Translations under genes and position numbers: made by a program
Source of the DNA: Candidatus Binatia bacterium
GTDB lineage: Bacteria; Desulfobacterota; Binatia; UBA12015
Assembly (NCBI GenBank): GCA_019749875.1
Contig: JAIEPK010000479.1
Location: 7,184-71,183 of the forward strand
Direction: 5' to 3'
Length of the DNA stretch: 64,000 nucleotides
Notes under the pieces: generated by a model
What the model was told of the DNA's origin: nothing
What the model saw: only the letters and a program-made list of their open reading frames with translations
Databases searched by the model: none
Shown: positions 1 through 64,000 of the stretch, piece by piece
Numbering within the stretch: position 1 is the stretch's first letter
Layout: every line of letters starts with the position of its first letter

Positions 1-286
1 TCAGGCGTCCCGCTAAAGGGAGCGGACTCGGCCTGCCAAGGCGACCGCCCGGGGCGGCGGCGCCCGCACATGCCCCCGCCGCGACAATCGCCACAACCCA
101 CCAAAACCCCGACTGAGACGTCATCACACTAATCGAGCTACCGCGTTTCGCATCCACGTCGGTGTCCTTGACGCGGCGACAATCGAGCAACTCGCACTCC
201 AGCGTCGCGAAAAGCTCTCGCACATCCCGTTTTCGTCGCCGGACCGAGTCCATCGATTTACACGCGCACCATCCAATGCGATCCAA

Positions 287-323
287 ACCTCGGTGGACAT
301 CCCAAATTTGGCCTTCGATGTCG
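287..323 (+). repeat. Copy 1 (diverged) of a ~47-nt repeat family, core acctcggtggacaYcccaRat
   Basis: acctcggtggacatcccaaatttggccttcgatgtcgcc shares a 21-mer with copy 2 with one mismatch, then partial matches. Confidence 0.5.
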
Positions 324-441
324 CCCGATGCCAGATTCACACCAGAGACCGAGTGGGTGTGCACGATCGACACGATGCGCGATCCTCGCCCGCAGGCTGA
401 GGGCAAGAGACGAGTGGCAAGACACAAGAAGCGGCCGTGCG

Positions 442-1089
442 TTAACGAGCAGCAGCGTACACGCTCGGCGCCGAAGCAAACCGCACTACGCACTCAAGCG
501 AGCAGAACCAGAAGTCCCGGTCATCGAAACGCAGGTGTCCGCTCGTCGCACCGGGGACGACGCTCATCCGGCACACCGGGTCGATGACCGTGCTGCCGCG
601 GCTCAGCGCGCCAAGTTCGACAGAAAAGAGTTCCACGGGCTCGACCAGGTTACGCAGTGCGACGGCGCCGAGAGGACTCGTCGCGATTCCGCGCGCTGCA
701 GCGCGCGCCGCCACCACGGCGGTTGCCAGGATCTGCCCGCCACGAGCCTGCCCCGCGACACGCGCAGCAACGTTCACGGCGGTACCGATCCAGCGATCAC
801 CGCGTAGGACGGCGTCGCCGTGGTGGAGTCCCGCGCGGAGAGCGGGAAAGTCCGACTCGAGCTGCGCGCGCTCGAAGATTCGCGCGACGCTCCCGATCGC
901 GCCCTCGGGCATCTCGCTCACAAGAAACGCGGCGTCTCCGATCATGTCGACGACGGCCGCCTCGCCTTCGAGAGCACCTTCGACGATTGCACCGAACCGG
1001 GCGATCAGATCCGCGGCCGCATGGTCGCCGTGTGCTTCCGTGAGCGCCGTGAATCCTGCCAGATCGACGAAGCAGAACGTGGCCTCCAT
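442..1089 (-). CDS. Adenylate/guanylate cyclase catalytic domain protein with C-terminal YHS (TRASH-like) metal-binding domain
   Basis: Class III cyclase motifs (FCFVDLAGFTALTE, GDAAF, GLHHGDAV, RWIGTAVNVAARV). C-terminal DPVCRMSV...FWFCSLEC matches the YHS pattern. Start taken at MEATF, ATG at 1087-1089; the longer ORF N-terminus is Arg/Thr-rich junk. Confidence 0.7.
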   Translation of the reverse strand: MEATFCFVDLAGFTALTEAHGDHAAADLIARFGAIVEGALEGEAAVVDMIGDAAFLVSEMPEGAIGSVARIFERAQLESDFPALRAGLHHGDAVLRGDRWIGTAVNVAARVAGQARGGQILATAVVAARAAARGIATSPLGAVALRNLVEPVELFSVELGALSRGSTVIDPVCRMSVVPGATSGHLRFDDRDFWFCSLECVVRFASAPSVYAAAR

Positions 1090-1135
1090 CCGTCTCGATT
1101 CCCGTCCGAGATGACACCCGAGTCGATGGACGAAG

Positions 1136-2041
1136 TCAACGGTCACCCTCGCGTGCAGCGGGTCGGCGGAACGGCCAGAGGTGTTGACCCAGCCAGTCGA
1201 GTGGCAGGTCCGGCTCGTCGTCCATCCCGACGTCCGGCGGTGCGTCGCCCAGCTTGTGCAACGTGGTGCCGAACAGGGCGTCCCACACGGAGAGCAACGC
1301 GCCATAGTTTCCCTGGACGTCCGCGTAGAGCCGCTGGTGGTGCCAGCGATGGAGTTCCGCGACGGAGAAAACCCGCCGGAGAATACCCGCACGGTAAGCG
1401 ATGTTGGCGTGCTGAAGCATCAGATGGATCGTGATCGTCGCGAAGCCGCAAGCCACTACGTCGACCGGGGCACCGATCAGCCACAGCACGACCAATCCGG
1501 GCGCGCCCTCGATCGCCTCGTGCAACACGTGACGTCGTTGGCCGTTCATCCAATAGACGCGACGGGGCCCGTGATGGATCGCGTGAAGGCGCCACAGCCA
1601 AGGGACCGAGTGGCTCAGTCGGTGCACCCAGTAGAGCCCGAGATCGATGATCCCAAGCCCGAGGAGGAACTGCGCTGGGAATGGCCACTCGTGGGGCCAC
1701 ACCTGCATCGTCGAGTCGCGGGCGCGCAGTGCGGCGCCGTAGGTGAGGATCGCCAGCTGGCTCACGGCGAGGTTCGCCGTGAGATGCATGCGGTCCGCCG
1801 CGACGTCGCCGTGCGGCTCGAGCCAGGCTGCGGCGTACGGCCGACATCGTTCGAGCACCACGACGATCGCGGCGCACAGCAGCACCACCGGAGGTGCGAC
1901 AGCCCAGTACGAGACGCCCTCGGCAACGGAACCGACGACGAGGGCGACGCCTCCTCCGACCACGAGCGGATAGACCGCGCGGTCGGCGAGCGAGTGCAGG
2001 GCCGTCGCCACGGCGAATCGGGATCGTGTCGCAGCTTGCAT
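1136..2041 (-). CDS. Fatty acid hydroxylase / sterol desaturase family membrane protein
   Basis: Histidine boxes HRLSH, HAIHH, HRWHH in a hydrophobic protein of ~300 aa. Confidence 0.75.
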   Translation of the reverse strand: MQAATRSRFAVATALHSLADRAVYPLVVGGGVALVVGSVAEGVSYWAVAPPVVLLCAAIVVVLERCRPYAAAWLEPHGDVAADRMHLTANLAVSQLAILTYGAALRARDSTMQVWPHEWPFPAQFLLGLGIIDLGLYWVHRLSHSVPWLWRLHAIHHGPRRVYWMNGQRRHVLHEAIEGAPGLVVLWLIGAPVDVVACGFATITIHLMLQHANIAYRAGILRRVFSVAELHRWHHQRLYADVQGNYGALLSVWDALFGTTLHKLGDAPPDVGMDDEPDLPLDWLGQHLWPFRRPAAREGDR

Positions 2042-2100
2042 GCACGGATGCGTGCCACGAATGTCGGCGCCCGACTTGAACGAACTTGCTATTTTTCCGC

Positions 2101-2919
2101 CTACTCGCTCCGCGGCGCTGCTGGTGACGAGCGGATCATCCAGTCCACGGACCGCGCGATGTCCGAGGGCACAAGACCGAACATCCGCCGGAACACCCGT
2201 GTCAGGTGGGCGGCGTCAGCAAACCCGGCGGCATGCGCCGCGCTCGTGACGCTCTCTCCCGCGGCGAGAGCAGCGGCGGCTCTCTGCAGGCGAAGCCACA
2301 GCACGTACGGCCGCAGGGGAATCCCGACCTGAGCGGAGAAGACGTGCGAAAGCCGGCTCGTGGAGACTTCCGCATGCCGTGCGAGCGTTGCGAGAGTCGG
2401 GTGCGCCGCATCCTCGTCCAGCAGAGACGGAAGCACTGCGAGCGACGAGCGAACGCCCGGATGCAGCGGCTCGGGGGGAATCCCGGGCGCACCGAGCGCG
2501 TCAAGCAACCCCTCCGTGGCGGCGTCCGCCTCGTCCCAGGACGACGGCAGTGAGGTTGGCGCCGCCACAACGAGCCGCTTTCCCGCATCGACACAACTCT
2601 CGAACGTGCTTCCGGATGCCTTCGCGCGACGCCCGAGCAGCGAGCGAACACGCGAGGTCTGCGGGTCGAGGTAGAGCAGGACGACGGCACGGGATGTCGA
2701 TTCGATCGCGTGAGGCTGATCTGGCGGGATGAGCGCCGCGACGCACCTGCCCGCCGAGCCGTCGCTGGCGCGCAGACCGATCGGTTCGCCGAGCGAAACG
2801 ACGACCTGGACGGCATGATGCGCGTGCATCGAGGTGGGACCGACCGGACCGGCGTAGAGCATCTGCCCGGTGCCAAGAAAGAGCCGACCGCGCCACGGCG
2901 GAACCGAGATGTTCTTCAT
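2101..2919 (-). CDS. AraC family transcriptional regulator
   Basis: C-terminal AraC HTH signature (TLATLARHAEVSTSRLSHVFSAQVG...HLTRVFRRMFG). ATG at 2917-2919. Confidence 0.75.
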   Translation of the reverse strand: MKNISVPPWRGRLFLGTGQMLYAGPVGPTSMHAHHAVQVVVSLGEPIGLRASDGSAGRCVAALIPPDQPHAIESTSRAVVLLYLDPQTSRVRSLLGRRAKASGSTFESCVDAGKRLVVAAPTSLPSSWDEADAATEGLLDALGAPGIPPEPLHPGVRSSLAVLPSLLDEDAAHPTLATLARHAEVSTSRLSHVFSAQVGIPLRPYVLWLRLQRAAAALAAGESVTSAAHAAGFADAAHLTRVFRRMFGLVPSDIARSVDWMIRSSPAAPRSE

Positions 2920-5282
2920 GAAGACCGGTTATCGAGGTGGTGGTTCGGACCTGCCCGGCCCGGCGTATTCTCGTACGTGCCTACATCCGCCACGCGCACG
3001 AGGTGCTCGTCCCCCGTGCGGCATGCGTCGCGACAATCGCACCCGGGGTGCGTGCATCGAAACCGGAACCTCACGCAGCGAGCCTGACTGGGAAGCGGAC
3101 CGAGCTTCACCGAGTGCCGTCGCGAGCCGGCCATCACGCCCCCGACCAGAGCGACCACGTCCGTCGAGATCGGTCCATCGTCCACGCTCCACGACAGTTG
3201 TCCGGGGCAGTTCGTGACGACGGCGAGCTGATCCCCAGGCTGCATCGTCGTCACCAGATTCGTGAACGTCCAGACGGTGACGTGTGGAACCAGGTGACGA
3301 TCGAGATCGAGTGGCGGCGCCTCGCCGACGCCGCGGTAGACATTCTTCAGGTGCGTCCGGAACAAGTCGTCGAACTCCTCGTCGCTGCCCGAGTCCTGAT
3401 CGTCCCCGAACCACCAAAACCAATCACTGCCCTCTGCCGCATAAAGTGCTTCGAAGGCCCAGCTGCATGCGTCCGCATCACAACCCTTTGAGGCGAGAAG
3501 CTCCCGCGCCTTCCGCAACAGGTCCCAGGCACAGTTCTCTTCGGGCTCGCCGATCCACGTTCCCAGATCGACTCCGGATGCAGATCCCGCCTCGTCGATC
3601 CAGGAGCCGGTGAACAGTTCATGGACACGGCGCAATCGATCGGGACGATGTGGCAGTAACCCACGCGCCGGCTCCCCCCGCAGATATTCGGCGAACGTGA
3701 CGGTCTGCAGCTGCTCGTCCGCGGCGAGTGCCTCGTAGAGGGCGTGGAGAAACAGGCGGCCGTCATCGCGATAGGCACCCCAGGCATTCTCGCCATCGAG
3801 GACGACCGTCACGACCCGGTCGGGATCGTCGTCGAGACACTGAATTGTACGGCTCCTCAGCTGAGCCACGAAATCGGCCGCCGCGGAATGCGGATCATCC
3901 CAGCCCTGGTAGCGGAACCCGATGGCATCCGAGAGCTCGTGGTCACGAAAGTACACGACGACCGAGGCTTGCCCCTCCTCTGCCCGGTACGGCCGACACA
4001 GCACGTCCGGATCGCGCACGTCATAACCCCACCGCCCGGAGCGTGCGAGGACCCCGGCGTCGCTCGCGATCCAGCCGATGTCGTGGCGTGCGAACGTCGG
4101 CACGACGAACTGGCTGACCGCACCCTCTGCGGGCCACATGCCCGTCGGACGACGCCCGAACCGGCGTTCGTAGAACTCGACCGCGCGGCGAACCTGAGCT
4201 TCCGCATCCTCCGGATACGAGAACCGTGTCGGGAGGCGAGTCGCTGGACGATCGATCGTCGCGCGATCCGTGTCGACGAGCAGCGGCAGGATGGGGTGAT
4301 AGAAGGGCGTCGTCGAAATCTCGATCTGCCCCCCGTCCTGCAGGGCGCGATGGATCGGAATCACCGCACGCATCACCTCGTATTGCGCGGCCACGATCTC
4401 CTTCACGTCGGCGCTGGTGAAGCCGCACCCGCGCTCGACGAAGCGATGAACCGCGATCCGCACCCCACCCTCCAGCTCGATCTCGCCGTCGCGGAACTCC
4501 TTGCCGAACCACGCGAGATTGAACCACGCCTGGAGGTCGCAGATGTCCTGCTCCGTGAACGGCCGACGCGCCCTTCGCTGCAGAAACAGCTCCTTGTAGC
4601 GCTCGTGCAGAAAGATCTGGTTGTGCCAGTCGGCGTCGAAGAAGCTCGACAGGATCTGCTCGCGTTCGGCCATCATCAAGTCGACGGGTGACCGGAGGGT
4701 GAGCTCGAGTGCTTCGTCCGTCGCTCCGCGCTCGACATAGTCCTCGATCTGCCAGAGCAGCGACGGCGACAAATTGATCGTCAAGTGGATTTCCGGGTGC
4801 TGCGCGACGATGGCCGCCATCGAGTAGTAGTCACGGATCGCGTGCAGGCGTACCCACGGCTGCCGGTAGCTGCCGCGGGGGTCGGAACGTTGCGTGTCTC
4901 TGTAGAGCGGCTGGTGCTGATGCCACAGGATGGCGACGCGGAGCGGCTCGATGCGAAAGGCGAATGCTCCGCTGTCGACCCGACCAGCCGCGGACGAGCC
5001 GCCGACCGCATACTCGACTCGGTCGCCCACCGAGAAGGGACCAAGCGCCGCTTGCCAATAGCTGTTCACACCGTCGTTGTGTTGCCACGTCGCTTCCACG
5101 CGGCCGCTGCTCGACGGGCCGTCCCGGTGGAGCGCTCGCCAGGACACCGAAACGTGCTGGTCCGGTTCGATCGGCCACGTCCCGATGGACAGCACGGCGA
5201 CCTGTCCACCACTCGCGCGCTGCAGCAAGCGCGGTGTGTCGGGATGCAGATGCCAGAGGTTCACGGTTTCGTCCTCGCGCAC
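2916..5282 (-). CDS. Glycoside hydrolase family 57 alpha-glucan enzyme with N-terminal extra domain (amylopullulanase/branching-enzyme-like)
   Basis: GH57 signatures LWHQHQPLYRD and DGENAWGAY; 788 aa. Probable GTG start at 5282. Confidence 0.75.
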   Translation of the reverse strand: MREDETVNLWHLHPDTPRLLQRASGGQVAVLSIGTWPIEPDQHVSVSWRALHRDGPSSSGRVEATWQHNDGVNSYWQAALGPFSVGDRVEYAVGGSSAAGRVDSGAFAFRIEPLRVAILWHQHQPLYRDTQRSDPRGSYRQPWVRLHAIRDYYSMAAIVAQHPEIHLTINLSPSLLWQIEDYVERGATDEALELTLRSPVDLMMAEREQILSSFFDADWHNQIFLHERYKELFLQRRARRPFTEQDICDLQAWFNLAWFGKEFRDGEIELEGGVRIAVHRFVERGCGFTSADVKEIVAAQYEVMRAVIPIHRALQDGGQIEISTTPFYHPILPLLVDTDRATIDRPATRLPTRFSYPEDAEAQVRRAVEFYERRFGRRPTGMWPAEGAVSQFVVPTFARHDIGWIASDAGVLARSGRWGYDVRDPDVLCRPYRAEEGQASVVVYFRDHELSDAIGFRYQGWDDPHSAAADFVAQLRSRTIQCLDDDPDRVVTVVLDGENAWGAYRDDGRLFLHALYEALAADEQLQTVTFAEYLRGEPARGLLPHRPDRLRRVHELFTGSWIDEAGSASGVDLGTWIGEPEENCAWDLLRKARELLASKGCDADACSWAFEALYAAEGSDWFWWFGDDQDSGSDEEFDDLFRTHLKNVYRGVGEAPPLDLDRHLVPHVTVWTFTNLVTTMQPGDQLAVVTNCPGQLSWSVDDGPISTDVVALVGGVMAGSRRHSVKLGPLPSQARCVRFRFRCTHPGCDCRDACRTGDEHLVRVADVGTYENTPGRAGPNHHLDNRSS

Positions 5283-5322
5283 GCTCGCGGCGTCGCCAAC
5301 GGACTGCCTCTCCTGGGCGTCG

Positions 5323-6747
5323 TCAGCCGGGCGCCACGTCGAGCGTACCCATCATGCCCTGATCCTCGTGCTCGGCGATGTGACAGTGATAAACCGTTCG
5401 GCCCGCGAAGTCGCGCAGCGGTACCGCGATCTGAACCGTCTCGCTCCTCCGTACGTTCACGACGTCCTTCCACACGACGGCGCTCTCAGCCACACCGTTC
5501 CTCGACAATACCTGGAACGGATACGTGTGGAGGTGAAACGGATGGTCCATTCCGCCTCGGTTTTCGATCTCCCAGATCTCGAGATTGCCCAGGCGCGACG
5601 CGAGGTCGACCCGCGTGGGGTCGAACTCCTTCCCGTTGATCGAGAAGCGGGCGCCCATCATCGCCTCGCCGAGGACGAGGCCGCGCGTGACGTCGGCCGG
5701 CCGCCCACGAAAATCCTCCACGGTCGCGAGCGCGGTCGGGAGAAGCCTCGGCGCGCGCTCCGTACGGCGAACGAGCGTCATCAGCTGCACGGCCTCGCGG
5801 CCCACGCCTGTCCCTCCCATACCACCCATCATCATCGCGGCACCTCGGTCGTAGGGAAGATCGAGCAGCGCAAAGGTTCCCTGCCGCTCGAGCAACACGA
5901 GCACCTCCGCTCGTTCTCCCGGCGCCAGAAGAATCTCTTCGACGACGACCGGCGTCGCGAGCGCGTGACCGTCGGTAGCGAGGAGGTGGAACGCGTGCTC
6001 CTGCAGAGCGAGGCGATAGTAGCGCGCGTTGCTCGCGTTCAGGATGTGCAGGCGAAGCGCACCGCGAGTTGCAACGAGCACGGGATCGAGAGTCCCGTTC
6101 ACCAGGCGAAGGCTGCCCTCCTTGCCGCGTCGCCAATCCGGGGGAAGGTGCGGTGCCGGACGATCACCGTCCAACTCCAGGTCCTTCAGGACGAGGATGT
6201 GCTCCTCTGCGCCGGACAACGCGAACTCGGCAGTCGCGGGCTCGACCAGGATCGGGCCAGCGAGTCCCGCGAAGAGCTGCCGTGCGACCCGGCCGTGGAC
6301 GTGTGGATGGTACCAGTGCAGGCCCCGCGAGCCGCGAGGGACGTCGAACTCGTATGTCGCCGCCTCGCCTGGGGGCACCGCCAGGAACGGGTTGTCCACG
6401 GCCGGCGGGATGTGGAGGCCATGGAGGTGAAGGTTCGTCTCCTCCGGCAGCTGGTTGGTCAAGCGCAAACGAACACGATCGCCCTCTCGGACTCTGAGCA
6501 GCGGGCCTGGGAACGAGCCACCGTATGTCCACAGCTCCGCCCATGCATCCGCGACCCGAACCGTCGTGGCCGCCGCGGTGAGCTCGGCTTGGACCAATCC
6601 TGGCTCCAGGCGACGGCCCCTTAGCCGGCGCGGTGGTGGGAGCCCGAGTTGCGCCTGCTGCGCAATAGCGCGTCGTGAGACCAGCAGTCCCGCGGCGCCG
6701 GTTCCGAGAACTCGGAGCATCTGCCGCCGTCCGAGATTAGGAGACAT
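5323..6747 (-). CDS. Multicopper oxidase (CueO/CopA-like) with Tat signal
   Basis: Twin-arginine N-terminus SRRAIAQQ. Copper-binding His motifs HLHGLH, HWYHPHVHG, HPFHLH, HCHIAEHEDQGMM. ATG at 6745-6747 with GGAGGAAG RBS upstream. Confidence 0.85.
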   Translation of the reverse strand: MSPNLGRRQMLRVLGTGAAGLLVSRRAIAQQAQLGLPPPRRLRGRRLEPGLVQAELTAAATTVRVADAWAELWTYGGSFPGPLLRVREGDRVRLRLTNQLPEETNLHLHGLHIPPAVDNPFLAVPPGEAATYEFDVPRGSRGLHWYHPHVHGRVARQLFAGLAGPILVEPATAEFALSGAEEHILVLKDLELDGDRPAPHLPPDWRRGKEGSLRLVNGTLDPVLVATRGALRLHILNASNARYYRLALQEHAFHLLATDGHALATPVVVEEILLAPGERAEVLVLLERQGTFALLDLPYDRGAAMMMGGMGGTGVGREAVQLMTLVRRTERAPRLLPTALATVEDFRGRPADVTRGLVLGEAMMGARFSINGKEFDPTRVDLASRLGNLEIWEIENRGGMDHPFHLHTYPFQVLSRNGVAESAVVWKDVVNVRRSETVQIAVPLRDFAGRTVYHCHIAEHEDQGMMGTLDVAPG

Positions 6748-7429
6748 GGCTTCCTCCGGCTCCCGCAGATCGAGCCGTAGGCGGATGCACCCCGCCGCCC
6801 CGAATTCCGGGAATCAACGCTGGGACATTCGCCGCGTAGCGCTCCCATTCGCTTCCGAACTCCTCACGCACTTCGCGCTCCTCGCGGCGGGCGAGCCGGA
6901 AATACATCAGCACCAGCACGGGAAACATGGCCAGCGTCAGGATGGTCGGCCACTGGAGCAGGAAACCGAGGAGCACTGCGACGAATCCGACGTACTGCGG
7001 ATGGCGAATCACCGAGTATGGGCCCGCGGTGGCGAGATGGCCTTGGCGCTGCGCCTCGTAGAGGACTCGCCAGGCCGATGCGACCAGCAGCAGGCCCGAC
7101 ACGATCAGAAGCATGCTCGCGATGTGGATCGGGTTCGAGTGCGGGTCGCCGGAGAGGCCGAGCAGGGACCACCAGAGGTGGCCGGCATCGTGAGAAAGGA
7201 AATCCGTCCCTGGGTAGCGGCGACCGAGCCATCCCGAAAGGAGGTAGATCGTCAGGGGAAAGCCGTACATCTCGGCGAACAGCGCGACGATGAAGGCTGC
7301 GAACGCCCCGAACGATCGCCAATCGCGCCTCGACGTCGGACGGGCAAAGCTGAATGTGAAGATCAAGAACACCAGCGAGTTGATGATCACCAAGCCCCAG
7401 AGCCCATAGGCGGGTACGTCGTGATTCAT
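6737..7429 (-). CDS. Isoprenylcysteine carboxyl methyltransferase (ICMT) family membrane protein
   Basis: Polytopic membrane protein with the ICMT/PEMT-type motif SVIRHPQYVG...EE..L...FG..W..Y. Overlaps the multicopper oxidase gene start by 11 nt, implying an operon. Confidence 0.75.
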   Translation of the reverse strand: MNHDVPAYGLWGLVIINSLVFLIFTFSFARPTSRRDWRSFGAFAAFIVALFAEMYGFPLTIYLLSGWLGRRYPGTDFLSHDAGHLWWSLLGLSGDPHSNPIHIASMLLIVSGLLLVASAWRVLYEAQRQGHLATAGPYSVIRHPQYVGFVAVLLGFLLQWPTILTLAMFPVLVLMYFRLARREEREVREEFGSEWERYAANVPALIPGIRGGGVHPPTARSAGAGGSHVS

Positions 7430-7677
7430 GACCGGACTCCATGGTAGTCGCTCGAATGCTCGTTCGAGCGGTCATGCTCGGGAGTACGTCCGTGATGCCG
7501 CCCGTGTAATAGATGCATGAGCGGGCACAGAAGCAGCAGGACGTATGGAAGCACCCCGAACAGATGCGCACGGTGCTCCGTGAACAGAAAGAAGACGACG
7601 ATTCCGACGAACAACAGCACCGGGAGGTGACCCCACCCGTTTCGGGCGGGGTACTCCTTCGCATCCATTTCAGCCAT
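7426..7677 (-). CDS. DUF2933 family small membrane protein
   Basis: 83 aa, one TM helix, His-rich LMHLLHGRHHG. This type is common next to MCO/ICMT genes. ATG start; 4-nt overlap with the ICMT start. Confidence 0.65.
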   Translation of the reverse strand: MAEMDAKEYPARNGWGHLPVLLFVGIVVFFLFTEHRAHLFGVLPYVLLLLCPLMHLLHGRHHGRTPEHDRSNEHSSDYHGVRS

Positions 7678-7891
7678 GACGAGCCTCCGCGCTGTCTTTC
7701 GACGTCACAGAGGGCGACTGCTCGCTTGACGGTGCCAGGATCTCTCGCTCCGCCTGCAGCCAATCCTCGACTTCACAGCCATTGCCGCCATCGTGCCCTT
7801 CCCAGATCTCGTAGGCTCGGATCCGAATCCGCGCCACGACGTCCTCGTCACGATCCGATGGGACCTTCTCCGGTTGCAGTTGGGTTTCCAT
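7670..7891 (-). CDS. DUF2934 domain small protein
   Basis: RIRIRAYEIWEGHDG...DWLQAEREI matches the DUF2934 pattern. Strong AGGAGGA RBS before the ATG at 7889-7891. Confidence 0.65.
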   Translation of the reverse strand: METQLQPEKVPSDRDEDVVARIRIRAYEIWEGHDGGNGCEVEDWLQAEREILAPSSEQSPSVTSKDSAEARHG

Positions 7892-7900
7892 GATTTCCTC

Positions 7901-8896
7901 CTACTGATGTGGGCGCTCAAGCTCAGCGGGCGCGCCCTGAATTTCACGCCACTCTCGTTGTCCGGCCGGCGCATCCCCTCGGTGCGCGGCAGATGGAATC
8001 AGGTGGCCGAGCCGAGCCAGCGATTCGACGATTCGCTCCTCGCGTCCCCAGTCGCTCCAGTGCACACCGCGCACCGGGATTGCGGCGAGCCGCGACGGAA
8101 GCCGCTCGAACACCGCCTTCGAGAGCGAGCAGCTCGGCATGACGTCGTATGCGGCCCTGATCGTCGGTGCCTCGCCGGACGTCCCCAAGGCGCTCTCGAT
8201 GCGTTCGAATGTCCGGTGCAATCGCGGGACGGCCGCCCGAAAGAGCGCCCACAGGCTCGCGCCCCGTGCGACCGTCACCATCGTGCTCCAGAGATGACCG
8301 TCCTCGTACAGCCGAAGCGCGCACGCCGGTGGAGGCTTTTCCCAGAAGTTGGCGATCGGCAGCACGCAGCTCGAGCGATGTCGGCCGGCGCGCCGAACTT
8401 CGATCCATCCATACTCGGAATCGGGGCGGTCAGCCTCGACGCCGAGAAGCGACACCGTAGGTCGGCCACGGCGCGCCAGCCAGGCGCCGATCTCGACGTG
8501 CTGCATGAAACGTTCTTCCTCCTCGACGAAGTGATCCGATGGCAGCAGGACGACGCTCGCCTCGGGATCGGCATGAAGCACGTGGGCGAGCGGGAGGAGC
8601 GTTCCGGGGCCGGTTTCTCGATTCGCCGGCTGCACGATCACCGTGCCCGGAGCGCGAGCGGAAAGCTGCTCCCGAAAGATGTCCGCGTGGGACGCGTCGA
8701 CGACGGTCAGCACGCGCGCTGGCGGAATGAGGCGCTCCGCCCGTTGCCACGTCTGTTCGAGCATCGTCCGATCGCCGGTGATCGCACAGAACTGTTTGAT
8801 CGGATTCTCGTGCCCCAGCCGTTTCAGGAACGGCTGCAACCGTTGGCCGCTTCCACCGGCCAGGACGATTCCCCAGAGATCGCCCGTGTTCGTCAT
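7901..8896 (-). CDS. Mannose-1-phosphate guanylyltransferase-like sugar nucleotidyltransferase
   Basis: N-terminal GIVLAGGSGQRLQPF...KQF nucleotidyltransferase G-loop. Start taken at MTNTGDLWG, ATG at 8894-8896; the upstream part of the ORF is junk. Confidence 0.7.
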   Translation of the reverse strand: MTNTGDLWGIVLAGGSGQRLQPFLKRLGHENPIKQFCAITGDRTMLEQTWQRAERLIPPARVLTVVDASHADIFREQLSARAPGTVIVQPANRETGPGTLLPLAHVLHADPEASVVLLPSDHFVEEEERFMQHVEIGAWLARRGRPTVSLLGVEADRPDSEYGWIEVRRAGRHRSSCVLPIANFWEKPPPACALRLYEDGHLWSTMVTVARGASLWALFRAAVPRLHRTFERIESALGTSGEAPTIRAAYDVMPSCSLSKAVFERLPSRLAAIPVRGVHWSDWGREERIVESLARLGHLIPSAAHRGDAPAGQREWREIQGAPAELERPHQ

Positions 8897-9087
8897 GATT
8901 TGAACTCCTTGACAACGCGAACCGGCCACCGCCTCGCGGCGGAGCCAGGCTGGGTCCCTCGAGGCATTGGCGCCGTGGCGCCGCGCGATCGCAAACCGAC
9001 TCCGCCGGGGGGTTGAACCAGCACGGCAGGGCCAGTGATGCTCGCAGCAACGCAGCAAGACGCCGCCCTTGGACGGGCGTCAAGGAA

Positions 9088-9531
9088 TCAGATCAGAAGA
9101 CGAGACAAACGCAGGTAGCGGGGGCGATGCTGCGAGGACTCGGCGAGAGTCCATCGCGTACGCACACCGAACGGCGGGTTCGGCGCGTCCAGCGTCGCGA
9201 CTGCTTCGGACACGATCGTGGGGGCAGTGAGCGCCGGCGCTGACGGGATGACCGGACCCGTCGACCGCAGCTCGCAGCAGGTGCTATGGGAATCCCGCGC
9301 GTGGTGACTCACGCCACGGAATGCGACGCTACCCTGCTCCTGATGAACGGCGGCCCAGGAGTCACTTGCATGCTGGCGACCGTAGTGAGCCATCGTGCTC
9401 GAAGAAGCCACGGGGATCGGACACGACGAATCGGACGCGGCGTCGGCACACCGCAGTGCCAGATGAGGGAGGATGGCGATGAGCAACAGCCCTCGCCAAA
9501 CCCGCCCATGCCATGTGGGTCGCATCAACAT
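9088..9531 (-). CDS. Secreted hypothetical protein with His-rich HxxxxCC motif (paralog of 48636..49097)
   Basis: Signal-peptide-like N-terminus. Shares HS(E)H(R)TCC(D/E)L and a C-terminal PRYLR(L/F)..LLI with the 48636-49097 protein. Flanking DNA is also homologous. Confidence 0.45.
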   Translation of the reverse strand: MLMRPTWHGRVWRGLLLIAILPHLALRCADAASDSSCPIPVASSSTMAHYGRQHASDSWAAVHQEQGSVAFRGVSHHARDSHSTCCELRSTGPVIPSAPALTAPTIVSEAVATLDAPNPPFGVRTRWTLAESSQHRPRYLRLSRLLI

Positions 9532-9767
9532 CTTTCTTGCCGCAGAAATCGTGCCACTACTTCAAGGCGCATTTCATGGCTGCGCTTCCCAGAGTCCGGA
9601 AGGCGGCAGGGTCCCGATTCCTACCGTCGCCAAGTCGGCCAATCTCACGACGTCGTCGCTCGGCGCTTGCTCTCGCCAACTCCGGGATCCGAGGAACAGC
9701 TGCGGATGGGGGCGCCGGACAACGCCTCCCATCCGCCCGCTTCAGCGAGCCTCTTTCGCTGACACGA

Positions 9768-10139
9768 TCACTTCACCTGCGCTGTCGCTGCCATCGCGCG
9801 ATATGCCGCAGCCATCTGTTCGTAGTTCGTGGCGAGGTTGCTGGCGTCCTTGGTGATCGACGCGCAGTGCTGGTCCATGTGATACTTCCCGATGGCTGCT
9901 CCACCCATCGATTTCAGGTTCTCACCCATCTTCGTGTGCATCGCGGCACGGCTCTTTTCCTCGGCCGCCATCACGTCGTACTTCTTCGCGATGGCCTCGT
10001 ATTCCGCAGCGGTCTTCGCCTGTGCGACCATTGCCGGGAGACTGTCCTCCTGGCCGGCGCCGGCACGGAATGCCACTGACGCAACTAGGAGCGCGACTCC
10101 CACCAAGATGGTGGCCATCCTGCTTCTGAATCGGATCAT
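9768..10139 (-). CDS. Small secreted hypothetical protein
   Basis: Start at MIRFRSRMATILVGVALLVASVAF, a signal peptide, ATG at 10137-10139. 123 aa, Ala/Lys/Met-rich. Confidence 0.45.
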   Translation of the reverse strand: MIRFRSRMATILVGVALLVASVAFRAGAGQEDSLPAMVAQAKTAAEYEAIAKKYDVMAAEEKSRAAMHTKMGENLKSMGGAAIGKYHMDQHCASITKDASNLATNYEQMAAAYRAMAATAQVK

Positions 10140-10264
10140 CTTTCTCCCTCCTGATTGCGGGCTGCTCCTGATGCGCAGGGCGGCAGTCCGTTGTTGCCGA
10201 AGCTCCGAACACCGGCGGCATGACGCCGGAGCATGCTCGCTCACCGCGGAGTGCGCTGCCCATG

Positions 10265-11011
10265 CTAGCTCGGTGCGCGCCTGGCATGGGCGATCTCCCA
10301 CAGGACAACTTCTCGCGACGTGCGCTCCGTTACGACGCTCCAATCCGTCTGCGATTCAATCCGCCGCCAAGGAGCATCGTCGACAGATACTGCCGCGATC
10401 TGATGCTCTTCGACCACGCGCCTGTAAGCGTCACCATAAGCAAACCCTGGACCGATCGCCACGTTGGCGTCGACGAATTCCGCCAAGGTCGCGCACGCGC
10501 GCCTTCCGAACTTGAACACTCCGAGCACGCTACGGCACTCCATTGCGAGCGGCGTAGGAACGCTCCCGATGGGCACGACGCGCTGATCCACGACGACGAC
10601 ATCTGCGGACGTCGCCGGCCCTTCGCGCGGATCGAATAAGGCGGCACTCTCGTACTCAAATTCAACGAGAATCTTCACCAGTGGGATCGGGAAGAGGATG
10701 CTCGTATCGAGAACTACGATGTCGTCGCACAACTGCGCTCGACCCGCGTACAGGGAGTGCGCGCCGCCCCGCTCGTGATCCGGGTTCATCGCAAGATCGA
10801 TCTCCAGCCTCGGGTTGAAGCGCCGGATATCCGCAACGACCTCCTCCGCACCGCACCCGACCACGCACGTCGCGAACCGAATCCCCGCGTACTGAACGGA
10901 CGTCAGCAGCCTCTCCAGCAGCGTCCTGCCGCGCACCTTCAACAGGCATGATGGCGTGAATCCAGGCGGTTGATGCTGCCAACGGCCGTCAGCGAGGACG
11001 ATCGCCCTCAT
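10265..11011 (-). CDS. Nucleotidyltransferase family protein (NTP_transferase/MobA-like)
   Basis: N-terminal MRAIVLADGR...LL nucleotidyltransferase fold motif. The ATG overlaps the TGA of the upstream GT39 gene (ATGA). Confidence 0.65.
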   Translation of the reverse strand: MRAIVLADGRWQHQPPGFTPSCLLKVRGRTLLERLLTSVQYAGIRFATCVVGCGAEEVVADIRRFNPRLEIDLAMNPDHERGGAHSLYAGRAQLCDDIVVLDTSILFPIPLVKILVEFEYESAALFDPREGPATSADVVVVDQRVVPIGSVPTPLAMECRSVLGVFKFGRRACATLAEFVDANVAIGPGFAYGDAYRRVVEEHQIAAVSVDDAPWRRIESQTDWSVVTERTSREVVLWEIAHARRAPS

Positions 11012-12840
11012 GAGCAATCCCCCTTGGTCGGGATTGCTTCGCCCTTGGACCCGAACGATGGACGGGCGACTGCGGGATCGCCATTGCGTCCTCGAGGCGC
11101 TGACGGCAGCTCGCACGCGTCACCAGCCTCGCATCCAGTAGAGCCTTCCCTGGCTGGGTCGAAGTTGACGAACACGACGCGCTCTGCGTCCCGCAGCAGA
11201 ACTCGCGGCTCGAGATTCAAGAGGGCGCCGAGCTCCTTCTCGAACCTTCGACTGGTTGCGATGAACACCCGCTGGTCCGACCTCCAGGCGTCGGCGATGC
11301 GGGTGGGGTCGCACCAGAAGAACTGCCGTCGGTCCGCGGCGAACCTCTGACCGAACCCGAGTTCGCCGTAGGTCATGGCCTGCACAGCACGAACCTGCGA
11401 ATAGAACGGCAGACCGTGAAGGAGTCGCCGGTACGAGATCACGAGATCGCCCGGGCGATGGAGCGCCTGGATCGCCCGACCGACGTCGCGCGACGTCTTC
11501 ACGACGCCGCGCGCGCCAAGAGAAAGGAAGAGGAAGAGTGCGGTACATGCGGCGACGGTGCCGACACCACGAAGCGACGATGGCGCGAATGACGAATCTC
11601 GAAATCGCGACCATCGGACCAGAGCAGCCGACCCGACCACGCCCGGTCCGCCTGCAGCGAAAAGAAGCGTCGTCGCAACCGTGAGGACGTCGGTGCGGTC
11701 ACGGCCGAGCACGTCGCTCAGAGGCCCCGCGAAGCTCCACCCGACGAACCCCGCGACGGCCAGTACGACCGACGCTGCGACCAGGCCCACGACACTGCGA
11801 TGAGTGGCTGCCGCGACAGAGTCCGTGCGATCCACCAAGTCCAGGCAACCTGCCGACAGGAGAGCAAGAGACGGGAAGGCCGGCAGAATGTACGCTGGCA
11901 GCTTCGCCCGAGCTACGGAAAAGAATACCAGGACCGCGAGCGCCCAAAGGAGAAGGAAGCCACGATCTTCGGAACGCAGCTTACGATACGACGCACGAAT
12001 CCCACCTCGCCACAGCACACCGGGAACGAATACCGTCCAGGGAAGAGCGCCTGCGAGCAAGACCGGGACGTAAAAGAACGGGCCTTCGGGATGCCCGACC
12101 GAAGCGGTCGAGAACCGCTCGAAATGCTGCTTCACGAAGAAGTACTCGACGAACTCGGGGTTCACCCAGGAGACGGCGATGAACCACGGAACAGCGATGA
12201 GCGTGAACGCCATGATCGGCGTCGGCCGGAGAAGACGCCGCAGAGCAGCCCAATCGCGCATCCCGACGAGGAAAAGAAGCGCGACGCCCCCCGGGAGCAC
12301 CAGCGCCACGAGGCCCTTGGCCAGCACGCCAAGTGCAGCGAACACCGCCGCGAGCGTAGGCCAGAGCAGCCCGCGCGGGTGCCGCCGTGCCCCCCAAAGC
12401 GCCGCCAACGTGGCCGTCATGCATGCCGTGAGCAGCATGTCGGTGGTGAGCGCCTGCGAGAAGAGGAAGAACAAGGGGCTGGTCGCAAGCATGATCGCCG
12501 CCATCAGGCCTGCACGCGGACCGAACATCGAACGACCGAGAACGAATGTGATGCAGACCGTCACCACGCCGGCCGCCGCCGGCACAATACGAGCAACACC
12601 CTCGCTCTGCCCGAAGACCTGAAACAGGGCGGCCGTCGACCAGTAGAGCAGTGGCGGCTTGTCGAAGTACTTGACGTAATGCAGGGTTGGCGTCAACCAG
12701 TCGCCGGTGACCGCCATCTCCCGTGCGATCTCGGCGTATCGTCCTTCGTCCGGATCCTGGAGAGGAAATCCACCGATGCGTGCGAAATACAGACCGAGAA
12801 GGAGCAGAAACAGCAGGATGGGCAACGCACGTGCACGCAT
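11008..12840 (-). CDS. GT39 family glycosyltransferase (ArnT/PMT-like polyprenyl-phosphate-sugar dependent transferase)
   Basis: About 12 TM helices. Conserved N-terminal loop motif QDPDEGRYAEIAREM and a YFDKPPL motif typical of ArnT/PMT. Confidence 0.85.
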   Translation of the reverse strand: MRARALPILLFLLLLGLYFARIGGFPLQDPDEGRYAEIAREMAVTGDWLTPTLHYVKYFDKPPLLYWSTAALFQVFGQSEGVARIVPAAAGVVTVCITFVLGRSMFGPRAGLMAAIMLATSPLFFLFSQALTTDMLLTACMTATLAALWGARRHPRGLLWPTLAAVFAALGVLAKGLVALVLPGGVALLFLVGMRDWAALRRLLRPTPIMAFTLIAVPWFIAVSWVNPEFVEYFFVKQHFERFSTASVGHPEGPFFYVPVLLAGALPWTVFVPGVLWRGGIRASYRKLRSEDRGFLLLWALAVLVFFSVARAKLPAYILPAFPSLALLSAGCLDLVDRTDSVAAATHRSVVGLVAASVVLAVAGFVGWSFAGPLSDVLGRDRTDVLTVATTLLFAAGGPGVVGSAALVRWSRFRDSSFAPSSLRGVGTVAACTALFLFLSLGARGVVKTSRDVGRAIQALHRPGDLVISYRRLLHGLPFYSQVRAVQAMTYGELGFGQRFAADRRQFFWCDPTRIADAWRSDQRVFIATSRRFEKELGALLNLEPRVLLRDAERVVFVNFDPAREGSTGCEAGDACELPSAPRGRNGDPAVARPSFGSKGEAIPTKGDCS

Positions 12841-12847
12841 CGCGGAC

Positions 12848-13855
12848 CTACGAGCCGGCGACAGCGACAGGCTCGCCCACCGCCGACGACGTGGATTCGG
12901 AATCCCACGCGACCAGGTACGCAGGACGAGCCCTCACCCCTTCGAGCACTTGCCCCAGGTAGATTCCGAGAACGCCCAGAACGACGAGATGCCCGCCGGA
13001 AAACAGCGACACTGCGGAGATGACGAACAGACCGGAGCGCGGCAGCCAGCCATCGAGACCGCCTGCCAGAGCGTAGACACCCAACGCGGCGCCGAACAAG
13101 CACTCTACCACGCCAAGAACCGCGGGGACATGGAGCGGCCACTTCGCGCTGGACGTGACCCCGCGAAGGGCCAGCGCAGCAAGCTTCCCGTAGGTAAACT
13201 TCGATCGCCCAGCAAAGCGCGCGGGCCTCGCGTAAGCGACCGTGGCCTGCCGAAATCCCGCCCACGACACGAGGCCACGAAGATACTTTTCCGTTTCCGG
13301 AAGGGAATTCAGAACATCCAGGACACGCCGATCGAGTAGCCTGTAATCACCAACATCCACCGCAACAGGCTGGTCGGAGATACCGACAAGGACACGATAG
13401 TACAGCTTGATCAGGAACTTCCGCAGCCACCACTCTCCCTGACGCGCAACACGCCGCGCCGCCACGACATCGTAGCCTGCGTGCCACTCGGCGACGAGTT
13501 GCGGAATCAGCTCGGGCGGATCCTGCAGGTCCGCATCCATCGTTACGACCGCAGCGCCGTCCGCATGCTCGATACCGGCCATGATCGCCGCTTGGTGACC
13601 GAAGTTCCGGCTCAACGCCAGGATGCGAATACCGCCCTCCTTCGCGAGAGCACGAAGGAGCGCGAGCGACCGATCGGTAGATCCGTCATCGACGTAGATG
13701 ACTTCGTATGCGAGTCCCGTACGATCGAGTGTATCGATCAAGCGCCGATGCAGGATTTCGAGAGTCCCTTCCTCATTGTGAATGGGAAGTACCACAGAGA
13801 GATCCAACGGTTGGTCGCTCCGCAAGCTCCGTGCTGGCCGCCCCGGACTTCTCAT
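12848..13855 (-). CDS. GT2 family polyprenyl-phosphate glycosyltransferase (DPM1/ArnC-like)
   Basis: LSVVLPIHNEE, YEVIYVDDGSTD, VTMDADLQDPP motifs plus C-terminal TM helices. Confidence 0.85.
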   Translation of the reverse strand: MRSPGRPARSLRSDQPLDLSVVLPIHNEEGTLEILHRRLIDTLDRTGLAYEVIYVDDGSTDRSLALLRALAKEGGIRILALSRNFGHQAAIMAGIEHADGAAVVTMDADLQDPPELIPQLVAEWHAGYDVVAARRVARQGEWWLRKFLIKLYYRVLVGISDQPVAVDVGDYRLLDRRVLDVLNSLPETEKYLRGLVSWAGFRQATVAYARPARFAGRSKFTYGKLAALALRGVTSSAKWPLHVPAVLGVVECLFGAALGVYALAGGLDGWLPRSGLFVISAVSLFSGGHLVVLGVLGIYLGQVLEGVRARPAYLVAWDSESTSSAVGEPVAVAGS

Positions 13856-14649
13856 CGACGCTCCAGTTTCGATGCTCGGCTAGCCGTCGCGAGCGCAACG
13901 GCTTCGCGCAGCTCCAGGTCGGCGATGCGCGGGGCGATCGACTTCACCGCCATGGCGAGGTCTTCCGACGTGTCGATCTCCATCCACGGCTCTCCGGCCG
14001 CCGACAGAAAGCCGACGTCGTGGCTGTCGAAGACCGGTTGGTACGCAACCTCGTAGTCCGCACGGGAGCAACGGGCTCCGATTGCTGCAGAGACGCTGTC
14101 GCGGAGAGTTCGCGCCGCGCTCCGGTCGAACTTGGCCAGACCGAGCGATTCGCCGACCAGATCCCAGCTTCCCTGTTCGACCTCGCGCCCCACGCTCAAC
14201 ACCCGGTCACCGCGCGTCATCAGCATCATCTCCTCGCCTCTCGATGTCGACTGCGGATCGAGCAGGCACGCATTGGGGAGACTGCTCTGAACGAGCCGCG
14301 ACACGAGAAACAACGGGAGCAGGACATCCGCGTCGAGGATCAGGACGTCGTCATCGAGAAAGTCCCGCGCGGCTCCGAGGGAGAAGATGCTGCCAGAGCT
14401 GTAGCGGTCGTTGACCACCAAACGGATCGACAACCGAAAGCACACCGCATCGAGTGCTTGACGGATCTGCCCACGGAGGTGGCCGACGACGCAGACCAGG
14501 CGATCGACACCAGCCAGCTCGAGAGCCATCACCAACCGGATCAGCGTGCAACCACCCGCCAAGGGTAGGGGCAGCAGGCACTTCGGGTGCTCGGCGGTCA
14601 ATGGCCAGAGCCTGCGTCCGATTCCTGCAGTCAACAAGATCGCCGTCAT
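13852..14649 (-). CDS. Sugar-phosphate nucleotidyltransferase (NTP_transf_3-like)
   Basis: N-terminal MTAILLTAGIGRRLWPLT G-loop. The ATG overlaps the upstream cytochrome c TGA (ATGA) and its own stop overlaps the GT2 ATG. Confidence 0.7.
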   Translation of the reverse strand: MTAILLTAGIGRRLWPLTAEHPKCLLPLPLAGGCTLIRLVMALELAGVDRLVCVVGHLRGQIRQALDAVCFRLSIRLVVNDRYSSGSIFSLGAARDFLDDDVLILDADVLLPLFLVSRLVQSSLPNACLLDPQSTSRGEEMMLMTRGDRVLSVGREVEQGSWDLVGESLGLAKFDRSAARTLRDSVSAAIGARCSRADYEVAYQPVFDSHDVGFLSAAGEPWMEIDTSEDLAMAVKSIAPRIADLELREAVALATASRASKLERR

Positions 14650-15314
14650 GAACCCGCGCCGTGGTCACCGTGGTCGTGGTCGTCGTCGTGGTCCGAATGG
14701 GCGTGAGCACCCTCGTCGTGATGGTGCGCCCCGCTGTCACCGTCGTGCTGGTGACCACTCTGCGGCATCAGCAAGCGCACCTGCTCAATGTCTTGTCGCG
14801 TGAATTCCGGCATCCGGCGAATCAGGCGCACGAGCTTCCAACTGTCCGTACCTTCGCCAGTCTCACCGTGACTCCACGCAGGCATGCCGGTGAATCGAAT
14901 GCCGTTCTCGATGATGAAGAACAGCTCGCCGTCGGAAAGTCGTTGCGTTTCGGCGGCACGCATGTCCGGAACCTTCGGGTAGAGATTCTCTCCGACCTGC
15001 GTCCGACCGCTGCCGTCGGCGCCGTGGCAGCCGGCGCAGTGGTCGGCATAGTGGGCCCGTGCGTCGGCAATGACGTCCGTCGACTCCTGGACCGGGTTCG
15101 GCGTCAGCCGGGCACCAGCCGGGATCGATGCCACCCGCAACCGGCGTGCGATGAATGCCTCCAGCGCGGACGGACGCTCGCGCGCACTGAAGCCATCCGA
15201 CCGGAGCAGGACCATCGTGACGAAGAGCAGTGCGCCACCCAGCGCCAGCGCTCCAACGACACCGAGCCCGCCGACAACTGTGCGCCTCCAACCGGTGTTC
15301 GCGTTGGCGATCAT
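14646..15314 (-). CDS. Monoheme c-type cytochrome with His/Asp-rich C-terminal tail
   Basis: CAGCHG heme motif and an N-terminal TM/signal. C-terminal tail HQHDGDSGAHHHDEGAHAHSDHDDDHDHGDHG. Start at MIANANTGW, ATG at 15312-15314. Confidence 0.7.
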   Translation of the reverse strand: MIANANTGWRRTVVGGLGVVGALALGGALLFVTMVLLRSDGFSARERPSALEAFIARRLRVASIPAGARLTPNPVQESTDVIADARAHYADHCAGCHGADGSGRTQVGENLYPKVPDMRAAETQRLSDGELFFIIENGIRFTGMPAWSHGETGEGTDSWKLVRLIRRMPEFTRQDIEQVRLLMPQSGHQHDGDSGAHHHDEGAHAHSDHDDDHDHGDHGAGS

Positions 15315-15316
15315 CT

Positions 15317-16780
15317 CTAGACCTCGATTCCGTCGCGTCGCAGGTCCGCCGCGCCGGCGACACCGGCAACGGTTCCCTTCGGATGCTCGTACCAGCCGGG
15401 ATCCTCGTCGTAGGTGTCGAGCCGATCCCGCACCTTGAGAACGTTGACGAGGCCACCCATGGAGATGAATGCGAAGGGGCCCCGCCCCCCCATCATCGGG
15501 ATGCTGTTCGGCGGAACCGCCATGTGCATCGAATCCCCCATGCCGCTCGTTCCCATGGTCATGTACTGCGGCAGCAGCGGTGTGATCTTGCGGTCGAGGC
15601 CATCGGCGTCGACCCCGAGCATGTTCGGGAAGTCGTGCCCCATCTGATTCATGACGTGATGGGTCATGTGACAATGCAGGGCCCAGTCACCGGGGGCATC
15701 GGCGATGAACTCGATCTCGCGCGTCTGCCCCACTGCTACGAGCACGGTCGTCTCGGGCCATTGCGCCGACAACGGAATCTGCTCCCCGTCGGTCGCGGTC
15801 ACGCGGAAGTGGACGCCGTGCAGGTGCATCGGGTGATGGTCCATCGCACTCAGGTTCCCGAAGCGGATTCGTACCTTGTCGTTGGTCTTCACGATCAGCG
15901 GCCACGTTGCGGGAAAGACCTTGCCGTTCATGGTGAGCACGTTGAAGCCCTGGTCCTTGATGGGGTTCGGCCGCGAGGTACCGACGCGGACGAAGAACTC
16001 ACCGGTCAGGATCGAGAAATCGCGGTCGACGTGCTGCTCCGGGGCGGGATGCCGCGGATGGACGACCAGCATCCCGGTCAGCCCCATCGCCATCTGCGTC
16101 ATCTCGTCGTGATGCGAGTGGAACATGAACGTCCCGTGCTGGCGGAACGTCCACTCGTAGAGAAACGTCTCACCGGGAGCGATCAGCGGCTGATTGAGCC
16201 CGCCCACCCCGTCCATTCCGTTCGGGAGGTAGACGCCGTGCCAGTGCACGCTGGTCTCCGCCGGGAGACGGTTCGTCACGTAGATGCGGACGCGCTCGCC
16301 CTCGACCGCCTCGATCGTGAGGCCGGCGACCTGACCGTTGAACGCCCAGCACGTGGTCTTCAGCCCGGGTGCGAACTCGTGCTCGATCTCGCCGAGCACG
16401 AGATGGAAGACCTTCGCGCCGTCGACGATCTTGAATGGCAGTGTGGCGCCGTTCGGCACCACGACGGGTTGGTAGTCCTTGCCCGGCAAACCCGGCGGCA
16501 GCGGCGCGACGTCCAGAGGGCCGCCGCTGTAGCTCTTCTCCCACCAATCGAGGTTGGTCTGTTTGATCCCCCCACCGGCAGGCGCGGGCGGCGGGCTCGC
16601 CGCGTCGGCCGGCGCGGGCGGCGTACTCCCCGCGGCGCCGGGCGCGGACGGCGTACTTTCCGGGTCGGCGGGCGCCGCGGGCTCGGCCGCACCGGCCCGC
16701 GCCGCCATCACACCGACGAGCGAGCCTCCGACCGCCGCGGCGCCCGAGAGCAACACCGTTCGTCGCGTAGCTTTCTTCAT
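15317..16780 (-). CDS. Multicopper oxidase with Tat signal, Pro/Ala-rich linker and Met-rich segment
   Basis: RRTVLLSGAAAVG Tat signal. Copper-binding motifs HWHG, HSHHDEMTQMAMG, HPMHLHGVHF, HCHMTHHVMNQM. Met-rich MTMGTSGMGDSMHM segment. Confidence 0.85.
   Translation of the reverse strand: MKKATRRTVLLSGAAAVGGSLVGVMAARAGAAEPAAPADPESTPSAPGAAGSTPPAPADAASPPPAPAGGGIKQTNLDWWEKSYSGGPLDVAPLPPGLPGKDYQPVVVPNGATLPFKIVDGAKVFHLVLGEIEHEFAPGLKTTCWAFNGQVAGLTIEAVEGERVRIYVTNRLPAETSVHWHGVYLPNGMDGVGGLNQPLIAPGETFLYEWTFRQHGTFMFHSHHDEMTQMAMGLTGMLVVHPRHPAPEQHVDRDFSILTGEFFVRVGTSRPNPIKDQGFNVLTMNGKVFPATWPLIVKTNDKVRIRFGNLSAMDHHPMHLHGVHFRVTATDGEQIPLSAQWPETTVLVAVGQTREIEFIADAPGDWALHCHMTHHVMNQMGHDFPNMLGVDADGLDRKITPLLPQYMTMGTSGMGDSMHMAVPPNSIPMMGGRGPFAFISMGGLVNVLKVRDRLDTYDEDPGWYEHPKGTVAGVAGAADLRRDGIEV
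16565..16690 (-). repeat. Imperfect ~30-bp tandem repeats (3-4 units) inside the multicopper oxidase gene encoding a Pro/Ala-rich linker
   Basis: The units ggcgcgggcggcgggctcgccgcgtcggcc, ggcgcgggcggcgtactccccgcggcgccg and ggcgcggacggcgtactttccgggtcggcg encode PAPAD(A/S)xSxP repeats. Confidence 0.5.
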
Positions 16781-16783
16781 GAC

Positions 16784-18238
16784 TCAACGACCTCCACCTT
16801 GGATCGTGGGGAATGGGAACCGGCGCGCAGCCTCGAGCGGAGCCGTCGGCTGCACGAGCGCATCGGACGGAGGCACCCGTCCGGCGAGGATCATCGACAT
16901 GTCGGCACGCGCGAGCCAGTACTCGCGCAGGCTGTCGACGTAGCGCGCCGCCGACTCGATCTGCTGCTCCTTGGTCCGCAGCACGTCGATCGGGCTGATC
17001 TGCATCGCGTTGTATTGGAGCATCGCCTGCTGGACCACCTGCGCTCGGACCGGAAGCTGGACGTCGCGGTAGTACAGGGAGCGCTCCCCATATCCCTGGA
17101 CGCGGTCGCGCGCTGCTCTGGCCAACGCTCGAATTCGCACCGCCAGGGCGTATCGCGCATCCAAAGCGCGCTGCAGCTCTGCTTGCGCGCGCGCGGCGCG
17201 AGCCTGCCCCTGATCGAAGATCGGAATCGGGATCAGAAGAGACGGACCCGGCTCCCACTCGGGCGCGTCGCGATCTCCGCGCGCACCCACGAGGATTTCC
17301 GGAAAGAGGCCACTCGTGCGATCGAGGCCGAGCTGCTCGCCGAGAGCGACGATGCGGCTCGCGTCCGCCTTGAGATCGAGGCTGGATTCGATGGCACGAG
17401 CTTCGACGCGGTCCAGGTCCATCGGCTGCTCCGGAGGATCGGACATTCGCGAAGCCTTCAGCTTCCAGCCCGCCTCCGTTCCCCACAGACCGAGGATCGC
17501 GTTCAGCTGCTCGCGGCTCGTCCGCACGTCGACTTCCGCGAGTCGAACGTCGAGCTTCGATTCCTCTGCGAGCGCCTGCTCGCTGGAGAGGTCCAGCTGC
17601 GTGATGTTTCCTGCCTCGCGAAGGCGACGGGCGAAGTCGAACGCGGCCATGGTCGATGCGGCGATCTGCCGACGCATCTCGAGCATCTGCTCGTCGGCCT
17701 GGTGGCGGTAGAATGCCGTCTCGGCGCGCCATGCGAGGTCGAGGACCGCGCTCGCGACGCGCAGCTGCGTTTCTTCCAGAGCCGCAGCGGTGACCCGCAT
17801 GCGAAGCGGCGTGTAGAGAAAATCGATCACGTCCATGGCCACGCCGAGTGCGACGTCCACGCCGCCGCCTCCCACCGGCAACCCGACACCGGCGTCGAGG
17901 ACCGGGTTGTGCAGCAGGCTCGACTGCACGAGGTCTGCCTGGGCCACACCGAGATCCGCGTAGACGGCACGGAGATCGCGGCTGTTCATCAGCGAGATCT
18001 TGACCGCCCCCTCGGCATCGAGGCCGCCGTCGAGCAATGAGCGCACGGCATCCACCGTTGCCGGGTCGTCGCCGGCGCCGGGAGTCCATGAAACCTCCTG
18101 CGTCGTGCGCTCCTTCACGATCGACGCAACGGTGGGAAACCCGCCTTGTGGATCGACGGCAACGGCCGTGCATCCCCCGAGCGCCAAGGCGAGCAGAGCC
18201 AGGAGCCCGGCTAGAGACTCAGGTCGGCGGCGCATCAC
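16784..18238 (-). CDS. Outer membrane efflux lipoprotein, TolC/OprM/CusC family
   Basis: Lipobox LALGGC after the signal, then two repeated TolC-type coiled-coil halves. Confidence 0.8.
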   Translation of the reverse strand: MMRRRPESLAGLLALLALALGGCTAVAVDPQGGFPTVASIVKERTTQEVSWTPGAGDDPATVDAVRSLLDGGLDAEGAVKISLMNSRDLRAVYADLGVAQADLVQSSLLHNPVLDAGVGLPVGGGGVDVALGVAMDVIDFLYTPLRMRVTAAALEETQLRVASAVLDLAWRAETAFYRHQADEQMLEMRRQIAASTMAAFDFARRLREAGNITQLDLSSEQALAEESKLDVRLAEVDVRTSREQLNAILGLWGTEAGWKLKASRMSDPPEQPMDLDRVEARAIESSLDLKADASRIVALGEQLGLDRTSGLFPEILVGARGDRDAPEWEPGPSLLIPIPIFDQGQARAARAQAELQRALDARYALAVRIRALARAARDRVQGYGERSLYYRDVQLPVRAQVVQQAMLQYNAMQISPIDVLRTKEQQIESAARYVDSLREYWLARADMSMILAGRVPPSDALVQPTAPLEAARRFPFPTIQGGGR

Positions 18239-18552
18239 TGACCTCCATGCATGTGGTGCTCGTGACCCCCATGGCCTGACATCGCGTCGGCGGCGGAAGG
18301 GGTCGCGGCTTGAGTCGGCTGCGCTGACCCACGCTTGAGAATGTTTGACGATTCGAGCGATGGCGCGGCGACAGCCTCAGGGTTCGCCGGATTGGTCAGC
18401 GCAATCGGAGGCGGTTGATAAGCCGCGCATCCCGTTCCCAGGACTGAAACAGCCATCGCCATCAGAGCGAAGCTGGATCGCACACCATTCGTCGTCGACC
18501 ATCGGCCGATTCGTCGATGCGCGCGGACATTCCGCGCTGCGTTCGGGGCCAT
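18235..18552 (-). CDS. Small putative lipoprotein with C-terminal His/Met metal-binding motif (start uncertain)
   Basis: C-terminus ADAMSGHGGHEHHMHGGQ. Possible signal MAMAVSVLGTGC. The stop overlaps the downstream outer-membrane-factor ATG (ATGA). Which in-frame start is used is unclear. Confidence 0.4.
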   Translation of the reverse strand: MAPNAARNVRAHRRIGRWSTTNGVRSSFALMAMAVSVLGTGCAAYQPPPIALTNPANPEAVAAPSLESSNILKRGSAQPTQAATPSAADAMSGHGGHEHHMHGGQ

Positions 18553-18862
18553 CGTCAGCGAAATCCGCCACCATGGCATCTTGTCGCCCTCCACCGATTC
18601 AAAGATGAACATCCGCCAGGCGGAACAGCCTGACCCAATTTCAACAACGAGCTCCGCGCATGCTAGAGTGGACGACGACCCCGAGGGTCGATCGTCTCGC
18701 CCGGGCACCACGTGTACGAACGCGTGGGCGCGTCGACTGGAGGACGCACTGGCGAGCTCCGCGTTACAGGCGCAAGGCGCACCTCCGGGGACGGAAGTCT
18801 GCTTGCGCTCGACGCTCGCGCGGTCGTGGCGCGCGGTCACCTAGCCCAATGGGCGGGACCGC

Positions 18863-19312
18863 TCAGACGAGGATCGTGCGGAATGTGAGATGCGAGCGCA
18901 GGCCAGGAAACCGGCTACGCTGCCGACCTTCGTCACGTGCGCGGCCCGGAAGGGGATCGCCGGGCCCGCCGAACACTGTCAGGCCCGACGCCTTCACACG
19001 CAGCGGAAACGCGGGCCCAGAGGTCATCGTCGACGCAACGGTGGCCTTCAGAGAAGGGAGCGCGACGATCGCTGCCATAGGACCGCAGCAAGCAGGCGAC
19101 TGCTCGTTCTGCGGCTGGCGATCAGCTGCCGAAGAGCCGCCATGCTTCGGACATTCCGGCGCAGCGACCGTCCGGGTCCGATCGGGACCATGGTCGGCGA
19201 TCTGGCAAAGATTCCGAGAGTGTTGTGCCGCCGCGACGACGAGCGCCAAGGCCAGAACGCTCGCGGTCGGCATGAGAACGCGCCTGAGCGGTCCTGTCGC
19301 AAACATTTTCAT
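18863..19312 (-). CDS. Hypothetical secreted Cys-containing protein
   Basis: [29 protein letters not shown] signal-like start, ATG at 19310-19312. Divergent from the 19491 gene. Weak support. Confidence 0.3.
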
Positions 19313-19490
19313 CCAGGAGAGCCCTCTGCATAGCTCAATACGCGGCGCGCGTCCAACCGTAACACCAGAGCTCGTCGCCGGGCCGCCGATTGTGCGAGTG
19401 AGCAAACACGACGGGCCGTCGACCACCGCCTGCACATCGAGCGAAAGCCGAGACTCGCAACCCCACGCGCCGATCGAGTATGGTCTGCAC

Positions 19491-20777
19491 ATGGAAGAGG
19501 CCCAGTTCGTCACCCTCCTCGACCGGTGGAAGCAGGATGCCGGGGGCACCTACAGATCGTGGTTCCTGTGGGACGAGCGCCTCAAGAACTTCCGCTCCAT
19601 CCGTGCAGGGATCGCGGAGGTCGTGCGGGAGATCGAGGCAGGGACCTTCGGGAACCAGTACAAGGGCTCGTCACTGGAGACCATCGTCGGGGCAATCGCG
19701 GAGCAGCGACAGATCTTCAAGGGCGCCGACCACGCGTTTCTCTGGAAGCCGAAGCTTCGCATCCCCGACATCTACGAGAGCGTCGACAACCAGCGTGCCT
19801 TCGGCCGCTTCCTCGCCGCTTGCGCGTGCTGTGACGACGAGGCGGGCGTCGTGGGTGCAATCCGACGCCTGAGCGATTGCAGGATCAAGGGTCTCGGTCC
19901 GGCAGCGGCAAACCTGCTCTACTTCCTGCATCCGACCCTCGTGCCGCCCTTCAACACCGCGATCGTGAAGGGTTACAACGCCCTCACGGGAGCGCGCGTC
20001 AAGCTCGGAAGCTGGGACGAATATCTGGCCATGCGGGCCGGCGTTCTCCGTCTCAACGCGGAACATCGCAGGCTGCTCTCGAACGACCTGGGTGCCGTCG
20101 CTGGCTTTCTCTTCGACATCGGCACCGGGCGCTATGCGCTGCCGCCGAGAAGCAACGACGCAGCCGCGCTCGCTGCATGGAACGATGACCTGACCCGAGT
20201 GCGCGACGAGACGGCGGCAGATCGCAAGCGGCTGGAGCGGGAGCGCGAAGGCGACGCGACGCATACCCTGATCCAGGGCTGGCTGCGGGACCTCGGAACG
20301 GCGCTGGGCTTCGAAGTTCACATCGCCGTCAATGACCGGAGTCGAGAATACGCCGGCGGACGACTCGGTGACCGCTGCTGCGAGCTGCCGACGTCCCTTT
20401 CCGAACGGCCTGGCATCGATGCAATTCGCCTGATCGACGTCCTCTGGCTCCATACCGGCCCGGACAGCAAGGGCGAGCACAGCATCGCAGCCGCGTTCGA
20501 GGTCGAGCACACGACGTCGATCTATTCCGGCATCGTGCGGCTGCTCGATCTCGCCCTGGGTGCGCCGAGTGGATCCGCGACCGGTCTCTATTTGGTGGCG
20601 CCCGATGCACGTAGGGAAGACGTCTCCCTGCAGCTCTCGCGTCCCGCATTCACCCGTGTGCGGGACCTCCGAGTACGATTCCTGCCGTACAGCGCATTGC
20701 GGGAGAACCGGGATGCGATGGCGAGGTTCGGGAGTGGGCTGAAGGCGATCGAGGCGGTGGCGCATACGCTGACGTAG
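19491..20777 (+). CDS. Restriction-endonuclease-like (PD-(D/E)xK-type) hypothetical protein, solitary
   Basis: 428 aa from the ATG at 19491; the upstream part of the long ORF is Arg-rich junk. The C-terminal region has an IDVLWL ... AAFEVEHTT pattern resembling a D...ExE/K nuclease core, as in BamHI-type ExE variants. No methyltransferase neighbour. Confidence 0.55.
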
Positions 20778-20883
20778 ACCGCCGGCTCCAACTTCGACCG
20801 CAGCCCTCCAATCGGCAGGAGCTGCACCAAATCAACTTCGCGCACTCTCGAGGGATTGACACCTGAGATTCTCGAGTGGACGG

Positions 20884-22311
20884 ATGGAAACCATCATGCT
20901 GACCCGCCACGACCCGACGCCGATGTTCGCAGGAAACACCCTTCGCAGCCTTCCCGGTCGACGAAGCTCGGTGCACCTCGCAATCGCCACCCTGATTGCA
21001 GTCGGGTTCACGTCTTTCACCGGATGTGCACGACGCCCAGAGGTGAAGAGCTTCGAGATCATCGCGGCGCCGACGACCGTTCCGCTTTCGAGCGGCAGGA
21101 CGATTCAGGTGTGGGCCTACAATGGTCAGGTGCCCGGGCCTACACTGCGGATCCGCCTGGGCGACACGTTGCGCGTGACGTTCACGAACCGCCTGCCGCA
21201 GCCGACCACCATCCATTGGCACGGGGTGCGGGTACCCAACGCGATGGATGGCGTTCCGGGCGTCACGCAGCGGCCGGTCGAGCCCGGTCAGACCTTCGTC
21301 TACGAGTTCACGCCGAAGGACGCGGGCACGTTCTGGTTCCATCCGCACGTCCGTGCCAGTGAGCAGGTCGAGCGCGGTCTGTATGGCGTACTCATCGTCG
21401 ACGATCCCGAGCCACAGCCGTTCGCACGCGACGAGCTATGGGTGATCGACGACCTCCTGTTGGATCCGAGCGGCGAAATCGCACCCGAGTTCAACACGCG
21501 GCACGACCTCGCGCACGACGGGCGTTGGGGCAACTTCGTGGTCGTCAACGGCAGATCTCGCCCCGAGCTTCGTGCGGCGCCGGGAGAGCGGTTGCGTTTG
21601 CGACTCCTGAACGTGGCCAACGGCCGCATCTTTGTACCGGACTTCGGTGCTCTTCAACCGCAGATCATTGCGGTCGATGGCCTCTACGTGACCGCTCCGG
21701 TCGACGCTCGAGGCTTCGAGCTGGCACCCGGAAATCGGGTCGACCTCGATCTCGTCGTACCTGCCGCGCTCGCCGGTAGCCGAGTCTCGGTAGTTGATCG
21801 CTTCACGCGTCAAGCGATCGGCCTGGCCGACATCCTCGTGTCGCCAGATGCGGCGACGGATCCTCCGCGCTTCTCCATCCCTGTGGGTTCGCGCATGCCC
21901 GATGCCCCGTCCACCGGGTCCGCCCCGCCGTCGCTCGACCTTCGCTTGAACGCGGAGCCCGGAGGTCCGTTCGGGATCGCCTGGACGATCAACGGCACTG
22001 CGATGAACCCGCTCGACCACGCATCGGGCAGTGAGCACTATGCGCTTCCGTTGAACGAGCCGAGTCGGGTTCGATTCGTCAACGAGTCCTATCGGCTCCA
22101 TCCGATGCATCTTCACGGAATGTTCTTCCGGGTGGTGTCACGAAACGGGCGTCCGATCGACGAGCCGTTTACGCGAGACACGGTCCTCGTTCATCCGAAG
22201 GAGACGGTCGAAGTCGTGACGCTTCCAACCGAGCCGGGTCTGTGGATGGCTCACTGCCACGTCCTGGAGCACGCGGAAGCCGGCATGATGACGTTACTTG
22301 ATGTTCACTGA
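20884..22311 (+). CDS. Multicopper oxidase (lipoprotein-like signal)
   Basis: Copper-binding motifs HWHGVRVPNAMDG, HPHV, HPMHLHG, HCHVLEHAEAGMM. N-terminal TM/lipobox-like FTGC. Confidence 0.8.
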   Translation: METIMLTRHDPTPMFAGNTLRSLPGRRSSVHLAIATLIAVGFTSFTGCARRPEVKSFEIIAAPTTVPLSSGRTIQVWAYNGQVPGPTLRIRLGDTLRVTFTNRLPQPTTIHWHGVRVPNAMDGVPGVTQRPVEPGQTFVYEFTPKDAGTFWFHPHVRASEQVERGLYGVLIVDDPEPQPFARDELWVIDDLLLDPSGEIAPEFNTRHDLAHDGRWGNFVVVNGRSRPELRAAPGERLRLRLLNVANGRIFVPDFGALQPQIIAVDGLYVTAPVDARGFELAPGNRVDLDLVVPAALAGSRVSVVDRFTRQAIGLADILVSPDAATDPPRFSIPVGSRMPDAPSTGSAPPSLDLRLNAEPGGPFGIAWTINGTAMNPLDHASGSEHYALPLNEPSRVRFVNESYRLHPMHLHGMFFRVVSRNGRPIDEPFTRDTVLVHPKETVEVVTLPTEPGLWMAHCHVLEHAEAGMMTLLDVH

Positions 22312-22319
22312 TGACGAGC

Positions 22320-22378
22320 CCCCTGACCTGCTGCAACACCGCGGTTATCTGCTCGACGGAAAAGCGCTTCTTCTTCAC
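22320..22378 (-). mobile_element. IS3-family transposase OrfA N-terminal remnant (~19 codons only)
   Basis: Translation MKKKRFSVEQITAVLQQ is the conserved start of IS3-family OrfA. Similarity is lost after ~20 aa. Confidence 0.3.
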
Positions 22379-22632
22379 GGCACGTCCTCCCGGCCGACTG
22401 GCCGGATTGTACCGCGAGACTCACTCCCGAGATGGTCTGAAAAACCCGGGGCCCCTCACCAGAGAAGTCAAGTCTGGCTAGCTAGTGTCGTTACCAGCAA
22501 TGACGGAACGGCTCCGCGCACACCCTACGGCGGCTCTCTGACAACGGCGTCGACTGGCTCGTTCTGCATGCGCGCGGACCGCGGCCTCATGCCGTGCATC
22601 TGCGCGCACACGTGTTCGCGGCGCACGACCTC

Positions 22633-22679
22633 GGTGGACACCCCAAATCCGGCCAATGATCGACAGCTGAAAACCGGCC
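22633..22679 (+). repeat. Copy 2 of the ~47-nt repeat
   Basis: ggtggacaccccaaatccggccaatgatcgacagctgaaaaccggcc. It matches the reverse complement of 28923-28969 with 3 mismatches over 47 nt. Confidence 0.65.
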
Positions 22680-23027
22680 ATAGGAGAGCGGCCGGGACGG
22701 GGGTTCAGTAGTCGATGTTCTCCTTCGCGATCAAGCGGCGGTCGGTGTCGTCGCGTTGAGGCGCGTCCTCCAGCTCCGTGGTCCGCGCATTTCAGCACGT
22801 GCCTCAGGAGCACAAGGGTCGGTCGCAGAAGCGACGCCGGTACGGAGGGTAGCCCGGTCGGCCGACGCATCGCGAGGATTTCAGGCGGATCTACGGGGCG
22901 ACGCGAACGCCAACCCGAGGCGCCGGGGGCAAGACGACCTGGTCGAGACTCCCTCTCGTGCGCTCTGAGCGGCTCACGGGGGGAGTTCCGCTTTTGGACT
23001 CCCGGAATTGTCAAACCGCTGCTGCCT

Positions 23028-23044
23028 CCCCGGCGGAGCCGGGG
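23028..23044 (-). terminator. GC-rich hairpin downstream of flhB (weak terminator candidate)
   Basis: ccccggc-gga-gccgggg, a perfect 7-bp stem ~40 nt after the flhB stop; no U-tract. Confidence 0.25.
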
Positions 23045-23081
23045 GGACTCCCTTGATGTGCCAGTCGTTTCGTTCGCATCG

Positions 23082-24152
23082 TCAGCTCATCCGCTGCGCT
23101 TGAAGGCCGTAGATGTAGGCGAGCACCTCGGCGACGGCCCGATACAAGCCGTACGGGATTTCGCTGCCTACCTTGACGGTACGGTAGAGCGCGCGCGCGA
23201 GGGTGCGACGCTCGACGATCGGCACGCCGCCCGCGCGCGCCAGCTGCTTGATGCGCTCGGCGACCTCGTCGACGCCCTTCGCGACCACGCACGGTGCACC
23301 CTGCTCGTCGCCGCGATAGCGCAACGCCACAGCGAAATGCGTCGGGTTGGTGATCACCACGTCGGCGGTCGCGACCTCGCTCAGCATGCGGTTGTTGTTA
23401 AAGTCGCGGTATGCGCGCTTCATCCGCTGGCGGAGCTTGGGATCGCCCTCGGATTGGCGCATCTCGTCCTTGATCTCCTGCCGCGACATGCGGAGGCTCT
23501 GCTGGTGCGTGCGCCGTTGCCAGATGTAGTCGAACGCCGCCAACACAGCGAGCGTCGAGCCCACCCATAGCATCATTCGCACCAGCTCGGCCCCGCCTAC
23601 GGCGAGAATTTCGCTCGCCGACAATAACCCGACAGACCGTAGGCGATCTAGCGTCGACAACACCACCTTCCACGCCACCCACGACACCAGTACAATCCTG
23701 ACGATATTCTTGATTAGCTCGACGAAGCCGCGCAGCGAGAAGATGCGCTTCAGGCCGGTGCTCGGCGAGATGCGCGATCCCTTCGGGAGGAGCAGCTGCG
23801 GATAGAGCCCGACGCCGACCTGAGCGAGGTTGCTTGCGACGCCGGCGAGCATCATCGCGAGGATCACCGGCAGGGTCGCGGAGACGATCACGGCGCCCGC
23901 GTCGTAGAATGCCTGTCCCACCTGCGCCGGTGTCAGGTCAGCACGCGCGACCTGCATCAGGCCGTGCCGCATCGCCTCGCGCAGATCGCGCGACGTCGTG
24001 CCACCCCACTGAGACATCGCGATCACCGCGGTAAGCAGCACCGTCGCCGATGTGACATCCGACGAACGCGCTACCTGGCCCTCCTCGCGAGCTTTCTCGG
24101 CGCGCCGTGGTGTAGGCTCTTCGGTTTTGTCGGAGAGATCTTCTTCCGCCAT
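23082..24152 (-). CDS. flhB: Flagellar/T3SS export apparatus switch protein FlhB (YscU/EscU family)
   Basis: N-terminal MAEEDLSDKTEEPTPRRAEKAREEGQVARS, four TM helices, NPTH autocleavage motif in VVITNPTHFAVAL. ATG at 24150-24152. No other flagellar genes in the window. Confidence 0.85.
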   Translation of the reverse strand: MAEEDLSDKTEEPTPRRAEKAREEGQVARSSDVTSATVLLTAVIAMSQWGGTTSRDLREAMRHGLMQVARADLTPAQVGQAFYDAGAVIVSATLPVILAMMLAGVASNLAQVGVGLYPQLLLPKGSRISPSTGLKRIFSLRGFVELIKNIVRIVLVSWVAWKVVLSTLDRLRSVGLLSASEILAVGGAELVRMMLWVGSTLAVLAAFDYIWQRRTHQQSLRMSRQEIKDEMRQSEGDPKLRQRMKRAYRDFNNNRMLSEVATADVVITNPTHFAVALRYRGDEQGAPCVVAKGVDEVAERIKQLARAGGVPIVERRTLARALYRTVKVGSEIPYGLYRAVAEVLAYIYGLQAQRMS

Positions 24153-24904
24153 CGCTTCAGACCCGTGCGTCGAGCAGGTCGTCAAACCATGCGATGCTTC
24201 CGAACGCCGGCGCGAACGCGCGCACCGCGGACAGCGCGGCACGCGCCACGAGAGTCAGTACGGCGGCTGAGACACTCGGGTTGCCGTTCATATTATTGCG
24301 TTCGCGCTCATGTTTCAGCTGCAGCCGGACCTTGGACCTTGACATTTTGCTGCGGTCACTCGTCGGCGAGACGCGCGTGCAGCGCGTCGCGATCCGCCGT
24401 CGAGTACGCGGCCAGGGTCGCGACGCCGAGCTCGCCACACGCGCGGCGCACCTGGTTGCTGCGCTGCTCCACGTCCTCACCACAATCACCGCAGCTGCTG
24501 CGAACAGAGCAGCGTCCGAAACCAACCGCGGTATTTGGGTGAGCCTGTCGTGGCGTTCTCCTCCCGCGCAGAACGGGCCTCACGTCTTGAAGACGCACGC
24601 CTGGGAAGGTCGTTACACCTTCCGCGTTCGCGTGCGACCGTCGGTCGGGCGAGCGCACGAGCTCTGCCAGAACCGAAGTGCGGGAGGTGCGAGGAACGCT
24701 TGCGGAGCCGCATGGCGCCGAGCCTTGAGCTTGCGCATCGGGTCATTCCGTTCCGAGACCGGGCGAGCGCTCATCTGCGGATTCCGAGCGATCCCGAACA
24801 CACGTTCCGATTGAAGCCGAACACTGTCTGAGAGAGGCGGTCCGGTTCGCGTCGACGCGTTGACGGCGCTGGGTAGCGAAGGGCCCCATCGCACCGAGGA
24901 GGTG

Positions 24905-25930
24905 ACGATGGCGGCGGAGAGGCTACCCTTTCGGAAAACCAGGGAGAGCCTGCGGCTGACGCTGCAGGCCGGGCTCAGCCAGCGAGCGATCGCGCGCAGC
25001 GTGAAGGTCTCGCAGAGCACGGTGAACGACTACGTGGGGCGCGCGGTGGTGGCGAAGCTGACGTGGCCGCTGCCGCCGGAGCTCGACGACGAGGCGCTCG
25101 ATCGGCTGCTGTTCGCTGCCGAGCACCACCAGCCGAAGGCGCACCGGCCGGAGCTGGACTGGGCTCACCAGGCGGCACTGCCGCGCTCGGGTCTTGGCAA
25201 GGCGGTCGGCTACGCGCTCACGCTGTGGGACGGCCTCGTGCGCTTCGTCGACGACGCGCGGATACCCATCGACACCAACCTCGTCGAGCGCGGCATGCGG
25301 CCGCTCGCCGTCGGGCGCAAGAACCACTACGACTCGAAGTCCGAGCGCGGGACGCGCGTCGCGGCAATCTTCTACACGCTGATCGAAGCGGCGAGCTCGC
25401 TGGCGCCGAGCCGGCCGGCCATGTCGCCGAGGCGACGCGGCGCGCGATCGACAACGCCGGTACCGTCACGCTGCCGCGCGATCTCCCGCCGGCCTGATCC
25501 GTTCGTCGCTCGCATTCGCGGCGAACATCGCGCAGATCACGACGCCGCGCGAGACGGGGTCCGGCGAGCACTTACCGTAAGGACTCGCCGGACCCCATCT
25601 GGTCGAGCGCTGGCCTGACGTTAGAGCGCGATGACGAGAGATGCAGGAGAACTTCGGCGAAGCGAGATGGTGCTCGGCCGCCAGACGCGCGGCGCGCGCA
25701 TTCCCGAGGATCTCCGCGTGGAGGTCGATCGCGCACCGCGTGGCGTCGGCGACATGGCCGGCGGGCTCGCCGCTGGCGCACTTCGCCGACTCGATCAGCC
25801 GCGAGCTTCTCAAGATGTGCAGCAGACGATCGCGCAGCAAAGCGCGGAGATCCTCGCCTTCCGGAACATCCTCGAGCAGCACGGCGCGGACTGATCTGCA
25901 GTGGAATCGGTAGGGCGCGAGCGGTTGCAT
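24905..25930. mobile_element. Degenerate IS remnant mosaic: IS21-like IstA N-terminal HTH fragment fused to IS66-family transposase C-terminal fragment, with internal inverted duplication
   Basis: ORF 24860-25618 encodes an IstA-like N-terminus (SQRAIARSVKVSQSTVNDYV...LTWPLPPELDDEALDRLLF). It is followed by an IS66 TnpC-like LGKAVGYALTLWDGLVRFVDDARIPIDTNLVERGMRPLAVGRKNHYDSKSERG...IFYTLIEAA. No intact transposase is present. Confidence 0.5.
25400..25786. repeat. ~53-bp near-perfect inverted repeat arms (25400-25452 and 25734-25786) centred on a 13-bp-stem hairpin (approx 25556-25600)
   Basis: Arm 1 is ctggcgccgagccggccggccatgtcgccgaggcgacgcggcgcgcgatcgac. Arm 2, read as its reverse complement, matches with ~5 mismatches. 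Central hairpin is ggggtccggcgag(N15)ctcgccggacccc. Confidence 0.6.
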
Positions 25931-25968
25931 CCGCTTGCGCCGGGGGAGAGAGAGCGCGCCGCGCGACG

Positions 25969-28383
<2,415 letters not shown>

Positions 28384-28922
28384 CGACTCCCTGATCGGTT
28401 GCCCGCTCGGCCCCGGCTAGAGGGACGCGAGTCGTTGCCAAAAAGCTGGCCCCGCGGGTCGTCGATCGAGCACAGTCCATGATCGTCGACGCGACAGGGT
28501 CGTGACGCGGTAGAAGGCTTCGAGATCGTGCCGGCCCATCAGCATCGCGCGAGCCGACGAGAGAGCCGCATTCAGTACCAGACACGCACTCCGAACAGGA
28601 ACCACACGTCGTCGACCAAGCTCGCCTTCGTCGCGAACGAGTCGACGGGTGTGTCCGAACTGTCCCGTGTACAGCCGTCCGGGCGCGGAGTCGAGGTGGT
28701 ATCGAACACCGCATCCCGGTCGAAGTATCGAGGAATGCGGATCCGGCGCGAACTCCGGCCACGTGAGCCGGTCGTCGTCGACCCATTCTGGCGCGAAGCC
28801 TTCTGACTTGAGCCCAGATGCGGATGTAGTCCGTCCCGACCCGCACTTGCCTTCACGTCGCAGGTCCGGCCCTCGAGCTGATCGAGGAGAACGTGCCCGA
28901 ACACCGCCTCGTCCGCGACGGG

Positions 28923-28969
28923 GGCCGGTTTTCAGCCGTCGATCATTGGCCGGATCTGGGATGTCCACC
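28923..28969 (-). repeat. Copy 3 of the ~47-nt repeat (inverted relative to copy 2), overlapping the 3' end of the Fur-family gene
   Basis: Reverse complement reads ggtggacatcccagatccggccaatgatcgacggctgaaaaccggcc. Weaker similarity continues ~60 nt beyond the core. Confidence 0.65.
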
Positions 28970-29458
28970 AGGACTTCCAACGGGAACCGTCCCGGGCGCA
29001 GACCGCGCCGATGGACGCGTCCTGCGCGCGGACCGACAGCGCTCGCATTTTCCACGGATCAGCACCTCTGACACCTGCCCAACGTGGACGCGTCGAGCCC
29101 GTATTTCCACCTTCACTTCGCGATCGCTCAGACACCAGGCGTTCCCGCACCCCGTACACACGAAGTGCGGATGACCCTGCGCTGCGCCGCGTGCGCGTAC
29201 CTCGTAGCGGCGAACGTGATCACCGAGGTCCAAGCACACCACGATCGAGACGTCCGCGAGATCCTTGAGGTTTCGGTAGATCGTAGTGCCGTCGAATCCG
29301 AGCGGCATCAGGGCGGCAACGAGTCCCTTGCGGGTGATGGGTGCTGCGATTTGTCGCAGGCGGTCCAAAACTGCGACCCGCGGCGCGGTGCATCGCAGGC
29401 CTGCCGTGCGGATTGCAAGCCGAATTGCCGCGAGCTCGACCTGTCTCGCTGGGGTCAT
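28943..29458 (-). CDS. Fur family metalloregulator (Fur/Zur/PerR-like)
   Basis: Winged-helix region LRCTAPRVAVLDRL, HPHFVC and CTGCG motifs. Start at MTPARQVEL. The 3' end overlaps copy 3 of the 47-nt repeat. Confidence 0.65.
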   Translation of the reverse strand: MTPARQVELAAIRLAIRTAGLRCTAPRVAVLDRLRQIAAPITRKGLVAALMPLGFDGTTIYRNLKDLADVSIVVCLDLGDHVRRYEVRARGAAQGHPHFVCTGCGNAWCLSDREVKVEIRARRVHVGQVSEVLIRGKCERCRSARRTRPSARSAPGTVPVGSPGGHPRSGQ

Positions 29459-29755
29459 CTGCTTCACCGCCCCGAGAGAGTCGCCGAGCGAATCCGCCGC
29501 CAGTCTTGGCAGGCACACAGCGATGTCGACAGGATGAGGGCCCCGGCCGCGACCCCAATGTCTGTCGGACCGAGAGGGAGATCCAGGCGGCAGGCGACGC
29601 AGAAGTCGATGAAGCTGCTCGCCACGCCAATCACGGAGGCCGCCAGGCACAGCGCCAAGGCCCCCCGCACGAGCCGGGGGGCAGCAGGAGCAGCTCGCCC
29701 CCCCGATCGCAACTCCTTCGTCAAGGCGTTGTCGTTCGGGCGGAGCCGTGTCCGC

Positions 29756-30517
29756 TCAATGGTGCTTGTAGACGCCGACACCGCGAATGTCGTTCCAGCT
29801 GGTGGTCTGATGGCAGAGGAAGCACTGGCTCACGTCGGCCTGCTCGCGCCCCACGACCTTCATCGAGACCATCTCGAAATGCTCCATGAAATGGCTCGGC
29901 GGGGCCTGGTGACACTGCGCACAGTCGACGGAGCTCGGAGAAGGGTGTCGGAACTCCGCGATCGCCCACTTGCTCGTGCCGTGACAGGCGCTGCAATCGG
30001 CGCCAAAGAGGCCCCAGTGTCGATCCTTGCTTGCGTGGCAGCTCGCACAGTCCAGCAACCTCTCGTCGGGAACGAGAGCCGACCCGCTGGCGGAGAGATC
30101 CCGGAGCCACGCCACGGTCTCGGCGTACGGGCTTCGCGCCTCCTTGCCAGACTCATCGGCGCGAATGCGGCGCAGGCCGACGCGGATCAGCGTACCGTGC
30201 TCCATGGTGGTGGGCGAGACGTCGCGGCCGAGGTGCTCGACGTGGCATTCAGAGCAGGCTCCGATGCTGGAGTGAAACGCAGTGGACTGCCGCTGGAGCA
30301 GAGCCGTCGCGTTCGCATGGCAAGCGATGCACTTCGCCGGTTCGGCACCAACGAGTGCCGTGTGGCAGTTCGAGCAGTCGTCTTCGTACAATGCGTGCGC
30401 GGTGGAGAGGGGACCCGGGCGCGCCGCTCGCTGCCAGAAGGAGACCTCCACGAGTCGCGAGCCAGGCAGCAGCAACGCGCCACTGGTGACGCCAAGTGCG
30501 AGCGCGACCATGAACAT
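29756..30517 (-). CDS. Multiheme c-type cytochrome (7 CxxCH motifs)
   Basis: CSNCH, CIACH, CSECH, CASCH, CSACH, CAQCH, CFLCH. N-terminal signal/TM MFMVALALGVTSGALLL. Start codon uncertain; an earlier GTG is possible. Confidence 0.7.
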   Translation of the reverse strand: MFMVALALGVTSGALLLPGSRLVEVSFWQRAARPGPLSTAHALYEDDCSNCHTALVGAEPAKCIACHANATALLQRQSTAFHSSIGACSECHVEHLGRDVSPTTMEHGTLIRVGLRRIRADESGKEARSPYAETVAWLRDLSASGSALVPDERLLDCASCHASKDRHWGLFGADCSACHGTSKWAIAEFRHPSPSSVDCAQCHQAPPSHFMEHFEMVSMKVVGREQADVSQCFLCHQTTSWNDIRGVGVYKHH

Positions 30518-30542
30518 GAAAAACCGGCGCACGTCGTCTCCC

Positions 30543-31217
30543 TCAGCGGAACCAGCGCAGCCCGAACTCGAGCGCAGCCCAGACGTGCAGGCCGAGAAGC
30601 ACGTAGAACCCGCTCGAGACGAGCACGTGCCATTTGAGCCACAGCGCGAAGAAGGACCGGATTCGTTCTTCGCCGCGAATCGCATGCTCGAGATCCGCCA
30701 TCGATTCGACGAGGGGAACGGCGCGCGACGCGGCATCCGATGCGACCCCCTCGTTCGTCGCGGCCCCCGCGAGACGATCGTATTGTGCCCAGAGCGTGGC
30801 TAGCTGAGCCTGCTTCGCGCGCGTACCCTCGGCAATAAACCCGAGAAGGTACCGTCCGACGTAGCCGCTCAGGACGACGATCAGCATCGTCGCCGTCAGC
30901 ACGATCCCCAGCGTGCTCTCGAACTTGTGCCCCGTATGCAACAGCGCGAGGATCGCCCCAGCCAGACCGGCATAGATGTGCACCCCGAGAAGCGTGCGCA
31001 TCGACGATCGGCGCGTGACGACCACGCGCAGCGCCCGGACTCGCTTCACCGCCGAGTACGCGAGCGGAACCAACATGAGTGCCGCGCCGGAGACCGCGAG
31101 CATGCCACCCGTCAAGCTTCCGGCGAACCCGGACGATCGATGGACCAGGAACCCGAGCCAGAGCACGAGCATCAGGCCCACGATCCCCGAAACGACGACG
31201 CGCTCGCTCTCGCGCAT
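30543..31217 (-). CDS. Integral membrane hypothetical protein
   Basis: About five hydrophobic helices. It lies between the oxidoreductase and the multiheme cytochrome with 3-25 nt spacers. Confidence 0.55.
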   Translation of the reverse strand: MRESERVVVSGIVGLMLVLWLGFLVHRSSGFAGSLTGGMLAVSGAALMLVPLAYSAVKRVRALRVVVTRRSSMRTLLGVHIYAGLAGAILALLHTGHKFESTLGIVLTATMLIVVLSGYVGRYLLGFIAEGTRAKQAQLATLWAQYDRLAGAATNEGVASDAASRAVPLVESMADLEHAIRGEERIRSFFALWLKWHVLVSSGFYVLLGLHVWAALEFGLRWFR

Positions 31218-31220
31218 GGT

Positions 31221-33089
31221 TCAGGCGTCCACGCTCACATCGGCCTCGGACTTGGCCTGGCACGCGAGGATCCAACCACCGGTCTTCTCGGACGAGCTCA
31301 GGCCATCGTCCACCGCCATCGAGACGTGTCCCTCCAGCAGGCGGACCTTGCACGCCCCGCAGAAGCCCTGACGGCAGGAATAGTCGATGGCAACTTCGAT
31401 CTCGTCAGCGACCTCGAGGATCGTACGCTCGGGCGGAAGCGGCGCCTTCTTCTCGGACCGAGCGAAGGTGCACGTTGCGGCGCTGGGCACACCCGAAGGC
31501 GCAGGAACGAGCGGGGCCTCCTTGACCTCGGGGCTCAAGAAGAGCTCCATCTTGACGGCGTCGGAAGGGACCCCGAGCTCTGCGAGCGCGGCTTTCATCG
31601 CATCCATCATGGGAGGAGGGCCGCACACGTGAACGCGTCGTGCCGCGAGCTCCGGTATAGTGGCCTGGAGGAGCTCGCGCGTGATTCGCCCGCGCGCTCC
31701 CGTCCAACCTTGTGAAGGCTCGGCAGTCAGAGAAATCGTCACATGCAGGTTCGGATGACGCTTTGCGAGATAATCCAGCTCCTCGCGAAAGATCACTTCG
31801 TCGAGCTGCGAAGTGCCGTAGACGAGATAGATGTCGCCGGCCCAGCTCTGGTCCGTCAGAAACCGGATCGAGCTCATGAGTGGCGTGATCCCCACGCCAC
31901 CGGCGATCATCACGACGCTCGACGCCTCACGGCCGCGGAAGGTGAAGCGGCCGAATGGGCCGGCCACGTCGATCGTGTCCCCGACTTGCATTCGCTCGTG
32001 CAGCACAGCCGAGACGGCCCCGCCGGTCACATGCCGCACCGTGATCTCACACCAGCCCTGACAGCACGGCGAGGATGCGATCGAGTACGAGCGCTTGACC
32101 TGTCGGCCGTCGACCGCAACACGGACCGCAAGGAACTGTCCCGGCTCGAACGTGAACGGCAAGTTCTCACCCAGGAGAGGTGCCAGCCGGAACGTCTTCG
32201 TCGTCGGCGTTTCCTGGAAGATGCGCGCGATCCTGAGCTGTCCGGACCACGCGCCGGTCGTCGACGGGACCTGCGTGACGACCGGTTCATGCGCCTGCGC
32301 TGCGACCGCCCGGCCCGTTGTCGCCGCGGTCTCCGGTGTCACGACCGGGCCGCGACGACCGACTGCCGGGGCCAGGCGATCGGCAAGCTCGCGAGCTCGG
32401 CGAATCCGCGCCATCTGGACGGCGCCCAGAATTGCCGCGCATCCCCCCAGCACGAGCATCGCGAAGTAGTGAAAGCCGGATGCCCTCGTCCGCTGCTCCC
32501 CCTCGTACGGGGTCACCGGCAAGTGCATCTCGCGCTTGAACCAGCGCAGTGCGACGTTCCGCGGCGACTGGCCCTCGACCAGTGCGCGCTCGGCAGCCAG
32601 ACCGCTGTCGAATTCGGCAAGCCCCTGGCCGATTCCTTCGGTGGCCTGCTGCATGGCCGCGTAGTCGTGCCGCTCTGCCGCAGACGCGAGGGCGGCGACC
32701 GCGCTCGAGACTCGATCCAGGCCGCTGCTCATGCGTCCGCGCGCGCGCGCTGCGACCTCTTGCCTCTGCTCGGGTGGCAGATCGGGAAGCTCCATCAGGG
32801 CGGGATAGAGCTCCTTCTGCGGCGGGCGACCGTGCGACTCCATCATCCGCCCCATGTCGCCCATCATGTCCTTCGCGCCGGGATCGGGAGCCGGCCCAGC
32901 CCCGCCCGCGGCATGGTGCTGTGCATGGGCATCGCTGGTCGTCGCCTGTGCGGAGCTCGGGACCGGAAGCACGACGGTGACGCACAACGCACAAGTCAGC
33001 GCTGCGGCGGCTGCATGGATGACGCGATTCTCGATCGATCGGCGAGGTCGGGGCGCCGCGTCCGGGTCAAACATAGGCGTTTGCCGCAT
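31221..33089 (-). CDS. Membrane-anchored FAD/NAD(P)-binding oxidoreductase with C-terminal 2Fe-2S ferredoxin domain
   Basis: FAD motif RSYSIAS, NAD-binding GGVGITP, 2Fe-2S ferredoxin cysteines CRQGFCGACK. N-terminal signal/TM and a Met/His-rich segment MMGDMGRMMESHG. Confidence 0.75.
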   Translation of the reverse strand: MRQTPMFDPDAAPRPRRSIENRVIHAAAAALTCALCVTVVLPVPSSAQATTSDAHAQHHAAGGAGPAPDPGAKDMMGDMGRMMESHGRPPQKELYPALMELPDLPPEQRQEVAARARGRMSSGLDRVSSAVAALASAAERHDYAAMQQATEGIGQGLAEFDSGLAAERALVEGQSPRNVALRWFKREMHLPVTPYEGEQRTRASGFHYFAMLVLGGCAAILGAVQMARIRRARELADRLAPAVGRRGPVVTPETAATTGRAVAAQAHEPVVTQVPSTTGAWSGQLRIARIFQETPTTKTFRLAPLLGENLPFTFEPGQFLAVRVAVDGRQVKRSYSIASSPCCQGWCEITVRHVTGGAVSAVLHERMQVGDTIDVAGPFGRFTFRGREASSVVMIAGGVGITPLMSSIRFLTDQSWAGDIYLVYGTSQLDEVIFREELDYLAKRHPNLHVTISLTAEPSQGWTGARGRITRELLQATIPELAARRVHVCGPPPMMDAMKAALAELGVPSDAVKMELFLSPEVKEAPLVPAPSGVPSAATCTFARSEKKAPLPPERTILEVADEIEVAIDYSCRQGFCGACKVRLLEGHVSMAVDDGLSSSEKTGGWILACQAKSEADVSVDA

Positions 33090-34959
33090 ACTGCTGGACC
33101 ATCCGATGCGTATTGAAGAACGACGCGTTGAAGGCGATCGTCCTTCGCATCACGTCGATCCACCCGTCGCGGTCATCATAGTACAGCGGCACGATGACGT
33201 CGGTGAGCTTCTCGTAGAGTCGGGATGCGTCCGCTCGGTTGGCCTCGTCCGCGGGCACCGACCCGTCATCCAGATCCTCCCCGATTGACCAGCCCGTCAC
33301 CCCTTCCATGTGGCCCTCGATCCACCAGCCGTCGAGGACGCTCAGGCTCGGAATGCCATTGTGCGCCGCCTTCATCCCCGAGGTACCGGACGCCTCGAGC
33401 GGGCGAAGTGGCGTATTGAGCCAGAGGTCCACTCCCGAGGTGAGCAAGCGAGCAAGCTCCAGGTCGTAGTTTTCGAGGTAGACCACCGTTACCCTTCCAG
33501 CGAGTGCCTTCGCAGCTTCGAAGATGCGCCTGATCATCTCCTTGCCGGGCTCGTCCTTCGGGTGTGCCTTGCCAGCGAAGACGAATTGCAGTCGCCCGAC
33601 CTGGCTCGCAATCTCCACGAGCCTCGCCGGATCGAAGAACACGAGATCGGCGCGTTTGTACGCGGTCGCCCGACGAGCGAAGCCGATCGTCAGACAATCA
33701 GGCGCCAGATTCTGCGACGTCGTTCGTCGGATCTCGTGGAGCAGCGCCGTCTTAGCCTCTGCGTGCGCCGACCAGATCTCGTCGCGCGGGATCCTCACCG
33801 CATGGCGCAGCGAAAACGGGTCTCGAGCCCAGCCTGGGACGTAGCGGTCGTACCTCCGCCTGAACGCATCGCACGTCCAAGCGAAGGAGTGGACCCCGTT
33901 CGTAACCGCGTCGATCGCGTAGCCCGGAAAGAGATGCTGGGACACCTCGCCGTGCCGCTTGGCGACGCCGTTCACGAAGTGAGCCAGGTTCAGCGCCAGG
34001 AACGTCATGTTGAGCTGTTCTGATCCCGCGAGCATTCGCAGCTCGTCCAATGGCACGAAATCGCCGAGCACGTCATGGACCAGCTCGTACGAAAAGCGAT
34101 CGTGCCCCGCAGGCACCGGGGTATGCGTCGTGAAAACGCATTGCCGCTTCACCTGCTCGATCGCCTCGGCCAGGGGCGTTTGCTCCTGTCGTTCACGAAG
34201 CAGCTCGAGAGCCAACAGGCTCGCATGCCCTTCGTTCAGGTGAAATCGCTCGAGCCCTCGGTGGCCCAGCGCTCGCAACATGCGGATGCCGCCGACGCCG
34301 AGGACGACCTCCTGCGCCAGACGGTAACGCTCGTCGCCTCCGTAGAGACAGGCCGTGATCGTGCGATCCGATGACGCGTTCTCCTCGACATCGGTATCGA
34401 GCAAGATCAACGGCACCGTGTAACCGCTTGCGCCGCGCACGTCGTATCGCCATGCGCGAACGGCGACCGATCGACGCTCGATCGTGACGTGCACGACCGG
34501 TGCTACAAGCGCCGCAATCTCATCTGCCTTCCATTCGACGGGGTGCTCCCGCTGCTTTCCCGGCTGCTCGATGGTCTGGTCGAAATAGCCCCGCCCGTAC
34601 AGGATGCTGACGCCCACGACCGGAATCTTCAGGTCCGCGAATGATCGGAGCGTGTCTCCGGCGAGCACCCCGAGCCCGCCACTGTAGATCGGCAGACGCG
34701 GGTCTACCGCGACCTCCATCGAGAAGTATGCGATCCTGCGCACCGCCGGGTCCAGCGCCGCGTCTGGCGGACTCGGCGTATGCGCGAAAACGTCCGGCCC
34801 CAGCCGGAACACGTCGGAGCAGTAGGAAGAGCAGAAGAAGAAGTTCCGCCCTTCAAAGACCGACGAGCGAGCGTCCCGCCGGTCGACCGCCATTCCACAG
34901 ACTGGGTCCCGAGCAAGCCCGGAGTTCTCGGCTGCCGTCACCGGTTCTGAATCTTCCAT
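33067..34959 (-). CDS. Alpha-glucan phosphorylase (GT35, small maltodextrin-phosphorylase-type) with N-terminal YHS metal-binding domain
   Basis: N-terminal DPVCGMAVD...FFFCSSYC YHS pattern, then IAYFSMEVAVDPRLPIYSGGLGVLAGD, the alpha-glucan phosphorylase core. Confidence 0.8.
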   Translation of the reverse strand: MEDSEPVTAAENSGLARDPVCGMAVDRRDARSSVFEGRNFFFCSSYCSDVFRLGPDVFAHTPSPPDAALDPAVRRIAYFSMEVAVDPRLPIYSGGLGVLAGDTLRSFADLKIPVVGVSILYGRGYFDQTIEQPGKQREHPVEWKADEIAALVAPVVHVTIERRSVAVRAWRYDVRGASGYTVPLILLDTDVEENASSDRTITACLYGGDERYRLAQEVVLGVGGIRMLRALGHRGLERFHLNEGHASLLALELLRERQEQTPLAEAIEQVKRQCVFTTHTPVPAGHDRFSYELVHDVLGDFVPLDELRMLAGSEQLNMTFLALNLAHFVNGVAKRHGEVSQHLFPGYAIDAVTNGVHSFAWTCDAFRRRYDRYVPGWARDPFSLRHAVRIPRDEIWSAHAEAKTALLHEIRRTTSQNLAPDCLTIGFARRATAYKRADLVFFDPARLVEIASQVGRLQFVFAGKAHPKDEPGKEMIRRIFEAAKALAGRVTVVYLENYDLELARLLTSGVDLWLNTPLRPLEASGTSGMKAAHNGIPSLSVLDGWWIEGHMEGVTGWSIGEDLDDGSVPADEANRADASRLYEKLTDVIVPLYYDDRDGWIDVMRRTIAFNASFFNTHRMVQQYAANAYV

Positions 34960-35047
34960 CGGCCTAGCCTCGCTTCCGCCCGACCACCGTCGGAACGAAC
35001 GCCGCGCTCGTGTTCCGACCTCGCGCCGCGACGCGCACCGGTGGCAA

Positions 35048-35491
35048 CTAAAGCCTCTCGTTCTCCCGAATGAGCCTCGGGCGCGGACCGAATCGGAGCA
35101 GAACGAACACCAACATCGCCGTCGCGAAGGCCATCGTCTTCATGCCGACGCCAACAGCCATCCCGATGGCGGCGGTGACCCAGAGGCTCGCGGCGGTCGT
35201 GAGTCCCTGCACCGACGCGCCTTCGTGGAGAATTGCGCCGGCGCCCAGGAAGCCGATGCCCGTCACCACCTGAGCGGCAATTCGAGCCGGGTCGCCGATC
35301 GAGCCAAAGCCGAATACCGAGATCACCGTGAAAAGCGCTGATCCCAACGCGACCATTCCATGAGTGCGCACACCGGCCGGCTTGCCGACGCGCTCGCGCT
35401 CATAACCTACGAATGCACCGAGACCAGCCGCGAGAGCGAGACGCAGCAGCATGACTGGGTGAAGATCAGACCGCAGCGCATCCATACTCAT
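35048..35491 (-). CDS. MgtC/SapB family membrane protein
   Basis: 147 aa, four TM helices, LAAGLGAFVGYEREREVGKPAGVRTH-type MgtC signature. Confidence 0.75.
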   Translation of the reverse strand: MSMDALRSDLHPVMLLRLALAAGLGAFVGYERERVGKPAGVRTHGMVALGSALFTVISVFGFGSIGDPARIAAQVVTGIGFLGAGAILHEGASVQGLTTAASLWVTAAIGMAVGVGMKTMAFATAMLVFVLLRFGPRPRLIRENERL

Positions 35492-35591
35492 TCGATCACC
35501 CGAAGCACCCTCGCATTCGCCACGATCGGACAGCGCGCACGCCGCCCGCCAACCGTACGATCGATCATCAGCCCGACGCAGTGCTGCGCAC

Positions 35592-38500
35592 TCACGCGCC
35601 TCGCGGGGATCCCCCGCCCTCGAGTGTGGGTTTGACCTCCCAGTGCCACTTCCAGATCGTGAAGATGACGGGATAGATGAGCAACTCGAGAATGAAAGAC
35701 GTGATGACCCCTCCCACCATCGGCGCCGCGATCCGCTTCATGACGTCGGCGCCCGCACCATGGCCCCACATGATCGGCAGCAAACCGAGGAGGATTGCCA
35801 TGACTGTCATCATCTTTGGCCGCACGCGCTGGACCGCGCCCTCCTCGACCGATGCCTCGAGATCCTCCAAGCTGCTCATCCGTCCTTCGCGCACGGACTT
35901 CTCGTACGCGTGATCGAGGTACAGCAGCATCACGACGCCCGTCTCCGCATCGACCCCGGCGAGCGCGATGATTCCGACCCAGACGGCGACGCTCAGGTTG
36001 TAGCCGAGAAGGTAGATCAACCAGAATGCGCCGATCAGCGAGAACGGAACGGCCAGAAGCACGATCACGATCTTCGTCGGATTTCGCGTATTGAAGTACA
36101 GCAGGACGATCACCAGGAGCAGCGTCACCGGAATCACCACGCTCAGGCGATCCTTCGCCCGAAGCATGTATTCGTACTGTCCGCTCCACTCCAGGTAATA
36201 GCCCTCGGGAACCTTCACCATCTCGCCGACGACCCGCTTCGCCTCGTCGACGTAGCCGCCGATGTCGCGGTCGGCCACGTCCACGTACACGTATCCGAGC
36301 AACTGAGCCTGCTCGGTCCGTATCACCGTGGGCCCCGTACTGAGCGAGATCTCAGCGACCTGCTCGATGGGAATCTGGATGCCGCGTGGCGTCGAGATCA
36401 GCGTCCTGCGGATCGCGTCGATGTCACTCCGGTACTCACGCTGATACCGGACGTTGACGGGAAAGCGCTCGCGGCCCTCGATCGTCGTCGTAACGTTGGC
36501 TCCGCCGATGGCCGACTCGATGACCATCTCGACGTCCTTGATCTTGAGGTCGTAACGCGCGATCTGATCTCGCTTGATCTTGAAGTCGACGTAATAGCCA
36601 CCCGTCACACGCTCGGCGAAGACGTTTCGGGTACCGCGCACACTGTTCAGGGCACCCTCGATCTGGGCGCCGATTTCGTTGATCCCATCGAGCTTGGGAC
36701 CGAAGATCTTGATTCCGACAGGCGTGCGAATTCCCGTCGACAACATGTCCACCCGTGCCTTGATGGGCATCGTCCACGCGTTGGCGACGCCCGATACGCG
36801 GACGAGTCGATCGAGCTCACCCTCGAGCTTCTCCGGCGTCATTCCCGATCGCCATTCGGACTCGGGCTTGAGATTGATGACCGTCTCGATCATCTCGAGA
36901 GGTGCGGGATCGGTGGCCGAGACGGAACGACCGGCTTTTCCGAACACCGACTCGACCTCCGGCACGGTCTTGATGAGCTTGTCCTGCACCGCGAGGATCT
37001 GCTGTGCCGTCTGCACCGATGCACCCGGCAGGGTGATCGGCATGTACAGCAAGGTCCCCTCATAGAGCGGCGGCATGAATTCGGAACCCAGCTTCAGGAA
37101 CACCGGGATGGTGCTCGCCATGAGGATGATGGCCGCAATGATCGTGATGGCCCGATGCCGGAGCACGAACCTCACGAACGGGTGGTATGCCCAGATGAGG
37201 AAGCGGTTGATCGGGTTTCGCTCTTCGGGGGTGATCTTGCCGCGGACGAACAGCACCATCAGGAACGGCACGACCAGGACCGACATCAGGGCCGCAAAGC
37301 CCATCGCGAAGGTCTTGGTGAACGCGAGCGGCCGGAACAGCCGGCCTTCCTGCGCCTCGAGCGTGAAGATGGGCAGGAACGAGACCGTGATGATCAAGAG
37401 TGAGAAAAAGAGCGGCCGGCCAACTTCCTGTGCCGCCTCGATGAGAACGTCCCGACGCGGCCGTTCCCCGGTGTCGTGCTCCAGGTGCTTGTGTGCATTC
37501 TCGATCATGATGATCGCCGCGTCGATCATCGCGCCGATCGCGATCGCGATGCCGCCCAGGCTCATGATGTTCGAGCCGAGCCCGATGTACCGCATCGCCA
37601 CGAACGAGAGCAGGATGGAAAGAGGGAGCGTCAGGATCGCGACCAGCGCACTTCGGAAGTGCCACAGGAACACGATGCAGACGAGCGACACGATGATCGC
37701 TTCCTCGACAAGCTTCTCGCGGAGCGTCTCGATCGACCGCTCGATGAGATCGGATCGGTCGTACGTCACGACGACTTCGACACCTTGCGGAAGCGCGGGC
37801 TGAATTCGTTCCTTGATCGCCTTCTTGATGTTCTCGATGACGCTGTAGGTGTCGACTCCGTACCGGATGACGACGATACCGCCCGCCACGTCGCCCTCGC
37901 CGTTGAGCTCGGCTACCCCGCGGCGCATGTCGGGGCCGAGATGAACGCGGCCGACGTCCTTCACCAAGATGGGAGTCCCGTCGGGTTTCGCACCGAGGCC
38001 GATCTGCTCGACGTCGGCGACGCTTTGGATGTAGCCGCGGCCACGCACCATGTACTCGCGCCCCGTCCACTCCACCACGCGACCGCCGACGTCGTTGTTG
38101 CTCTCGCGAACCGCGGACGTGACCGCGTCGATCGGAATCCCGTAGGCAAGAAGCGCCTTCGGGTCGATCTCGATCTGATATTGCTTGACATAGCCCCCGA
38201 CGGGCGCGACTTCGGCCACTCCGCTGATGCTGCGGAGCCAGTACTGTACGTACCAGTCGTTGAGCGTCCGGAGGCGCGACAGATCGTATTGGCCGGTTCG
38301 GTCCACGAGCGCGTACTCGAAGCCCCAACCGACACCCGTGGCATCCGGGCCGAGGACCGGGGTCACTCCGCTCGGAAGGCGCCCCTGGAGCCCGTTCAGG
38401 TACTCGAGCACACGGCTGCGCGCCCAATAGAGGTCGGTTCCATCCTCGAAGATCACGTAGACGAACGACACGTCGAAGTACGAGAAGCCGCGCACCACCT

Positions 38501-38738
38501 TCACGCGTGGAGCCGAGATGAGCGCCGTGACGATCGGATATGTGACCTGATCCTCGATCAGAGGCGGGCTCCGGCCCTCCCACGTCGTGGTGACGATCAC
38601 CTGCACGTCGGACAAGTCGGGGATGGCGTCGATCGGAGTGTTCCGGAGTGCCCAGATGCCGCTTCCGACGATCCCCAGCATCAAGAGGAGGACGACGAAC
38701 GCGTTCCGCCCACTGAAGTCGATGAGCTTCTCGATCAT
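35592..38738 (-). CDS. cusA: Heavy-metal efflux RND transporter, CusA/CzcA family
   Basis: 1049 aa from MIEKLIDFSGRNAF, 12-TM RND architecture. The Cu(I)/Ag(I) HME clade is implied by context. ATG at 38736-38738. Confidence 0.9.
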   Translation of the reverse strand: MIEKLIDFSGRNAFVVLLLMLGIVGSGIWALRNTPIDAIPDLSDVQVIVTTTWEGRSPPLIEDQVTYPIVTALISAPRVKVVRGFSYFDVSFVYVIFEDGTDLYWARSRVLEYLNGLQGRLPSGVTPVLGPDATGVGWGFEYALVDRTGQYDLSRLRTLNDWYVQYWLRSISGVAEVAPVGGYVKQYQIEIDPKALLAYGIPIDAVTSAVRESNNDVGGRVVEWTGREYMVRGRGYIQSVADVEQIGLGAKPDGTPILVKDVGRVHLGPDMRRGVAELNGEGDVAGGIVVIRYGVDTYSVIENIKKAIKERIQPALPQGVEVVVTYDRSDLIERSIETLREKLVEEAIIVSLVCIVFLWHFRSALVAILTLPLSILLSFVAMRYIGLGSNIMSLGGIAIAIGAMIDAAIIMIENAHKHLEHDTGERPRRDVLIEAAQEVGRPLFFSLLIITVSFLPIFTLEAQEGRLFRPLAFTKTFAMGFAALMSVLVVPFLMVLFVRGKITPEERNPINRFLIWAYHPFVRFVLRHRAITIIAAIILMASTIPVFLKLGSEFMPPLYEGTLLYMPITLPGASVQTAQQILAVQDKLIKTVPEVESVFGKAGRSVSATDPAPLEMIETVINLKPESEWRSGMTPEKLEGELDRLVRVSGVANAWTMPIKARVDMLSTGIRTPVGIKIFGPKLDGINEIGAQIEGALNSVRGTRNVFAERVTGGYYVDFKIKRDQIARYDLKIKDVEMVIESAIGGANVTTTIEGRERFPVNVRYQREYRSDIDAIRRTLISTPRGIQIPIEQVAEISLSTGPTVIRTEQAQLLGYVYVDVADRDIGGYVDEAKRVVGEMVKVPEGYYLEWSGQYEYMLRAKDRLSVVIPVTLLLVIVLLYFNTRNPTKIVIVLLAVPFSLIGAFWLIYLLGYNLSVAVWVGIIALAGVDAETGVVMLLYLDHAYEKSVREGRMSSLEDLEASVEEGAVQRVRPKMMTVMAILLGLLPIMWGHGAGADVMKRIAAPMVGGVITSFILELLIYPVIFTIWKWHWEVKPTLEGGGSPRGA

Positions 38739-38748
38739 GCTCGTGCCT

Positions 38749-40095
38749 TCAGTGGGCCGCCGCGCCTTCGTCGTCGGGTCGCACCGTATGCTGCGAGTGA
38801 CCGCGCTCGTCAGCGGGCGCGGCACTGCCGGTGGCTGCCGGGTCGGACACGCCCTCGCCCTTCATCCCGCCGCCGCCCTCGCCCATGTCCATGCCCGGCA
38901 TGCCCATCGACATGGCCTGCATCGCCGCCTTCAGGTTCGTCTCCGAGTCGACGAGGAACAACGCCGACGTGACGACCTGGTCTCCCTCGTGCAGCCCCTC
39001 GATCACGGGATAGACATCGTCGACCGGCTCGCCGAGCGAGACGTCTCGCGGTTCGAAGTAACCGTTGGGACGCGCCAGGATGGCGTAGCGGCGTGCCCCC
39101 GTGTCGATGACCGCCTCGCGAGGCACCGCCAGCGCCTTGCCTCCCGCGCTCGAGATCACCAGCGTCACGTACGTCTCCGGCTTGAACTCGAATCCGGGGT
39201 TCGTGAACTCGGCGCGGAGCTTCACGCGCCTGGTCTGGGGATCGACCTCGGGATAGATGAACGTGATCTTGCCGTGCAGAGTTCGGCTGGTCTGACCGTA
39301 GGGAAACTCGATCTCCACGGTCTGGCCCACCGCGACTCGCCCCATCTCGTACTCGAAGACCTGCCCGATCACCCAGATGGTCGAGAGGTCGGCGAGCTTG
39401 AAGATGGTCATCTCCGGGTTGATGTACTGGCCGGCGAACACGTTGCGCTCGAGCACGACGCCGTCGAACGGAGCCTGCAGCGTCAACGTCTTCTCGACCT
39501 TGCCGGTACGCTCGAGGCGCTTGATCTGGGCTTCGGAGATGTCCCACAGCTCGAGCCGATCGCGTGTCGCGGAGAGCAGCGATCTGGCACCCGCCTGGGG
39601 CTCGGGGAACCTCTCGTCGTACGGCTGTTGCTCCCACGCCTTGAGAGCCAGAAGATATTCCGTCTGGGTGGCCACCAGCGCCGGGCTGTAGAGCGACAGC
39701 AGCGTCTCTCCCTGCCGGACCGCCTTGCCGACGTAGTCGACGAAGACGCGATCCACCCAGCCGGCGATCTTGGTATTGATGTTCGTGACCCGCCTTTCGT
39801 CGTACGCGAGCGTGCCGACGGTTCTGATCGTCGAGTCCAGAGGACGCACCTGGACGGTGGCGGTCCGGACTCCGATCAGTTGCTGCCGCGCCGGCGAAAT
39901 GTAGATGCCCTTCGTTGCCGACGCTTCTGGAGACGTGCGTCCCATGCCTGGCATGTCGGGCGCCGACACATCCCGGGATGCCTCGGTGGGCACCTCAGCG
40001 GCGAGTTTGAATGGCACCTTCCCGGATCGAACGACGACCAGGGTCCCAGCGACGCCCGCCGAGAGCGAGAGCAGCGCAACCGTGCCATAGATCAT
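38749..40095 (-). CDS. cusB: RND efflux periplasmic adaptor (membrane fusion protein), CusB-like, with Met-rich C-terminal tail
   Basis: Membrane-fusion-protein barrel/lipoyl motifs. C-terminus AMSMGMPGMDMGEGGGGMKGEG. Start at MIYGTVALLSL, ATG at 40093-40095. Confidence 0.8.
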   Translation of the reverse strand: MIYGTVALLSLSAGVAGTLVVVRSGKVPFKLAAEVPTEASRDVSAPDMPGMGRTSPEASATKGIYISPARQQLIGVRTATVQVRPLDSTIRTVGTLAYDERRVTNINTKIAGWVDRVFVDYVGKAVRQGETLLSLYSPALVATQTEYLLALKAWEQQPYDERFPEPQAGARSLLSATRDRLELWDISEAQIKRLERTGKVEKTLTLQAPFDGVVLERNVFAGQYINPEMTIFKLADLSTIWVIGQVFEYEMGRVAVGQTVEIEFPYGQTSRTLHGKITFIYPEVDPQTRRVKLRAEFTNPGFEFKPETYVTLVISSAGGKALAVPREAVIDTGARRYAILARPNGYFEPRDVSLGEPVDDVYPVIEGLHEGDQVVTSALFLVDSETNLKAAMQAMSMGMPGMDMGEGGGGMKGEGVSDPAATGSAAPADERGHSQHTVRPDDEGAAAH

Positions 40096-40109
40096 CAGCG
40101 CGCGACCAC

Positions 40110-41411
40110 TCACGGCAGGCGACCTCCTCCCGCCGCTTCTGACAGGATACCGGCTGCCTCCTCGAGGCGGGCGAGAGCCTTCTCGAAGTTTGCGCGCTCC
40201 TCGTAGTAGCGAAGCTGGTACTCGTTCAGCACGGTGAAGCTGTTGAGGACCGTCAGGAAGTCGACGTCTCCGACCTGATAGCCGGCGAGCGCCGACGTCA
40301 GCGAGCGATCGGCTTGCGGAACCACTGCGCTGCCGTACAGGCCGACGAGGCGATCCGCGCTGGTGGCTTGCGCGTGGAATTCCTTGATCTTCGCCAGAAC
40401 GTCCTGGACGGCGCTCTGACGGCCCGCTCTTGCCTCGCCTACCCCGGCCGCCGCCTCGTCGACGCCGAACGTCTGCTTGCGCCAGAAGTACAGCGGAACG
40501 CGGATGCCGGCACCGATCTCCCATTCGGGTACGAGTGCAGCCTTGTTGTAGTAGTCCGCCCGGACGACGAAATCCGGATAGTATTGACGCTCGGCGAGAT
40601 CGAGGCTCGATTCGGCTCGGTCTACATCGTACCGCGCCGCTTCGAGATACGGCGAACGCTCCCGGGCCAACCGCTCGAGGTCATCGAGCGAATACGTCAA
40701 GGACGATTTCTCGATCGGTGCAGGGCTGCCGAGAGCATCGAACGGCGGGCGATTCATCACCGCGTTCAGCTCCGCGGCACGAGCCTGTCGGGCCTGCTCC
40801 AGACTTGTCAACCGACCCAGCAACGTGGACAGCTCCACCTGCGCCCGCAGCACGTCCTGCTGAAGGCCGTTGCCGACCCGGTAGCGCGCCTCCGCAGCGT
40901 GCGTCAGCTTCTCGAGGAGCTGCTTGTTCTTTCCGATGATCTCCAGCGATTTGAACGACACAAAGTAGTCGCTGTAGGCGACGCGCAGACGGGTCAGGAC
41001 GTTCAAGGTTGTCGCGCGATACATGGCTCCCTCGCGATCGGCGACGTGAGTGGCGACCTCCTCCTTGAGCGACAGCTTGCCCGGGAAGGGGATCTCCTGC
41101 TCGATGCCAAAGCGCAGCCATGAGAAGTCGCTGCCCCCTTGCGTGAAGCGATCAAAGCTCTCGTTGTGATAGGCGGTATTGACCATCGGATCGGGCAGCG
41201 ACCCCTCCTGGGACGGACGCGCCTGTGCTGCCCGCCACCGCTGCTCGGCAGATCGTATGTCGGGATTGTTCTCTAATGTGTACGATCGGAGATCGGAAAG
41301 ATTCACCGTTCCGTCGAATCCAGGCCTGTCCTCTGCTCCGGCGACCGGCAGCGATGCCCGGACCGAAAGGACGACGACGAAAGCGATGGCCCTAATGTTG
41401 GACGGCTTCAT
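40110..41411 (-). CDS. cusC: Outer membrane efflux protein, CusC/TolC family
   Basis: Signal MKPSNIRAIAFVVVLSV, then the duplicated TolC coiled-coil/beta repeat pattern. Confidence 0.8.
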   Translation of the reverse strand: MKPSNIRAIAFVVVLSVRASLPVAGAEDRPGFDGTVNLSDLRSYTLENNPDIRSAEQRWRAAQARPSQEGSLPDPMVNTAYHNESFDRFTQGGSDFSWLRFGIEQEIPFPGKLSLKEEVATHVADREGAMYRATTLNVLTRLRVAYSDYFVSFKSLEIIGKNKQLLEKLTHAAEARYRVGNGLQQDVLRAQVELSTLLGRLTSLEQARQARAAELNAVMNRPPFDALGSPAPIEKSSLTYSLDDLERLARERSPYLEAARYDVDRAESSLDLAERQYYPDFVVRADYYNKAALVPEWEIGAGIRVPLYFWRKQTFGVDEAAAGVGEARAGRQSAVQDVLAKIKEFHAQATSADRLVGLYGSAVVPQADRSLTSALAGYQVGDVDFLTVLNSFTVLNEYQLRYYEERANFEKALARLEEAAGILSEAAGGGRLP

Positions 41412-42927
41412 CACGCAACCCCGGGTCCGGGCCTTGCTCGCTCCCCCGCATGGCGGGCAGCAGCCGCTCCCTTCGAAGGACGCAGAAGCGCGCCGTGATC
41501 TTCGGGGGGTCGTAATTGCGTTGAACGGCGCAGAGGTCTTCGCCTCCCCCGTAACGAACATCTCCGCCGACGAGAGCGAGCAGGTTCAGGTCTCGCGCCA
41601 GCTGGTAGCCGTCGAAGTGCGTCCACAGTCGCTCGCGCCCCCACCCTCGGGAGGGCGCGAGCCTGCAGTAGACATCGAACGGGATGCACGCGAGCGTGAA
41701 CTCGAAAGGATCCAGCCCGAGGCCTTCCACGATCCGCGCACCATGAACGCGCGTCGCGTCCTCGATCACGAGCCGCGGCAAGGCACGTCGCTGGCTGAGA
41801 CCGAGTTGGGTCAGGAGTGTCGTACGCGCGTCGGGGTCGTCCTCAGGAAAGGTCTCCACAAGAACGGTTTCCTCGTCGAAGCACGGCAGATACCGGCTTC
41901 CCGCCGACGTCATGAAAGGATGAAGCAGAAGCAGGTCGAGATTCTCCCGCAGCAGCGAGCTGACTCCGGGCGGTCCCGCATGCCCGCACGTCCGACAGGT
42001 GCCGACCCGTCGGCTGCCCTCGCTCAATGGTCGCTCCGGGAAGGTCGGACAATCGCCACAGGCACACGTCAAGTAAGCGAGAATCAGCGGTGCGGCTGCA
42101 ACCGTCTCGGGCGCAAGCCCGAGGTCGTGTCCAATGCGCACGACCGGCTCCGGCAGCGCGTTCGCCAGCTTCCGGCTGCCTGATTTCACCGGGTGGAGAC
42201 GGCCCAGCGAACCTGCCCGCGGCGTGCGGGCCAGCAATTGCGTCAGCCGGCGCACCTCGCCGAAATTCGACTCGTCGACCGCCTGGCTGAGTCTCGTCAC
42301 GAGTTCCTGAGGGTCGACCAGGAGCGATTCGTCGCCCGCTGTCACCCTGAGCCGGTCGAAATACTGCGCTCGCGCGATGTACAACGCTCTCCATTCGGCA
42401 TCACGGTCGGCGAGCACGCGCAAGCTTTCGCACAGGGTCGCGCGCTCCCGCTCCAACGCCACGCCCGGGTGGGAAGTGAGCCCGTTGAGGGCCAACGTGA
42501 CAGGACTCACGGCGAAATTGCGTGGGCCGTAGATCGAACCCGCCAGCTCCGCGATGGACCCGAGACGCGATACTCTTGCCAAGCTCGACTCTGCGGCTTC
42601 CGCCAAGGATTGCGCATCCTCCCACTTGGTTTTCTGAATCGCGTCTCGAAGCGCAGTCCGGAGCTCGGGCAACGCTGCGCGCTCACGCTCGAGACCTTCG
42701 AATTCCCTCCGAGAGAGGAGCGGTGCGAGGAACCTCTCCGCTCTGCACAGGTAGAGGTCGGCAAAGGCGGGATCGGCTTCGCCGAGCGCTCGAAGTGCAA
42801 CGATGACCTCTATGGACGAACTACTCGCTGGCGATTCCGGCCCGTCAGACCTCGCCACTCCGATCTTCATGATCACATCATCCAACGTTGAACGTGCCAG
42901 AAGCCTTCTTCTGTACCGCGATGCCAC
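41392..42927 (-). CDS. Hypothetical protein with CxxC...CxxC zinc-ribbon-like cluster, first gene of the cus operon
   Basis: 511 aa soluble protein with CACGDCPTFPERPLSEGSRRVGTCRTCGH. Overlaps the cusC start by 20 nt. GTG start at 42927; ATG alternative at 42870. No family recognised. Confidence 0.45.
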   Translation of the reverse strand: MASRYRRRLLARSTLDDVIMKIGVARSDGPESPASSSSIEVIVALRALGEADPAFADLYLCRAERFLAPLLSRREFEGLERERAALPELRTALRDAIQKTKWEDAQSLAEAAESSLARVSRLGSIAELAGSIYGPRNFAVSPVTLALNGLTSHPGVALERERATLCESLRVLADRDAEWRALYIARAQYFDRLRVTAGDESLLVDPQELVTRLSQAVDESNFGEVRRLTQLLARTPRAGSLGRLHPVKSGSRKLANALPEPVVRIGHDLGLAPETVAAAPLILAYLTCACGDCPTFPERPLSEGSRRVGTCRTCGHAGPPGVSSLLRENLDLLLLHPFMTSAGSRYLPCFDEETVLVETFPEDDPDARTTLLTQLGLSQRRALPRLVIEDATRVHGARIVEGLGLDPFEFTLACIPFDVYCRLAPSRGWGRERLWTHFDGYQLARDLNLLALVGGDVRYGGGEDLCAVQRNYDPPKITARFCVLRRERLLPAMRGSEQGPDPGLRDEAVQH

Positions 42928-43026
42928 ACTTCAGCAGCAAGAAGACGGCGTGCGGCTCTGGACGCCAGGCCGTGAGTACGGCAGACATCCCGACGGTCAC
43001 CGAACTTTCGAGAAAGGGTCAAGTCC

Positions 43027-43299
43027 TCACCGTGCCTTCAGGTACTCGAGCAACGCGCGCGCGTCCTCCGCTGGCAAGTTTGCGCGGACTCGCATGTGGA
43101 GCATGATCGTGTCCCATTCAGCGGGGGAACGTTCCGAAGCCGGCCTCGCATTGTGGCAGGCCCCACAGTAGGGCGACCAGAGACGAGCCCCGCGACGAAC
43201 GAGCGCTCTCCGCTCCGCCTCCTCCTCCGCTGCGAGCGCAGGTGGTCCGAATTTCCCGAGCACCAGTGCGGCGACGAGCAACAGGGTCCAGGGTCGCAT
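43027..43299 (-). CDS. Small monoheme cytochrome c (90 aa)
   Basis: Signal MRPWTLLLVAALVLG, CGACHN heme site, GGAGGG RBS ~12 nt upstream of the ATG at 43297-43299. The rest of ORF 43027-44280 is an Arg-rich shadow frame. Confidence 0.6.
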   Translation of the reverse strand: MRPWTLLLVAALVLGKFGPPALAAEEEAERRALVRRGARLWSPYCGACHNARPASERSPAEWDTIMLHMRVRANLPAEDARALLEYLKAR

Positions 43300-43319
43300 T
43301 CTTTGCACGGCTACCCTCC

Positions 43320-44621
43320 TCAGAAGCCCACCGCGATCTGCGTGCGAATCGCGTCGTCGTTCGGAGCGTCCTCCGGGAGATCCCGATCGTATTCGAGCTT
43401 CCACGCAACGGAGGGAGTGAACCAGTAGTCGAGACCGAGGGCGACTTGTCGCGGGTGGGGGACCAGCTCTTCGTCGGTGACCGCGCGCTGGTTCACGCCG
43501 GCGTAGCGCCCAACCAGCTCCAGCCGGTCGAGGTACGGCACGGCGATCCGCGCCAGCTTGTAGGCGGCTTGCACGTACCACCCCTCCCGGTCGTCTGCGC
43601 CGACGTCGCTGGGCATCTCTCGCTTCGTTCGAATGTACTCGGCACGAACCTCGAGCTCCGCGACCTGATAGGTCAGGTCGAGGCCCCACGACGTGAACCA
43701 GAAGTTCCCGCCGTCGTCCCACTTTCCGTCGAACGTCGAGGCCCCGAACATCACGCGGCCGATCGGGTTGTCCAACGGCAACGGGTAGAGGGCGAGACGC
43801 GCTCCGTAGCCCTTGCCACGGTTGTTGTCGATGTTGTTGGGATTCAGCAGTGCTCCCACTTCGTCGGAGTCGAAACGAGGCCCGTTGGCGATATAGGCAC
43901 TGTAGGCGAGATTGAGTCCTTCCCAGTCTCCGATGCGCGCACCTCCGCGGAGTTGGAATCCCGTGTTGCTGTAGGGCAGCAGCCCTCCCTCCTCGGGCTC
44001 GCGGAACGGAAGAGGAGCCGACACCATCTTGTTGATCCAAGCAGGATGCAGCTGCTCGATGAACTGTCCGAAGGGCACAAGAAATTTGCCCCCGACCGCC
44101 GTCACGTAATCGTTCAGAACGATGTCGGCCTGTGCGTACTCGAGGTTGACCTCGGTATCTCCGTCGTCCTTCAGCTCGAACTCGGGCTCGGCCTCGAACA
44201 GGATCCAGTCCGCCATCCGATAGAGAAAGATGGGAGCCAGCGTTGCCGTGAATGTGTTGCTGTTGGCATTGCGCTGCCATTCATAGGCCCCCGCACCCCA
44301 GCCGGTCAGTACGAAGCGGCCATCACCGAAGTAACGATCGAGGTAACGGCGTGGTGCTGACGCCGCCTGCTTCTCGACCTCCTGGGTTACCTTCGCTTCG
44401 AGCGCATCCTGCTTCTTCTCTTCTTGCACCTGGATGGTCTCGAGCTTGCGCTCGAGATCTTCCATCCGTTGCCGGTTGCGCTCGTTCTCTGCCCGAAGTC
44501 GCTGCATCTCCTCGCGCAGCTGGCGAACCTCGCTCGCGGAGTCGGCGGCGGCCCGCGGTACCCAGAGGAGCGTTGCGGTGGCGAGAAGCACCAGAGCGGC
44601 CAGAATTGCACGCACCCGCAT
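43320..44621 (-). CDS. Outer-membrane porin-like protein with N-terminal coiled-coil (phosphate-selective-porin O/P-like)
   Basis: Signal MRVRAILAALVLLATATLLW, coiled-coil LREEMQRLRAENERNRQRMEDLERKLE, then beta-rich Gly/Tyr/Asn-rich sequence ending in aromatic F. GGAGGG RBS. Confidence 0.65.
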   Translation of the reverse strand: MRVRAILAALVLLATATLLWVPRAAADSASEVRQLREEMQRLRAENERNRQRMEDLERKLETIQVQEEKKQDALEAKVTQEVEKQAASAPRRYLDRYFGDGRFVLTGWGAGAYEWQRNANSNTFTATLAPIFLYRMADWILFEAEPEFELKDDGDTEVNLEYAQADIVLNDYVTAVGGKFLVPFGQFIEQLHPAWINKMVSAPLPFREPEEGGLLPYSNTGFQLRGGARIGDWEGLNLAYSAYIANGPRFDSDEVGALLNPNNIDNNRGKGYGARLALYPLPLDNPIGRVMFGASTFDGKWDDGGNFWFTSWGLDLTYQVAELEVRAEYIRTKREMPSDVGADDREGWYVQAAYKLARIAVPYLDRLELVGRYAGVNQRAVTDEELVPHPRQVALGLDYWFTPSVAWKLEYDRDLPEDAPNDDAIRTQIAVGF

Positions 44622-44622
44622 G

Positions 44623-46341
44623 TCACCCTCCGTTCGTTTCCGATCCCGATCCGCTGCTCGACGGCTCCGAGACATCCCGCGATTGGGATGGCGTGGCTCG
44701 CTGCGCGGCGAGATAACGTGCGATATCTTCGATCTGCGCATGCGTGAGTGGCCCATCGGGTGCCAGGAAGCCGGGCATTTGCGAGTTACCGATGAGGCTC
44801 TTCGGGTCCTCGATGTAGCGATGGATGAACGAACGTGATCGCGCGTCTCCGATGCCGCTCAGGTCGGGGCCCTTGTCGCCGCCACGTCCGGCAATGCGAT
44901 GGCATTCCGAGCAGTAGCGACGGGTCATGCGAGGCGCCTGATCGCCGTAGGGGCCGCCGCCCCGGAGCTCGTCGACGTACGCGATCAAGGCATCGATCTC
45001 AGCGTCGCCAAGTCCCAGCGGCGGCATCAATGAGCCAGGAACGACGGCCTGTGGATTCCGGAAGTGAATCCGCATCCACGCACCGTCATGCGCTGGCATC
45101 GAGAGAGCCAGGTCGGGACCAACGAGACCACCTTGTCCGCGTACGCTGTGACAATGTGCGCAGTGGAGCTCGCGAGCGAGCCGCATGCCGTCATCGACAA
45201 GACGCGGGCGCGGGACGTAGGGACTGACCAGTGGCGACCGAGCGCCGGCAACCGTCAACCAGACGATCGCGACCGCCGTCAGGACGACAGCTGCGGTCGC
45301 GAGCGGTCGGTCGAGGGGATGGCGGCGCAGTCGGGAATCGAGAAGGGGAAGCGCAAGCAGAGCCAGGATCCCGAGGGACGGCAGCACGACCGCCGCGACC
45401 GATTCCAAGGATCCTGGAAAGTACTTGAGAAGCTGGAACAAGAACAGGAAGTACCACTCCGGGCGCGGGTTGAAGCTCGTCTCCGTCGGATCGGCGATGT
45501 CGCCGACTTCCGGCGGCGAGTGCCACGCCAGCAGCAGCAGGACCACGAAGACGACGAGGATGGCGATCGCGTCCTTGGCGAGACTGAACGGGTAGAACGG
45601 GTCGCCGGCCTCCTTGGCATCCTGGTAGCGTTCTCGAACCATCCGCCGGGCCGTCACGGGATCGTCGGGAAGCTGCTCCCCCCGGATGGGCGGCGCAGAG
45701 ATGCCCTGGCGAACGACCACAAACAGGTGGAACCCGACGAGCAGCAGCAGCACGGCCGGAAGCAGCAGCACGTGGAACGCGTAGAAGCGGGTCAGCGTCT
45801 GGGCACCGAGGTCGTCCCCGCCTCGCAGCACCTGGGCGATGGCGGGTCCCACGAACGGAGCTTGCTCTGCGATCTTCGTTCCGACCTGTGTCGCCCAGTA
45901 CGCCTTTTCGTTCCACGGCAGAAGGTAGCCCGTGAAACCGAGGCCCAGCACGACCAGCAGCAGCAGAACGCCCGAGATCCACGTCGCCTCACGCGGATAC
46001 TTGTACGCGCCCGTCAAGTATGTCCGCAGCATGTGAACGGACACCACGAGGACCATCGCACTGGCGCCCCACACGTGCAGCCCGCGCACCATCGCTCCCA
46101 TGGGCGCCTGCTCCATGATGAATCGCACGGAATCGAACGCGTGGTCCGGGGTTGGCGCATAGCTCATCGCGAGGAATGCGCCTGTCGCGGCCTGTACGAG
46201 GAACAGGAACAGACTGATGCTGCCGAGCGTATAGATCCAGCCCACTCCCCGCGGGATCTTGCGCGCGAACAGCGCCCGACCCACAGCTCGTGTTCCGATC
46301 CGCTCGTCGAACCAATCGGCGAGCGCGCGGCCCGTGAACAT
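44623..46341 (-). CDS. Cytochrome b (bc-complex type) fused to C-terminal diheme cytochrome c domain
   Basis: N-terminal cytochrome b core with multiple TM helices and conserved His. C-terminal CAHCH and CSECH heme-binding motifs. Confidence 0.8.
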   Translation of the reverse strand: MFTGRALADWFDERIGTRAVGRALFARKIPRGVGWIYTLGSISLFLFLVQAATGAFLAMSYAPTPDHAFDSVRFIMEQAPMGAMVRGLHVWGASAMVLVVSVHMLRTYLTGAYKYPREATWISGVLLLLVVLGLGFTGYLLPWNEKAYWATQVGTKIAEQAPFVGPAIAQVLRGGDDLGAQTLTRFYAFHVLLLPAVLLLLVGFHLFVVVRQGISAPPIRGEQLPDDPVTARRMVRERYQDAKEAGDPFYPFSLAKDAIAILVVFVVLLLLAWHSPPEVGDIADPTETSFNPRPEWYFLFLFQLLKYFPGSLESVAAVVLPSLGILALLALPLLDSRLRRHPLDRPLATAAVVLTAVAIVWLTVAGARSPLVSPYVPRPRLVDDGMRLARELHCAHCHSVRGQGGLVGPDLALSMPAHDGAWMRIHFRNPQAVVPGSLMPPLGLGDAEIDALIAYVDELRGGGPYGDQAPRMTRRYCSECHRIAGRGGDKGPDLSGIGDARSRSFIHRYIEDPKSLIGNSQMPGFLAPDGPLTHAQIEDIARYLAAQRATPSQSRDVSEPSSSGSGSETNGG

Positions 46342-46847
46342 CAGCTCCTCCGCTGCGCCAAGGGCACGACGAAGAGCTCGCCACCCTCGATCGTAGCCGG
46401 ATAGACGTCCAGCGGTCGCGGAGGAGGGCCTCCGATCACACGGCCGTCAATGTCGTACAACCCGTCGTGGCAGGGACAAAGAAAACGGTTCTCCTTCACC
46501 TGCCAATGATAGGCGCAGCCGAGATGTGTACAGCGCGGGTCGAAGACCAGAACATCGTCGGTGCTGCGCTTGACGACCCAGGCAGCGTGCCGACCTTCTT
46601 CGGTTACCCAGCCGTCACGCTGCCGCAGGACGAACTCGACCTTCTGAGGCTGGTTGGCTTGAAAGTCGCTCACGGCCCCGAGCCGTACGCGCAACGTCTC
46701 GCGCCGCCGGAGGAGCGGCCCGAGGAAATAGCCAACCAGCGGCGCCGCGAGGCCAAGACCAACCAGGGTGATGATCGACCAGAAGCAGCGCGCGAGCCAT
46801 TCTCGCCTGTCGACCGAGTCGCCCGCCCCCTGGATCACTTCGGACAT
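46341..46847 (-). CDS. Rieske 2Fe-2S protein
   Basis: CTHLGC and CPCHDG Rieske boxes with an N-terminal TM anchor. Confidence 0.85.
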   Translation of the reverse strand: MSEVIQGAGDSVDRREWLARCFWSIITLVGLGLAAPLVGYFLGPLLRRRETLRVRLGAVSDFQANQPQKVEFVLRQRDGWVTEEGRHAAWVVKRSTDDVLVFDPRCTHLGCAYHWQVKENRFLCPCHDGLYDIDGRVIGGPPPRPLDVYPATIEGGELFVVPLAQRRS

Positions 46848-47200
46848 AGACCACGAATGAATGCGAGCGTGTCGCGAATCTCGCTGTCGTCGAGCGCATC
46901 GGCGTATGGCGGCATATCCTTCGACAGCCCCCCCGCCGGGCCGCCGTCCTTGATCACGCGAAGTAGCTGCTCGTCGGTGAATGACGACATGCGCGCGCAG
47001 TCGGCAAGGTCCTTTGGCTTCGTTGCGAGCGTCGCGGCTTCTTTCCCATCGCCCTTACCTGCGGCGCCGTGGCACTTCGCGCACAGTTCGGCATACGTGG
47101 ATTTCCCGCGCGCGACATCTGGCTCGGCTGCGCGTGCCGTCAGCGCCGCCATGCCGATTCCCACCGCACACGCTGAAATCAAGAGAGCGTATCGCCTCAT
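46835..47200 (-). CDS. Periplasmic monoheme cytochrome c
   Basis: Signal peptide plus CAKCHG heme motif; distal Met likely in DMPPYA. Confidence 0.8.
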   Translation of the reverse strand: MRRYALLISACAVGIGMAALTARAAEPDVARGKSTYAELCAKCHGAAGKGDGKEAATLATKPKDLADCARMSSFTDEQLLRVIKDGGPAGGLSKDMPPYADALDDSEIRDTLAFIRGLCPK

Positions 47201-47351
47201 GTGGATCTCCCGAACTCGTGGCCGGAAAGCTCTCGCTTTGCCCCGGCAAGATCGTGTCGGCCAAAGCGGCGAGTGCGCTGCGACCGGGCGCGACTGTGAA
47301 GGCCGGACGACCTAGCGCCCCGCACCATCAGTCGCGCACCGGCCGGGCAGC

Positions 47352-47762
47352 TCACATGTCGCCGCTTGGCTTGCTGTCGCCTTGGCTGCCACCCTTCGCG
47401 CCGTCAGAGGGCTGGTGCATGTGGTCCATGTGACCTTGCATGTCATGCCCCATGCTTCCGGGAGTCGGCTTCGCGGCTGCTCCGTGAGTGTGCGCGCCGT
47501 GATCCGGCGCGGGGTTGGCCGCGGTGCCGCCGCTACCCATCCCATCCGCTCCCTTCTGGTCCTGCTTGCTGCCCATCCCGCCCGAACCCATCTCATCCAT
47601 GTCCGCGAGCAGGACGCCGGTCGTGCCAGCCGCAGGCTGAGCGGAGGTTGATCCCGGCAGCGCGCCGCCGACGGACGCCACAGAAGACGTGCCGCTCGCA
47701 ATGACGGCCCCAGCGCAAAGCAAGAACCCCCGGAACAAGAAACGTATTCCGAACCCTGTCAT
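47352..47762 (-). CDS. Secreted His/Met-rich low-complexity protein (putative periplasmic metal-binding protein)
   Basis: Signal MTGFGIRFLFRGFLLCAGAVIA. Repeats of GMGS, HxH and MxxM: MDEMGSGGMGSKQDQKGADGMGSGG...HGAHTHG...MGHDMQGHMDHMH. Confidence 0.5.
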   Translation of the reverse strand: MTGFGIRFLFRGFLLCAGAVIASGTSSVASVGGALPGSTSAQPAAGTTGVLLADMDEMGSGGMGSKQDQKGADGMGSGGTAANPAPDHGAHTHGAAAKPTPGSMGHDMQGHMDHMHQPSDGAKGGSQGDSKPSGDM

Positions 47763-47831
47763 GACACTCCCTTTCACCGCGCGATCGCGCAGTTATCCCT
47801 CGGTCGAAAAGACGCACGACCCTTCAACGCG

Positions 47832-48500
47832 TTACAGCTCTCGCCTATCGGGACAGGATGCCGACTGGGCTCTCCTGCAAGAACCCGCACTTTGGCACCT
47901 GCAAGGAGCACAGTTGTCGGCGGCGGATCCGCCGCACACGTCAACGAGACGGGACCGCAGACTGCCGCGCGCCCGATGCAGCCGCACACGAGCGTTCGTT
48001 GTCGAGATCCCCGCCTCCCGCGCTGCCTGGTCAATCGTCGACCCGTCGAGGTCTATCCGGCGAATGATCGCGGCGTAAGCGGGACTGAGCGTCAAGAATG
48101 CCCGACCAACACACCCGCATGACTCCGGGGTGGGGTCGGCTTCATGCCTCACCGCTTGAGCTTCATGCGCGAATCGTCCCAGTACCCGCTGATAGGCATC
48201 GCTGCGACGCCTGAAGTCGATCGAGGCGTTCTTCAGCACGCGGAGGAACCACCATGGAAACCGCTCCGGGGACCGCAGCTCGCCTGCCCGTACGAGTGCA
48301 CTCAGACATGCATTCTGCAGCACGTCCTCCGCTGCTTTTCGATCGCCCACCAGCCGCGTGGCCATCCCAAGCCAGCGGGCCTTGTCGTCGTAGACGGCAG
48401 TCAGTAGTGCTGCCGTCTCCTCCGAACGACGGATCGGGGCCGGTGCCGATGCCGGCCGACTTGACGTCGTCATCGTCTCTCGCCCCATCGCTCCGGACAA
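47832..48500 (-). CDS. ECF (sigma-70 family) sigma factor with C-terminal Cys-rich extension (CorE-like)
   Basis: Sigma region 2 (FPWWFLRVLKNASIDFRRR) and region 4 (IDLDGSTIDQAAREAGISTTNARVRLHRARGSLR). C-terminus DVCGGSAADNCAPCRCQSAGSCRRAQSASC has 8 Cys in 30 aa. The start may be one of several in-frame Met codons. Confidence 0.75.
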   Translation of the reverse strand: MSGAMGRETMTTSSRPASAPAPIRRSEETAALLTAVYDDKARWLGMATRLVGDRKAAEDVLQNACLSALVRAGELRSPERFPWWFLRVLKNASIDFRRRSDAYQRVLGRFAHEAQAVRHEADPTPESCGCVGRAFLTLSPAYAAIIRRIDLDGSTIDQAAREAGISTTNARVRLHRARGSLRSRLVDVCGGSAADNCAPCRCQSAGSCRRAQSASCPDRREL

Positions 48501-48635
48501 GTCCGGAAATATGCGCCTAGGGATCTCGCGGCTGCTGCTGCCCGTGTTGTTCGGGCAGGCGGCAATAGCCGCGGGCGAAGCGCTGCTCAGCCTCGCGACC
48601 GAGGAGCAGCGCGTTCCGCGCGACGGGTCAAGAGA

Positions 48636-49097
48636 TCAAATCAGAAGCGTTGCGAAACGGAGGTAACGCGGCGGGGCGTGGGCGGACGCAACCAGATCCG
48701 CGCGCCTGTCGAGATCGGCGACCCGATGCCACGACTCTCGGTCGTACACGGTCGCTACCACGATGCTCACAGGCGCAGTGGATGGGGGAGTCGAGTCGTG
48801 GGCAAATCTATCCTTGCCGGTGAGGTCGCAGCACGTGCGATGCTCCGAATGGGGCGTGGTTGCCGAGTCGTGCTGTTCTCCGTGATGCTGGTGACCAACG
48901 TGCACGTCTGCGCGCATAGCCTGGTGGGCGACGGACCGGGACGTACGCTGAGCTGCGTCCGTTATCGGACAGTTCGTGGCGGCATCCGCGAGACAACGCG
49001 TCGATGAGTACGGCAGGACGACAGACACGAACAGCGCGACGAGAACACGCAACCACTGCCTTGCTGGGCCCAGCAAGATTCGCCGCAAGAAAATCAT
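48636..49097 (-). CDS. Secreted hypothetical protein with HxxxxCC motif (paralog of 9088..9531)
   Basis: Signal MIFLRRILLGPARQWLRVLVALFVSVV. Motif HQHHGEQHDSATTPHSEHRTCCDL. C-terminal PRYLRFATLLI mirrors the paralog. Confidence 0.5.
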   Translation of the reverse strand: MIFLRRILLGPARQWLRVLVALFVSVVLPYSSTRCLADAATNCPITDAAQRTSRSVAHQAMRADVHVGHQHHGEQHDSATTPHSEHRTCCDLTGKDRFAHDSTPPSTAPVSIVVATVYDRESWHRVADLDRRADLVASAHAPPRYLRFATLLI

Positions 49098-49617
49098 CAG
49101 TTGTGCTACATCTACTCCGATGGAATCGAGAGATCAAGGCGTCGAGGAACGACCGCATCACCCAGACGCGCAGCTGTTGGTGCCGAGCGTCCGCCTGGTG
49201 GTGTTTACGGCAGGCGCCACGGCGGACAACCCCAAATCCGGTTTGGTGTCGCCCGAGGGGGCGGCCCTGCCCAGCGGAATGCGAAATATGCGAGTGACAG
49301 CGAAGTCGTCCCGGCACCAATGCCGGCCAAGCAGGTGGTTCGGAAGTCGGGGAAGTGATTTCGGCGAGACCGAGCGGTGACTGCCGCTGGCTCACCCGGT
49401 TGCAGCAAGGCGAGGAAGGCATTCCCAAGGTCGAGGCCGACTATCTCGAGATCATTCGCGCTACTCCGTAGCGGTCGCGCTCGCAGTTCGGCGTGTTCGA
49501 CGTGCTGATTGCGCTCTCCTCTTCGACGACGCCGTGGTCGTTGGCTCCGGCAGCGTGACGACCCTGGGGCTTCGGCCGTAGCAGCGTGCCCACCGTGAGG
49601 TAGCGCCGCACGACGGC

Positions 49618-50150
49618 TCACTCGTCAAGCTGCTCGGCCAGTACCGCTCCCACGAGACGGATGATCGCATCGCGGTTCGGGAAGATCCCGACGACGTCGG
49701 TCCGCCGCTTCGGCTGGCGGTTGAGCCGCTCCGCGGGTTGTTCGACCAGATCTGTCGCCGGTGCTCCTTCGGCAAGCTTGCGAAGCCCAGCAGATCCGCC
49801 TCTCCGTCGCGCAGCAGCTCGGCAGCCGTAGGCCAGCGCGCTTCGAGCTGCTCGACGACACGCGCGTGCTGAGCCCGTGTGAGCTCCGCATCCGGTTCGG
49901 CGAAGACCATCCGCACCAGCGTCGCGACGAGCCCCTGTGCGCTCTTCGTCAGCAGGTTGCGCATGAAGTGCGTCCGACAGCGCTGCCACGCAGCCCCAGG
50001 CAGCGTCGCCGCGATCGCATCTCGGAGCCCGGCGTGCGCGTCCGAGATCGCGAGCTGCACGCCGCGCAGTGCGTATTCCGGCCGAGTCGATCGCCAATTC
50101 CGGTCGAAGCCGATCAGCGATGGTGTCGACCGGGCAGTTCGTCCGAGGAC
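49618..50150 (-). pseudogene. IS256-family (Mutator-type) transposase, C-terminal fragment, frameshifted and truncated by the IS481 insertion
   Basis: Frame A gives [28 protein letters not shown]...IWSNNP. Frame C then gives [37 protein letters not shown]. Together these match the IS256 Tnp C-terminus. The upstream part is missing at the IS481 boundary. Confidence 0.6.
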
Positions 50151-51542
50151 ATGGGTGACAGCTGTCCGGTCCACATAGGTGACAGCTTGCCCGATCCTGC
50201 TTCTTCCGTGTTCCTAATTCACCTCTTGCTTGATGGCGCTGCGAGTCCGATGCGGCGACAGAAGCGTTCTCTCACTTCACTCGCGCCCAGCACGTGACCG
50301 GTGGGCGAATCAGGCCGAGTTTGGAGCGTTCGTCTAGGAAGCCGAGCCGGACGGCTGCGAAGAAGACGTGGTGCATTTGGTTGGCCGTCTCGATGCCGAT
50401 CCATTCCCCTTCCAAGGCATGCCCGATCGTCACCATCGCGCTCTTCCAGCGGATGCGTCCGCTGGCCGCGACCTTTCGCATCTCGAAGTGCTCGGGGTAA
50501 TGCACGTCGGGCAGTCGGCGTGGGTACGATCGCGGGGATGGGCGGTAGCGCGACGACGGCGTCCCGTTTTGGAGAGCTTCGTGTGGCCGCTCCTCGTTGT
50601 ACTCTCGCTGGAACGCGTCGAATCGGAGCTGCTGGCGGCGCAGTGTGGCCGCAGGCGGACGAACGGTCTCTTGCTTGAGCGTGCGATGCATCCGCTCATG
50701 CCGTCCGTTCTGCTCGGGATGGCCGGGCTCGATGCGTTCGTGCCGAATTCCGAGCTTCACCCACCAGATCGAGAGCTGCGATAGTCCTCCCGCTCCACGG
50801 CTCGCGAATGGCGTACCGTTGTCCGTGCGGATGCGTTCGGGCAGACCGTACTCCCGAAACACATCCTCGAAAACCGGGCGGACGCGGATCGTCTTCGTCG
50901 ATCGAAGTGCCGTGCAGCGAAGCAGCGTGCGGCTGAAAGCATCGGTCACTGTGAGCGGATAGCATCGCCGCGCGTCGCCTGTCTTGAAGTCGCCCTTGAA
51001 GTCGGCACACCAGAGGCGATAGGGTTCGTCCGCCTCTGCAAAAGGATCCGTGTACGGAGGCGTTCGGCGTCGTGCCTGGCGGGCTCGTGAGCGAAGAGAG
51101 CGCTCACCGTGCTCGCGACTGGCAATTCGAGCCGTGGTTGCTTGACGGCGAGCCAGGCGAGAATCTCGCGCCCCCCCCAGTGCGGGTGCGAACGCCGCGC
51201 CTGGATCAACGCCTCGATGACAGCCGCATCGACCCTGCTCGGGTGCGTGATTGGCGCTCGCGAGCGATCTACGAGCCCGCTCGGCCCCTCTTCGTTGTAG
51301 CGAGCGACCCATTTGTAGGCCGTCTTGCGGCTCACACCGAACTGGCGAGCAAGCTCGCTCATCGGCTCCTCGCCCTTCATGTACGCACCGATCAGCACAA
51401 TTCGTTCGTCCACCCGTGACCGCTCCTTCCAGACCATCGATCGTTCCTCCCCGGAACGACCGAACCCGTCTGCCTTCAGCGTGTCACCTATGTGGGTCGG
51501 ACCGTTGTCGCCGATGTCGACCGGGCAGACTGTCACCCATGA
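50151..51542 (-). mobile_element. IS481-family insertion sequence (~1.39 kb) with imperfect terminal inverted repeats; transposase frameshifted
   Basis: Terminal repeats catgggtgacagctgtccggtccacataggtgaca (left) and tgtcacctatgtgggtcggacc...cagactgtcacccatg (right). The transposase N-terminus (HTH, ELARQFGVSRKTAYKWVARY) is in ORF 50946-51536. The DDE integrase core (LWCADFKGDF...TDNGTPFAS...HPEQNGRHERMHRTLK) is in ORF 50272-51312 in another frame. Confidence 0.7.
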
Positions 51543-52528
51543 TGCCGGGCGTTACCGGAATCAGTGATCGGCTCGCGCCGGAATCGGCGATCGGCTTGGG
51601 CCGGAACACGCCGACGCGAGTCCGCTGCCCGAGCGTGCCATCGTGTCCCTGACGGTCGTGAAGCCCATGTCGTCGCGATCGATCCCGTGGGCAGAGTTCA
51701 AGGGCTTTGACGCATGCGACACGATCGCTGCCACCAGCGTCGAGAACCTGATAATCACGACGGACTAACGGGCGCCTCGCTCTAGTCGACTCCTGCAACA
51801 TCGAGAATGGCTTCGCGCTCCGTCGACATCTTGACCTGCACGCGCTGCGGATCGCGTCAGACCCAGTCCGCGGCGGTTGCTCATGCCGCCGGCACGTCCT
51901 GGACTCGGCAGCTGACGCGGTCGGTCGTGCTCGGCGGTAGCCTCTGGCGCGGCGAGGGAGGAGGCACGTGGTCATCGACCGAGGAGACGGCGAGCGTATC
52001 CGAGACGCGGAGCGGCATCGCCGACATGGTAGAGCTGCCCGCACCGCCGGCGCGGCAAGACGTGCGGCGGGACGTCATCAAGCGGCTGCGCGCACTGCGA
52101 GCATCAAACGAGTGGCAGCGTGATCCGTCCTGCTTCCGCCAGCGGTTTGGCTTCGTGCTCATCGACCACACGAAGGCCTCCGCTCGAGCCGACGCTGAAT
52201 TCCAGCGTCGGCTCCGAGTCTAGAACTCCTTTGCACCAACTGGCGCAGGCTGATGCTGTGCTTGCAGTGCGGCAACATCTACGCCCCCTACCTGTACGGC
52301 GAGCTCGTCGCCGAAGGACGGCGACTCTACGAAGCGGGCGATCTTCGCACCGGGTCGCAACACCTCGACGAAACGCTTGCCGACTACGAGGAGCGCGTGC
52401 AGAACTTCGAGCCGCGCCTCTACCTTGCGACCTCGACCTCGTTCCTGCGCAAGACGCACGAACGAACGAGGTCGAGGAGCCCCACCGATTCGACGTCGAG
52501 CTCTCGACCCGAACGTGACAGAGCATCC

Positions 52529-52753
52529 TCAACTGCGTTTCATCTCACGCTCCAGCAGTTCGCGGATGAGCGCGCTCGCGTCAGGCCTTCCCCCTTCGGC
52601 GCCGACCAAGTCGAGCGCGCGCCGCCGGAGCCAGCTGTGCTGGTCGGGCGTCAGTAGGACCGTCACGGCGCGCAACCCCGATCGGCGCGACAAGCGCGCT
52701 TCCTGTCCCGAGACCTTACCCGTTGCCACTCCCCTCTTCCTCACCGTTGCCAT
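52529..52753 (-). CDS. Ribbon-helix-helix (CopG/ParG-like) DNA-binding protein
   Basis: 74 aa; VTVLLTPDQHSWLRRRALDLVGAEGG...ASALIRELLEREMK is typical of RHH fold proteins. Immediately downstream of the integrase. Confidence 0.5.
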   Translation of the reverse strand: MATVRKRGVATGKVSGQEARLSRRSGLRAVTVLLTPDQHSWLRRRALDLVGAEGGRPDASALIRELLEREMKRS

Positions 52754-52776
52754 GGTCTTCCTGCGCCTCGTCGCCG

Positions 52777-53817
52777 TTAGCTCGCGGCTCCACACCTCCT
52801 ATACGGCACGACCAACATCGCTGCAGCCTTCCGTTTGGCGGTCTCTCCTCGATGGTCGTAGCGCGCGGTCGTCGTGAGGCTCGCGTGTCCGGCGAGGCGC
52901 TGTACGAGGGCGAGGTCGACCCCCGCCTCGAGCAGGTCCGTGATGAAGGTTCGCCGCAGGTCATGCGGGGAAAAGCGCCGCCCGCCTGCAGCCACGCGTC
53001 GGCGATCGAGCGCCGCATAGATCGCCTGATCGGTCATCCCACGGAGCTCGAGGCGCCCTCCCTTCCGGACGCGGACGAACAGCCGGCCGGGGCCCATACC
53101 CCGCACGACGAGCCAGTCATCGAGCGCTGCCGCGGTGCCTCCGAGCGCGTAGACGACCCGCTCCTTGCGCCCTTTGCCGACTCGCACCCGGAGCTCGCCC
53201 GTGACGCGCGCGTAGTCGGATACATCGAGTCCGGCAGCCTCCGATCGCCGAAGGCCGCAGCCCACGAGGACCGCCAAGATCGCAGCGTCTCGGGCTCCTG
53301 CGGGCGTCCTGTCGTTGCCGCAGCATGCGAACAGCGCCTCGACCTCCTCGCGCGCGAGTCGCCGGCCGCGTGGCAGTTGGCTCCCTGTGACGAGCGCGAT
53401 GTCAGCCGCCTGCTGGTACTCCTCGGCTGTCATCTGACCGAGCCGCCATGCTTCGCGCAGCACTCCGCGGAGAGCCGCGATGAAGCGGTTCGCGGTTGCG
53501 CGGGCGCGCCGCTGCTCGATCAGCAGCGCGCGCACTCCGCTCGTTTGCCGGTACCGGAGCGAAGCCCACGGGATCATGTCCACGTCGTGGCTGCCACCCG
53601 AGAGCATGCGCGCGATCTCGGCAAGCGTCGCCCCCATTACACGCCGCGATGCGGGCGAGGTGAGCTGATGGAGGTAGACGCGGGCTGCGTTGGGGGTGGC
53701 CGGCGGATCCGGACAACCCGCGAGCGGTGAGCGATCGAGGCTCAGCGCCTGGGGCGACGTGGGACCTTGCTTCTTATCACGTTCGCAAAGTCCCACTTCC
53801 AAGGATTGTGCGCCCAC
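52777..53817 (-). CDS. Tyrosine-type site-specific recombinase/integrase
   Basis: Catalytic R..HDLRRTF..LGHASLTTTARYDH with Tyr in TARY. N-terminal SAM-like domain. Probable GTG start. Confidence 0.85.
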   Translation of the reverse strand: MGAQSLEVGLCERDKKQGPTSPQALSLDRSPLAGCPDPPATPNAARVYLHQLTSPASRRVMGATLAEIARMLSGGSHDVDMIPWASLRYRQTSGVRALLIEQRRARATANRFIAALRGVLREAWRLGQMTAEEYQQAADIALVTGSQLPRGRRLAREEVEALFACCGNDRTPAGARDAAILAVLVGCGLRRSEAAGLDVSDYARVTGELRVRVGKGRKERVVYALGGTAAALDDWLVVRGMGPGRLFVRVRKGGRLELRGMTDQAIYAALDRRRVAAGGRRFSPHDLRRTFITDLLEAGVDLALVQRLAGHASLTTTARYDHRGETAKRKAAAMLVVPYRRCGAAS

Positions 53818-54086
53818 GCCGCCATCATGTCAATACGTACGTACATCAATACAACAAGACTGTGATCACTTTCGCAAACGAGTGTTTTCATAAACGATCG
53901 GACCTGGCGGTAGCGCTTGGGCGGCTGTCCGGCTCGTCGCTGGCGATCAAAACCGGCCAACGAGGTGTCCACCAAATCCGCGGCGGACTCGACGTAGCTC
54001 GTACCGGCCGCACAGCGACGGCGAGTGTCTGCCAGTCGATCAACGCGAGCGCGGAATCACGAGCTTCTCCCGACGTACTCCGGCGC

Positions 54087-56606
54087 TCAGACCGCGATGA
54101 CCACTGGCACCTCGACGCGCGGTTCGATGACCTCGTAGACGCCCGGACCGAAGACGGAGACGATGAGCGAGAAGCGCATAACCTGCTCCTTCAGGTGGCG
54201 GCGCTGATCCCACCACCCGAGCACCGGGATGACTGCGAGGAGCTTGTCCCCGGCGAGCTCGGACATCTTGCCGCGCCACCGGTCGCTCTGGACCGTGCCG
54301 CGACTTCGAAGCTGCACGCCAAGATCCCACGGAAAGGACTTCGTGACGGCCACCTTCTGTCGCTTTCCATCTGGTCCCGTGGGGCGTTTCAGGGCGTTGA
54401 TGCGCTGCAAGAACGCGCTCTCCGATTCCTGTGGCCCCTGCATGTCCCACTTGAGATCGAGCCCGTGGAAGACGGTTCGTCCAAACTTGTTCGGCTCGGT
54501 GAAGTACGAGAGCGTCACGCGAAGCTCGACGTCGGGGTCGGTGTCGCCGAGCTGCTCGTTCGGGATCGGGAGACGAAAGACCATTAGCTTCCGCCGCAGC
54601 TTGGGTTCCGTCGTCCTCGTCGTGGGGCGCTTGGGCGGTTTCTTCTTCGGCTCGTCCTCGATCACCCCGTTCGGCATCGCATCCTCGACGACGACGGTCG
54701 CGCGCTCCTGGGCGCACTCGGATGCGAGCCGCTCGTCGGGCACACCGTATCCACAGGCCAGGACGCGATCGTTCATCCCACCGAACTGCTGAATCATCTC
54801 CTGGGTCCAGCTCGCCGAGTGCACGATGAGCCCGCGTATTGTCTCTGGCTGGAGCTTGGGCTCGACCGCCCAGATGCGCGCGGCGAGGTGGGCAGCTCGA
54901 GCGGTGGCTTCGCTCGTCATGGAGATCTGTCCAAGCGGTTGCCCGAGGGTATGCCGATGGCTCGTGGTCAGCGCGCTCAACGTCGGAACGCTCGCGTCTG
55001 GCAACGAACCCGAAATCGCCAGATTCCCGCCCTCCATCACGACATCCGGCTTGATCGGCCACTCGTTTCCAGCGAGCCCCGTGCTCGTGAACGGCGAGAT
55101 GCCACCTGGGCGCCTCGCTACGAGCTGCGCTTCCGCGTAGTCCTCCGAGGCCGGAAGCTCGACTCGAGCGGTGAACGCGCCCACCGTCAACGCGTTCGCT
55201 GCCTGAGCGGGTTGATGGATCTTCTCCGAGAGTTGAAGCTGCGGATGCTGCTCCGCGAGCGCCAGCCACAGCTCGTACCTGGCGTTTCCCGCGGAGACGA
55301 CAATCAGGCGCCCGTGGCCCTCGTGATGGGCGATTTGATCGATGGCGTGGCTCCAGAGCGTCGGTACCAGACCCTGCAGCGGCGGCTCCTGCATCGTTCT
55401 CGTGATCGCGAGGGCGAACACTCGACCGCGCGGGCGAGGATCGGCGTCCTCGGCCGAACGAACCGCTCCGAGCGTGAGGACCGGCCATTTCTCGTAGTTG
55501 TCATCCGACGCGGTGCCTTCGCCGGGCTGGACGAGCAGGCGGCTGCTCTGGAGCCAGTGCATCGCCGAGGCGCCGCCACGCTCAATCGCCGCGCCGAGAT
55601 CGCGGTAGAGGGCCACGCCAGCCATCTTCGTACCATGGCCGTGCGTATCTTCGGGCGATGGGATCAGATCGCCCGCCGTTGTCGCAGAGAGGATCGCCGG
55701 CTTCAGCAGCGGGTGGCCGGTTGCGATGCCCGTGTCGAGAATGACGACCGCGGGCGCGTCCGCGTCCGGCGCCTGCAAGAAGAAGTCCTTCACGTCCTTC
55801 GTGGTGACGTCCTCGAGCAGCCGGAGATCTCGCAGCGGCGGCGGAGCGAGCTCCACCTCGTAGATGCAGTCCGTCGCGGCACGCAGCGCTTCGAGCTGCG
55901 GCTGCGTGAGTCTCACGAAGAAGTAGACCTGCTCCGGCCCGATGAATTCATCGAGCCGCTCGTGGGGTGCACCCGCCCGGTACAGTTGACGAGCGATCTG
56001 CGCGCGGCTCTCTTCTGTCTCGGAGAGCGGACGGCGATAGCCACCGCGACAAGCGACCTCGAACCAGTACGGGCGATCGGCGACGAGGGCTTCCGCTCGA
56101 AGGCGCGGTCCACGCATGTCGTCGAGCTGGGCCAGGCCGATCGCGTCAACGGGGGCAATCGCGCGTTCCTTGTCACGATGGACGGTCGTGGTCCCGTCCT
56201 TCTCGGTCTTGCTTCGTGAGCGCGCATCATCGCCGAAGGCATCGACCTTGTCGCGAAGGTAGCCGAGGTGCGGTTTGGCGACGTCCAGAAGAACGGTACC
56301 TGTCTCCTGAACCACACCGATGAGGCGAGCATCTTCCCGGACGTCGTCGAGCTGCTCGGGTGTCAGCTTCGTGCCGGGCGAAGGGTGCACTGCGACGATC
56401 TCACGAGTCGCCAACTCGTCACGAGCAGTCTCCGCGCGCCCCTGAACCTGGCGCTCGATCGTGTCGAGCTGGGCGACGAGGCGAGCCCTAAGCGCCTGTG
56501 GATCGAGAGACGGGAGTTTCGGTGGTGCGCCGCCGCGCTGCGGCGCCTCGTAGGTGTCGACCGCGGAGACACGTCCGCGAAGAAGCGGTAGTCGCTCTTC
56601 GGCCAT
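54087..56606 (-). CDS. S8 family subtilisin-like serine peptidase with long N- and C-terminal extensions (839 aa)
   Basis: Catalytic Asp in VVILDTGIATGHP and His in HGHGTKMAG. Oxyanion Asn in VVSAGN. Probable Ser in ISMTSEATARAAHLAA. About 270 aa of extension before and ~250 aa after the core. Confidence 0.85.
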   Translation of the reverse strand: MAEERLPLLRGRVSAVDTYEAPQRGGAPPKLPSLDPQALRARLVAQLDTIERQVQGRAETARDELATREIVAVHPSPGTKLTPEQLDDVREDARLIGVVQETGTVLLDVAKPHLGYLRDKVDAFGDDARSRSKTEKDGTTTVHRDKERAIAPVDAIGLAQLDDMRGPRLRAEALVADRPYWFEVACRGGYRRPLSETEESRAQIARQLYRAGAPHERLDEFIGPEQVYFFVRLTQPQLEALRAATDCIYEVELAPPPLRDLRLLEDVTTKDVKDFFLQAPDADAPAVVILDTGIATGHPLLKPAILSATTAGDLIPSPEDTHGHGTKMAGVALYRDLGAAIERGGASAMHWLQSSRLLVQPGEGTASDDNYEKWPVLTLGAVRSAEDADPRPRGRVFALAITRTMQEPPLQGLVPTLWSHAIDQIAHHEGHGRLIVVSAGNARYELWLALAEQHPQLQLSEKIHQPAQAANALTVGAFTARVELPASEDYAEAQLVARRPGGISPFTSTGLAGNEWPIKPDVVMEGGNLAISGSLPDASVPTLSALTTSHRHTLGQPLGQISMTSEATARAAHLAARIWAVEPKLQPETIRGLIVHSASWTQEMIQQFGGMNDRVLACGYGVPDERLASECAQERATVVVEDAMPNGVIEDEPKKKPPKRPTTRTTEPKLRRKLMVFRLPIPNEQLGDTDPDVELRVTLSYFTEPNKFGRTVFHGLDLKWDMQGPQESESAFLQRINALKRPTGPDGKRQKVAVTKSFPWDLGVQLRSRGTVQSDRWRGKMSELAGDKLLAVIPVLGWWDQRRHLKEQVMRFSLIVSVFGPGVYEVIEPRVEVPVVIAV

Positions 56607-56609
56607 GGA

Positions 56610-57593
56610 TCACCCCCTGGCCGGCAACTCGCGTCGCTTCAGCTCCTCGAGGGCGTGGACAACATCGTGTTCGCTGATCTCTTCGCGGTCGTCGAGAGCC
56701 ATCGTCCGAACCGAGTCGTCGCACGCCCGCACGACATCCGCGAAGCTCCAGCCATCCGCTTGTGAGGCGAGCTGCTCCGCCTGTGCCTCCGTCAGCCCGA
56801 TCGTTCCCAAGCGCAAGTTGAGGAGGTCGACGATCTGGTCTCGCGTCGGCCTCTCGAAGGGGACGATCACGTCGAACCTACGGAACACCGCGCGGTCGAG
56901 CAGCTCGACGTGGTTCGTGGCGGCCACGAGAATGCTCCCGCTGACGTCCGCGTCGACGAGCTGAAGGAACGCTGTGACGACACGATTCATCTCACCGACG
57001 TCCTGCGAGTCACCTCGGGCCTTCGCGACTGAATCGAACTCGTCAAAGAGATAGACACCGGGGCGACGCGGCATCTCGGCAAAGATCGCCCGCAGCTGAA
57101 CCGCCGTCGCGCCCAGGAAACGCGAAAAGAGTGCGTCGAAGCGCACGGTCATCAGCGGAAGACCCATCTCGCCGGCGAGCACAGCCGCCGCCAGCGTCTT
57201 CCCGCAACCCGGAGCACCGTGGAACAGTAAACGGCGCCTTGGCGAGACCCCAAACCGTTCGAGGCGACTGCGCGACCGATTCTCTGAGATCACCCTGAGC
57301 AGAAGATCGCGAACGTCGGCCCGCAAGACGATGTCGCGCAGCCGCTCGTCGCGATGTCCGCCCTCGAGGATGTCCGCAAGCTCGCCACGAGGGCTGGCGA
57401 TGTCGACGATGGGGCCAGGCTTCCGAGCACCAGCCGCGGGCATCTTCGCGACGATCGCTCGGATCTCATCGGCAACTCGGACGTGGCCGGCAGTGCTCTC
57501 GGCCGCGGCAAGTTGCAACGCGGCCTTTCGAAACGACGACTCGTCGCCCTCGGCATGCGACTGTAGCAGCACCTTGAGGATGTCCGCCTTCAT
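56610..57593 (-). CDS. AAA+ ATPase (classical AAA, SpoVK/CbbX-like single-domain) with ~110-aa N-terminal domain
   Basis: Walker A LLFHGAPGCGKT, Walker B VYLFDEFD, sensor-1 ILVAATN, Arg finger LDRAVFRRFD. Start MKADILKV, with an AAGGGAAG RBS. The ATG overlaps the upstream TGA (ATGA). Confidence 0.85.
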   Translation of the reverse strand: MKADILKVLLQSHAEGDESSFRKAALQLAAAESTAGHVRVADEIRAIVAKMPAAGARKPGPIVDIASPRGELADILEGGHRDERLRDIVLRADVRDLLLRVISENRSRSRLERFGVSPRRRLLFHGAPGCGKTLAAAVLAGEMGLPLMTVRFDALFSRFLGATAVQLRAIFAEMPRRPGVYLFDEFDSVAKARGDSQDVGEMNRVVTAFLQLVDADVSGSILVAATNHVELLDRAVFRRFDVIVPFERPTRDQIVDLLNLRLGTIGLTEAQAEQLASQADGWSFADVVRACDDSVRTMALDDREEISEHDVVHALEELKRRELPARG

Positions 57594-57799
57594 CTCGCTG
57601 CTTCCCTTGGCGCGAGAATCTGCCGCCTCAGGTTCAGGACTAGTTTTCGCTGATAGAGCCGGTACCCGTTCATCGGGTGCCGGCGGGCACGCAGCTTGCC
57701 GGCCTTGTCCCACCGCCGAAGGGTCTGCTCGCTGACGCCCAGCAGCTCGGCTGCAGCCTTGATCGTGAGAACGTCGGGGACTGTCGCTTCGCGGGCCAC
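57590..57799 (-). CDS. Excisionase/AlpA-like MerR-superfamily HTH DNA-binding protein (start uncertain)
   Basis: LTIKAAAELLGVSEQTLRRWDKAGKLRARRHPMNGYRLYQRKLV matches the HTH_17/Xis pattern. Possible GTG start at 57799; the longer ORF runs to 57931. The stop overlaps the AAA ATPase start. Confidence 0.55.
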   Translation of the reverse strand: MAREATVPDVLTIKAAAELLGVSEQTLRRWDKAGKLRARRHPMNGYRLYQRKLVLNLRRQILAPREAAR

Positions 57800-58278
57800 T
57801 CGCGCGAGGGCTATACAACCTTGATCATGGACGCAAGATCTCGTCGGGCTCTCGTGGCGTGTGGCTCCCGGGAGGATCCTCTGAGGATCTTCCCGGAGTC
57901 GCCACCTGAGCGGCCGATCGCGGTGTGCCACTCGGCGTCGCTCAAGAGTGGGCTCTGCGGCTCGCCGTACCTCTGCTCGTTGGCTGCGTGCTCTTCATGC
58001 CGCTCATCAAGTATCTCGAGCTGTTACGCCGTGGTGCGAATGGCTCTCGCGGGAGGCCCCTGACGAGGCCGACGGCAAGTCTCTCGCCCCGACTCGGCAT
58101 TTGACCTCGTCGCCGCGACAGCGAGCATGCCGGCGTTGGATTCCCGGACCGAGAACCCCTTGACCAGATCGCTGACAAGGATCAACCGCGGCGAGCGCTG
58201 CTCCCACCTTCAGGCGGCCGACCGGCACGGGGATCTCGGGCGGGGGAGCCGGGCGCAACAGCCGACGAGGGTCGACCT

Positions 58279-58440
58279 CTAGAGAGCGGCCGCGATGCTG
58301 ACCAGCATCGCGAGGGACAGGGTCGTCCGCGCCCGCTCGACCTCCTGAATGGACCGTGGGCAACCTGCGCCTCGCGAGCCAGCTGCTCTTGCGTCACGCC
58401 GCGCCGCTCGCGGAGCCGACGAACGTTCGTCGCCCAAGGA
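58279..58440 (-). pseudogene. XRE-family HTH gene disrupted by a frameshift
   Basis: Frame 3 gives NVRRLRERRGVTQEQLAREAQV. Frame 2 gives AGCPRSIQEVERARTTLSLAMLVSIAAAL. Together they reconstruct a Cro/C1-type HTH (ELA..AGVSRS.IS.IERG...L..L..IA.AL) split by a 1-nt shift near gaggcgcaggttgcc. Confidence 0.35.
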
Positions 58441-58478
58441 ACGCGCCCATCTTCCCGTCGATCCGTCCGTCGATCCGT

Positions 58479-58973
58479 TCACAGCGCCTCGATGAACAGC
58501 CGCGGATCTATTCCAAAGAGCTGGGCCAACTCCAGTGCAGCGGTATGGAACGCCTCGCCGTGCTCATCAGGCTCAAAATGTCGGTGCAGCGTACGGTCCG
58601 CCGCAAGAGCTGCGCCTTCCGGGGTGACATTACCGGCAACGATTTTGTCCTCGTACTCGTGCACGAACTCGTGATGGAGATCGCGCTCCCAGATAGGATA
58701 GCCATCGGGAGGAGGCGTCGAAGGAAGGTCCGTCGTTGAAGGAGTGGCCGGCACCTGGTCGAGGTCGAGGCCCGTCGCTATCCCAAGGATGATCTCATTC
58801 CTGCTCGATCGGTAACCCGACGTGATCGCGGCGTCGAGGACCAGCAGCGTCGCCTTCACACGACCCGCGCCACGGCTCCCTATGGCCTTGTCCCACATTC
58901 GGTCGTATCGCTTCCGTACGCTGGCAAGCTTGTCAGCGGGAATGAACGGATACCCATACGCGCTCGTTCGCAT
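58479..58973 (-). CDS. Hypothetical protein with HExxH motif (possible small Zn-metallopeptidase, ImmA/IrrE-like)
   Basis: 164 aa from MRTSAYGYPF, with a GGAGTGGAGG RBS upstream. Contains DLHHEFVHEYED, i.e. HEFVH. No confident family. Confidence 0.45.
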   Translation of the reverse strand: MRTSAYGYPFIPADKLASVRKRYDRMWDKAIGSRGAGRVKATLLVLDAAITSGYRSSRNEIILGIATGLDLDQVPATPSTTDLPSTPPPDGYPIWERDLHHEFVHEYEDKIVAGNVTPEGAALAADRTLHRHFEPDEHGEAFHTAALELAQLFGIDPRLFIEAL

Positions 58974-59857
58974 CAACCTCCACTCCCCGAAGCGCGCGCG
59001 TAGGCCTGTCGCGTCCCCCTCGGACGCGCTCACCACGAGCCCCTTGCTCCGACCGACCACTCAGCCCGGCCTACTCCGAATACTGCGGCAGAGTGGTCGC
59101 TGGTTGCGTACCGCATCAACGCAATAGTTGGCAAGCGAATTCTCCTCATCCTCCCCTGTTCGCAGGCTCTAGTACGAGGTCTGGGTCATCGCGACCCTTC
59201 CCGTTTCTCGAGATGAACGCACTTCCTCCCTTGCTTGACTCACAGTGTTGGGCTGCAGCCGCAACCGTCGATAGCGGCAGCTCGGTATTCTCGGGAGCGC
59301 CGGATCGACCGATCGGCACGTTCGGGCTGAACCACGGTCGCGTCGAGAGTCGCATCCAGAATGGCGGGACAGCTCGTCTGCGAACACGCGTCGAGATACT
59401 CAAAGGTTCCCTTGCCCTCGAGGTGGAGGGTCGGCTCTGCAGCGCTTGCCGCGCCTATCCTTCCCAGGCACACGACGACGCTCACAATAGCGACCAGGTC
59501 GGCCGTCCAGCGGTACATGGCGGCGGCTATCGCGCGACGGTCCACCCTGATCAAGTCGCCAAATCATGTGCTGCTCGCGTGTTGCCCTCAGCAGCGCTGT
59601 GTGGTCGACGATCGGTGCCAGCCAGTACGCTCGATCGACGCCTTCGCGCTGTAGGTCGGCATTCGGGAGGAAGCGTCCCTCGGGACGAACGTTCCGCCGC
59701 AGTCGGCGTTTCATCCCGCGTGATGCCCCGACGCTGAAACCCGACGACAGCGGCGATCTTTATTCCTCGGCGCGTTCATCTTCTCGCGATGACGTATCAC
59801 CACCGCGGTCGCCCGACTTCTCGAGGACCTCGCGTCACGGCCGAGCAGTGAGCTGGG

Positions 59858-60244
59858 CTATGCGTGCGCGAACCTGGCCACGATGAAGCCGGTGAGTAAC
59901 AGCGCGCCGACCCACAGCAGGACGATCACCACGGCTGCCGCGGTGCTCACTGGCCGGCCGTTCGCGAACGCCTCGCCTGCGCGCGCCCGGCAGTCCTCCA
60001 TGATCTCGGCCGGAACGAGGCGGACAGCGAGCGCGATCCCGAGCGGGACAAGAAGCAGGTCGTCGACGTAGCCGAGCACTGGGACGAAGTCGGGGATGAG
60101 ATCGATCGGGCTGAGCGCGTAGGCAGCCACGACGGCGACGAACACCTTCGCGTACCACGGGGTGCCGGGGTGGCGCGCTGCCAAGTAGAGCGCAAGCGTC
60201 TCGTGCTTGAGGGCTCGGATGCGCTCTCTCCAGGATTGCTGCAT
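59858..60244 (-). CDS. DUF1232 (YkvA-like) membrane protein
   Basis: [44 protein letters not shown] is the DUF1232 signature. Confidence 0.65.
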
Positions 60245-62319
60245 AGCTGGTCCAGGACGCATCCTAGTCGCTCACCGCGCCTGCCGGGTGAAGCGGATGA
60301 CGCTACGCCGGAGTCGGCGATCTCCGCATCCACGACTTGAGGCACGCGGTCGGAAGATAGCTCGGCTCGGCGAGAACGCGTTCGTGATCCGTCGGCGCCC
60401 TCGGCCGTAGGGATAGGGACCGCGAACCTCGAGCTCGAGGCGACACGCCCGCTCATTCGGGCGCCTCAGGAGTCTTCGCATCGACGGCGTCCTTCCTGCG
60501 TCGCGCCGCGTGCGGATCGCGGTCCATCAGCTTCGCGTGGTTCGCCTTGAAGGGCTTGCAGAGGAGGCATCCCGCGCGGCGGTTATTCAGGCGCGCGTCG
60601 CTTGTGGTGCATCTGTTCTCTCCGAAGGCGGTGCGCCTCGACTCGCCGGGCCTCGATGCGTCAAGCTGCGTTCCGGCCCCAGCGGACGGCCGTCATGCGG
60701 CGATGGATTGCCGGCAGCTTACACACCGTTCCGTGCGAACGAACGCGTTCCATCTCGGCGCTACACTCTTGCTCCCGACTTCCGCGCTCGGTCAAGCGTC
60801 GCCAAGGAGTGCGCCGCCAAGCGACCCCCGCGCGCCACCGGTTCGAGCTGACCTCGCTCTGACAGCGCCGGGCACACCAACGGCGGTGTGCGGCGTCCGT
60901 GCAATCGTGATGCGCTGTCCGTGCGACGGCAGCCGCGAAGGGTACGACCATTGCGTCGTCCGCAGAATCGACCGGGCGATCACGAACAGCGTCGTGCCGC
61001 GCTCGTGTCGTTCGCGGCTCATGGCGTTGCTCCGTCATACGCGCCGTGGGCGCCCCAGCGCGGCGACGTGCTGCCGCACCAGCGCCGATGGAACGCCGAA
61101 GGCCTTCATCGCGCGCGACGCGGAATCGTGCCGCCCCAACGTCAAGGACAGGCAGGATGTCCCGCGCAACGACGACGCACCGCGCATGCTGGTCGCAGAT
61201 CGATCTAGCGTTCGGGGGAGTCCGCATGCGTCACGTCCCCGCCGTGCGGCAACGGCAAGCTGGATCCGGGAGAAGTGCGAAGCAGATCGTTCTCGTCTTC
61301 TAGGAGATCGCGCGCGCAACAGGCGAAGGATCCCGGCGACGGGGCGGCCGATGCCGGCCGCCCACCGCGACGAGCGAGCTGAGCGGCGCAACGACGCGGC
61401 CCAGCCGCGACCGTCGCCCGAGCCCGTTGTACGCGGGCCGATCCGATCTTCGAGGTGAGGCTTGTACGTGCGAGGATCGAGGACTTGTTCGCGCTTCTCC
61501 TTGCTCAAGACATTGGCCGGCGTGGGTTTCACTCCCGTCGCCGCCGTCAACGTCCCGGCGCGCTAAGCCCCGTTGGCCGGTTTCAGGCGTCCATCGATGG
61601 CCGATCTTGGGTGTCGCCGCGGCGCGCGTCGCGAACCAGTTCAGGAGTCAGGCTGCGCTCCAAGGCCGGACCTTCAAGGATGTGCTGGATGAGGCGTTGC
61701 GTGACTGGCTGAAGACGAGTCGCCGCCGGGGCAAGATCGCCGATCGATAGCCTGTCCCGGGCTGCCGTCCCAGCGGCCGCCTACAGCAGCGATCTCACCA
61801 TGCGCGCGATTCTGGGCCGGCACACGCCTCAGGAGGACGTCGATGCCCGTCCCGTGGCACCGCGGAGAGCACCCGAGGAAACCGCTTCCCGTGTGCGCTG
61901 CGGCGTCCACCGCCGGATTGAGGCTCCGGGGCCCTCGACCACGTGAAGAGTTCACCAATGGGCACTCCCAGCGACACCGCACTCCGCGCTACGTTCGCAT
62001 TCGACGCACCGCTCCCCTTCCTAGACGTAGCGAGCCGCGTCAGCTGCGCGAGCGCAGTCCTCCCGGCTTACACCTCGACGCGCGCGTCACGCCCCGCACG
62101 TGCCGGCGCGAGCACCATACCCCGCACGCACTGACGTGCATCTCGTCGCCGCTCGACACGACTACGCCGCCTGCAGCGGTTTCCGAGGCGTCCTTCGTGC
62201 GCCGCACGCCCCACTGTTGCACTTGATGCGCCAACCCCGGCCGCACGCCGAAGACTATTCGATTTTGGGTTATTCGATCCGAGGATGCTCAGTGCTCCCC
62301 GCGCGCGACGGCCGGGGCG

Positions 62320-62568
62320 ATGGGCAGCGTTCATTCACGAGAATACCAGGAGTTCCTCCGGTGCTTGAGACGCGCTCGCGAGGAGGCGCAGCTCACCCAG
62401 GTCGAGGTGGCGATACGCCTGCGAAAACCGCAGTCCTACGTATCCAAGTCCGAGGCGGGCGAGCGGAGAGTAGACGTGATCGAGCTGCTCGAATTCCTGC
62501 ATGTCTACGGCAAGAACCCTGCCGCGTTCGTGCGATCACTGACGCACCCGAAGCGCTCTCCGCGCTGA
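62320..62568 (+). CDS. XRE-family (Cro/C1-type) HTH transcriptional regulator
   Basis: LTQVEVAIRLRKPQSYVSKSEAGERRVDVIELLEF is a classic HTH_3 pattern. 82 aa. Confidence 0.75.
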   Translation: MGSVHSREYQEFLRCLRRAREEAQLTQVEVAIRLRKPQSYVSKSEAGERRVDVIELLEFLHVYGKNPAAFVRSLTHPKRSPR

Positions 62569-62588
62569 ACCCAGAGGTTCTTGGCTAG

Positions 62589-62605
62589 TATCCCAAAATG
62601 GGATA
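62589..62605. promoter_or_regulatory. Perfect 7-3-7 palindrome tatcccaaaatgggata between the XRE gene and downstream zinc-ribbon genes (candidate operator)
   Basis: Read directly from the sequence 21 nt after the XRE stop. An AT-rich stretch with a tattcgat direct repeat also lies upstream of the XRE gene (62255-62285). Confidence 0.35.
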
Positions 62606-62847
62606 CCCTGCGGACGGACCCGATCAGGGCCCGACGTGCCAATGACCTCCACCTCGCCCCCCATCAACCGCACTTGCCGCGTCCGCAGCCAGAACGACGC
62701 AGCTCAACTCGCGTGGGTGGTCGCCGCAGAGTTCTCGCTAGCGCAGCGGTGCTTCTCGCAACGCATCGCTAGCAGGCACCGGAGAACGACGAGCCCGGCC
62801 GTGGCTCCACGTCGGTCGGCATGACGAACCGGGCCACGTCCATCGCG

Positions 62848-63192
62848 ATGCATCCCACAGTCCAGCATCCGGTGTGCCGCCGCTGCGGCCAACAGGTTCC
62901 AGCTCGAGCTCACTTCTGCACGGCATGCGGCACTCCGCTGGAACCCGTTTCCTCGCCGTGGCTCTCGAAGCTCGAGGCCCGGCTAGTGCCGGCCAGCAAG
63001 GTGTTCACATCGGTCGGCATCCTGAGCCTGATCGTATGGCCCGCCGTCATGGCCAGTCCCTTGTACGTGCCGGGCGAGCATCCCGAGTTCGGCCTCCTCG
63101 TGACGCTCGCCTGCGCCCTCGGAGGCCTCGCCCTTCCGCTCGGCCTCCGCCTCAGAGAGACAACACAGGCGGAACGCGAGGCGACGCGATGA
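62848..63192 (+). CDS. Double zinc-ribbon domain membrane protein
   Basis: CRRCGQQVPARAHFCTACGTPL, then two TM helices. The earlier start at 62821 is also in frame. Confidence 0.55.
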   Translation: MHPTVQHPVCRRCGQQVPARAHFCTACGTPLEPVSSPWLSKLEARLVPASKVFTSVGILSLIVWPAVMASPLYVPGEHPEFGLLVTLACALGGLALPLGLRLRETTQAEREATR

Positions 63193-63986
63193 CGTGCCCC
63201 GGCTGCAGCCACGAGGTCGTGCTGGAGACGGCGAAGCACTGCCCAGAATGCGGCTCACCTCTTCCGATCCTATGTGGGGCGTGCGGATCCGAGAATCCTG
63301 CCGGATCGAGGTTCTGCGCCGAGTGCGGGCGGCCGCTTCGCCAAGCCTCCGCCGATGCCGGCGCCACCGCCCTCGCGCCGCCTAGCAACGCGCCCTCACG
63401 GGAGACGGCCGGGGTGATCTTGAAGGCGGCAGATGCGCAGGCGGCCCATCATGGCGATCAGCGGGCGGAGATCGCGGCGCCAACGAGTCCGACCGTTCGG
63501 AACGACGCGACCGAAGCGGGAAGCGAGCCACCCAACCCCCAGGGGCTGGTCACTGCCTCCTACGTGTGCGCCGTCGTCTTCCCCCTCGCGGGATTCGTAC
63601 TGTCAATCATCACTCTCGTCCGCGGAAGACTGGGGCACGGCCTCGCGGCGCTCGCTCTGTCTCTCTCGATGGCGCTCTTCTGGATGGGCATCCTCCAAGG
63701 GTTCATCAGCGCCGTCGACGTCCAGACGTACGTCAGCTGTCAGCCGTCACTCGCCGGGATGAGCTGCGCGGTCGAGCGCCGCTCCGGCGATGCGCCCGCG
63801 ACGGTTTGTTGGGACGTGACAATCACGTGCCACAATGGGGTCACGGCAGTGGCGAGCGGCTGCCATCCCGTTCCGCCCGGCGTGGGATCAAAGTCCAGTC
63901 GAACGATCGGGTACTCCGACATCCGACGCTGGAACGACTGCGACGCGGTAGAGACGATGGCGGTCGCCAACCTGCGACTCTCATAG
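63189..63986 (+). CDS. Double zinc-ribbon domain membrane protein (tandem partner, ATGA-coupled)
   Basis: CPGCSHEV...CPECGSPLPILCGACGSENPAGSRFCAECGRPL, then two TM helices and a Cys-containing C-terminal domain. The ATG overlaps the previous stop. Confidence 0.6.
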   Translation: MTCPGCSHEVVLETAKHCPECGSPLPILCGACGSENPAGSRFCAECGRPLRQASADAGATALAPPSNAPSRETAGVILKAADAQAAHHGDQRAEIAAPTSPTVRNDATEAGSEPPNPQGLVTASYVCAVVFPLAGFVLSIITLVRGRLGHGLAALALSLSMALFWMGILQGFISAVDVQTYVSCQPSLAGMSCAVERRSGDAPATVCWDVTITCHNGVTAVASGCHPVPPGVGSKSSRTIGYSDIRRWNDCDAVETMAVANLRLS

Positions 63987-64000
63987 GACGACCGAGAGCG

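Follow-up and report, generated by a model that had tools for sequence, protein, structure and literature searches.

An open reading frame of 215 codons at one end of the window (the whole 64,000-nucleotide stretch of DNA analysed here) appears to join a nucleotidyl cyclase to a C-terminal YHS metal-binding domain, and this raises the question of whether it encodes a genuine metal-gated cyclase and, if so, to which metal it responds and which cyclic nucleotide it forms. The frame starts at an ATG at position 1089 and ends with a stop codon at 442-444 on the minus strand. Its product begins MEATFCFVDL, and the start codon agrees with the homologues, which have the same MEATF N-terminus. One homologue is 90% identical and the query is covered over 93-100% of its length in all 120 homologues listed, which ruled out a chance open reading frame or a pseudogene at 442-1089. 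The protein was found to consist of a class IIIc cyclase domain (residues 1-160), a linker of about seven residues and a C-terminal YHS domain (residues 168-214), laid out as follows.

442..1089, minus strand: complete coding sequence of the cyclase-YHS protein, 215 residues plus the stop at 442-444; from the open reading frame list, homologue N-termini, PF00211 and PF04945 matches, and an AlphaFold2 model of the whole protein (pLDDT 94.5)
610..1089, minus strand: class IIIc cyclase homology domain, residues 1-160; from Pfam, phmmer, Foldseek and residue conservation
946..948, minus strand: codon of Asp48, which takes the place of the adenine-specifying Lys (Rv1264 K261, Ma1120 K101); from alignment, codon read from the sequence
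793..795, minus strand: codon of Arg99, which takes the place of the adenine-specifying Asp (Rv1264 D312, Ma1120 D157); from alignment, codon read from the sequence
589..609, minus strand: linker between cyclase and YHS domains, residues 161-167, to which about two residues before Asp170 can be added; from secondary structure and the fall of pLDDT to 75 over the block 161-170
448..588, minus strand: YHS domain, residues 168-214; from Pfam (E 1.8e-6), ligand invariance, profile matches and fold matches
490..582, minus strand: peptide DPVCRMSVVPGATSGHLRFDDRDFWFCSLEC, residues 170-200
580-582, 571-573, 502-504 and 490-492, minus strand: codons of the putative metal ligands Asp170, Cys173, Cys196 and Cys200, respectively

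The fusion that the sequence-only reading had proposed was borne out for both halves. For the N-terminal half, the Guanylate_cyc family PF00211 matched residues 3-146 with 24.4 bits, above its gathering cut-off of 21.9, and a phmmer comparison with the Rv1264 catalytic domain gave an E-value of 1.8e-17. This alignment is gapless from residue 3 across the arm region to residue 123, so that the short dimerisation arm characteristic of class IIIc is present; all cyclase-YHS proteins were likewise assigned to class IIIc by Linder (PMC4626032). The best fold matches of the AlphaFold2 model were the class IIIc cyclases Ma1120, Rv1264 and Rv1900c (Foldseek E about 2e-14; target-normalised TM 0.86-0.90 to Ma1120 and 0.85-0.90 for Ma1120 and Rv1900c taken together; rmsd about 2 Angstrom). 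As judged from the alignment with Rv1264, the two-metal catalytic residue set is intact, with the metal-binding Asp9 and Asp52 and the transition-state Asn106 and Arg110 falling on their counterparts. All of the 120 closest homologues have Asp52, Asn106 and Arg110, and 119 of them have Asp9; the full Asp/Asp/Asn/Arg set was found in 80/80 genome homologues and in 142 of the 150 cluster representatives. A tblastn search of the window with the protein found no second cyclase gene that could supply a heterodimer partner; only the YHS region of a copper ATPase gene cross-matched.

For the C-terminal half, a Pfam check and a structure prediction had been suggested, and they came out differently. 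PF04945 (YHS) matched residues 168-214 over profile positions 1-46 of 47 with an E-value of 1.8e-6, and its 28.3 bits narrowly missed (by 2 bits) the Pfam cut-off of 30.3. The fold, modelled with a pLDDT of 92, is that of YHS/TRASH domains: the matches listed were the eL24/L24e and ZMYM5 TRASH domains and the alpha subunits of phenol hydroxylase, toluene monooxygenase and methane monooxygenase, the best of them with probabilities of 0.9-0.98 and TMq of 0.6-0.7, at E-values of just 0.1-0.5 for this 51-residue query. Moreover, PF04945 is precomputed for most homologues, and a family profile of the C-terminal domain matched the phenol hydroxylase YHS region (E 4.5e-5) as well as the ribosomal L24e TRASH domain. 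Backed by these homologue calls, profile matches and fold matches, the YHS/TRASH fold of the C-terminal domain is established despite the sub-threshold Pfam score.

The ligand pattern D-P-x-C ... F-C-S-x2-C is present and aligns with two other YHS modules of the window. These two modules, one in CopA and the other in an alpha-glucan phosphorylase, had been read from the sequence and were confirmed (50.1 and 35.5 bits, respectively). The Asp/Cys/Cys/Cys ligands are kept in 120/120 closest homologues, 80/80 genome homologues and 141 of the 150 cluster representatives. The cyclase family carries the motif as DPVCRM, with the Arg found in all 120 closest homologues, versus DPVCGM in the two other modules of the window. 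The pattern had also been ascribed to both CopZ-like proteins and P-type ATPase N-termini; the ATPase part holds for the CopA of the window, while the CopZ part does not, because YHS is not the CopZ fold. CopZ is an HMA, ferredoxin-like MxCxxC domain. The linker between the two halves measures about 7-9 residues by the Pfam limits and the AlphaFold2 model, and linkers of 8-11 residues were reported for the published cyclase-YHS set (PMC4626032).

The cyclase-YHS gene is the last in a co-directional string of genes within a mobile copper-resistance island. The window holds three multicopper oxidase genes, a P1B-1 CopA gene and CusA-, CusB- and OEP-type efflux genes, together with transposase and integrase genes. 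The neighbours that matter for the argument are listed below.

1136..2041, minus strand: membrane fatty-acid-hydroxylase family protein, OlsE-like; PF04116 95.5 bits, NCBIfam OlsE 159 bits over the full profile, under the equivalog cut-off
2101..2919, minus strand: co-directional regulator of the AraC family, 59 bp upstream of the hydroxylase gene; HTH_18 70.8 bits
5323..6747, minus strand: CueO-like multicopper oxidase, co-directional upstream; Cu-oxidase_2 and Cu-oxidase_3 about 100 bits each, CueO model 225 bits, below its cut-off
25969..28383, minus strand: P1B-1 copper-exporting ATPase (CopA) with N-terminal YHS and HMBD; TIGR01511 619.8 bits against a cut-off of 397, with CPC, YN and MALSS motifs
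33067-34959, minus strand: alpha-glucan family phosphorylase with N-terminal YHS; TIGR02094 561 bits
35592..40524, minus strand: CusA/CzcA-family RND pump (35592-38825; TIGR00914 1137 bits against a cut-off of 701) and CusB-like adaptor (38749-40524; HlyD_D23 245 bits)

The OlsE-like hydroxylase gene lies upstream of the cyclase-YHS gene in the same direction with a gap of 46 bp and is probably its operon partner, the operon structure being read from co-directionality and the 46-59 bp gaps alone. A promoter and terminator scan of positions 1-7200 found no sigma-70-like site and one terminator-like match, which lies inside a coding sequence and is fewer than in shuffled sequences. Among the approximately 45 open reading frames of the window that were scanned with Pfam, none was a cyclic-nucleotide receptor gene.

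A survey of the architecture, which had likewise been suggested from the sequence, found about 500 clusters at 50% identity and at least 327 species genomes, spread over Actinomycetota, Myxococcota, Binatia, Chloroflexota and Gemmatimonadota. The family is thus far larger than the 26 cyclase-YHS proteins, mostly mycobacterial, that were described in 2015 (PMC4626032). The nearest genome relatives of the window protein, at 58-61% identity, are found in Myxococcota, 'Deltaproteobacteria' and Binatia MAGs. In 37 of 80 species-genome loci, a homologue of the window CopA, multicopper oxidase or RND pump lies within 10 kb, a count in which some RND matches are only 28-35% identical and may not be metal pumps. 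In several loci (L005, L056, L079, L047, L066, L010 and L073) the copper gene is adjacent and co-directional, and genes for CsoR and BlaI/CopY-type repressors recur near the cyclase-YHS genes. The copA, multicopper oxidase, csoR and cus genes beside family members therefore give genomic support to a copper assignment that formerly rested on one in-vitro study. In the metagenome locus L086 the gene order is syntenic with that of the window, including the AraC, hydroxylase and cyclase-YHS succession. None of the 80 species-genome loci holds an OlsE-like, AraC or GH57 neighbour, except for one AraC match in L005. The AraC-hydroxylase-cyclase trio, which recurs only in L086, is therefore a local trait of this island type rather than of the family.

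These observations can be set against the one relevant paper that a literature search on YHS domains and cyclases found (Linder 2015, PMC4626032). There, 1-10 uM Cu2+ activated full-length M. phlei MpAC (GenBank EID14989.1) in the presence of Mg2+, whereas the catalytic domain lacking YHS was not activated (PMC4626032). The window protein shows 45% identity over its full length (E 6e-53) to a member of the same set from Williamsia herbipolensis ARP1. The window gene is likely to code for a soluble, copper-responsive class IIIc nucleotidyl cyclase that belongs to this published family. The metal-gated second-messenger synthesis that had been suggested from the sequence gains support from the MpAC precedent (PMC4626032), the identity to the Williamsia member, the four conserved ligands and the copper-resistance neighbours, and copper gating of the window protein itself is what we infer by analogy. 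Since the idea of a metal-gated cyclase-YHS protein was already published, this amounts to confirmation rather than discovery. By homology to MpAC, the protein would form a homodimer, arranged head to tail and with its active sites at the interface, and copper, in the cytoplasm probably as Cu(I) on three thiolates, would bind the YHS ligands. Binding would re-orient the catalytic domains and switch on synthesis with Mg2+ as cofactor, such that a rise in cytoplasmic copper would be passed on as a cyclic-nucleotide signal to receptors encoded outside the window.

The new point is the departure of Asp48/Arg99 from the Lys/Asp pair, as the cyclase-YHS architecture itself was known. In adenylyl cyclases, the substrate-specifying pair consists of a Lys located four positions ahead of the second metal Asp and of an Asp or Thr located seven positions ahead of the catalytic Asn (PMC7384201, PMC4215837); the Ma1120 numbering used here was checked against PMC4215837. 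The window protein carries Asp48 and Arg99 instead of Lys plus Asp or Thr. Guanylyl cyclases have Glu where the Lys would stand and Cys, Ser or Gly in place of the Asp; set against this pattern, the first residue of the window protein is acidic though not Glu, and the second is Arg. This replacement had been overlooked in the first reading of the sequence. In the family alignment, positions 48 and 99 covary, and the pairs found include K/D, D/R, E/R, D/S, E/S, A/Q and N/R. The K/D pair was observed in 121 of the 150 cluster representatives and in 73 of 80 genomes, and was placed at the root by Fitch parsimony. D/R marks a sizeable, coherent clade that includes the window gene and keeps the catalytic residues throughout; this clade is also changed at the pocket-proximal positions 6, 55 and 103, and relatives carry E/R, E/S, E/G and E/K. 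The D/R-type loci L081, L084, L086, L087 and L123 lie within copper or metal islands. With at least 8 kb of context, 9 of 12 D/R-type loci adjoin metal-resistance genes, and metal genes are absent from the other three (L083, L085 and L088). A search of the openly available literature turned up no paper describing a D/R specificity pair.

With Asp48/Arg99 in the place of Lys/Asp, MpAC is no guide to the product and perhaps not to the kinetics either; as far as these residues tell, the nucleotide formed may be cAMP, cGMP or another cNMP. That the protein is an ordinary adenylyl cyclase, which turns ATP into cAMP as MpAC does and in which Asp48/Arg99 merely tunes affinity, is a serious contender to which we give somewhat less than an even chance. 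It is favoured by the ancestral K/D state and by the Ala that is retained just before the catalytic Arg; the adenylyl cyclase Ma1120 also has Ala there, and its KDA-to-EGY mutant becomes able to use GTP. A study of RhGC further notes that class III specificity arises in catalysis rather than in binding and that there is little constraint on the second position (PMC7384201). Nevertheless, the contacts to adenine, of Lys with N1 and of Asp with N6, have both been lost and the charges reversed, and the pair change is clade-wide and accompanied by the changes at positions 6, 55 and 103, which looks like selection for a different pocket and not like drift. We tentatively consider it possible that the D/R clade, together with its E/R and E/K relatives, comprises copper-activated guanylyl, or at least non-cAMP, cyclases on mobile copper-resistance islands, co-transcribed in at least two loci with the AraC regulator and the OlsE-like membrane-lipid hydroxylase. 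If true, cGMP would act as a relay of copper stress, possibly toward envelope and lipid remodelling. Very few roles of cGMP are established in bacteria. The D/R clade gives an opening to ask whether copper sensing in bacteria is linked to cGMP or to a different cNMP, and the natural series of specificity pairs on a compact 215-residue scaffold should be useful for studies of substrate choice in class III.

Other readings concern the signal or the enzyme itself. It is unlikely, though worth weighing, that the YHS domain senses Zn, Cd, Ag or thiol oxidation and redox state instead of copper, with the copper context reflecting hitch-hiking on the island. The YHS region of phenol hydroxylase binds Zn, the CusA/CzcA-family pump of the island could handle other metals, and Cu2+ is an oxidant. 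High Cu2+ was inhibitory in Linder's work, and among related domains Cd was seen with the TRASH domain of L24e while that of toluene-4-hydroxylase was ligand-free, so that copper selectivity is not inherent in the YHS/TRASH fold (PMC4626032). Against this, MpAC was not activated by Zn2+, Fe2+/3+, Cr3+, Co2+ or Ni2+, and reversal by EDTA argues against oxidation (PMC4626032); the ligand set of the window YHS is identical to that of MpAC, and the recurring neighbours are specifically CopA, multicopper oxidase, CsoR and CopY-type proteins. We regard as very improbable a catalytically dead, cyclase-like scaffold that binds or buffers copper in the manner of a chaperone: the canonical substrate-specifying pair is missing and the protein is small and lies inside a resistance island, but across hundreds of homologues, the whole D/R clade included, the metal Asp pair and the transition-state residues Asn and Arg hardly vary or do not vary at all, a conservation that would not be expected without catalysis. 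Hardly any probability falls to an antiphage cyclase of the Pycsar or Pucsar type, to which PADLOC PycC matches of at most 22.5 bits, weak and local to the GxxVNxAAR motif, and the acidic residue at the Lys position in BcPycC (D94) and PfPucC (E118) might point. With only such weak local matches and no neighbouring effector gene, this assignment was rejected: neither the window nor the related loci have an adjoining TIR, TM or CNBD effector gene, the best relatives in structure and sequence are housekeeping class IIIc cyclases, and a metal-sensor domain is carried instead. A copper-responsive class IIIc cyclase remains the preferred reading.

Compared with known systems, the window protein is closest to MpAC and the rest of the Linder set, which like it join one class IIIc cyclase domain through a short linker to a C-terminal YHS in about 215-235 residues and have Asp/Cys/Cys/Cys ligands in DPVCRM...FCS..C. 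It differs from MpAC in carrying Asp48/Arg99, where that enzyme keeps Lys/Asp and with it the whole canonical set of six catalytic residues, and in coming from an uncultured, non-actinobacterial-looking lineage, the Linder set being mostly mycobacterial. With Rv1264 (PDB 1Y10/1Y11) and Ma1120 (PDB 4WP8, 5D15) it shares the fold, the short arm length and the metal and transition-state residues; Rv1264 has an N-terminal pH-sensing domain and Ma1120 no sensor, and both carry Lys/Asp, in contrast to the C-terminal YHS and Asp/Arg of the window protein. YHS/TRASH domains found at Cu-ATPase N-termini, in phenol hydroxylase and toluene monooxygenase alpha subunits and in L24e show the same D/C-x2-C ... 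FCS-x2-C arrangement and small strands-then-helices fold, while that of the window protein has DPVCRM, is C-terminal and is coupled to a signalling enzyme. In PfPucC, a cyclase of Pucsar defence that forms cGMP, E118 and K195 read the guanine Watson-Crick edge in an AlphaFold 3 model (bioRxiv 10.64898/2026.08.12.744502). This acidic residue at the Lys and basic residue at the Asp position give the same polarity as Asp48/Arg99, E/R and E/K, though the residues themselves are Glu and Lys; PfPucC lacks YHS, acts in phage defence together with TIR or TM effectors and, as the weak PADLOC similarity indicates, sits on another branch of class III. Finally, CsoR, CueR and CopY resemble the window protein in having a Cys-rich site for cytoplasmic copper and in the location of their genes next to copA and multicopper oxidase genes; they are repressors or activators that bind DNA and work directly on promoters, whereas the window protein would use a diffusible second messenger.

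The coding sequence at 442-1089 encodes a class III nucleotide cyclase domain fused to a C-terminal YHS domain, as the sequence-only reading had proposed, and it is the final gene of a co-directional string on the minus strand:

5323-6747, minus strand: multicopper oxidase
2916-5282, minus strand: GH57 glycoside hydrolase, 788 aa, N-terminal region Lmo2446-like, C-terminal tail Cys-rich (...CTHPGCDCRDACRTGDEH...)
2101-2919, minus strand: AraC regulator
1136-2041, minus strand: OlsE-like fatty-acid-hydroxylase family protein (159 bits on the OlsE model, under the equivalog cut-off)
442-1089, minus strand: cyclase-YHS, 215 aa, ATG at 1089, stop at 442-444

Successive gaps are 40, −4, 59 and 46 bp, the GH57 gene lying between the multicopper oxidase and AraC genes with its stop overlapping the AraC start by 4 bp, and because of this spacing and the shared direction the string is probably co-transcribed; a promoter and terminator scan around it was uninformative. 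A longer GTG-initiated reading of the cyclase-YHS frame reaches 1392, and the start was placed at 1089 because homologue N-termini share the same MEATFCFVDL. In Pfam, PF00211 (Guanylate_cyc) matched residues 3-146 at 24.4 bits against a cut-off of 21.9, and PF04945 (YHS), the check suggested for the domain call, aligned over its whole profile to residues 168-214 at 28.3 bits (E 1.8e-6), 2 bits under its curated cut-off. The YHS/TRASH assignment was borne out by a family profile of the C-terminal domain, which reached L24e/eL24, a TRASH protein, as well as the phenol hydroxylase YHS region (E 4.5e-5), and by the domain modelled alone (pLDDT 92), which matched eL24, the ZMYM5 TRASH domain and the alpha subunits of phenol hydroxylase, toluene monooxygenase and methane monooxygenase, with weak E-values as expected for only 51 residues. 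Among PDB structures, the AlphaFold2 model of the whole protein (pLDDT 94.5, pTM 0.88; 41-sequence alignment as input) best matched Ma1120, Rv1264 and Rv1900c, all class IIIc adenylyl cyclases; for Ma1120 and Rv1900c the target-normalised TM is 0.85-0.90 and the rmsd ~2 Å. The peptide quoted in the sequence-only reading corresponds to residues 170-200, and describing YHS as CopZ-like was inaccurate. The YHS motif of this family is DPVCRM, its Arg, present in 120/120 of the closest homologues listed, being family-specific and beside the first Cys ligand; the window's two other YHS modules read DPVCGM, as is usual.

Full-text literature searches on YHS-cyclase fusions yielded one relevant paper, describing 26 proteins in which a linker of 8-11 residues joins a class IIIc cyclase domain to a YHS domain at the C-terminus (Linder, PLoS One 2015; PMC4626032). 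The window protein has exactly this architecture, and the Williamsia ARP1 protein named in that paper is 45% identical to it over the full length (E 6e-53). Full-length MpAC, the 233-aa Mycobacterium phlei enzyme, was stimulated sixfold by 1-10 µM Cu2+ with Mn2+ and was switched from inactive to active by Cu2+ with Mg2+, copper only inhibited its isolated catalytic domain, Zn, Fe, Cr, Co and Ni had no effect, and the Cu2+ effect was reversible by EDTA (PMC4626032). Its proposed copper ligands, Asp178, Cys181, Cys204 and Cys208 (PMC4626032), have as equivalents Asp170, Cys173, Cys196 and Cys200, which are kept in 120/120 closest homologues listed and in 80/80 genome homologues. The suggestion that second-messenger synthesis is gated by metal binding is a correct reading, which by analogy with copper-activated MpAC would extend to the window protein; this interpretation was already published in 2015, hence the headline is not novel.

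The family itself is much larger and more widespread than previously known. A survey of the architecture's frequency, as had been proposed, gave 494 clusters at E <= 1e-30 (profile search over 1.84 billion 50%-identity representatives) and relatives encoded in 327 species-representative genomes. Carriers include Actinomycetota (among them Mycobacterium, Pseudonocardia, Acidimicrobiia and Solirubrobacterales), Myxococcota/'Deltaproteobacteria', Binatia, Chloroflexota, Gemmatimonadota and Dormibacterota, and the closest genome relatives, at 58-61% identity at most, are from Myxococcales, Deltaproteobacteria and Binatia MAGs. All 120 homologues listed from a collection of 5.8 billion proteins measure 206-268 aa and have coverage of 93-100%; JGI already gives some of them the name 'class 3 adenylate cyclase/YHS domain-containing protein'.

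Within 10 kb of the gene, 37/80 species-genome loci encode a protein homologous to the CopA, multicopper oxidase or RND pump of the window, many of those contigs being only a few kb long. A copper gene directly adjoins cyclase-YHS in the same direction at loci L005, L056, L079, L047, L066, L010 and L073, and repressor genes of CsoR, BlaI/CopY and ArsR types recur nearby. Since genomes carry one to a few P1B ATPases, chance adjacency was roughly estimated at ~1%, against which the association with copper genes appears strong. At the metagenome locus L086, whose cyclase is 60% identical, more than 10 genes are syntenic with the window, the order AraC, hydroxylase, cyclase-YHS is common to both (1136-2919, minus strand, for the first two genes in the window; 6516-8651 in L086), and identities are 87% for the multicopper oxidase, 60% for GT2, 57% for PMT, 44% for the reductase and 49% for the multihaem cytochrome. 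The window gene stands in the genomic setting expected of a copper sensor. At 17/80 species-genome loci (e.g. L022 from Acidimicrobiia, 9385-9984), a ~199-aa protein judged by eye to be a putative SAM-dependent methyltransferase is encoded near cyclase-YHS, at a median of 89 bp and mostly on the same strand; at L084 a methyltransferase gene lies between cyclase and CopA.

Beyond this string, the window is a copper island bearing signs of mobile elements:

5323-6747, 15317-16780, 20884-22311, 16784-18238, 24815-25618, 35592-40524, 50272-51312, 52777-53817: three multicopper oxidases (one in the cyclase-YHS string and two more), CusC/B/A-like efflux, transposase and integrases
23082-24242, minus strand: FlhB/YscU-family export protein, full length (PF01312, 393 bits), beside the IS66 element
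25969-28383, minus strand: P1B-1 CopA with CPC, YN and MALSS motifs, exceeding the TIGR01511 cut-off
33067-34959, minus strand: YHS-phosphorylase, 630 aa, an alpha-glucan family phosphorylase (TIGR02094, 561 bits) with a YHS domain (35.5 bits) fused at its N-terminus

Its efflux components are of the CusA/CzcA-family, CusB-like and OEP kinds, its mobile-element genes encode an IS66 transposase plus one integrase each of the rve and phage types, and a Fur-like regulator and an MgtC-family protein are also encoded. The window resembles a composite mobile copper-resistance island. Both further YHS modules noticed earlier were verified, that of CopA (50.1 bits) accompanied by an HMBD domain and that of the phosphorylase occurring with its partner domain in nearly all 120 homologues listed (62-97% identity, ~618 aa; MAGs of NC10/Methylomirabilis, Nitrospira and Thermoanaerobaculia, among other sources); gating of a glucan phosphorylase by metal appears to be uncharacterised. 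With the YHS-phosphorylase and the GH57 hydrolase, genes of glucan metabolism lie within the copper island. At 28575-28922 (minus strand), the L086 CopB matches in four short pieces only, query residues 185-272 being absent, a pattern suggestive of a copB-like gene, truncated or decayed, left between the CopA and Fur-like genes. In the scan of window ORFs, the FlhB/YscU gene is apparently alone, with no further genes for flagella or type III secretion seen, and no cNMP-binding protein was found; two large ORFs within the island, 18660-20777 (plus strand, 705 aa) and 41392-42927 (minus strand, 511 aa), look coding by their GC3 and gave no Pfam hit at E <= 1e-3.

The architecture and fold, the intact catalytic and ligand sets and the copper-island context are what was shown. 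By analogy with MpAC and class III enzymology, the protein would form a homodimer with interfacial active sites and bind copper on Asp170, Cys173, Cys196 and Cys200, most likely as Cu(I) in vivo given three thiolates and a reducing cytoplasm. Binding would re-orient the catalytic domains and permit Mg2+-dependent catalysis, and the cyclic nucleotide may then act on receptors encoded elsewhere. That the YHS domain senses a non-copper ligand or redox state is possible but disfavoured, as both the metal selectivity of MpAC and the specific gene neighbours run contrary to it; a dead scaffold is likewise disfavoured, since the catalytic residues are almost perfectly conserved. The reading as a Pycsar-type defence cyclase was rejected, PADLOC matches being weak and no effector gene neighbouring it. 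A link to envelope remodelling during copper stress is speculative, prompted by the conserved pairing of cyclase-YHS with an AraC regulator and an OlsE-like lipid hydroxylase, beside PMT/ArnT-like and GT2 glycosyltransferases.

The window gene is a divergent family member with a swapped specificity pair. In an alignment to Rv1264 and Ma1120, gap-free around the motifs, Asp9 and Asp52 fall on the two metal-binding Asp residues and Asn106 and Arg110 on the transition-state residues. Asp48 replaces the Lys (Ma1120 K101) that precedes the second metal Asp by four residues, and Arg99 the Asp (Ma1120 D157) that precedes the catalytic Asn by seven; the 56-residue spacing in the published Ma1120 numbering agrees. 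The two positions covary among the 120 closest homologues listed: Lys occurs with Asp in 20/20, Asp with Arg (60) or Ser (13), Glu with Arg (4), and Ala or Gln mostly with Gln. In two less biased samples, K/D predominates (121/150 cluster representatives and 73/80 species genomes) over E/R, E/S, D/R, D/S and E/G minorities, and metagenome loci added N/R, E/H, E/Q and E/K. In a 306-leaf neighbour-joining tree built without the two pair columns, the window protein falls inside a pure D/R clade of 38 leaves nested in a mostly non-canonical clade of 130, and Fitch parsimony assigned K/D to the root with ~15 state changes over all leaves. Other positions discriminating K/D from acidic/Arg proteins, 6 (Ala/Val/Leu to Cys), 55 (Met to Phe) and 103 (Ala to Thr), lie beside active-site motifs, and the catalytic residues are invariant throughout. 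From these sequence patterns, the base-pocket change looks selected rather than a product of decay.

As to the nucleotide formed, cAMP is our tentative first choice, at somewhat short of an even chance, cGMP is a slightly less probable candidate, and another or promiscuous product takes the remaining probability; that the clade consists of cGMP (or non-cAMP) cyclases activated by copper and carried on mobile copper islands we consider less likely than not. Adenylyl cyclases read adenine N1 by Lys and N6 by Asp, and in guanylyl cyclases guanine N1/N2 is read by a Glu in place of that Lys, which is the dominant determinant of specificity, the second position being variable (Cys, Ser or Gly) (PMC7384201). 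The uridylate cyclase BcPycC forms a narrow pyrimidine pocket with Tyr50, Asp94 and Arg97, so that an Asp near the Lys position is no proof of guanine recognition. At precisely this pair of positions, the bacterial cGMP-forming cyclase PfPucC carries Glu118 and Lys195 (2026 preprint, bioRxiv 10.64898/2026.08.12.744502), an acidic/basic swap of the same polarity as Asp48/Arg99.

Follow-up and report, generated by a model that had tools for sequence, protein, structure and literature searches.

Candidate metal-sensing leader peptides with a conserved CC motif in a copper-resistance island of Candidatus Binatia

Two paralogous small ORFs, ORF A and ORF B, sit within a copper-resistance island in a 64,000-nucleotide stretch of Candidatus Binatia DNA (here called the window). 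They probably encode arrest peptides similar to CutF and CruR (DUF2946-like), which act in cis and sense metal while being exported during translation. The family to which they belong is most likely an undescribed branch of the CutF/CruR group, set apart by its CC motif and by a C-terminal tail and targets that are new. This reading is based on a C-terminal block that ends exactly at the stop codon, a fixed distance from the CC motif to the stop, the lack of a predicted globular fold, a downstream gene that is variable yet always on the same strand, and a predicted RNA helix in which the stop codon pairs with the ribosome-binding site of the gene that follows. The coordinates of the features discussed are given in Table 1.

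Table 1. Positions in the window of the two ORFs, their motifs, the predicted RNA elements and the first downstream genes
Feature	Positions	Strand	Description
ORF A	9088..9531	-	147 aa; leader-type; divergent member of the CC-motif family
ORF A adjacent Cys pair	9274..9279	-	Residues 85-86, in HSTCCEL; 61 residues to the C-terminus
ORF A last 14 residues	9091..9132	-	QHRPRYLRLSRLLI; tail kept, di-proline degenerate (HRPR)
ORF A predicted helix, 5' arm	9078..9089	-	GAUUCCUUGACG; final two bases of the UGA stop and 10 nt
ORF A predicted helix, 3' arm	8903..8914	-	UGUCAAGGAGUU; holds the nucleotidyltransferase Shine-Dalgarno AAGGAG (8905-8910)
Nucleotidyltransferase	7901..8896	-	331 aa; first gene downstream of ORF A
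ORF B	48636..49097	-	153 aa; leader-type; export signal, Cys35, Cys43, His-rich stretch
ORF B adjacent Cys pair	48828..48833	-	Residues 89-90, in HRTCCDL; 63 residues to the C-terminus
ORF B last 14 residues	48639..48680	-	HAPPRYLRFATLLI; RAPP-like HAPP and 10-residue tail, length invariant in the family
ORF B predicted helix, 5' arm	48616..48638	-	UGA stop and 20 nt, UGAUCUCUUGACCCGUCGCGCGG
ORF B predicted helix, 3' arm	48474..48497	-	24 nt ahead of the sigma start codon
Small hairpin	48492..48507	-	UCCGGA-CUUG-UCCGGA, just 5' of the sigma start
ECF sigma factor	47832..48473	-	213 aa from the conserved AUG; downstream of ORF B

Both ORFs were found where a sequence-only reading of the window had placed them, each on the reverse strand. 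Their proposed paralogy is borne out by BLASTP (32% identity across 141 residues, E 3e-11). That reading also quoted their motifs correctly but listed them in swapped order: it is ORF A that carries HSTCCEL and ends in PRYLRLSRLLI, and ORF B that carries HSEHRTCCDL and ends in PPRYLRFATLLI. A family profile matches both ORFs strongly and matches no third ORF in the window. One further candidate (18863-19312, reverse strand), with a signal, an ACCGP motif and the ending HLTFRTILV, was rejected: neither the profile nor hhalign supports it, its CC lies 73 residues from the end and the closing helix described below is absent. The copper setting that had been proposed is also confirmed. The window encodes two multicopper oxidases, two outer-membrane efflux (OEP) genes, CusB- and CusA-like genes and a P1B ATPase with YHS and HMBD domains, together with DUF2933 and ICMT genes.

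An exhaustive profile search yielded 65 cluster representatives, 64 of which are true relatives. An alignment-based homolog search, which scored the 8000 candidates with the most shared words, returned 14 proteins, and a scan with the pattern TCCELTGK found true members at two of nine genome loci and eight of 18 metagenome loci, the rest being mostly chance matches. Genome matches are limited to MAGs of Candidatus Binatia and Longimicrobiales. Family members are nearly all 120-160 aa long and the alignment reaches their last residue. Common to them are a signal for export at the N-terminus, two adjacent Cys, a C-terminal block of 14 residues (H-x-P-P-x-Y-L-R-x-A-T-L-L-I-stop) and a fixed distance from CC to the stop. 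The closest distinct relative of ORF A (protein P0020, from a related locus numbered L018; L-numbers are used in this way throughout) has 52% amino acid identity over aligned codons and the same downstream genes. ORF A and this relative are without the di-proline (HRPR and PRAR, respectively), and a gene call for ORF A is present on 14 metagenome contigs. Relatives of ORF B with 89%, 84% and 56% identity share its gene order. Insertion-sequence genes lie directly upstream of ORF B and make its native promoter context uncertain.

The CC pair is invariant in all 66 sequences. It had been proposed that homologs without the CC/His residues would refute the sequence-only reading; with the pair kept in approximately 64 relatives, this check does not refute it. 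The suggested His flank is not conserved: the residues before the pair vary, with RTCC in 21 and HTCC in 17 of 65 sequences. ORF A has Cys at both of the semi-conserved family positions further upstream. From CC to the C-terminus there are 61-65 residues in 65 of 66 sequences, with poor conservation of the stretch between; the second Pro is exactly 11 residues from the end in 64 of 66 and 50-54 residues from CC. Conservation is high in the tail (in 65 sequences: Pro at -12, 62; Pro at -11, 64; Tyr or Phe at -9, 65; Leu or Ile at -8, 65; Leu at -3, 62; Ile at -1, 55), and HAPP or HGPP occurs in 40 of 66. The Leu codons of the tail differ synonymously among relatives (CTC, CTG, CTT), which implies that selection acts on the peptide. 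The dN/dS ratio is 0.2-0.65, and below 1 in all comparisons; values of 0.35-0.65 indicate moderate constraint only. The stop codon is UGA in every case read (14 of 14 tabulated and four more).

The signal peptides reported for both ORFs are plausible, judging from charge and hydrophobicity. Each N-terminus has three K/R and no acidic residue, followed by a 15-residue hydrophobic stretch (mean Kyte-Doolittle 2.0-2.2). A 15-residue window with a mean of at least 1.6 is present in 58 of 65 relatives and is preceded by at least two K/R in 56 of 65, with acidic residues almost absent, in agreement with the N-in, C-out export signal of DUF2946 proteins. In ORF B, residues 11-33 are predicted by AlphaFold with confidence to form a helix, consistent with such a signal. 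Confidence is confined to this N-terminal helix (pTM 0.30) and no globular fold is predicted. A sequence search of the PDB gave only noise and no relative.

The ORFs had previously been left without a named family. Profile searches now place them, at the level of sequence, as distant relatives, below the threshold, of DUF2946, to which the copper-responsive upstream ORFs CruR and CutF belong (PMC9426467; PMC9973294). ORF B matches Pfam DUF2946 (PF11162) across profile positions 2-117 of 117 with 15 bits (E 0.042; gathering threshold, 23.7 bits), and ORF A gives no match to this model. Weak matches, all below threshold, are seen in 18 of 66 relatives (best E 7e-4). The profile stops at the PP (Pro143) of ORF B, so the tail lies outside the model. 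In ORF B and most relatives HxPP is ten residues from the end, compared with about three for the RAPP of DUF2946. The DUF2946 motif is CXXC (PMC9426467), and none of the 66 sequences has CXXC at the CC position. The spacing from the Cys motif is as tight as in DUF2946 but has another value (50-54, compared with 45 in CruR).

Wherever a locus extends far enough, the gene that follows lies on the same strand, with a spacer of 104-191 nt (14 loci analysed), as for DUF2946 genes, which stand at the head of their operons before a long intergenic spacer. The type of the following gene differs between loci. It is a CorE-like sigma factor at ORF B, L007, L008, L022 and L039 (just five of approximately 18 loci), an OEP or RND efflux gene at L025, L038 and L048, a nucleotidyltransferase operon at ORF A and L018, a member of an unknown-protein family at L044, L046 (478 aa) and L047, and a small exported protein at L017 and L035. 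Downstream of ORF A, the nucleotidyltransferase leads a string of genes for DUF2934, DUF2933, an ICMT/PEMT methyltransferase and a multicopper oxidase (5323-6747). The sigma factor downstream of ORF B has a CXC (SCGCV) between its matches to Pfam region 2 (35-92) and region 4 (121-170) and a C-terminal extension of 40 aa with seven Cys. Because of this CXC linker motif and Cys-rich extension, which are defining features of the class (PMC8999054), we regard it as CorE-like; the same pattern is found in the sigma factors of L007, L022 and L039. Its gene leads a same-strand string comprising a Met/His-rich protein, a cytochrome c/Rieske/cytochrome b set, two unknowns and then a CusCBA-type efflux pump. 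A 123-aa protein upstream of ORF A was compared with a protein downstream of a Binatia leader, and the similarity is not significant.

The DNA downstream of the two ORFs had been described as homologous. This holds for approximately 20 nt after the stop (TGAT-YY-CTTGAC-(G)CCCGTC), and the remainder gives no meaningful alignment. In the predicted leader RNA these bases pair with the initiation region of the next gene. The ORF A helix has 12 bp over AAGGAG (-18 kcal/mol) and the ORF B helix approximately 20 bp over the initiation region (-29 kcal/mol), its 3' arm including a purine-rich GCGAGAGA stretch and an upstream in-frame AUG. Both helices are best or near-best against shuffled, non-cognate and positional controls. 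Among all windows of a scan that began 120 nt before the stop and ran to the end of the leader, the ORF B 5' arm is the best partner of the sigma initiation region. The CTTGAC after the stop was also considered as a sigma-70 -35 box, but no promoter- or terminator-like site was found on that strand.

Minimum-free-energy folds pair the bases after the stop with the next gene's initiation region in nine of nine leaders. Predicted stability is higher for cognate than for non-cognate arm pairs (mean -18.0 versus -14.1 kcal/mol, Mann-Whitney p 0.0013), and cognate pair probability exceeds that of shuffled arms (Fisher p ~1e-5). The best partner of the initiation region starts from -8 to +6 nt of the stop in seven of 14 loci, including those of ORF A and ORF B. 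Complementarity is kept by different arms (UUCCUUGACG with CGUCAAGGAG; GCUGACCCUC with GAGGGUUAGC; CAUAACCCC with GGGGUUAUG), and compensatory changes are present (for example, UCUCUUG/CGAGAGA in L007 against UUUCUUG/CAAGAAA). A 24-nt block at the stop is identical between ORF A and L018 despite an ORF dS of 0.6. The small hairpin of the ORF B leader occurs in nine aligned leaders as eight UCCGGA-loop-UCCGGA variants and one degraded copy, its pairs (columns 140-154) being retained in six to nine of the nine sequences.

The closing helix is not uniform. Roughly half of the related loci (L039, L044, L046, L017, L031 and L028) show it only weakly or not at all at the initiation region; in L035 and L047 the 3' partner is instead 25-45 nt upstream of the start, and L044 also has an alternative partner. 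RNAalifold, applied to a MAFFT alignment of nine leaders, recovered small hairpins only and not the closing helix, whose register differs by 2 nt between leader subgroups. An unrestricted duplex search of whole leaders against shuffles was not significant in many loci, and no Rfam family matched.

Part of the sequence-only reading stands: these are conserved, exported, Cys/His-rich ORFs tied to copper and metal genes. That they are free periplasmic copper-binding proteins is unlikely, and leader-peptide features are found instead. The corresponding alternative, to which we attach a rather low probability, is that ORF A and ORF B encode small, stable metal-binding proteins, either exported or anchored in the membrane, that act in trans (for example, as a copper chaperone, buffer or sensor in the periplasm). 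Their export signal, four conserved Cys, approximately 15% His between the signal and CC, location in copper and efflux loci and moderate purifying selection over the whole ORF are what would be expected of such a protein, and copper binding is a candidate property suggested by the sequence. A stable protein does not, however, account well for a fold predicted for the signal helix alone (pTM 0.30) or for a best-conserved block consisting of the last 14 residues and ending exactly at the stop. That the CC-to-C-terminus distance is constant while the sequence in between varies fits a ruler relative to the ribosome and not a domain. In addition, the ORFs are always just upstream, on the same strand, of unrelated types of gene, an RNA helix is predicted from the stop to the next ribosome-binding site, and the related CutF is undetectable in vivo as a mature protein and inactive in trans.

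The position of a sigma factor after the ORF in B, L007, L008, L022 and L039 raises the alternative that membrane-bound proteins of the ORF B type serve the neighbouring ECF sigma factor as anti-sigma or co-sensor partners. This is very improbable: the predicted cytoplasmic N-terminus (approximately 8-15 residues) is too short for such a domain, there is no Pfam anti-sigma or zinc-finger match, the CorE-like class is controlled by its own extension without an anti-sigma factor, and most family members have no adjacent sigma factor. The idea that the ORFs are untranslated and their similarity that of a repeated non-coding element is close to refuted, for although long spurious ORFs are common at 65% GC and conservation at the nucleotide level is seen immediately after the stop, approximately 64 diverged relatives retain frame, length, stop position and peptide motifs with synonymously varying codons, dN/dS is below 1 throughout and Rfam gives no matches.

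For the leader peptides that we favour, the following mechanism can be proposed. The nascent peptide would be exported co-translationally via its N-terminal signal. Its two upstream Cys, the CC pair and the His-rich stretch would then sample periplasmic copper or another thiophilic metal while the last 14 residues, still in the ribosomal exit tunnel, would act as a translation-arrest module. The time the ribosome dwells at the end of the ORF would determine whether the RNA helix, pairing the stop codon and the next 10-20 nt with the ribosome-binding site 130-190 nt away, remains closed; once open, it would allow translation of the downstream gene. The output would be the CorE-like metal-responsive ECF sigma factor and its gene string for ORF B, and the string of nucleotidyltransferase, DUF2934, DUF2933, methyltransferase and multicopper oxidase for ORF A.

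We infer translation arrest and metal binding in both ORFs, the arrest site being either HxPP or the UGA stop. Metal may prolong the stall, as with CutF, or relieve it, as with CruR. With a stall at HxPP the ribosome would be 33 nt short of the stop, where it would not by itself open the helix. A more specific and distinctly tentative proposal is that HxPPxYLRxATLLI-UGA is a new arrest module that stalls at termination, is set by periplasmic copper on the CC of a half-exported chain and, in ORF B-type loci, gates translation of a CorE-like sigma factor that would itself be a sensor of cytoplasmic metal.

Experiments have characterised CruR and CutF, both members of DUF2946, as copper-responsive uORF peptides; each combines an export signal with a Cys motif, a constant spacing and a proline arrest motif at the C-terminal end. 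The similarities with CutF of Rhodobacter capsulatus (cutFOG operon) include a small same-strand ORF directly upstream of a copper-defence gene, a Sec signal, two upstream Cys and a Cys pair as metal site (putative here), a proline motif close to the C-terminus and an mRNA structure (predicted here) masking the next ribosome-binding site, which in CutF is opened by a ribosome lingering at the end of the leader. There are also clear differences. The Cys motif is CC instead of CxxxC; HxPP with an invariant-length tail (xYLRxATLLI) replaces PPP; the spacer of 104-191 nt is closed by a long-range helix and not by a short local stem-loop; and the targets include an ECF sigma factor. The rules of Ozturk et al. 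for CutF-like proteins ask for a length below 150 aa, PP in the last 15 residues, a signal peptide and, within 1000 nt downstream, another gene on the same strand. ORF A (147 aa) has no PP, and ORF B has PP but is 153 aa long; both fit the other two rules, and most relatives fit all four. For both ORFs an mRNA structure over the downstream ribosome-binding site, a further CutF-like feature, is predicted in silico.

CruR (Bp2923) of Bordetella pertussis was the first DUF2946 uORF to be characterised. It similarly carries an export signal, keeps its Cys motif and a RAPP-type arrest motif at a tightly constrained spacing, heads a metal operon in which a long intergenic spacer follows, and acts as a nascent peptide, the role proposed here for ORF A and ORF B. 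It differs in having CXXC and a RAPP three residues from the end (spacing 45), compared with CC and an HxPP ten residues from the end (spacing 50-54). Control by CruR is through Rho-dependent termination, with arrest relieved by copper. Its family is mostly proteobacterial, whereas the genome matches reported here are Candidatus Binatia and Longimicrobiales MAGs.

The RAPP-like (RQH) arrest peptides (SecM, ApdA, ApdP and the secA/secDF uORFs) also combine an N-terminal localisation signal with a C-terminal motif, (R/Q/H)-(A/G/D)-(P/G/S)-(P/G). The HAPP of ORF B fits this rule and the HRPR of ORF A does not. HAPP and HGPP have been found upstream of secA/secDF and used as query motifs, and RAPP-like motifs stall ribosomes experimentally (PMC10987492). 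These peptides monitor the secretion machinery and not metals, and are without the CC motif and ten-residue tail. TnaC and other stop-codon stallers (NSP-stop, NAP-stop, DGMK-stop) resemble the present family in that the conserved block ends exactly at the stop, where the regulatory RNA element begins. There is no sequence similarity to them, stalling at termination is hypothetical here, and TnaC senses a cytoplasmic ligand within the exit tunnel, unlike the sensing proposed for ORF A and ORF B. Finally, in Xanthomonas and Stenotrophomonas a copper oxidase is preceded by CopL, a small ORF rich in Cys and His that is required in cis for copper-induced expression and is grouped with CutF-like proteins; its motifs and C-terminus differ from those described here. 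A search of the NCBIfam library, which includes a CopL model, gave no match for the ORFs.

Leader peptides responding to periplasmic copper have been described only in 2022-2025, from two proteobacterial examples. The CC-motif family would extend the principle to other phyla and to a different Cys motif, and would add a different, longer arrest sequence with a strict ruler. It would also provide an annotation rule for approximately 64 clusters of 'hypothetical proteins' in metal-resistance islands and a compact, testable candidate motif for research on arrest peptides. The new class of target would be a metal-responsive ECF sigma factor, placing translational sensing upstream of a transcriptional regulon. 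If the tentative proposal of a stall at termination is true, ORF B-type loci would combine information on metal in the periplasm and in the cytoplasm within a single two-step switch, and would do so in phyla that have received little study, among them Binatota and Gemmatimonadota.

We propose that ORF A and ORF B, two small ORFs of the window, specify exported metal-sensing arrest peptides, since their features match those of the copper-responsive upstream ORFs of the DUF2946 type (for example, CutF and CruR). By this analogy the family formed by the two ORFs and about 64 relatives is probably one of metal-sensing leader peptides acting through translational arrest. The ORF A and ORF B peptides would be exported co-translationally, sense metal and arrest translation. 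An RNA helix running from the stop codon of the ORF to the ribosome-binding site of the next gene would then open or stay closed according to how ribosomes occupy the 3' end of the ORF.

Both ORFs lie on the minus strand where the sequence-only reading had placed them, and its view of them as paralogs holds (32% identity over 141 residues, E 3e-11). The homology it reported in the downstream DNA covers about 20 nt past the stop (TGAT-YY-CTTGAC-(G)CCCGTC) and does not continue beyond. The copper context is borne out, with multicopper oxidase, OEP, Cus-like and P1B ATPase genes present, all on the minus strand. At the G+C content of the window (65%) long ORFs are common by chance; ORF A is predicted by gene callers on 14 metagenome contigs and ORF B has distinct homologs at 89%, 84% and 56% identity.

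Coordinates of the two ORFs and of neighbouring features in the window
Feature	Coordinates	Strand	Details
Multicopper oxidase	5323-6747	(-)	
ORF A	9088-9531	(-)	147 aa; motif HSTCCEL; C-terminal end ...QHRPRYLRLSRLLI
Multicopper oxidase	15317-16780	(-)	
OEP gene	16784-18238	(-)	
Putative lipoprotein	18235-18579	(-)	114 aa; His/Met-rich C-terminal tail MSGHGGHEHHMHGGQ; stop overlaps OEP gene start
149-aa ORF	18863-19312	(-)	Family-like architecture: signal, two Cys, ACCGP, end ...HLTFRTILV
P1B ATPase	25969-28383	(-)	Fused YHS + HMBD domains
Glycogen-phosphorylase-like protein	33067-34959	(-)	Fused YHS domain
CusA-like gene	35592-38825	(-)	
CusB-like gene	38749-40524	(-)	
OEP gene	40110-41561	(-)	
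Cytochrome c, Rieske protein, cytochrome b fused to two cytochrome c domains	44623-47200	(-)	Downstream of sigma factor, within copper island
Exported protein	47352-47777	(-)	141 aa; Met/His/Gly-rich, e.g. HDMQGHMDHMHQ; immediately after sigma gene
ECF sigma factor	47832-48473	(-)	Behind ORF B
UCCGGA-loop-UCCGGA hairpin	48492-48507	(-)	ORF B leader
ORF B	48636-49097	(-)	153 aa; motif HSEHRTCCDL; C-terminal end ...HAPPRYLRFATLLI
Insertion-sequence genes	49461-51536	(-)	Immediately upstream of ORF B
DUF2933 and ICMT genes		(-)	

The sequence-only reading could not assign the ORFs to a named family. ORF B matches Pfam DUF2946 over the full profile length at 15 bits (E 0.042), below the gathering score of 23.7; ORF A has no Pfam match, neither has an NCBIfam match, and nothing rises above threshold. 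When 1.84 billion representatives were searched exhaustively by HMMER with a five-sequence profile (cut-off E ≤ 1e-3), 65 proteins were obtained, one of them a false positive with kringle repeats. The others are 120-160 aa long (mis-called N-termini disregarded) and are aligned to their final residue. Where they fall in genomes, these are solely MAGs of Candidatus Binatia and Longimicrobiales; the remaining members are metagenomic. Weak DUF2946 matches occur in 18 of 66 members (best E 7e-4), none reaching threshold.

The adjacent cysteine pair (CC) is retained in the homologs and is invariant across the 66-sequence alignment. Two further upstream cysteines are nearly so, one in LPYxSxRC, where the hydrophobic segment ends, and the other in GC, and histidine makes up about 15% of the residues between signal and CC. 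The proteins end in a 14-residue block, H-(G/A/H/S)-P-P-x-Y-L-R-x-A-T-L-L-I, with H at -14 (55/65), P at -12 (62/65) and -11 (64/65), Y or F at -9 and L or I at -8 (both 65/65), R at -7 (53/65), and L, L and I at -3 (62/65), -2 (57/65) and -1 (55/65). From the second proline to the C-terminal end there are exactly 11 residues in 64/66 sequences, and from CC to the end 61-65 (median 63) in 65/66, the intervening residues being poorly conserved. Since the DUF2946 profile stops at Pro143 of ORF B, the last ten residues (the tail) are an addition relative to DUF2946.

In every locus with enough DNA the next gene lies on the same strand, 104-191 nt past the family ORF, but its identity varies. It encodes an ECF sigma factor at locus B and at L007, L008, L022 and L039, OEP directly at L038 and L048, and small exported proteins at L017 and L035/L045. 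Locus A and L018 have genes for a nucleotidyltransferase, DUF2934, DUF2933 and ICMT, with a multicopper oxidase next in the window; L025 has a gene for a 342-aa unknown protein followed by OEP and CusB-like genes. At L046 (2810-4246, oriented), L047 (604-1167) and L044 (2049-2195) the ORF is followed by members of an unknown protein family, 478 aa long in L046. This family contains the Cys clusters GCCCADR and CTCGHACP, matches nothing in Pfam, and is a recurrent downstream target of the leader ORF where the leader RNA has blocks of the sigma-linked leaders. The upstream genes show no conservation. A leader, rather than a dedicated partner protein, would be expected to keep one cis position in front of such varied genes.

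Stable periplasmic metal-binding proteins acting in trans would also fit the Cys/His content and the metal loci. We consider this unlikely, as it leaves unexplained the C-terminal block, the fixed distance from CC to the end, the cis arrangement and the lack of a predicted fold: given the family alignment, AlphaFold is confident only for the N-terminal helix (residues 11-33; pTM 0.30). No solved structure is related to the family by sequence.

In the sigma factor behind ORF B the linker joining regions 2 and 4 contains a CXC motif (SCGCV), and a C-terminal extension of 40 residues has 7 Cys; the same pattern occurs in the sigma factors of L007, L022 and L039. Such traits have been published as characteristic of CorE-like sigma factors, which respond to metal and do not require an anti-sigma factor (PMC8999054). 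A role for ORF A and ORF B as anti-sigma-like partners, suggested by such neighbours, is thus very improbable: the sigma factors are CorE-like, many loci have none and the cytoplasmic N-terminus is very short. That the ORFs are a non-coding repeat can be practically discounted, being contradicted by the conservation of the family. dN/dS in the family ORFs is 0.2-0.65, and the tail Leu codons differ synonymously among loci (CTC, CTG, CTT), which points to the peptide as the object of selection.

The leader peptide reading further involves the leader RNA, between the family ORF and the next gene. Bases just after the stop show complementarity to the region of the Shine-Dalgarno or the start of the following gene, with arm sequences that vary by locus.

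Arms of the predicted helix between stop region and next initiation region
Locus	5' arm	3' arm
A and L018	UUCCUUGACG	CGUCAAGGAG
B	UCUCUUG	CGAGAGA
L007	UUUCUUG	CAAGAAA
L025	GCUGACCCUC	GAGGGUUAGC
L038	CAUAACCCC	GGGGUUAUG (AUG included)
L031	CCUCCCG	CGGGAGG

Between B and L007 one change is fully compensatory (C-G to U-A), two are one-sided and preserve pairing, and none is disruptive. The helix comprises 12 contiguous pairs over AAGGAG at locus A (-18 kcal/mol) and about 20 pairs over the 24 nt preceding the conserved AUG at locus B (-29 kcal/mol). It closes the minimum-free-energy folds in all nine of the first leaders folded. Cognate arm duplexes average -18.0 kcal/mol compared with -14.1 for arms swapped between unrelated loci (Mann-Whitney p 0.0013). 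By the partition function, more arm-to-initiation-region pairs are expected than with shuffled arms (Fisher p about 1e-5, which overstates independence since some of the loci are related). In a scan of windows that began 120 nt before the stop and ran through the leader, the best partner of the initiation region began -8 to +6 nt from the stop in 7/14 loci. ORF A and L018 are identical over 24 nt around the stop, with an ORF dS of 0.6 and a 64-nt indel in the leader interior.

The helix with the initiation region is weak in L039, L044, L046, L017, L031 and L028. For L035 and L047 the 3' partner sits 25-45 nt ahead of the start, where L044 may have an alternative partner as well. RNAalifold on a MAFFT alignment of the leaders did not find the closing helix, only local hairpins, one of them immediately past the stop with GC/CG covariation. 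An inverted repeat just 5' of the start, UCCGGA-(3-7 nt)-UCCGGA, is another of these hairpins. It is kept in 8/9 aligned leaders, L022 having a degraded copy, and its 3' arm continues into the GGAG preceding an upstream AUG. The repeat could form a hairpin in the RNA or be a palindrome to which a protein binds. There was no Rfam match, and neither window leader has a sigma-70-like promoter or intrinsic terminator on the leader strand.

Two stall sites can be envisaged. Arrest at HxPP would fit the spacing from CC (50-54 in the family, 45 to the arrest motif in CruR) and would place the ribosome 33 nt short of the helix. HAPP or HGPP is present in 40/66 members. [quoted passage not shown] Arrest at the UGA stop codon would instead explain why the tail is invariant in length and sequence, why the conserved block terminates and the helix begins at the stop, and why the ORF A subfamily, without di-proline, still has the tail and the cleanest helix. 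All stops that were read are UGA (14/14 tabulated and four more seen directly), which is only mildly informative at the G+C of the window. Metal could either make the stall longer, the CutF mode, or release it, the CruR mode.

Several other features of the window deserve mention. The 149-aa ORF, upstream of the lipoprotein-like gene, OEP and a multicopper oxidase, was rejected as a family member: neither profile nor hhalign comparison shows similarity, its CC is 73 residues away from the end and there is no closing helix. It may be a leader-type ORF that is unrelated to the family or very distant from it. The putative lipoprotein has no significant Pfam family. The 141-aa protein, also without a Pfam family, is likely a periplasmic copper-binding protein; by position, it corresponds to unannotated ORFs in L007 (164 aa) and L008 (134 aa). 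Cytochrome c and Rieske genes in L007, and a cytochrome c gene in L008, keep the position behind the sigma gene. YHS metal-binding domains are also present at the related loci L001 and L022. The insertion-sequence genes are a 237-aa ORF matching a Mutator-family transposase profile only at positions 223-337 of 379 and an IS481/IS3-type pair (HTH + rve integrase); they may have replaced or disrupted the native promoter region of ORF B.

CruR (Bordetella pertussis, DUF2946) combines an export signal with CXXC and with RAPP as arrest motif. In CutF (Rhodobacter capsulatus) there are a Sec signal, CxxxC with two further Cys upstream and a C-terminal PPP motif; a stem-loop covers the ribosome-binding site of its multicopper oxidase gene, it acts only in cis and the mature protein is undetectable. 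In contrast, the present family scores under the Pfam threshold, has CC in place of CXXC or CxxxC, and carries HxPP with a ten-residue tail where RAPP of the CruR type sits three residues from the end. The spacing from the Cys motif to the arrest motif also has another value. With respect to the published CutF-like list, PP is missing from ORF A, and ORF B is too long for the 150-aa filter. With several defining features absent or only partly present, the family is best considered a separate variant beside CutF and CruR: a distinct, unannotated clade whose members, we infer, are metal-sensing leader peptides working in a similar way.

Wide spread of variants of such a mechanism was already expected by specialists, and published surveys do not name sigma factors among the downstream neighbours. 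What the family would add is a candidate arrest module, an RNA lock that is long-range rather than local, an occurrence outside Proteobacteria, and CorE-like sigma factors as a class of target.

Follow-up and report, generated by a model that had tools for sequence, protein, structure and literature searches.

We analysed a 64,000-nt window of contig JAIEPK010000479.1 from an uncultured Candidatus Binatia bacterium, in which eight consecutive minus-strand genes run from position 18552 down to 10265, joined by 4-nt overlaps or by gaps of 2-7 nt (Table 1). All eight predicted open reading frames are present, and Pfam and NCBIfam support their family assignments. The lipoprotein and outer-membrane factor (OEP) genes overlap, the OEP and multicopper oxidase (MCO) genes lie 3 nt apart, and 2 nt separate the MCO gene from the cytochrome c ATG at 15314. 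An ATGA overlap between cytochrome c and the first nucleotidyltransferase (NT1) marks the point where the copper and glycosylation modules meet; NT1 and GT2 share another, GT2 and the GT-C gene (initially labelled GT39) are 7 nt apart, and a further ATGA joins GT-C to the second nucleotidyltransferase (NT2). The original prediction gave four ATGA overlaps, of which those at 14646/14649, 13852/13855 and 11008/11011 stand; the lipoprotein/OEP junction at 18235/18238 reads GTGA, with GTG rather than ATG and an ATG directly after, though it is still a 4-nt overlap. The earliest real gap in the row, 125 nt, comes beyond NT2. In a sequence scan of the operon we found no sigma-70-like site and identified no promoter or regulator site; terminator-like hairpins were no more frequent than chance predicts (7 against 6.9), and all 7 lie away from gene boundaries. 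The eight genes form one compact, probably co-translated row.

Table 1. Genes of the operon and two co-directional neighbors, with positions in the window
Feature	Position	Strand	Evidence
Small lipoprotein, His/Met-rich C-terminal tail (HGGHEHHMHGGQ)	18235..18552	-	lipobox LGTGC, sequence read directly
Outer-membrane factor (OEP), TolC/NodT-type	16784..18238	-	PF02321 OEP, E = 9e-25; own lipobox LALGGC
Multicopper oxidase (MCO)	15317..16780	-	Pfam; NCBIfam copper_res_A 155 bits, below cutoff
Cytochrome c, class I, mono-haem (CAGCH), membrane-anchored, His/Asp-rich tail	14646..15314	-	PF13442, E = 3e-10
NT1, small nucleotidyltransferase, PntC/LicC/IPCT/MurU group	13852..14649	-	intact loop G-x-G-x-R...P-K
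GT2, GtrB-like polyprenyl-phosphate hexosyltransferase, C-terminal membrane anchor	12848..13855	-	PF00535, E = 1e-34
GT-C, ArnT-family glycosyltransferase (CAZy GT83-type)	11008..12840	-	NF009784 ArnT equivalog, 207 bits, below cutoff of 567
NT2, NT1 paralog, degenerate nucleotide-binding loop (ADGRWQH...PS)	10265..11011	-	BLASTP E = 4e-22 vs NT1
Secreted 123-aa helical protein, Met/His-containing	9768..10139	-	recurrent module neighbor
ManC-like nucleotidyltransferase	7901..8896	-	PF00483; TIGR01479 E = 3e-28, below cutoff

Many bacteria from soil and sediment share a core of His-tailed lipoprotein, outer-membrane factor and periplasmic MCO. Here the lipoprotein, whose start may be at either 18552 or 18579, belongs to no Pfam family and is rich in Pro, Ala, Ser and Thr; from signal peptide to tail it aligns weakly with the product of the gene 5' of OEP in a related contig, L002 (e-value = 0.001), and tblastn matches lie upstream of OEP in 7 of 80 related loci. 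The OEP, for which the operon encodes no RND or MFP partner, is 78-80% identical to its counterparts in L002 and L008; of 80 related metagenome loci, 67 pair an OEP with the MCO. The MCO (81-84% identical to those of L002, L008 and L175) carries a Tat-type signal (TRRTVL), a 40-residue Ala/Pro/Ser/Thr-rich linker after it and a Met-rich C-terminal region, and it looks like a two-domain enzyme since only Cu-oxidase_3 and Cu-oxidase_2 domains are clearly separable. In L002 and L008 the linker is shorter and rich in Pro, Glu, Ser and Thr; its composition differs again in relatives without the glycosyltransferase (GT) genes, and linkers are variable across all related MCOs. Homologs of the cytochrome c (46-55% identity) were found in L002, L008, L175 and L009. 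The 123-aa secreted protein, which matches no Pfam family, has homologs in L001 (98%), L175 (65%) and both L009 and L010 (32%), each near NT1 or NT2, and may be part of the same system.

Our search of the GT2 protein, predicted to be DPM1/ArnC-like, confirmed a polyprenyl-phosphate GT2 but one closer to GtrB, with PDB matches to Synechocystis GtrB (5ekp, e-value = 5e-74) ahead of ArnC (3e-43) and DPMS (2e-19). Its NCBIfam score is higher for PgfS (223 bits) than for ArnC (165 bits), and it is only 33% identical to ArnC from canonical Binatia arn operons. The GT39 label of its partner comes from a Pfam PMT/PMT_2 match over the N-terminal half; the protein also has the Asp-Glu motif of the first loop. 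We nonetheless rejected a PMT (GT39) assignment: Pfam contains no match to the PMT-specific domains PMT_4TMC and MIR, no PMT structure is hit in the PDB at e-value <= 1e-3, and the sole PDB relative is CmArnT (5ezm, e-value = 5e-56). All five key residues of CmArnT (D55, K85, D158, R270 and Y345) are kept, as D31, K61, D134, R242 and Y317, and the ArnT Zn-site residues are partly changed (E84 to D, H265 to K). Over its full length, C-terminal periplasmic domain included, the protein is 44-46% identical to ArnT of canonical Binatia arn operons. The choice between ArnT and PMT, which had been left to a phylogeny, falls to ArnT: in an NJ tree the copper-context GT-C sequences form one clade of 11 among ArnT-like sequences. 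On this sequence evidence, GT-C belongs to a copper-island-specific clade of ArnT paralogs.

NT1 is a nucleotidyltransferase, as predicted, but the predicted sugar-1-phosphate substrate is unproven because the protein is closest to PntC, LicC, IPCT and MurU. PDB sequence matches are to PntC (6pd1, e-value = 6e-11), LicC (5e-7) and IPCT (3e-6), and the AlphaFold model (pLDDT 95) has PntC as its top fold match (TM 0.81). These nearest characterized relatives activate phosphonates, phosphocholine, inositol phosphate or MurNAc-1-P, whereas a GtrB-like enzyme would need hexose-1-P. Homologs at 36-40% identity are fused to a CDP-alcohol phosphatidyltransferase or lie within a PEP-mutase cluster, and another (50% identity) occurs in a copper island (L009/L010) with no GT2 or GT-C within 10 kb, so NT1 may serve another purpose. 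NT2, which is 31% identical to NT1 and has no PDB sequence match, shows the highest dN/dS of the operon (0.48); the alignment shows an intact loop for L175, a degenerate one for the window and for L002, and a split one for L008. NT2 is probably in decay or without catalytic activity. The ManC-like gene is real, but rather than just upstream it lies 1.4 kb downstream of the operon, co-directional with it and across three gaps of 125-236 nt. Its product is a possible NDP-sugar supplier, and a homolog (41%) is found in the same GT-less island, L009/L010.

L001, L002, L008 and L177 share this gene order, and in each of them cytochrome c and NT1 again overlap by 4 nt; the proteins of contigs with the recurring order are just 41-84% identical. 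L175 is rearranged yet contiguous (MCO-NT1-DUF5666-cyt c-flippase-like-MT-GT2-GT39-NT2), and L006 has a third architecture (P1B-ATPase::MCO fusion-GT2-GT39-VKOR/DsbA). In every context recovered for the GT-C clade, spanning four lineages and three architectures, an MCO adjoins the GT2/GT-C pair, and one island type has two such pairs with an MCO beside each. A comparison of the window with L002 over seven genes gives a dS of about 1.0-2.0 for every gene and a dN/dS of 0.10-0.48, which fits co-divergence under purifying selection. The predicted single row joining the lipoprotein, outer-membrane factor, MCO and cytochrome c set to a polyprenyl-phosphate-dependent glycosylation pair is thus borne out as a conserved arrangement. 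The glycosylation module exceeds OEP and MCO in dN by a factor of 3-4; together with the apparent decay of NT2, this shows weaker constraint on the module than on the copper core. The window and L001 are mosaic at NT1 (86% identity, vs 93-100% for flanking genes).

In 80 ArnT-family loci from GTDB genomes, mostly canonical arnBCADT operons, no MCO, cytochrome c or NT1 gene lies within 10 kb. GT genes are likewise missing from all 80 related OEP-MCO loci, so this oxidase does not generally require the module. The original prediction had equated such absence from related copper loci with chance juxtaposition; absent the genes are, but within their own clade each lineage keeps them beside an MCO. 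Because the pair has an MCO next to it in all clade contexts while both sets of 80 loci lack the combination, the coupling of copper and glycosylation genes is, as judged from these comparisons, a selected, lineage-specific accretion rather than chance.

The row lies in a large copper island of the window with three MCOs, a YHS/HMBD P1B ATPase and CusCBA, and with integrase, transposase and IS66 fragments. Two further products are candidate envelope-lipid modifiers: an OlsE-like ornithine-lipid hydroxylase (e-value = 1e-46, below the curated cutoff), whose gene is next to the module in L002, L008 and L177 as well, and a methyltransferase with a weak ICMT/LmtA-like match, below curated cutoffs. 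For sugar metabolism the island has an alpha-glucan phosphorylase with a YHS domain (TIGR02094, 561 bits), an enzyme of family GH57 and the ManC-like nucleotidyltransferase. The sugar genes lie 5-20 kb from the operon and are absent from the L002 and L008 flanks examined; a homologous phosphorylase gene lies ~2.4 kb from the module in L175. Neither the window nor the L002 version has a recognizable flippase, and the L175 version has a flippase-like membrane gene (PF03706/HpnL-like).

We consider the best overall explanation, with a probability of roughly one half, to be Gtr/Arn-type glycosylation of an envelope acceptor as a lineage-specific extension of a copper-detoxification core. In one Candidatus Binatia group, that core has been joined, within a single translationally coupled operon, to a membrane-anchored cytochrome c and to a periplasmic glycosylation module of the Gtr/Arn type. 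NT1 would provide an activated precursor, with NT2 as a degenerating or non-catalytic paralog, and the GT2, GtrB-like by homology, would use a nucleotide sugar to charge undecaprenyl phosphate, at the cytoplasmic face, with what we infer to be a hexose. The lipid-linked sugar would be flipped, a step for which the L175 gene is a candidate, and the ArnT paralog, with its catalytic and Und-P-binding residues intact, would pass it to an envelope acceptor on the periplasmic face. Since GT-C is a close, full-length paralog of the phylum's lipid A ArnT, the most probable acceptor is lipid A, LPS core or some other anionic lipid of the envelope; such likeness is only a prior for acceptor identity, and the context leans toward an envelope lipid over protein. 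A masked or reshaped anionic surface could lower copper binding and entry, with the oxidase and efflux parts handling periplasmic Cu(I).

The foremost alternative, which the original prediction named first and which we regard as unlikely, is protein O-glycosylation, in which the ArnT paralog, its acceptor switched, would glycosylate periplasmic or outer-membrane copper proteins of the neighboring genes (MCO linker, His-tailed lipoprotein and cytochrome c), for example stabilizing them against copper-driven oxidation or proteolysis. The composition of the lipoprotein and of the MCO linker, both in the window and in L002 and L008, with a different composition in GT-less relatives, would suit such a role, but the linker is weak evidence because all related MCOs have variable ones. 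GT genes are tied to MCO genes in all three architectures, in L006 they come directly after the ATPase::MCO fusion and before a VKOR/DsbA protein-folding gene, and PgfS, the top score of GT2, takes its name from a streptococcal protein-glycosylation system. Yet GT-C is ArnT-type over its full length without PMT-specific domains or structure matches, we know of no ArnT-subfamily enzyme that glycosylates proteins, and the adjacent OlsE-like and ICMT/LmtA-like genes point to lipids.

Behind this we rank, as unlikely too, decoration of another glycoconjugate or a copper-binding surface glycan, the pair acting on O-antigen, capsule or periplasmic glucan in the manner of phage-type Gtr, with NDP-sugar perhaps fed by the YHS::alpha-glucan phosphorylase (Glc-1-P), the GH57 enzyme and the ManC-like nucleotidyltransferase. 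GT2 is closest to GtrB, the maker of Und-P-glucose, the sugar genes are in the island with a phosphorylase close to the L175 module, and gtrMAB of Cupriavidus metallidurans has been framed as LPS glucosylation (PMC2864759). Serotype-converting GT-C enzymes of the Gtr type are not ArnT-like, however, whereas the window protein is nearest a lipid A transferase; the sugar genes are distant from the operon and missing beside L002 and L008, and we saw no polymerase or export genes. Least probable of all is that the GT genes are passengers of a mobile copper island that came to lie beside the oxidase, with incidental co-transcription. Mobile-element fragments, the 80 OEP-MCO loci without the module, the degenerating NT2, the raised dN of the module and the mosaic at NT1 would all agree with this, but the adjacency to MCO has persisted through rearrangement and synonymous-site saturation, dN/dS is below 0.5 in every gene, the 4-nt translational-coupling overlaps are conserved, the island type with two pairs keeps each by an MCO, and Cupriavidus offers an independent parallel.

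Among known systems, Pmt/Ppm1 (GT39) shares with the window the PMT/PMT_2 N-terminal match, the Asp-Glu motif, a polyprenyl-P-sugar synthase partner and a nearby ManC-like gene, but differs in the PMT domains and structure that GT-C lacks and in a GT2 much nearer GtrB than DPMS. The Arn (PmrHFIJKLM) pathway has the same two-step logic, a GT2 making the Und-P-sugar and a GT-C transferring it in the periplasm. The donor sugar of the window module is almost certainly not Ara4N, since ArnA, ArnB, ArnD, ArnE and ArnF genes are absent near the operon, the GT2 is GtrB-like, the ArnT score is low and the Zn site is partly changed. Three-component periplasmic glycosylation is known from GtrA/GtrB/Gtr-type and CsbB/GtcA/YfhO systems, and LgmABC of Bordetella and FlmF/FlmK of Francisella are lipid A hexosamine systems. 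Such systems likewise combine a GtrB/ArnC-family polyprenyl-phosphate sugar synthase with a GT-C acting outside the cytoplasmic membrane, and L175 adds the flippase-like protein; the window and L002 differ in lacking a recognizable flippase, in their two PntC/LicC-like nucleotidyltransferases and in translational coupling to copper-oxidase genes. Metal-responsive lipid A remodelling is also known from Salmonella, where PmrAB responds to Fe3+ and Al3+. In P. aeruginosa, ColRS senses Cu and Zn and controls arnB and eptA (PMC13524251), which connects metal stress with ArnT-type enzymes that mask lipid A phosphates. In both species the connection runs through regulation of unlinked genes, whereas in the window it is physical, in the same operon as a copper oxidase.

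The arrangement had been thought undescribed, but the metal-resistant C. metallidurans CH34 provides a precedent on pMOL30, where the GT39-GtrA-GT2 locus gtrM2A2B2 lies between silDCBA and the cop cluster in island CMGI-30b; its gtr loci are reported to be heavy-metal-induced, with a proposed role in LPS/envelope modification (PMC2864759, PMC7563307). As in the window, a PMT_2/ArnT-like GT-C and a GtrB-like GT2 sit inside a copper/silver resistance island. The C. metallidurans genes are a separate three-gene unit in the order GT-C-GtrA-GT2, in which GtrA is a flippase, and a SAM methyltransferase gene lies upstream. Unlike those of the window, they are not fused into an oxidase operon and come without LicC/PntC-like nucleotidyltransferases or cytochrome c. 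Similarity to the window proteins (GtrM2, 36% over 517 aa; GtrB2, 41% over 311 aa) is no higher than that of ordinary ArnTs, which argues for parallel recruitment rather than orthology. The Binatia operon suggests that cell-surface remodelling is part of copper defence in this group, an idea already raised for C. metallidurans.

The original prediction described a single minus-strand operon coupling a copper-oxidase module to a glycosylation module, and the sequence upholds both the gene set, with small corrections, and the coupling. Eight minus-strand open reading frames run head-to-tail from 18552 down to 10265, and their overlaps or short gaps and the family searches agree with that set (Table). 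Read directly from the sequence, the seven junctions are, in order, a GTGA (4-nt overlap), gaps of 3 and 2 nt, two ATGA overlaps, a 7-nt gap and a last ATGA; the first real gap is the 125 nt after NT2, the second of two small nucleotidyltransferases. The cytochrome c ATG lies at 15314, and the boundary between the copper and glycosylation halves, where cytochrome c meets the first nucleotidyltransferase (NT1), is one of the ATGA overlaps. Pattern scans found no promoter-like sites and 7 terminator-like hairpins against 6.9 expected (chance level), none at a gene boundary or where the two modules meet. Matches to the ECF-type promoter pattern GGAAC-N15-18-CGTC were at chance level with none 5' of the operon, a whole-window Rfam search returned zero matches, and the ~940 nt 5' of the operon (18553-19490) held no family match, promoter-like site or notable repeat, and the frame examined there lacks the codon bias of coding sequence. 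The G+C content is ~65% throughout the window. With tight junctions and a gene order conserved in its clade, the glycosylation genes probably share a predicted translationally coupled operon with the copper oxidase.

The operon order is unchanged in a near-identical strain (L001), and the homologous loci L002 (GCA_021155115.1), L008 and L177 carry outer-membrane factor, multicopper oxidase (MCO), cytochrome c, NT1, GT2, the ArnT-like glycosyltransferase (GT-C) and NT2 as in the window, with the 4-nt cytochrome c/NT1 overlap retained. Between the window and L002/L008-type loci, protein identity is 78-84% for the outer-membrane factor and MCO, ~51% for cytochrome c, 54-62% for NT1, GT2 and GT-C, and ~41% for NT2. 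A further locus, L175, is rearranged (MCO, NT1, DUF5666, cytochrome c, PF03706 flippase-like, methyltransferase, GT2, GT-C, NT2); genes for a secreted protein of 123 aa and for an alpha-glucan phosphorylase lie just 3' of the module. The L177-type island has, at its far end (L006), a second GT2/GT-C pair. There, one uninterrupted reading frame fuses a P1B copper ATPase (HMA, E1-E2 and hydrolase domains) to a complete MCO, 62% identical to the window MCO at 20884-22311, and is followed directly by the GT2/ArnT-like pair and then a VKOR/DsbA gene. In every recovered context of the copper clade, meaning the GT-C sequences from copper islands, an MCO gene adjoins GT2/GT-C (four lineages, three architectures). 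A neighbour-joining tree of 74 homologues, drawn without bootstrap values, groups these GT-Cs in a single clade that numbers exactly 11. The sister group of that clade (P0074) was uninformative, being an isolated ArnT-like gene that has no arn genes and no copper genes as neighbours.

The step in identity between MCO and cytochrome c could have marked a mosaic or a recombination event, which codon-level comparison with L002 rules out: dS is 1.0-2.0 in all seven genes compared, so the step reflects differing constraint rather than differing age, and the operon diverged as one unit. The dN values are 0.10-0.15 for the outer-membrane factor and MCO versus 0.35-0.66 for the remaining genes; dN/dS of 0.17-0.48 shows that the accessory half, though less constrained, is also under purifying selection. 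The coupling is thus conserved past synonymous-site saturation and appears in three architectures within one clade, and the operon is very probably real and under selection. On a more local scale, NT1 of the window is only 86% identical to that of L001 while neighbouring genes are 93-100% identical, and other contigs carry an NT1 that is 100% identical; this looks like allelic replacement or recombination inside the operon.

Scans made from either end of the operon gave different pictures. A GT-C-clade alignment searched against GTDB species representatives returned at least 80 loci, and most of the best 80 are canonical arnB-arnC-arnA-arnD-arnT operons (tblastn). No MCO, cytochrome c or NT1 lay within 10 kb among the 80 matches listed, which include no copper-clade GT-C, only ArnT-family proteins of at most 46% identity. 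An MCO alignment searched against metagenomes gave 80 loci, with MCOs that share 58-72% identity with the window's. An outer-membrane factor accompanies the MCO in 67 of them, lying upstream of it in 44 and downstream of it in 23, and a small lipoprotein is detectable in 7, so the (lipoprotein)-outer-membrane factor-MCO core is widespread. NT1, GT2, GT-C and NT2 were found in none of the 80, including the 48 with at least 1.5 kb and the 29 with at least 3 kb downstream of the MCO. A frequent core without these genes indicates that cytochrome c and the glycosylation genes are a lineage-specific accretion. The original prediction had held that absence of the glycosyltransferase genes from related copper loci would make the arrangement a chance juxtaposition; the absence is there, but chance does not follow from it, because the genes are conserved beside the MCO across the clade. 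In a more distant copper island (L009/L010; MCO 55%, cytochrome c 46%, NT1 50% and ManC-like 41% identity), neither GT2 nor GT-C lies within 10 kb, and since NT1 occurs there without the pair its function may be tied to copper independently of them.

The original prediction labelled the GT-C as GT39, which is too specific, and the choice it posed between ArnT and PMT falls on the ArnT side. The best NCBIfam model is ArnT (NF009784, 207 bits; cutoff 567), and the only relative in a PDB sequence search at E <= 1e-3 is Cupriavidus metallidurans ArnT (CmArnT; 5ezm, 5e-56). There are no PMT chains among those matches, and Pfam finds only PF02366 and PF13231 (residues 10-234), with PMT_4TMC and MIR domains absent; identity as a PMT protein O-mannosyltransferase is thereby ruled out. 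Similarity to ArnT is full-length and takes in the C-terminal periplasmic domain (Arnt_C at E = 3e-4, below the Pfam cutoff). The closest named homologues are from Binatia, no exact match to the protein is on record, and the ArnTs of canonical Binatia arn operons, which lie beside nuo genes, are 44-46% identical over ~95% of the length. In a HMMER alignment (numbering with a +3 offset for the deposited 5ezm chain), CmArnT D55, K85, D158, R270 and Y345, which we take to be the catalytic and Und-P-binding residues, are all kept as D31, K61, D134, R242 and Y317. At what we take to be the Zn site, E84 is replaced by D60 and H265 by K237 while H267 is kept as H239; canonical Binatia ArnTs also depart at the H265 position, with Arg. 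The window GT-C neither reaches an equivalog-level ArnT score nor keeps company with Ara4N genes: homologues of arnA, arnB and arnD occur in no copper-clade locus and are present in most of the best 80 GTDB loci. Judged from its sequence, then, the GT-C is an ArnT-family (GT83-type) paralogue and not an orthologue of the Ara4N transferase, and with ArnA, ArnB and ArnD absent its donor sugar is almost certainly something other than Ara4N.

By homology the GT2 is a GtrB-like Und-P-hexose synthase. Its PDB matches are GtrB of Synechocystis (5ekp, 5e-74, residues 12-316), ArnC (3e-43) and DPMS (2e-19), its GT-A domain is followed by a hydrophobic C-terminus that would fit the transmembrane hairpin of GtrB-type enzymes, and it shares only 33% identity with Binatia ArnC. 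A Gtr-like set has three components, and the window holds the synthase and GT-C only: no flippase (GtrA, ArnE/F, PF03706) was found anywhere in it, nor a second GT2/GT-C pair, while a PF03706/HpnL-like gene sits inside the L175 module.

The nucleotidyltransferases had been called sugar-1-phosphate enzymes. NT1 does keep an intact G-x-G-x-R...P-K nucleotide loop, but the label is too specific. Its best PDB sequence matches are the phosphonate cytidylyltransferase PntC (6pd1, 6e-11), LicC and IPCT, and its predicted model (pLDDT 95.3) matches PntC best (TM 0.81), then LicC, MurU, IPCT and RmlA. These relatives act on a phosphonate (PntC), phosphocholine (LicC), MurNAc-1-P (MurU) and inositol-1-P (IPCT); the fold search narrows the family and not the substrate. 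Homologues at 36-40% identity are CDP-alcohol phosphatidyltransferase fusions or, for the one at 40%, lie in a PEP-mutase/AEP cluster; the best NCBIfam match is the Arch_glmU N-terminal domain (2.5e-17), and the 90%-identity cluster includes MBY0278753.1 from a Candidatus Binatia bacterium. NT2 is an NT1 paralogue (31% identity) whose loop has degenerated in both the window and L002, where catalysis would not be expected, and intact in L175; the gene is split in L008.

Family searches mark the window as a copper island (Table). Compared with CopA/PcoA-type copper-resistance oxidases, the operon's MCO carries the His motifs HWHG, HSHH, HPMHLHG and HCHMTHH, a tail rich in Met and the Tat-type signal TRRTVL; it is short (487 aa, without a separate middle domain) and scores 155 bits against the 479-bit cutoff of TIGR01480, in a strong copper context. 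The composition of its linker was considered as a glycosylation signal but varies too much across all relatives to be decisive. Among the sugar genes, the YHS-bearing alpha-glucan phosphorylase could be a copper-gated source of glucose-1-phosphate, and a 50%-identical phosphorylase lies ~2.4 kb from the L175 module. The AraC/OlsE-like pair is ~8 kb from the module in the window and directly after it in L002, L008 and L177; the ornithine-lipid hydroxylase-like match (E = 1e-46) is below the curated cutoff, making it a second candidate membrane-lipid modification that travels with the island. The gene of the ICMT/PEMT-family methyltransferase overlaps both the DUF2933 gene and the MCO gene next to it. 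CzcN, from metal-resistance operons of Cupriavidus, belongs to this family too, and the best NCBIfam match of the window enzyme, a weak one (43 bits, below cutoff), is LmtA, which methylates the lipid A 1-phosphate of Leptospira. Ahead of the operon in L002-type islands come genes for an ECF sigma factor, for a LOG-like/YHS protein and for an RNase-like protein of the beta-CASP metallo-beta-lactamase type, whose aCPSF1/Cas14-like matches fall below cutoffs; the window's homologue of that sigma factor (52% identical) is far from the operon. Orphan flagellar/T3SS export genes recur, oddly, across phyla in metal-resistance islands, with FlhB in the window, FliQ and FliE in L009 and flgB beside the gtr locus on a Cupriavidus plasmid (L174). 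An anti-phage defence pair (IetA and IetS) sits beside the integrase genes at the island edge.

Features of the operon, the surrounding copper island and homologous loci (window positions unless a locus is named)
Feature	Position	Strand	Remarks
Lipoprotein	 	minus	small, HGGHEHHMHGGQ tail; no family match (Pfam, NCBIfam)
OEP/TolC-type outer-membrane factor	 	minus	PF02321, 9e-25
Multicopper oxidase	 	minus	Cu-oxidase_3 + Cu-oxidase_2; copper_res_A 155 bits, below cutoff
Cytochrome c	 	minus	membrane-anchored, class I, His/Asp-rich tail
NT1	13852-14649	minus	first of two nucleotidyltransferases
GT2	 	minus	PF00535 at 1e-34
GT-C	 	minus	PMT/PMT_2-type by Pfam
NT2	 	minus	second nucleotidyltransferase, last operon gene
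AraC-family regulator + OlsE-like fatty-acid hydroxylase	1136-2919	minus	
Further multicopper oxidase	5323-6747		
ICMT/PEMT-family methyltransferase	6737-7429	minus	
Type II restriction-endonuclease-like gene	19491-20777	plus	PADLOC REase_II, 9e-10; divergent from operon
Further multicopper oxidase	20884-22311		
FlhB	23082-24242	minus	
IS66 fragment	~25 kb		
P1B ATPase	25969-28383		YHS + HMBD domains
Alpha-glucan phosphorylase	33067-34959	minus	TIGR02094 561 bits, above cutoff; fused N-terminal YHS metal-binding domain
CusA, CusB, CusC	35592-41561		
ECF sigma homologue	47871-48404	minus	
Integrase/transposase genes	50-54 kb		
IetA + IetS	54087-57818	minus	AAA ATPase, 1e-74; subtilase, 2e-40
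Multihaem cytochrome; FAD/NAD/2Fe-2S reductase			in island
Rieske and cytochrome b-c genes			in island
DUF2933 and DUF2934 genes			in island
ManC-like nucleotidyltransferase; GH57 enzyme			in island, sugar genes
NT1 of L001	1467-2264		
ECF/LOG-like/beta-CASP set	L002 2843-4063; L008 5007-5933; L177 2797-4092		
AraC/OlsE-like pair	L002 12883-14284; L008 14391-16089; L177 12872-14309		
P1B ATPase-MCO fusion	L006 3104-7177	plus	
FliQ + FliE	L009 7040-7687		
flgB	L174 3798-4220		adjoins gtr locus

Glycosylation at the periplasmic face that depends on an Und-P-sugar is a likely function of the module. We give a probability of about 0.5 to a fuller reading, in which copper stress would switch the operon on, periplasmic copper would be processed by the oxidase (exported through Tat), by the outer-membrane factor together with its His-tailed lipoprotein and by the cytochrome c, and the GtrB-like enzyme would form Und-P-hexose for the ArnT paralogue to pass on at the periplasmic face. 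The acceptor would be lipid A, the LPS core or some other anionic lipid of the envelope; so modified, the envelope would bind and admit less copper. A lipid acceptor is suggested because the GT-C is a full-length paralogue of the phylum's lipid A ArnT, because the OlsE-like hydroxylase is kept beside the module in L002, L008 and L177 and an LmtA-like methyltransferase lies in the window (both matches below cutoff), and because there are published precedents in the gtr genes of C. metallidurans plasmid pMOL30 and in Pseudomonas aeruginosa ColRS.

Were the co-encoded copper proteins O-glycosylated instead, the constant adjacency of MCO and GT2/GT-C would be in keeping, but the enzyme's kinship is with the lipid A transferase and we regard this as unlikely. 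The island's glucan and sugar genes might supply the decoration of some other glycan, as the phosphorylase near the L175 module would allow; the same kinship makes this unlikely too. We hold it quite unlikely that the ArnT paralogue was re-purposed as a copper-island modifier with a new acceptor or donor, either O-glycosylating the MCO linker, His-tailed lipoprotein or cytochrome c, or adding a non-canonical group activated by the PntC/LicC-type NT1. If true, this would be a previously unknown copper-stress modification of envelope or protein in Gram-negative bacteria, and the significance would rise sharply. That the glycosylation genes are passengers with no functional link would suit their absence from all 80 metagenome loci, yet is very unlikely given the clade-wide conservation beside the MCO and the purifying selection on the accessory half.

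The link between glycosylation and copper resistance is here as tight as genomics allows, a shared operon with a copper oxidase. NT1-GT2-GT-C-NT2 is a compact four-gene cassette that can be transferred to a tractable host, and it bears on whether ArnT-type modification lowers copper binding or entry and on ArnT paralogue activity uncoupled from Ara4N synthesis. It also indicates that lipid A-modifying enzymes, relevant to polymyxin resistance, can ride metal-resistance islands, which bears on co-selection by copper.

The arrangement was thought to be undescribed, which proved not to be so: on pMOL30 of C. metallidurans CH34, silDCBA and the cop cluster flank gtrM2 (GT39/ArnT-like), gtrA2 and gtrB2 (GT2), and the gtr loci are reported to be metal-induced, with a proposed role in LPS/envelope modification (PMC2864759, PMC7563307). 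Related remarks concern ArnT copies in strain BS1 (PMC7019866), and in P. aeruginosa ColRS ties copper sensing to arnB and eptA by regulation (PMC13524251). Ever since the gtr loci of pMOL30 came to notice, cell-surface glycosylation has been proposed to play a part in resistance to heavy metals; we found no test of this in the literature. The pMOL30 genes are 36% (GT-C) and 41% (GT2) identical to those of the window, no closer than ordinary ArnTs, which points to parallel recruitment; the L175 methyltransferase is not convincingly homologous to that of pMOL30. Unlike these known systems, the window has an operonic, predicted translationally coupled fusion with an oxidase/outer-membrane factor core. 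Its ArnT paralogue has a GtrB-like synthase as partner instead of an ArnC-like one, and the operon further differs in having a dedicated cytochrome c and two nucleotidyltransferases that resemble PntC and LicC.
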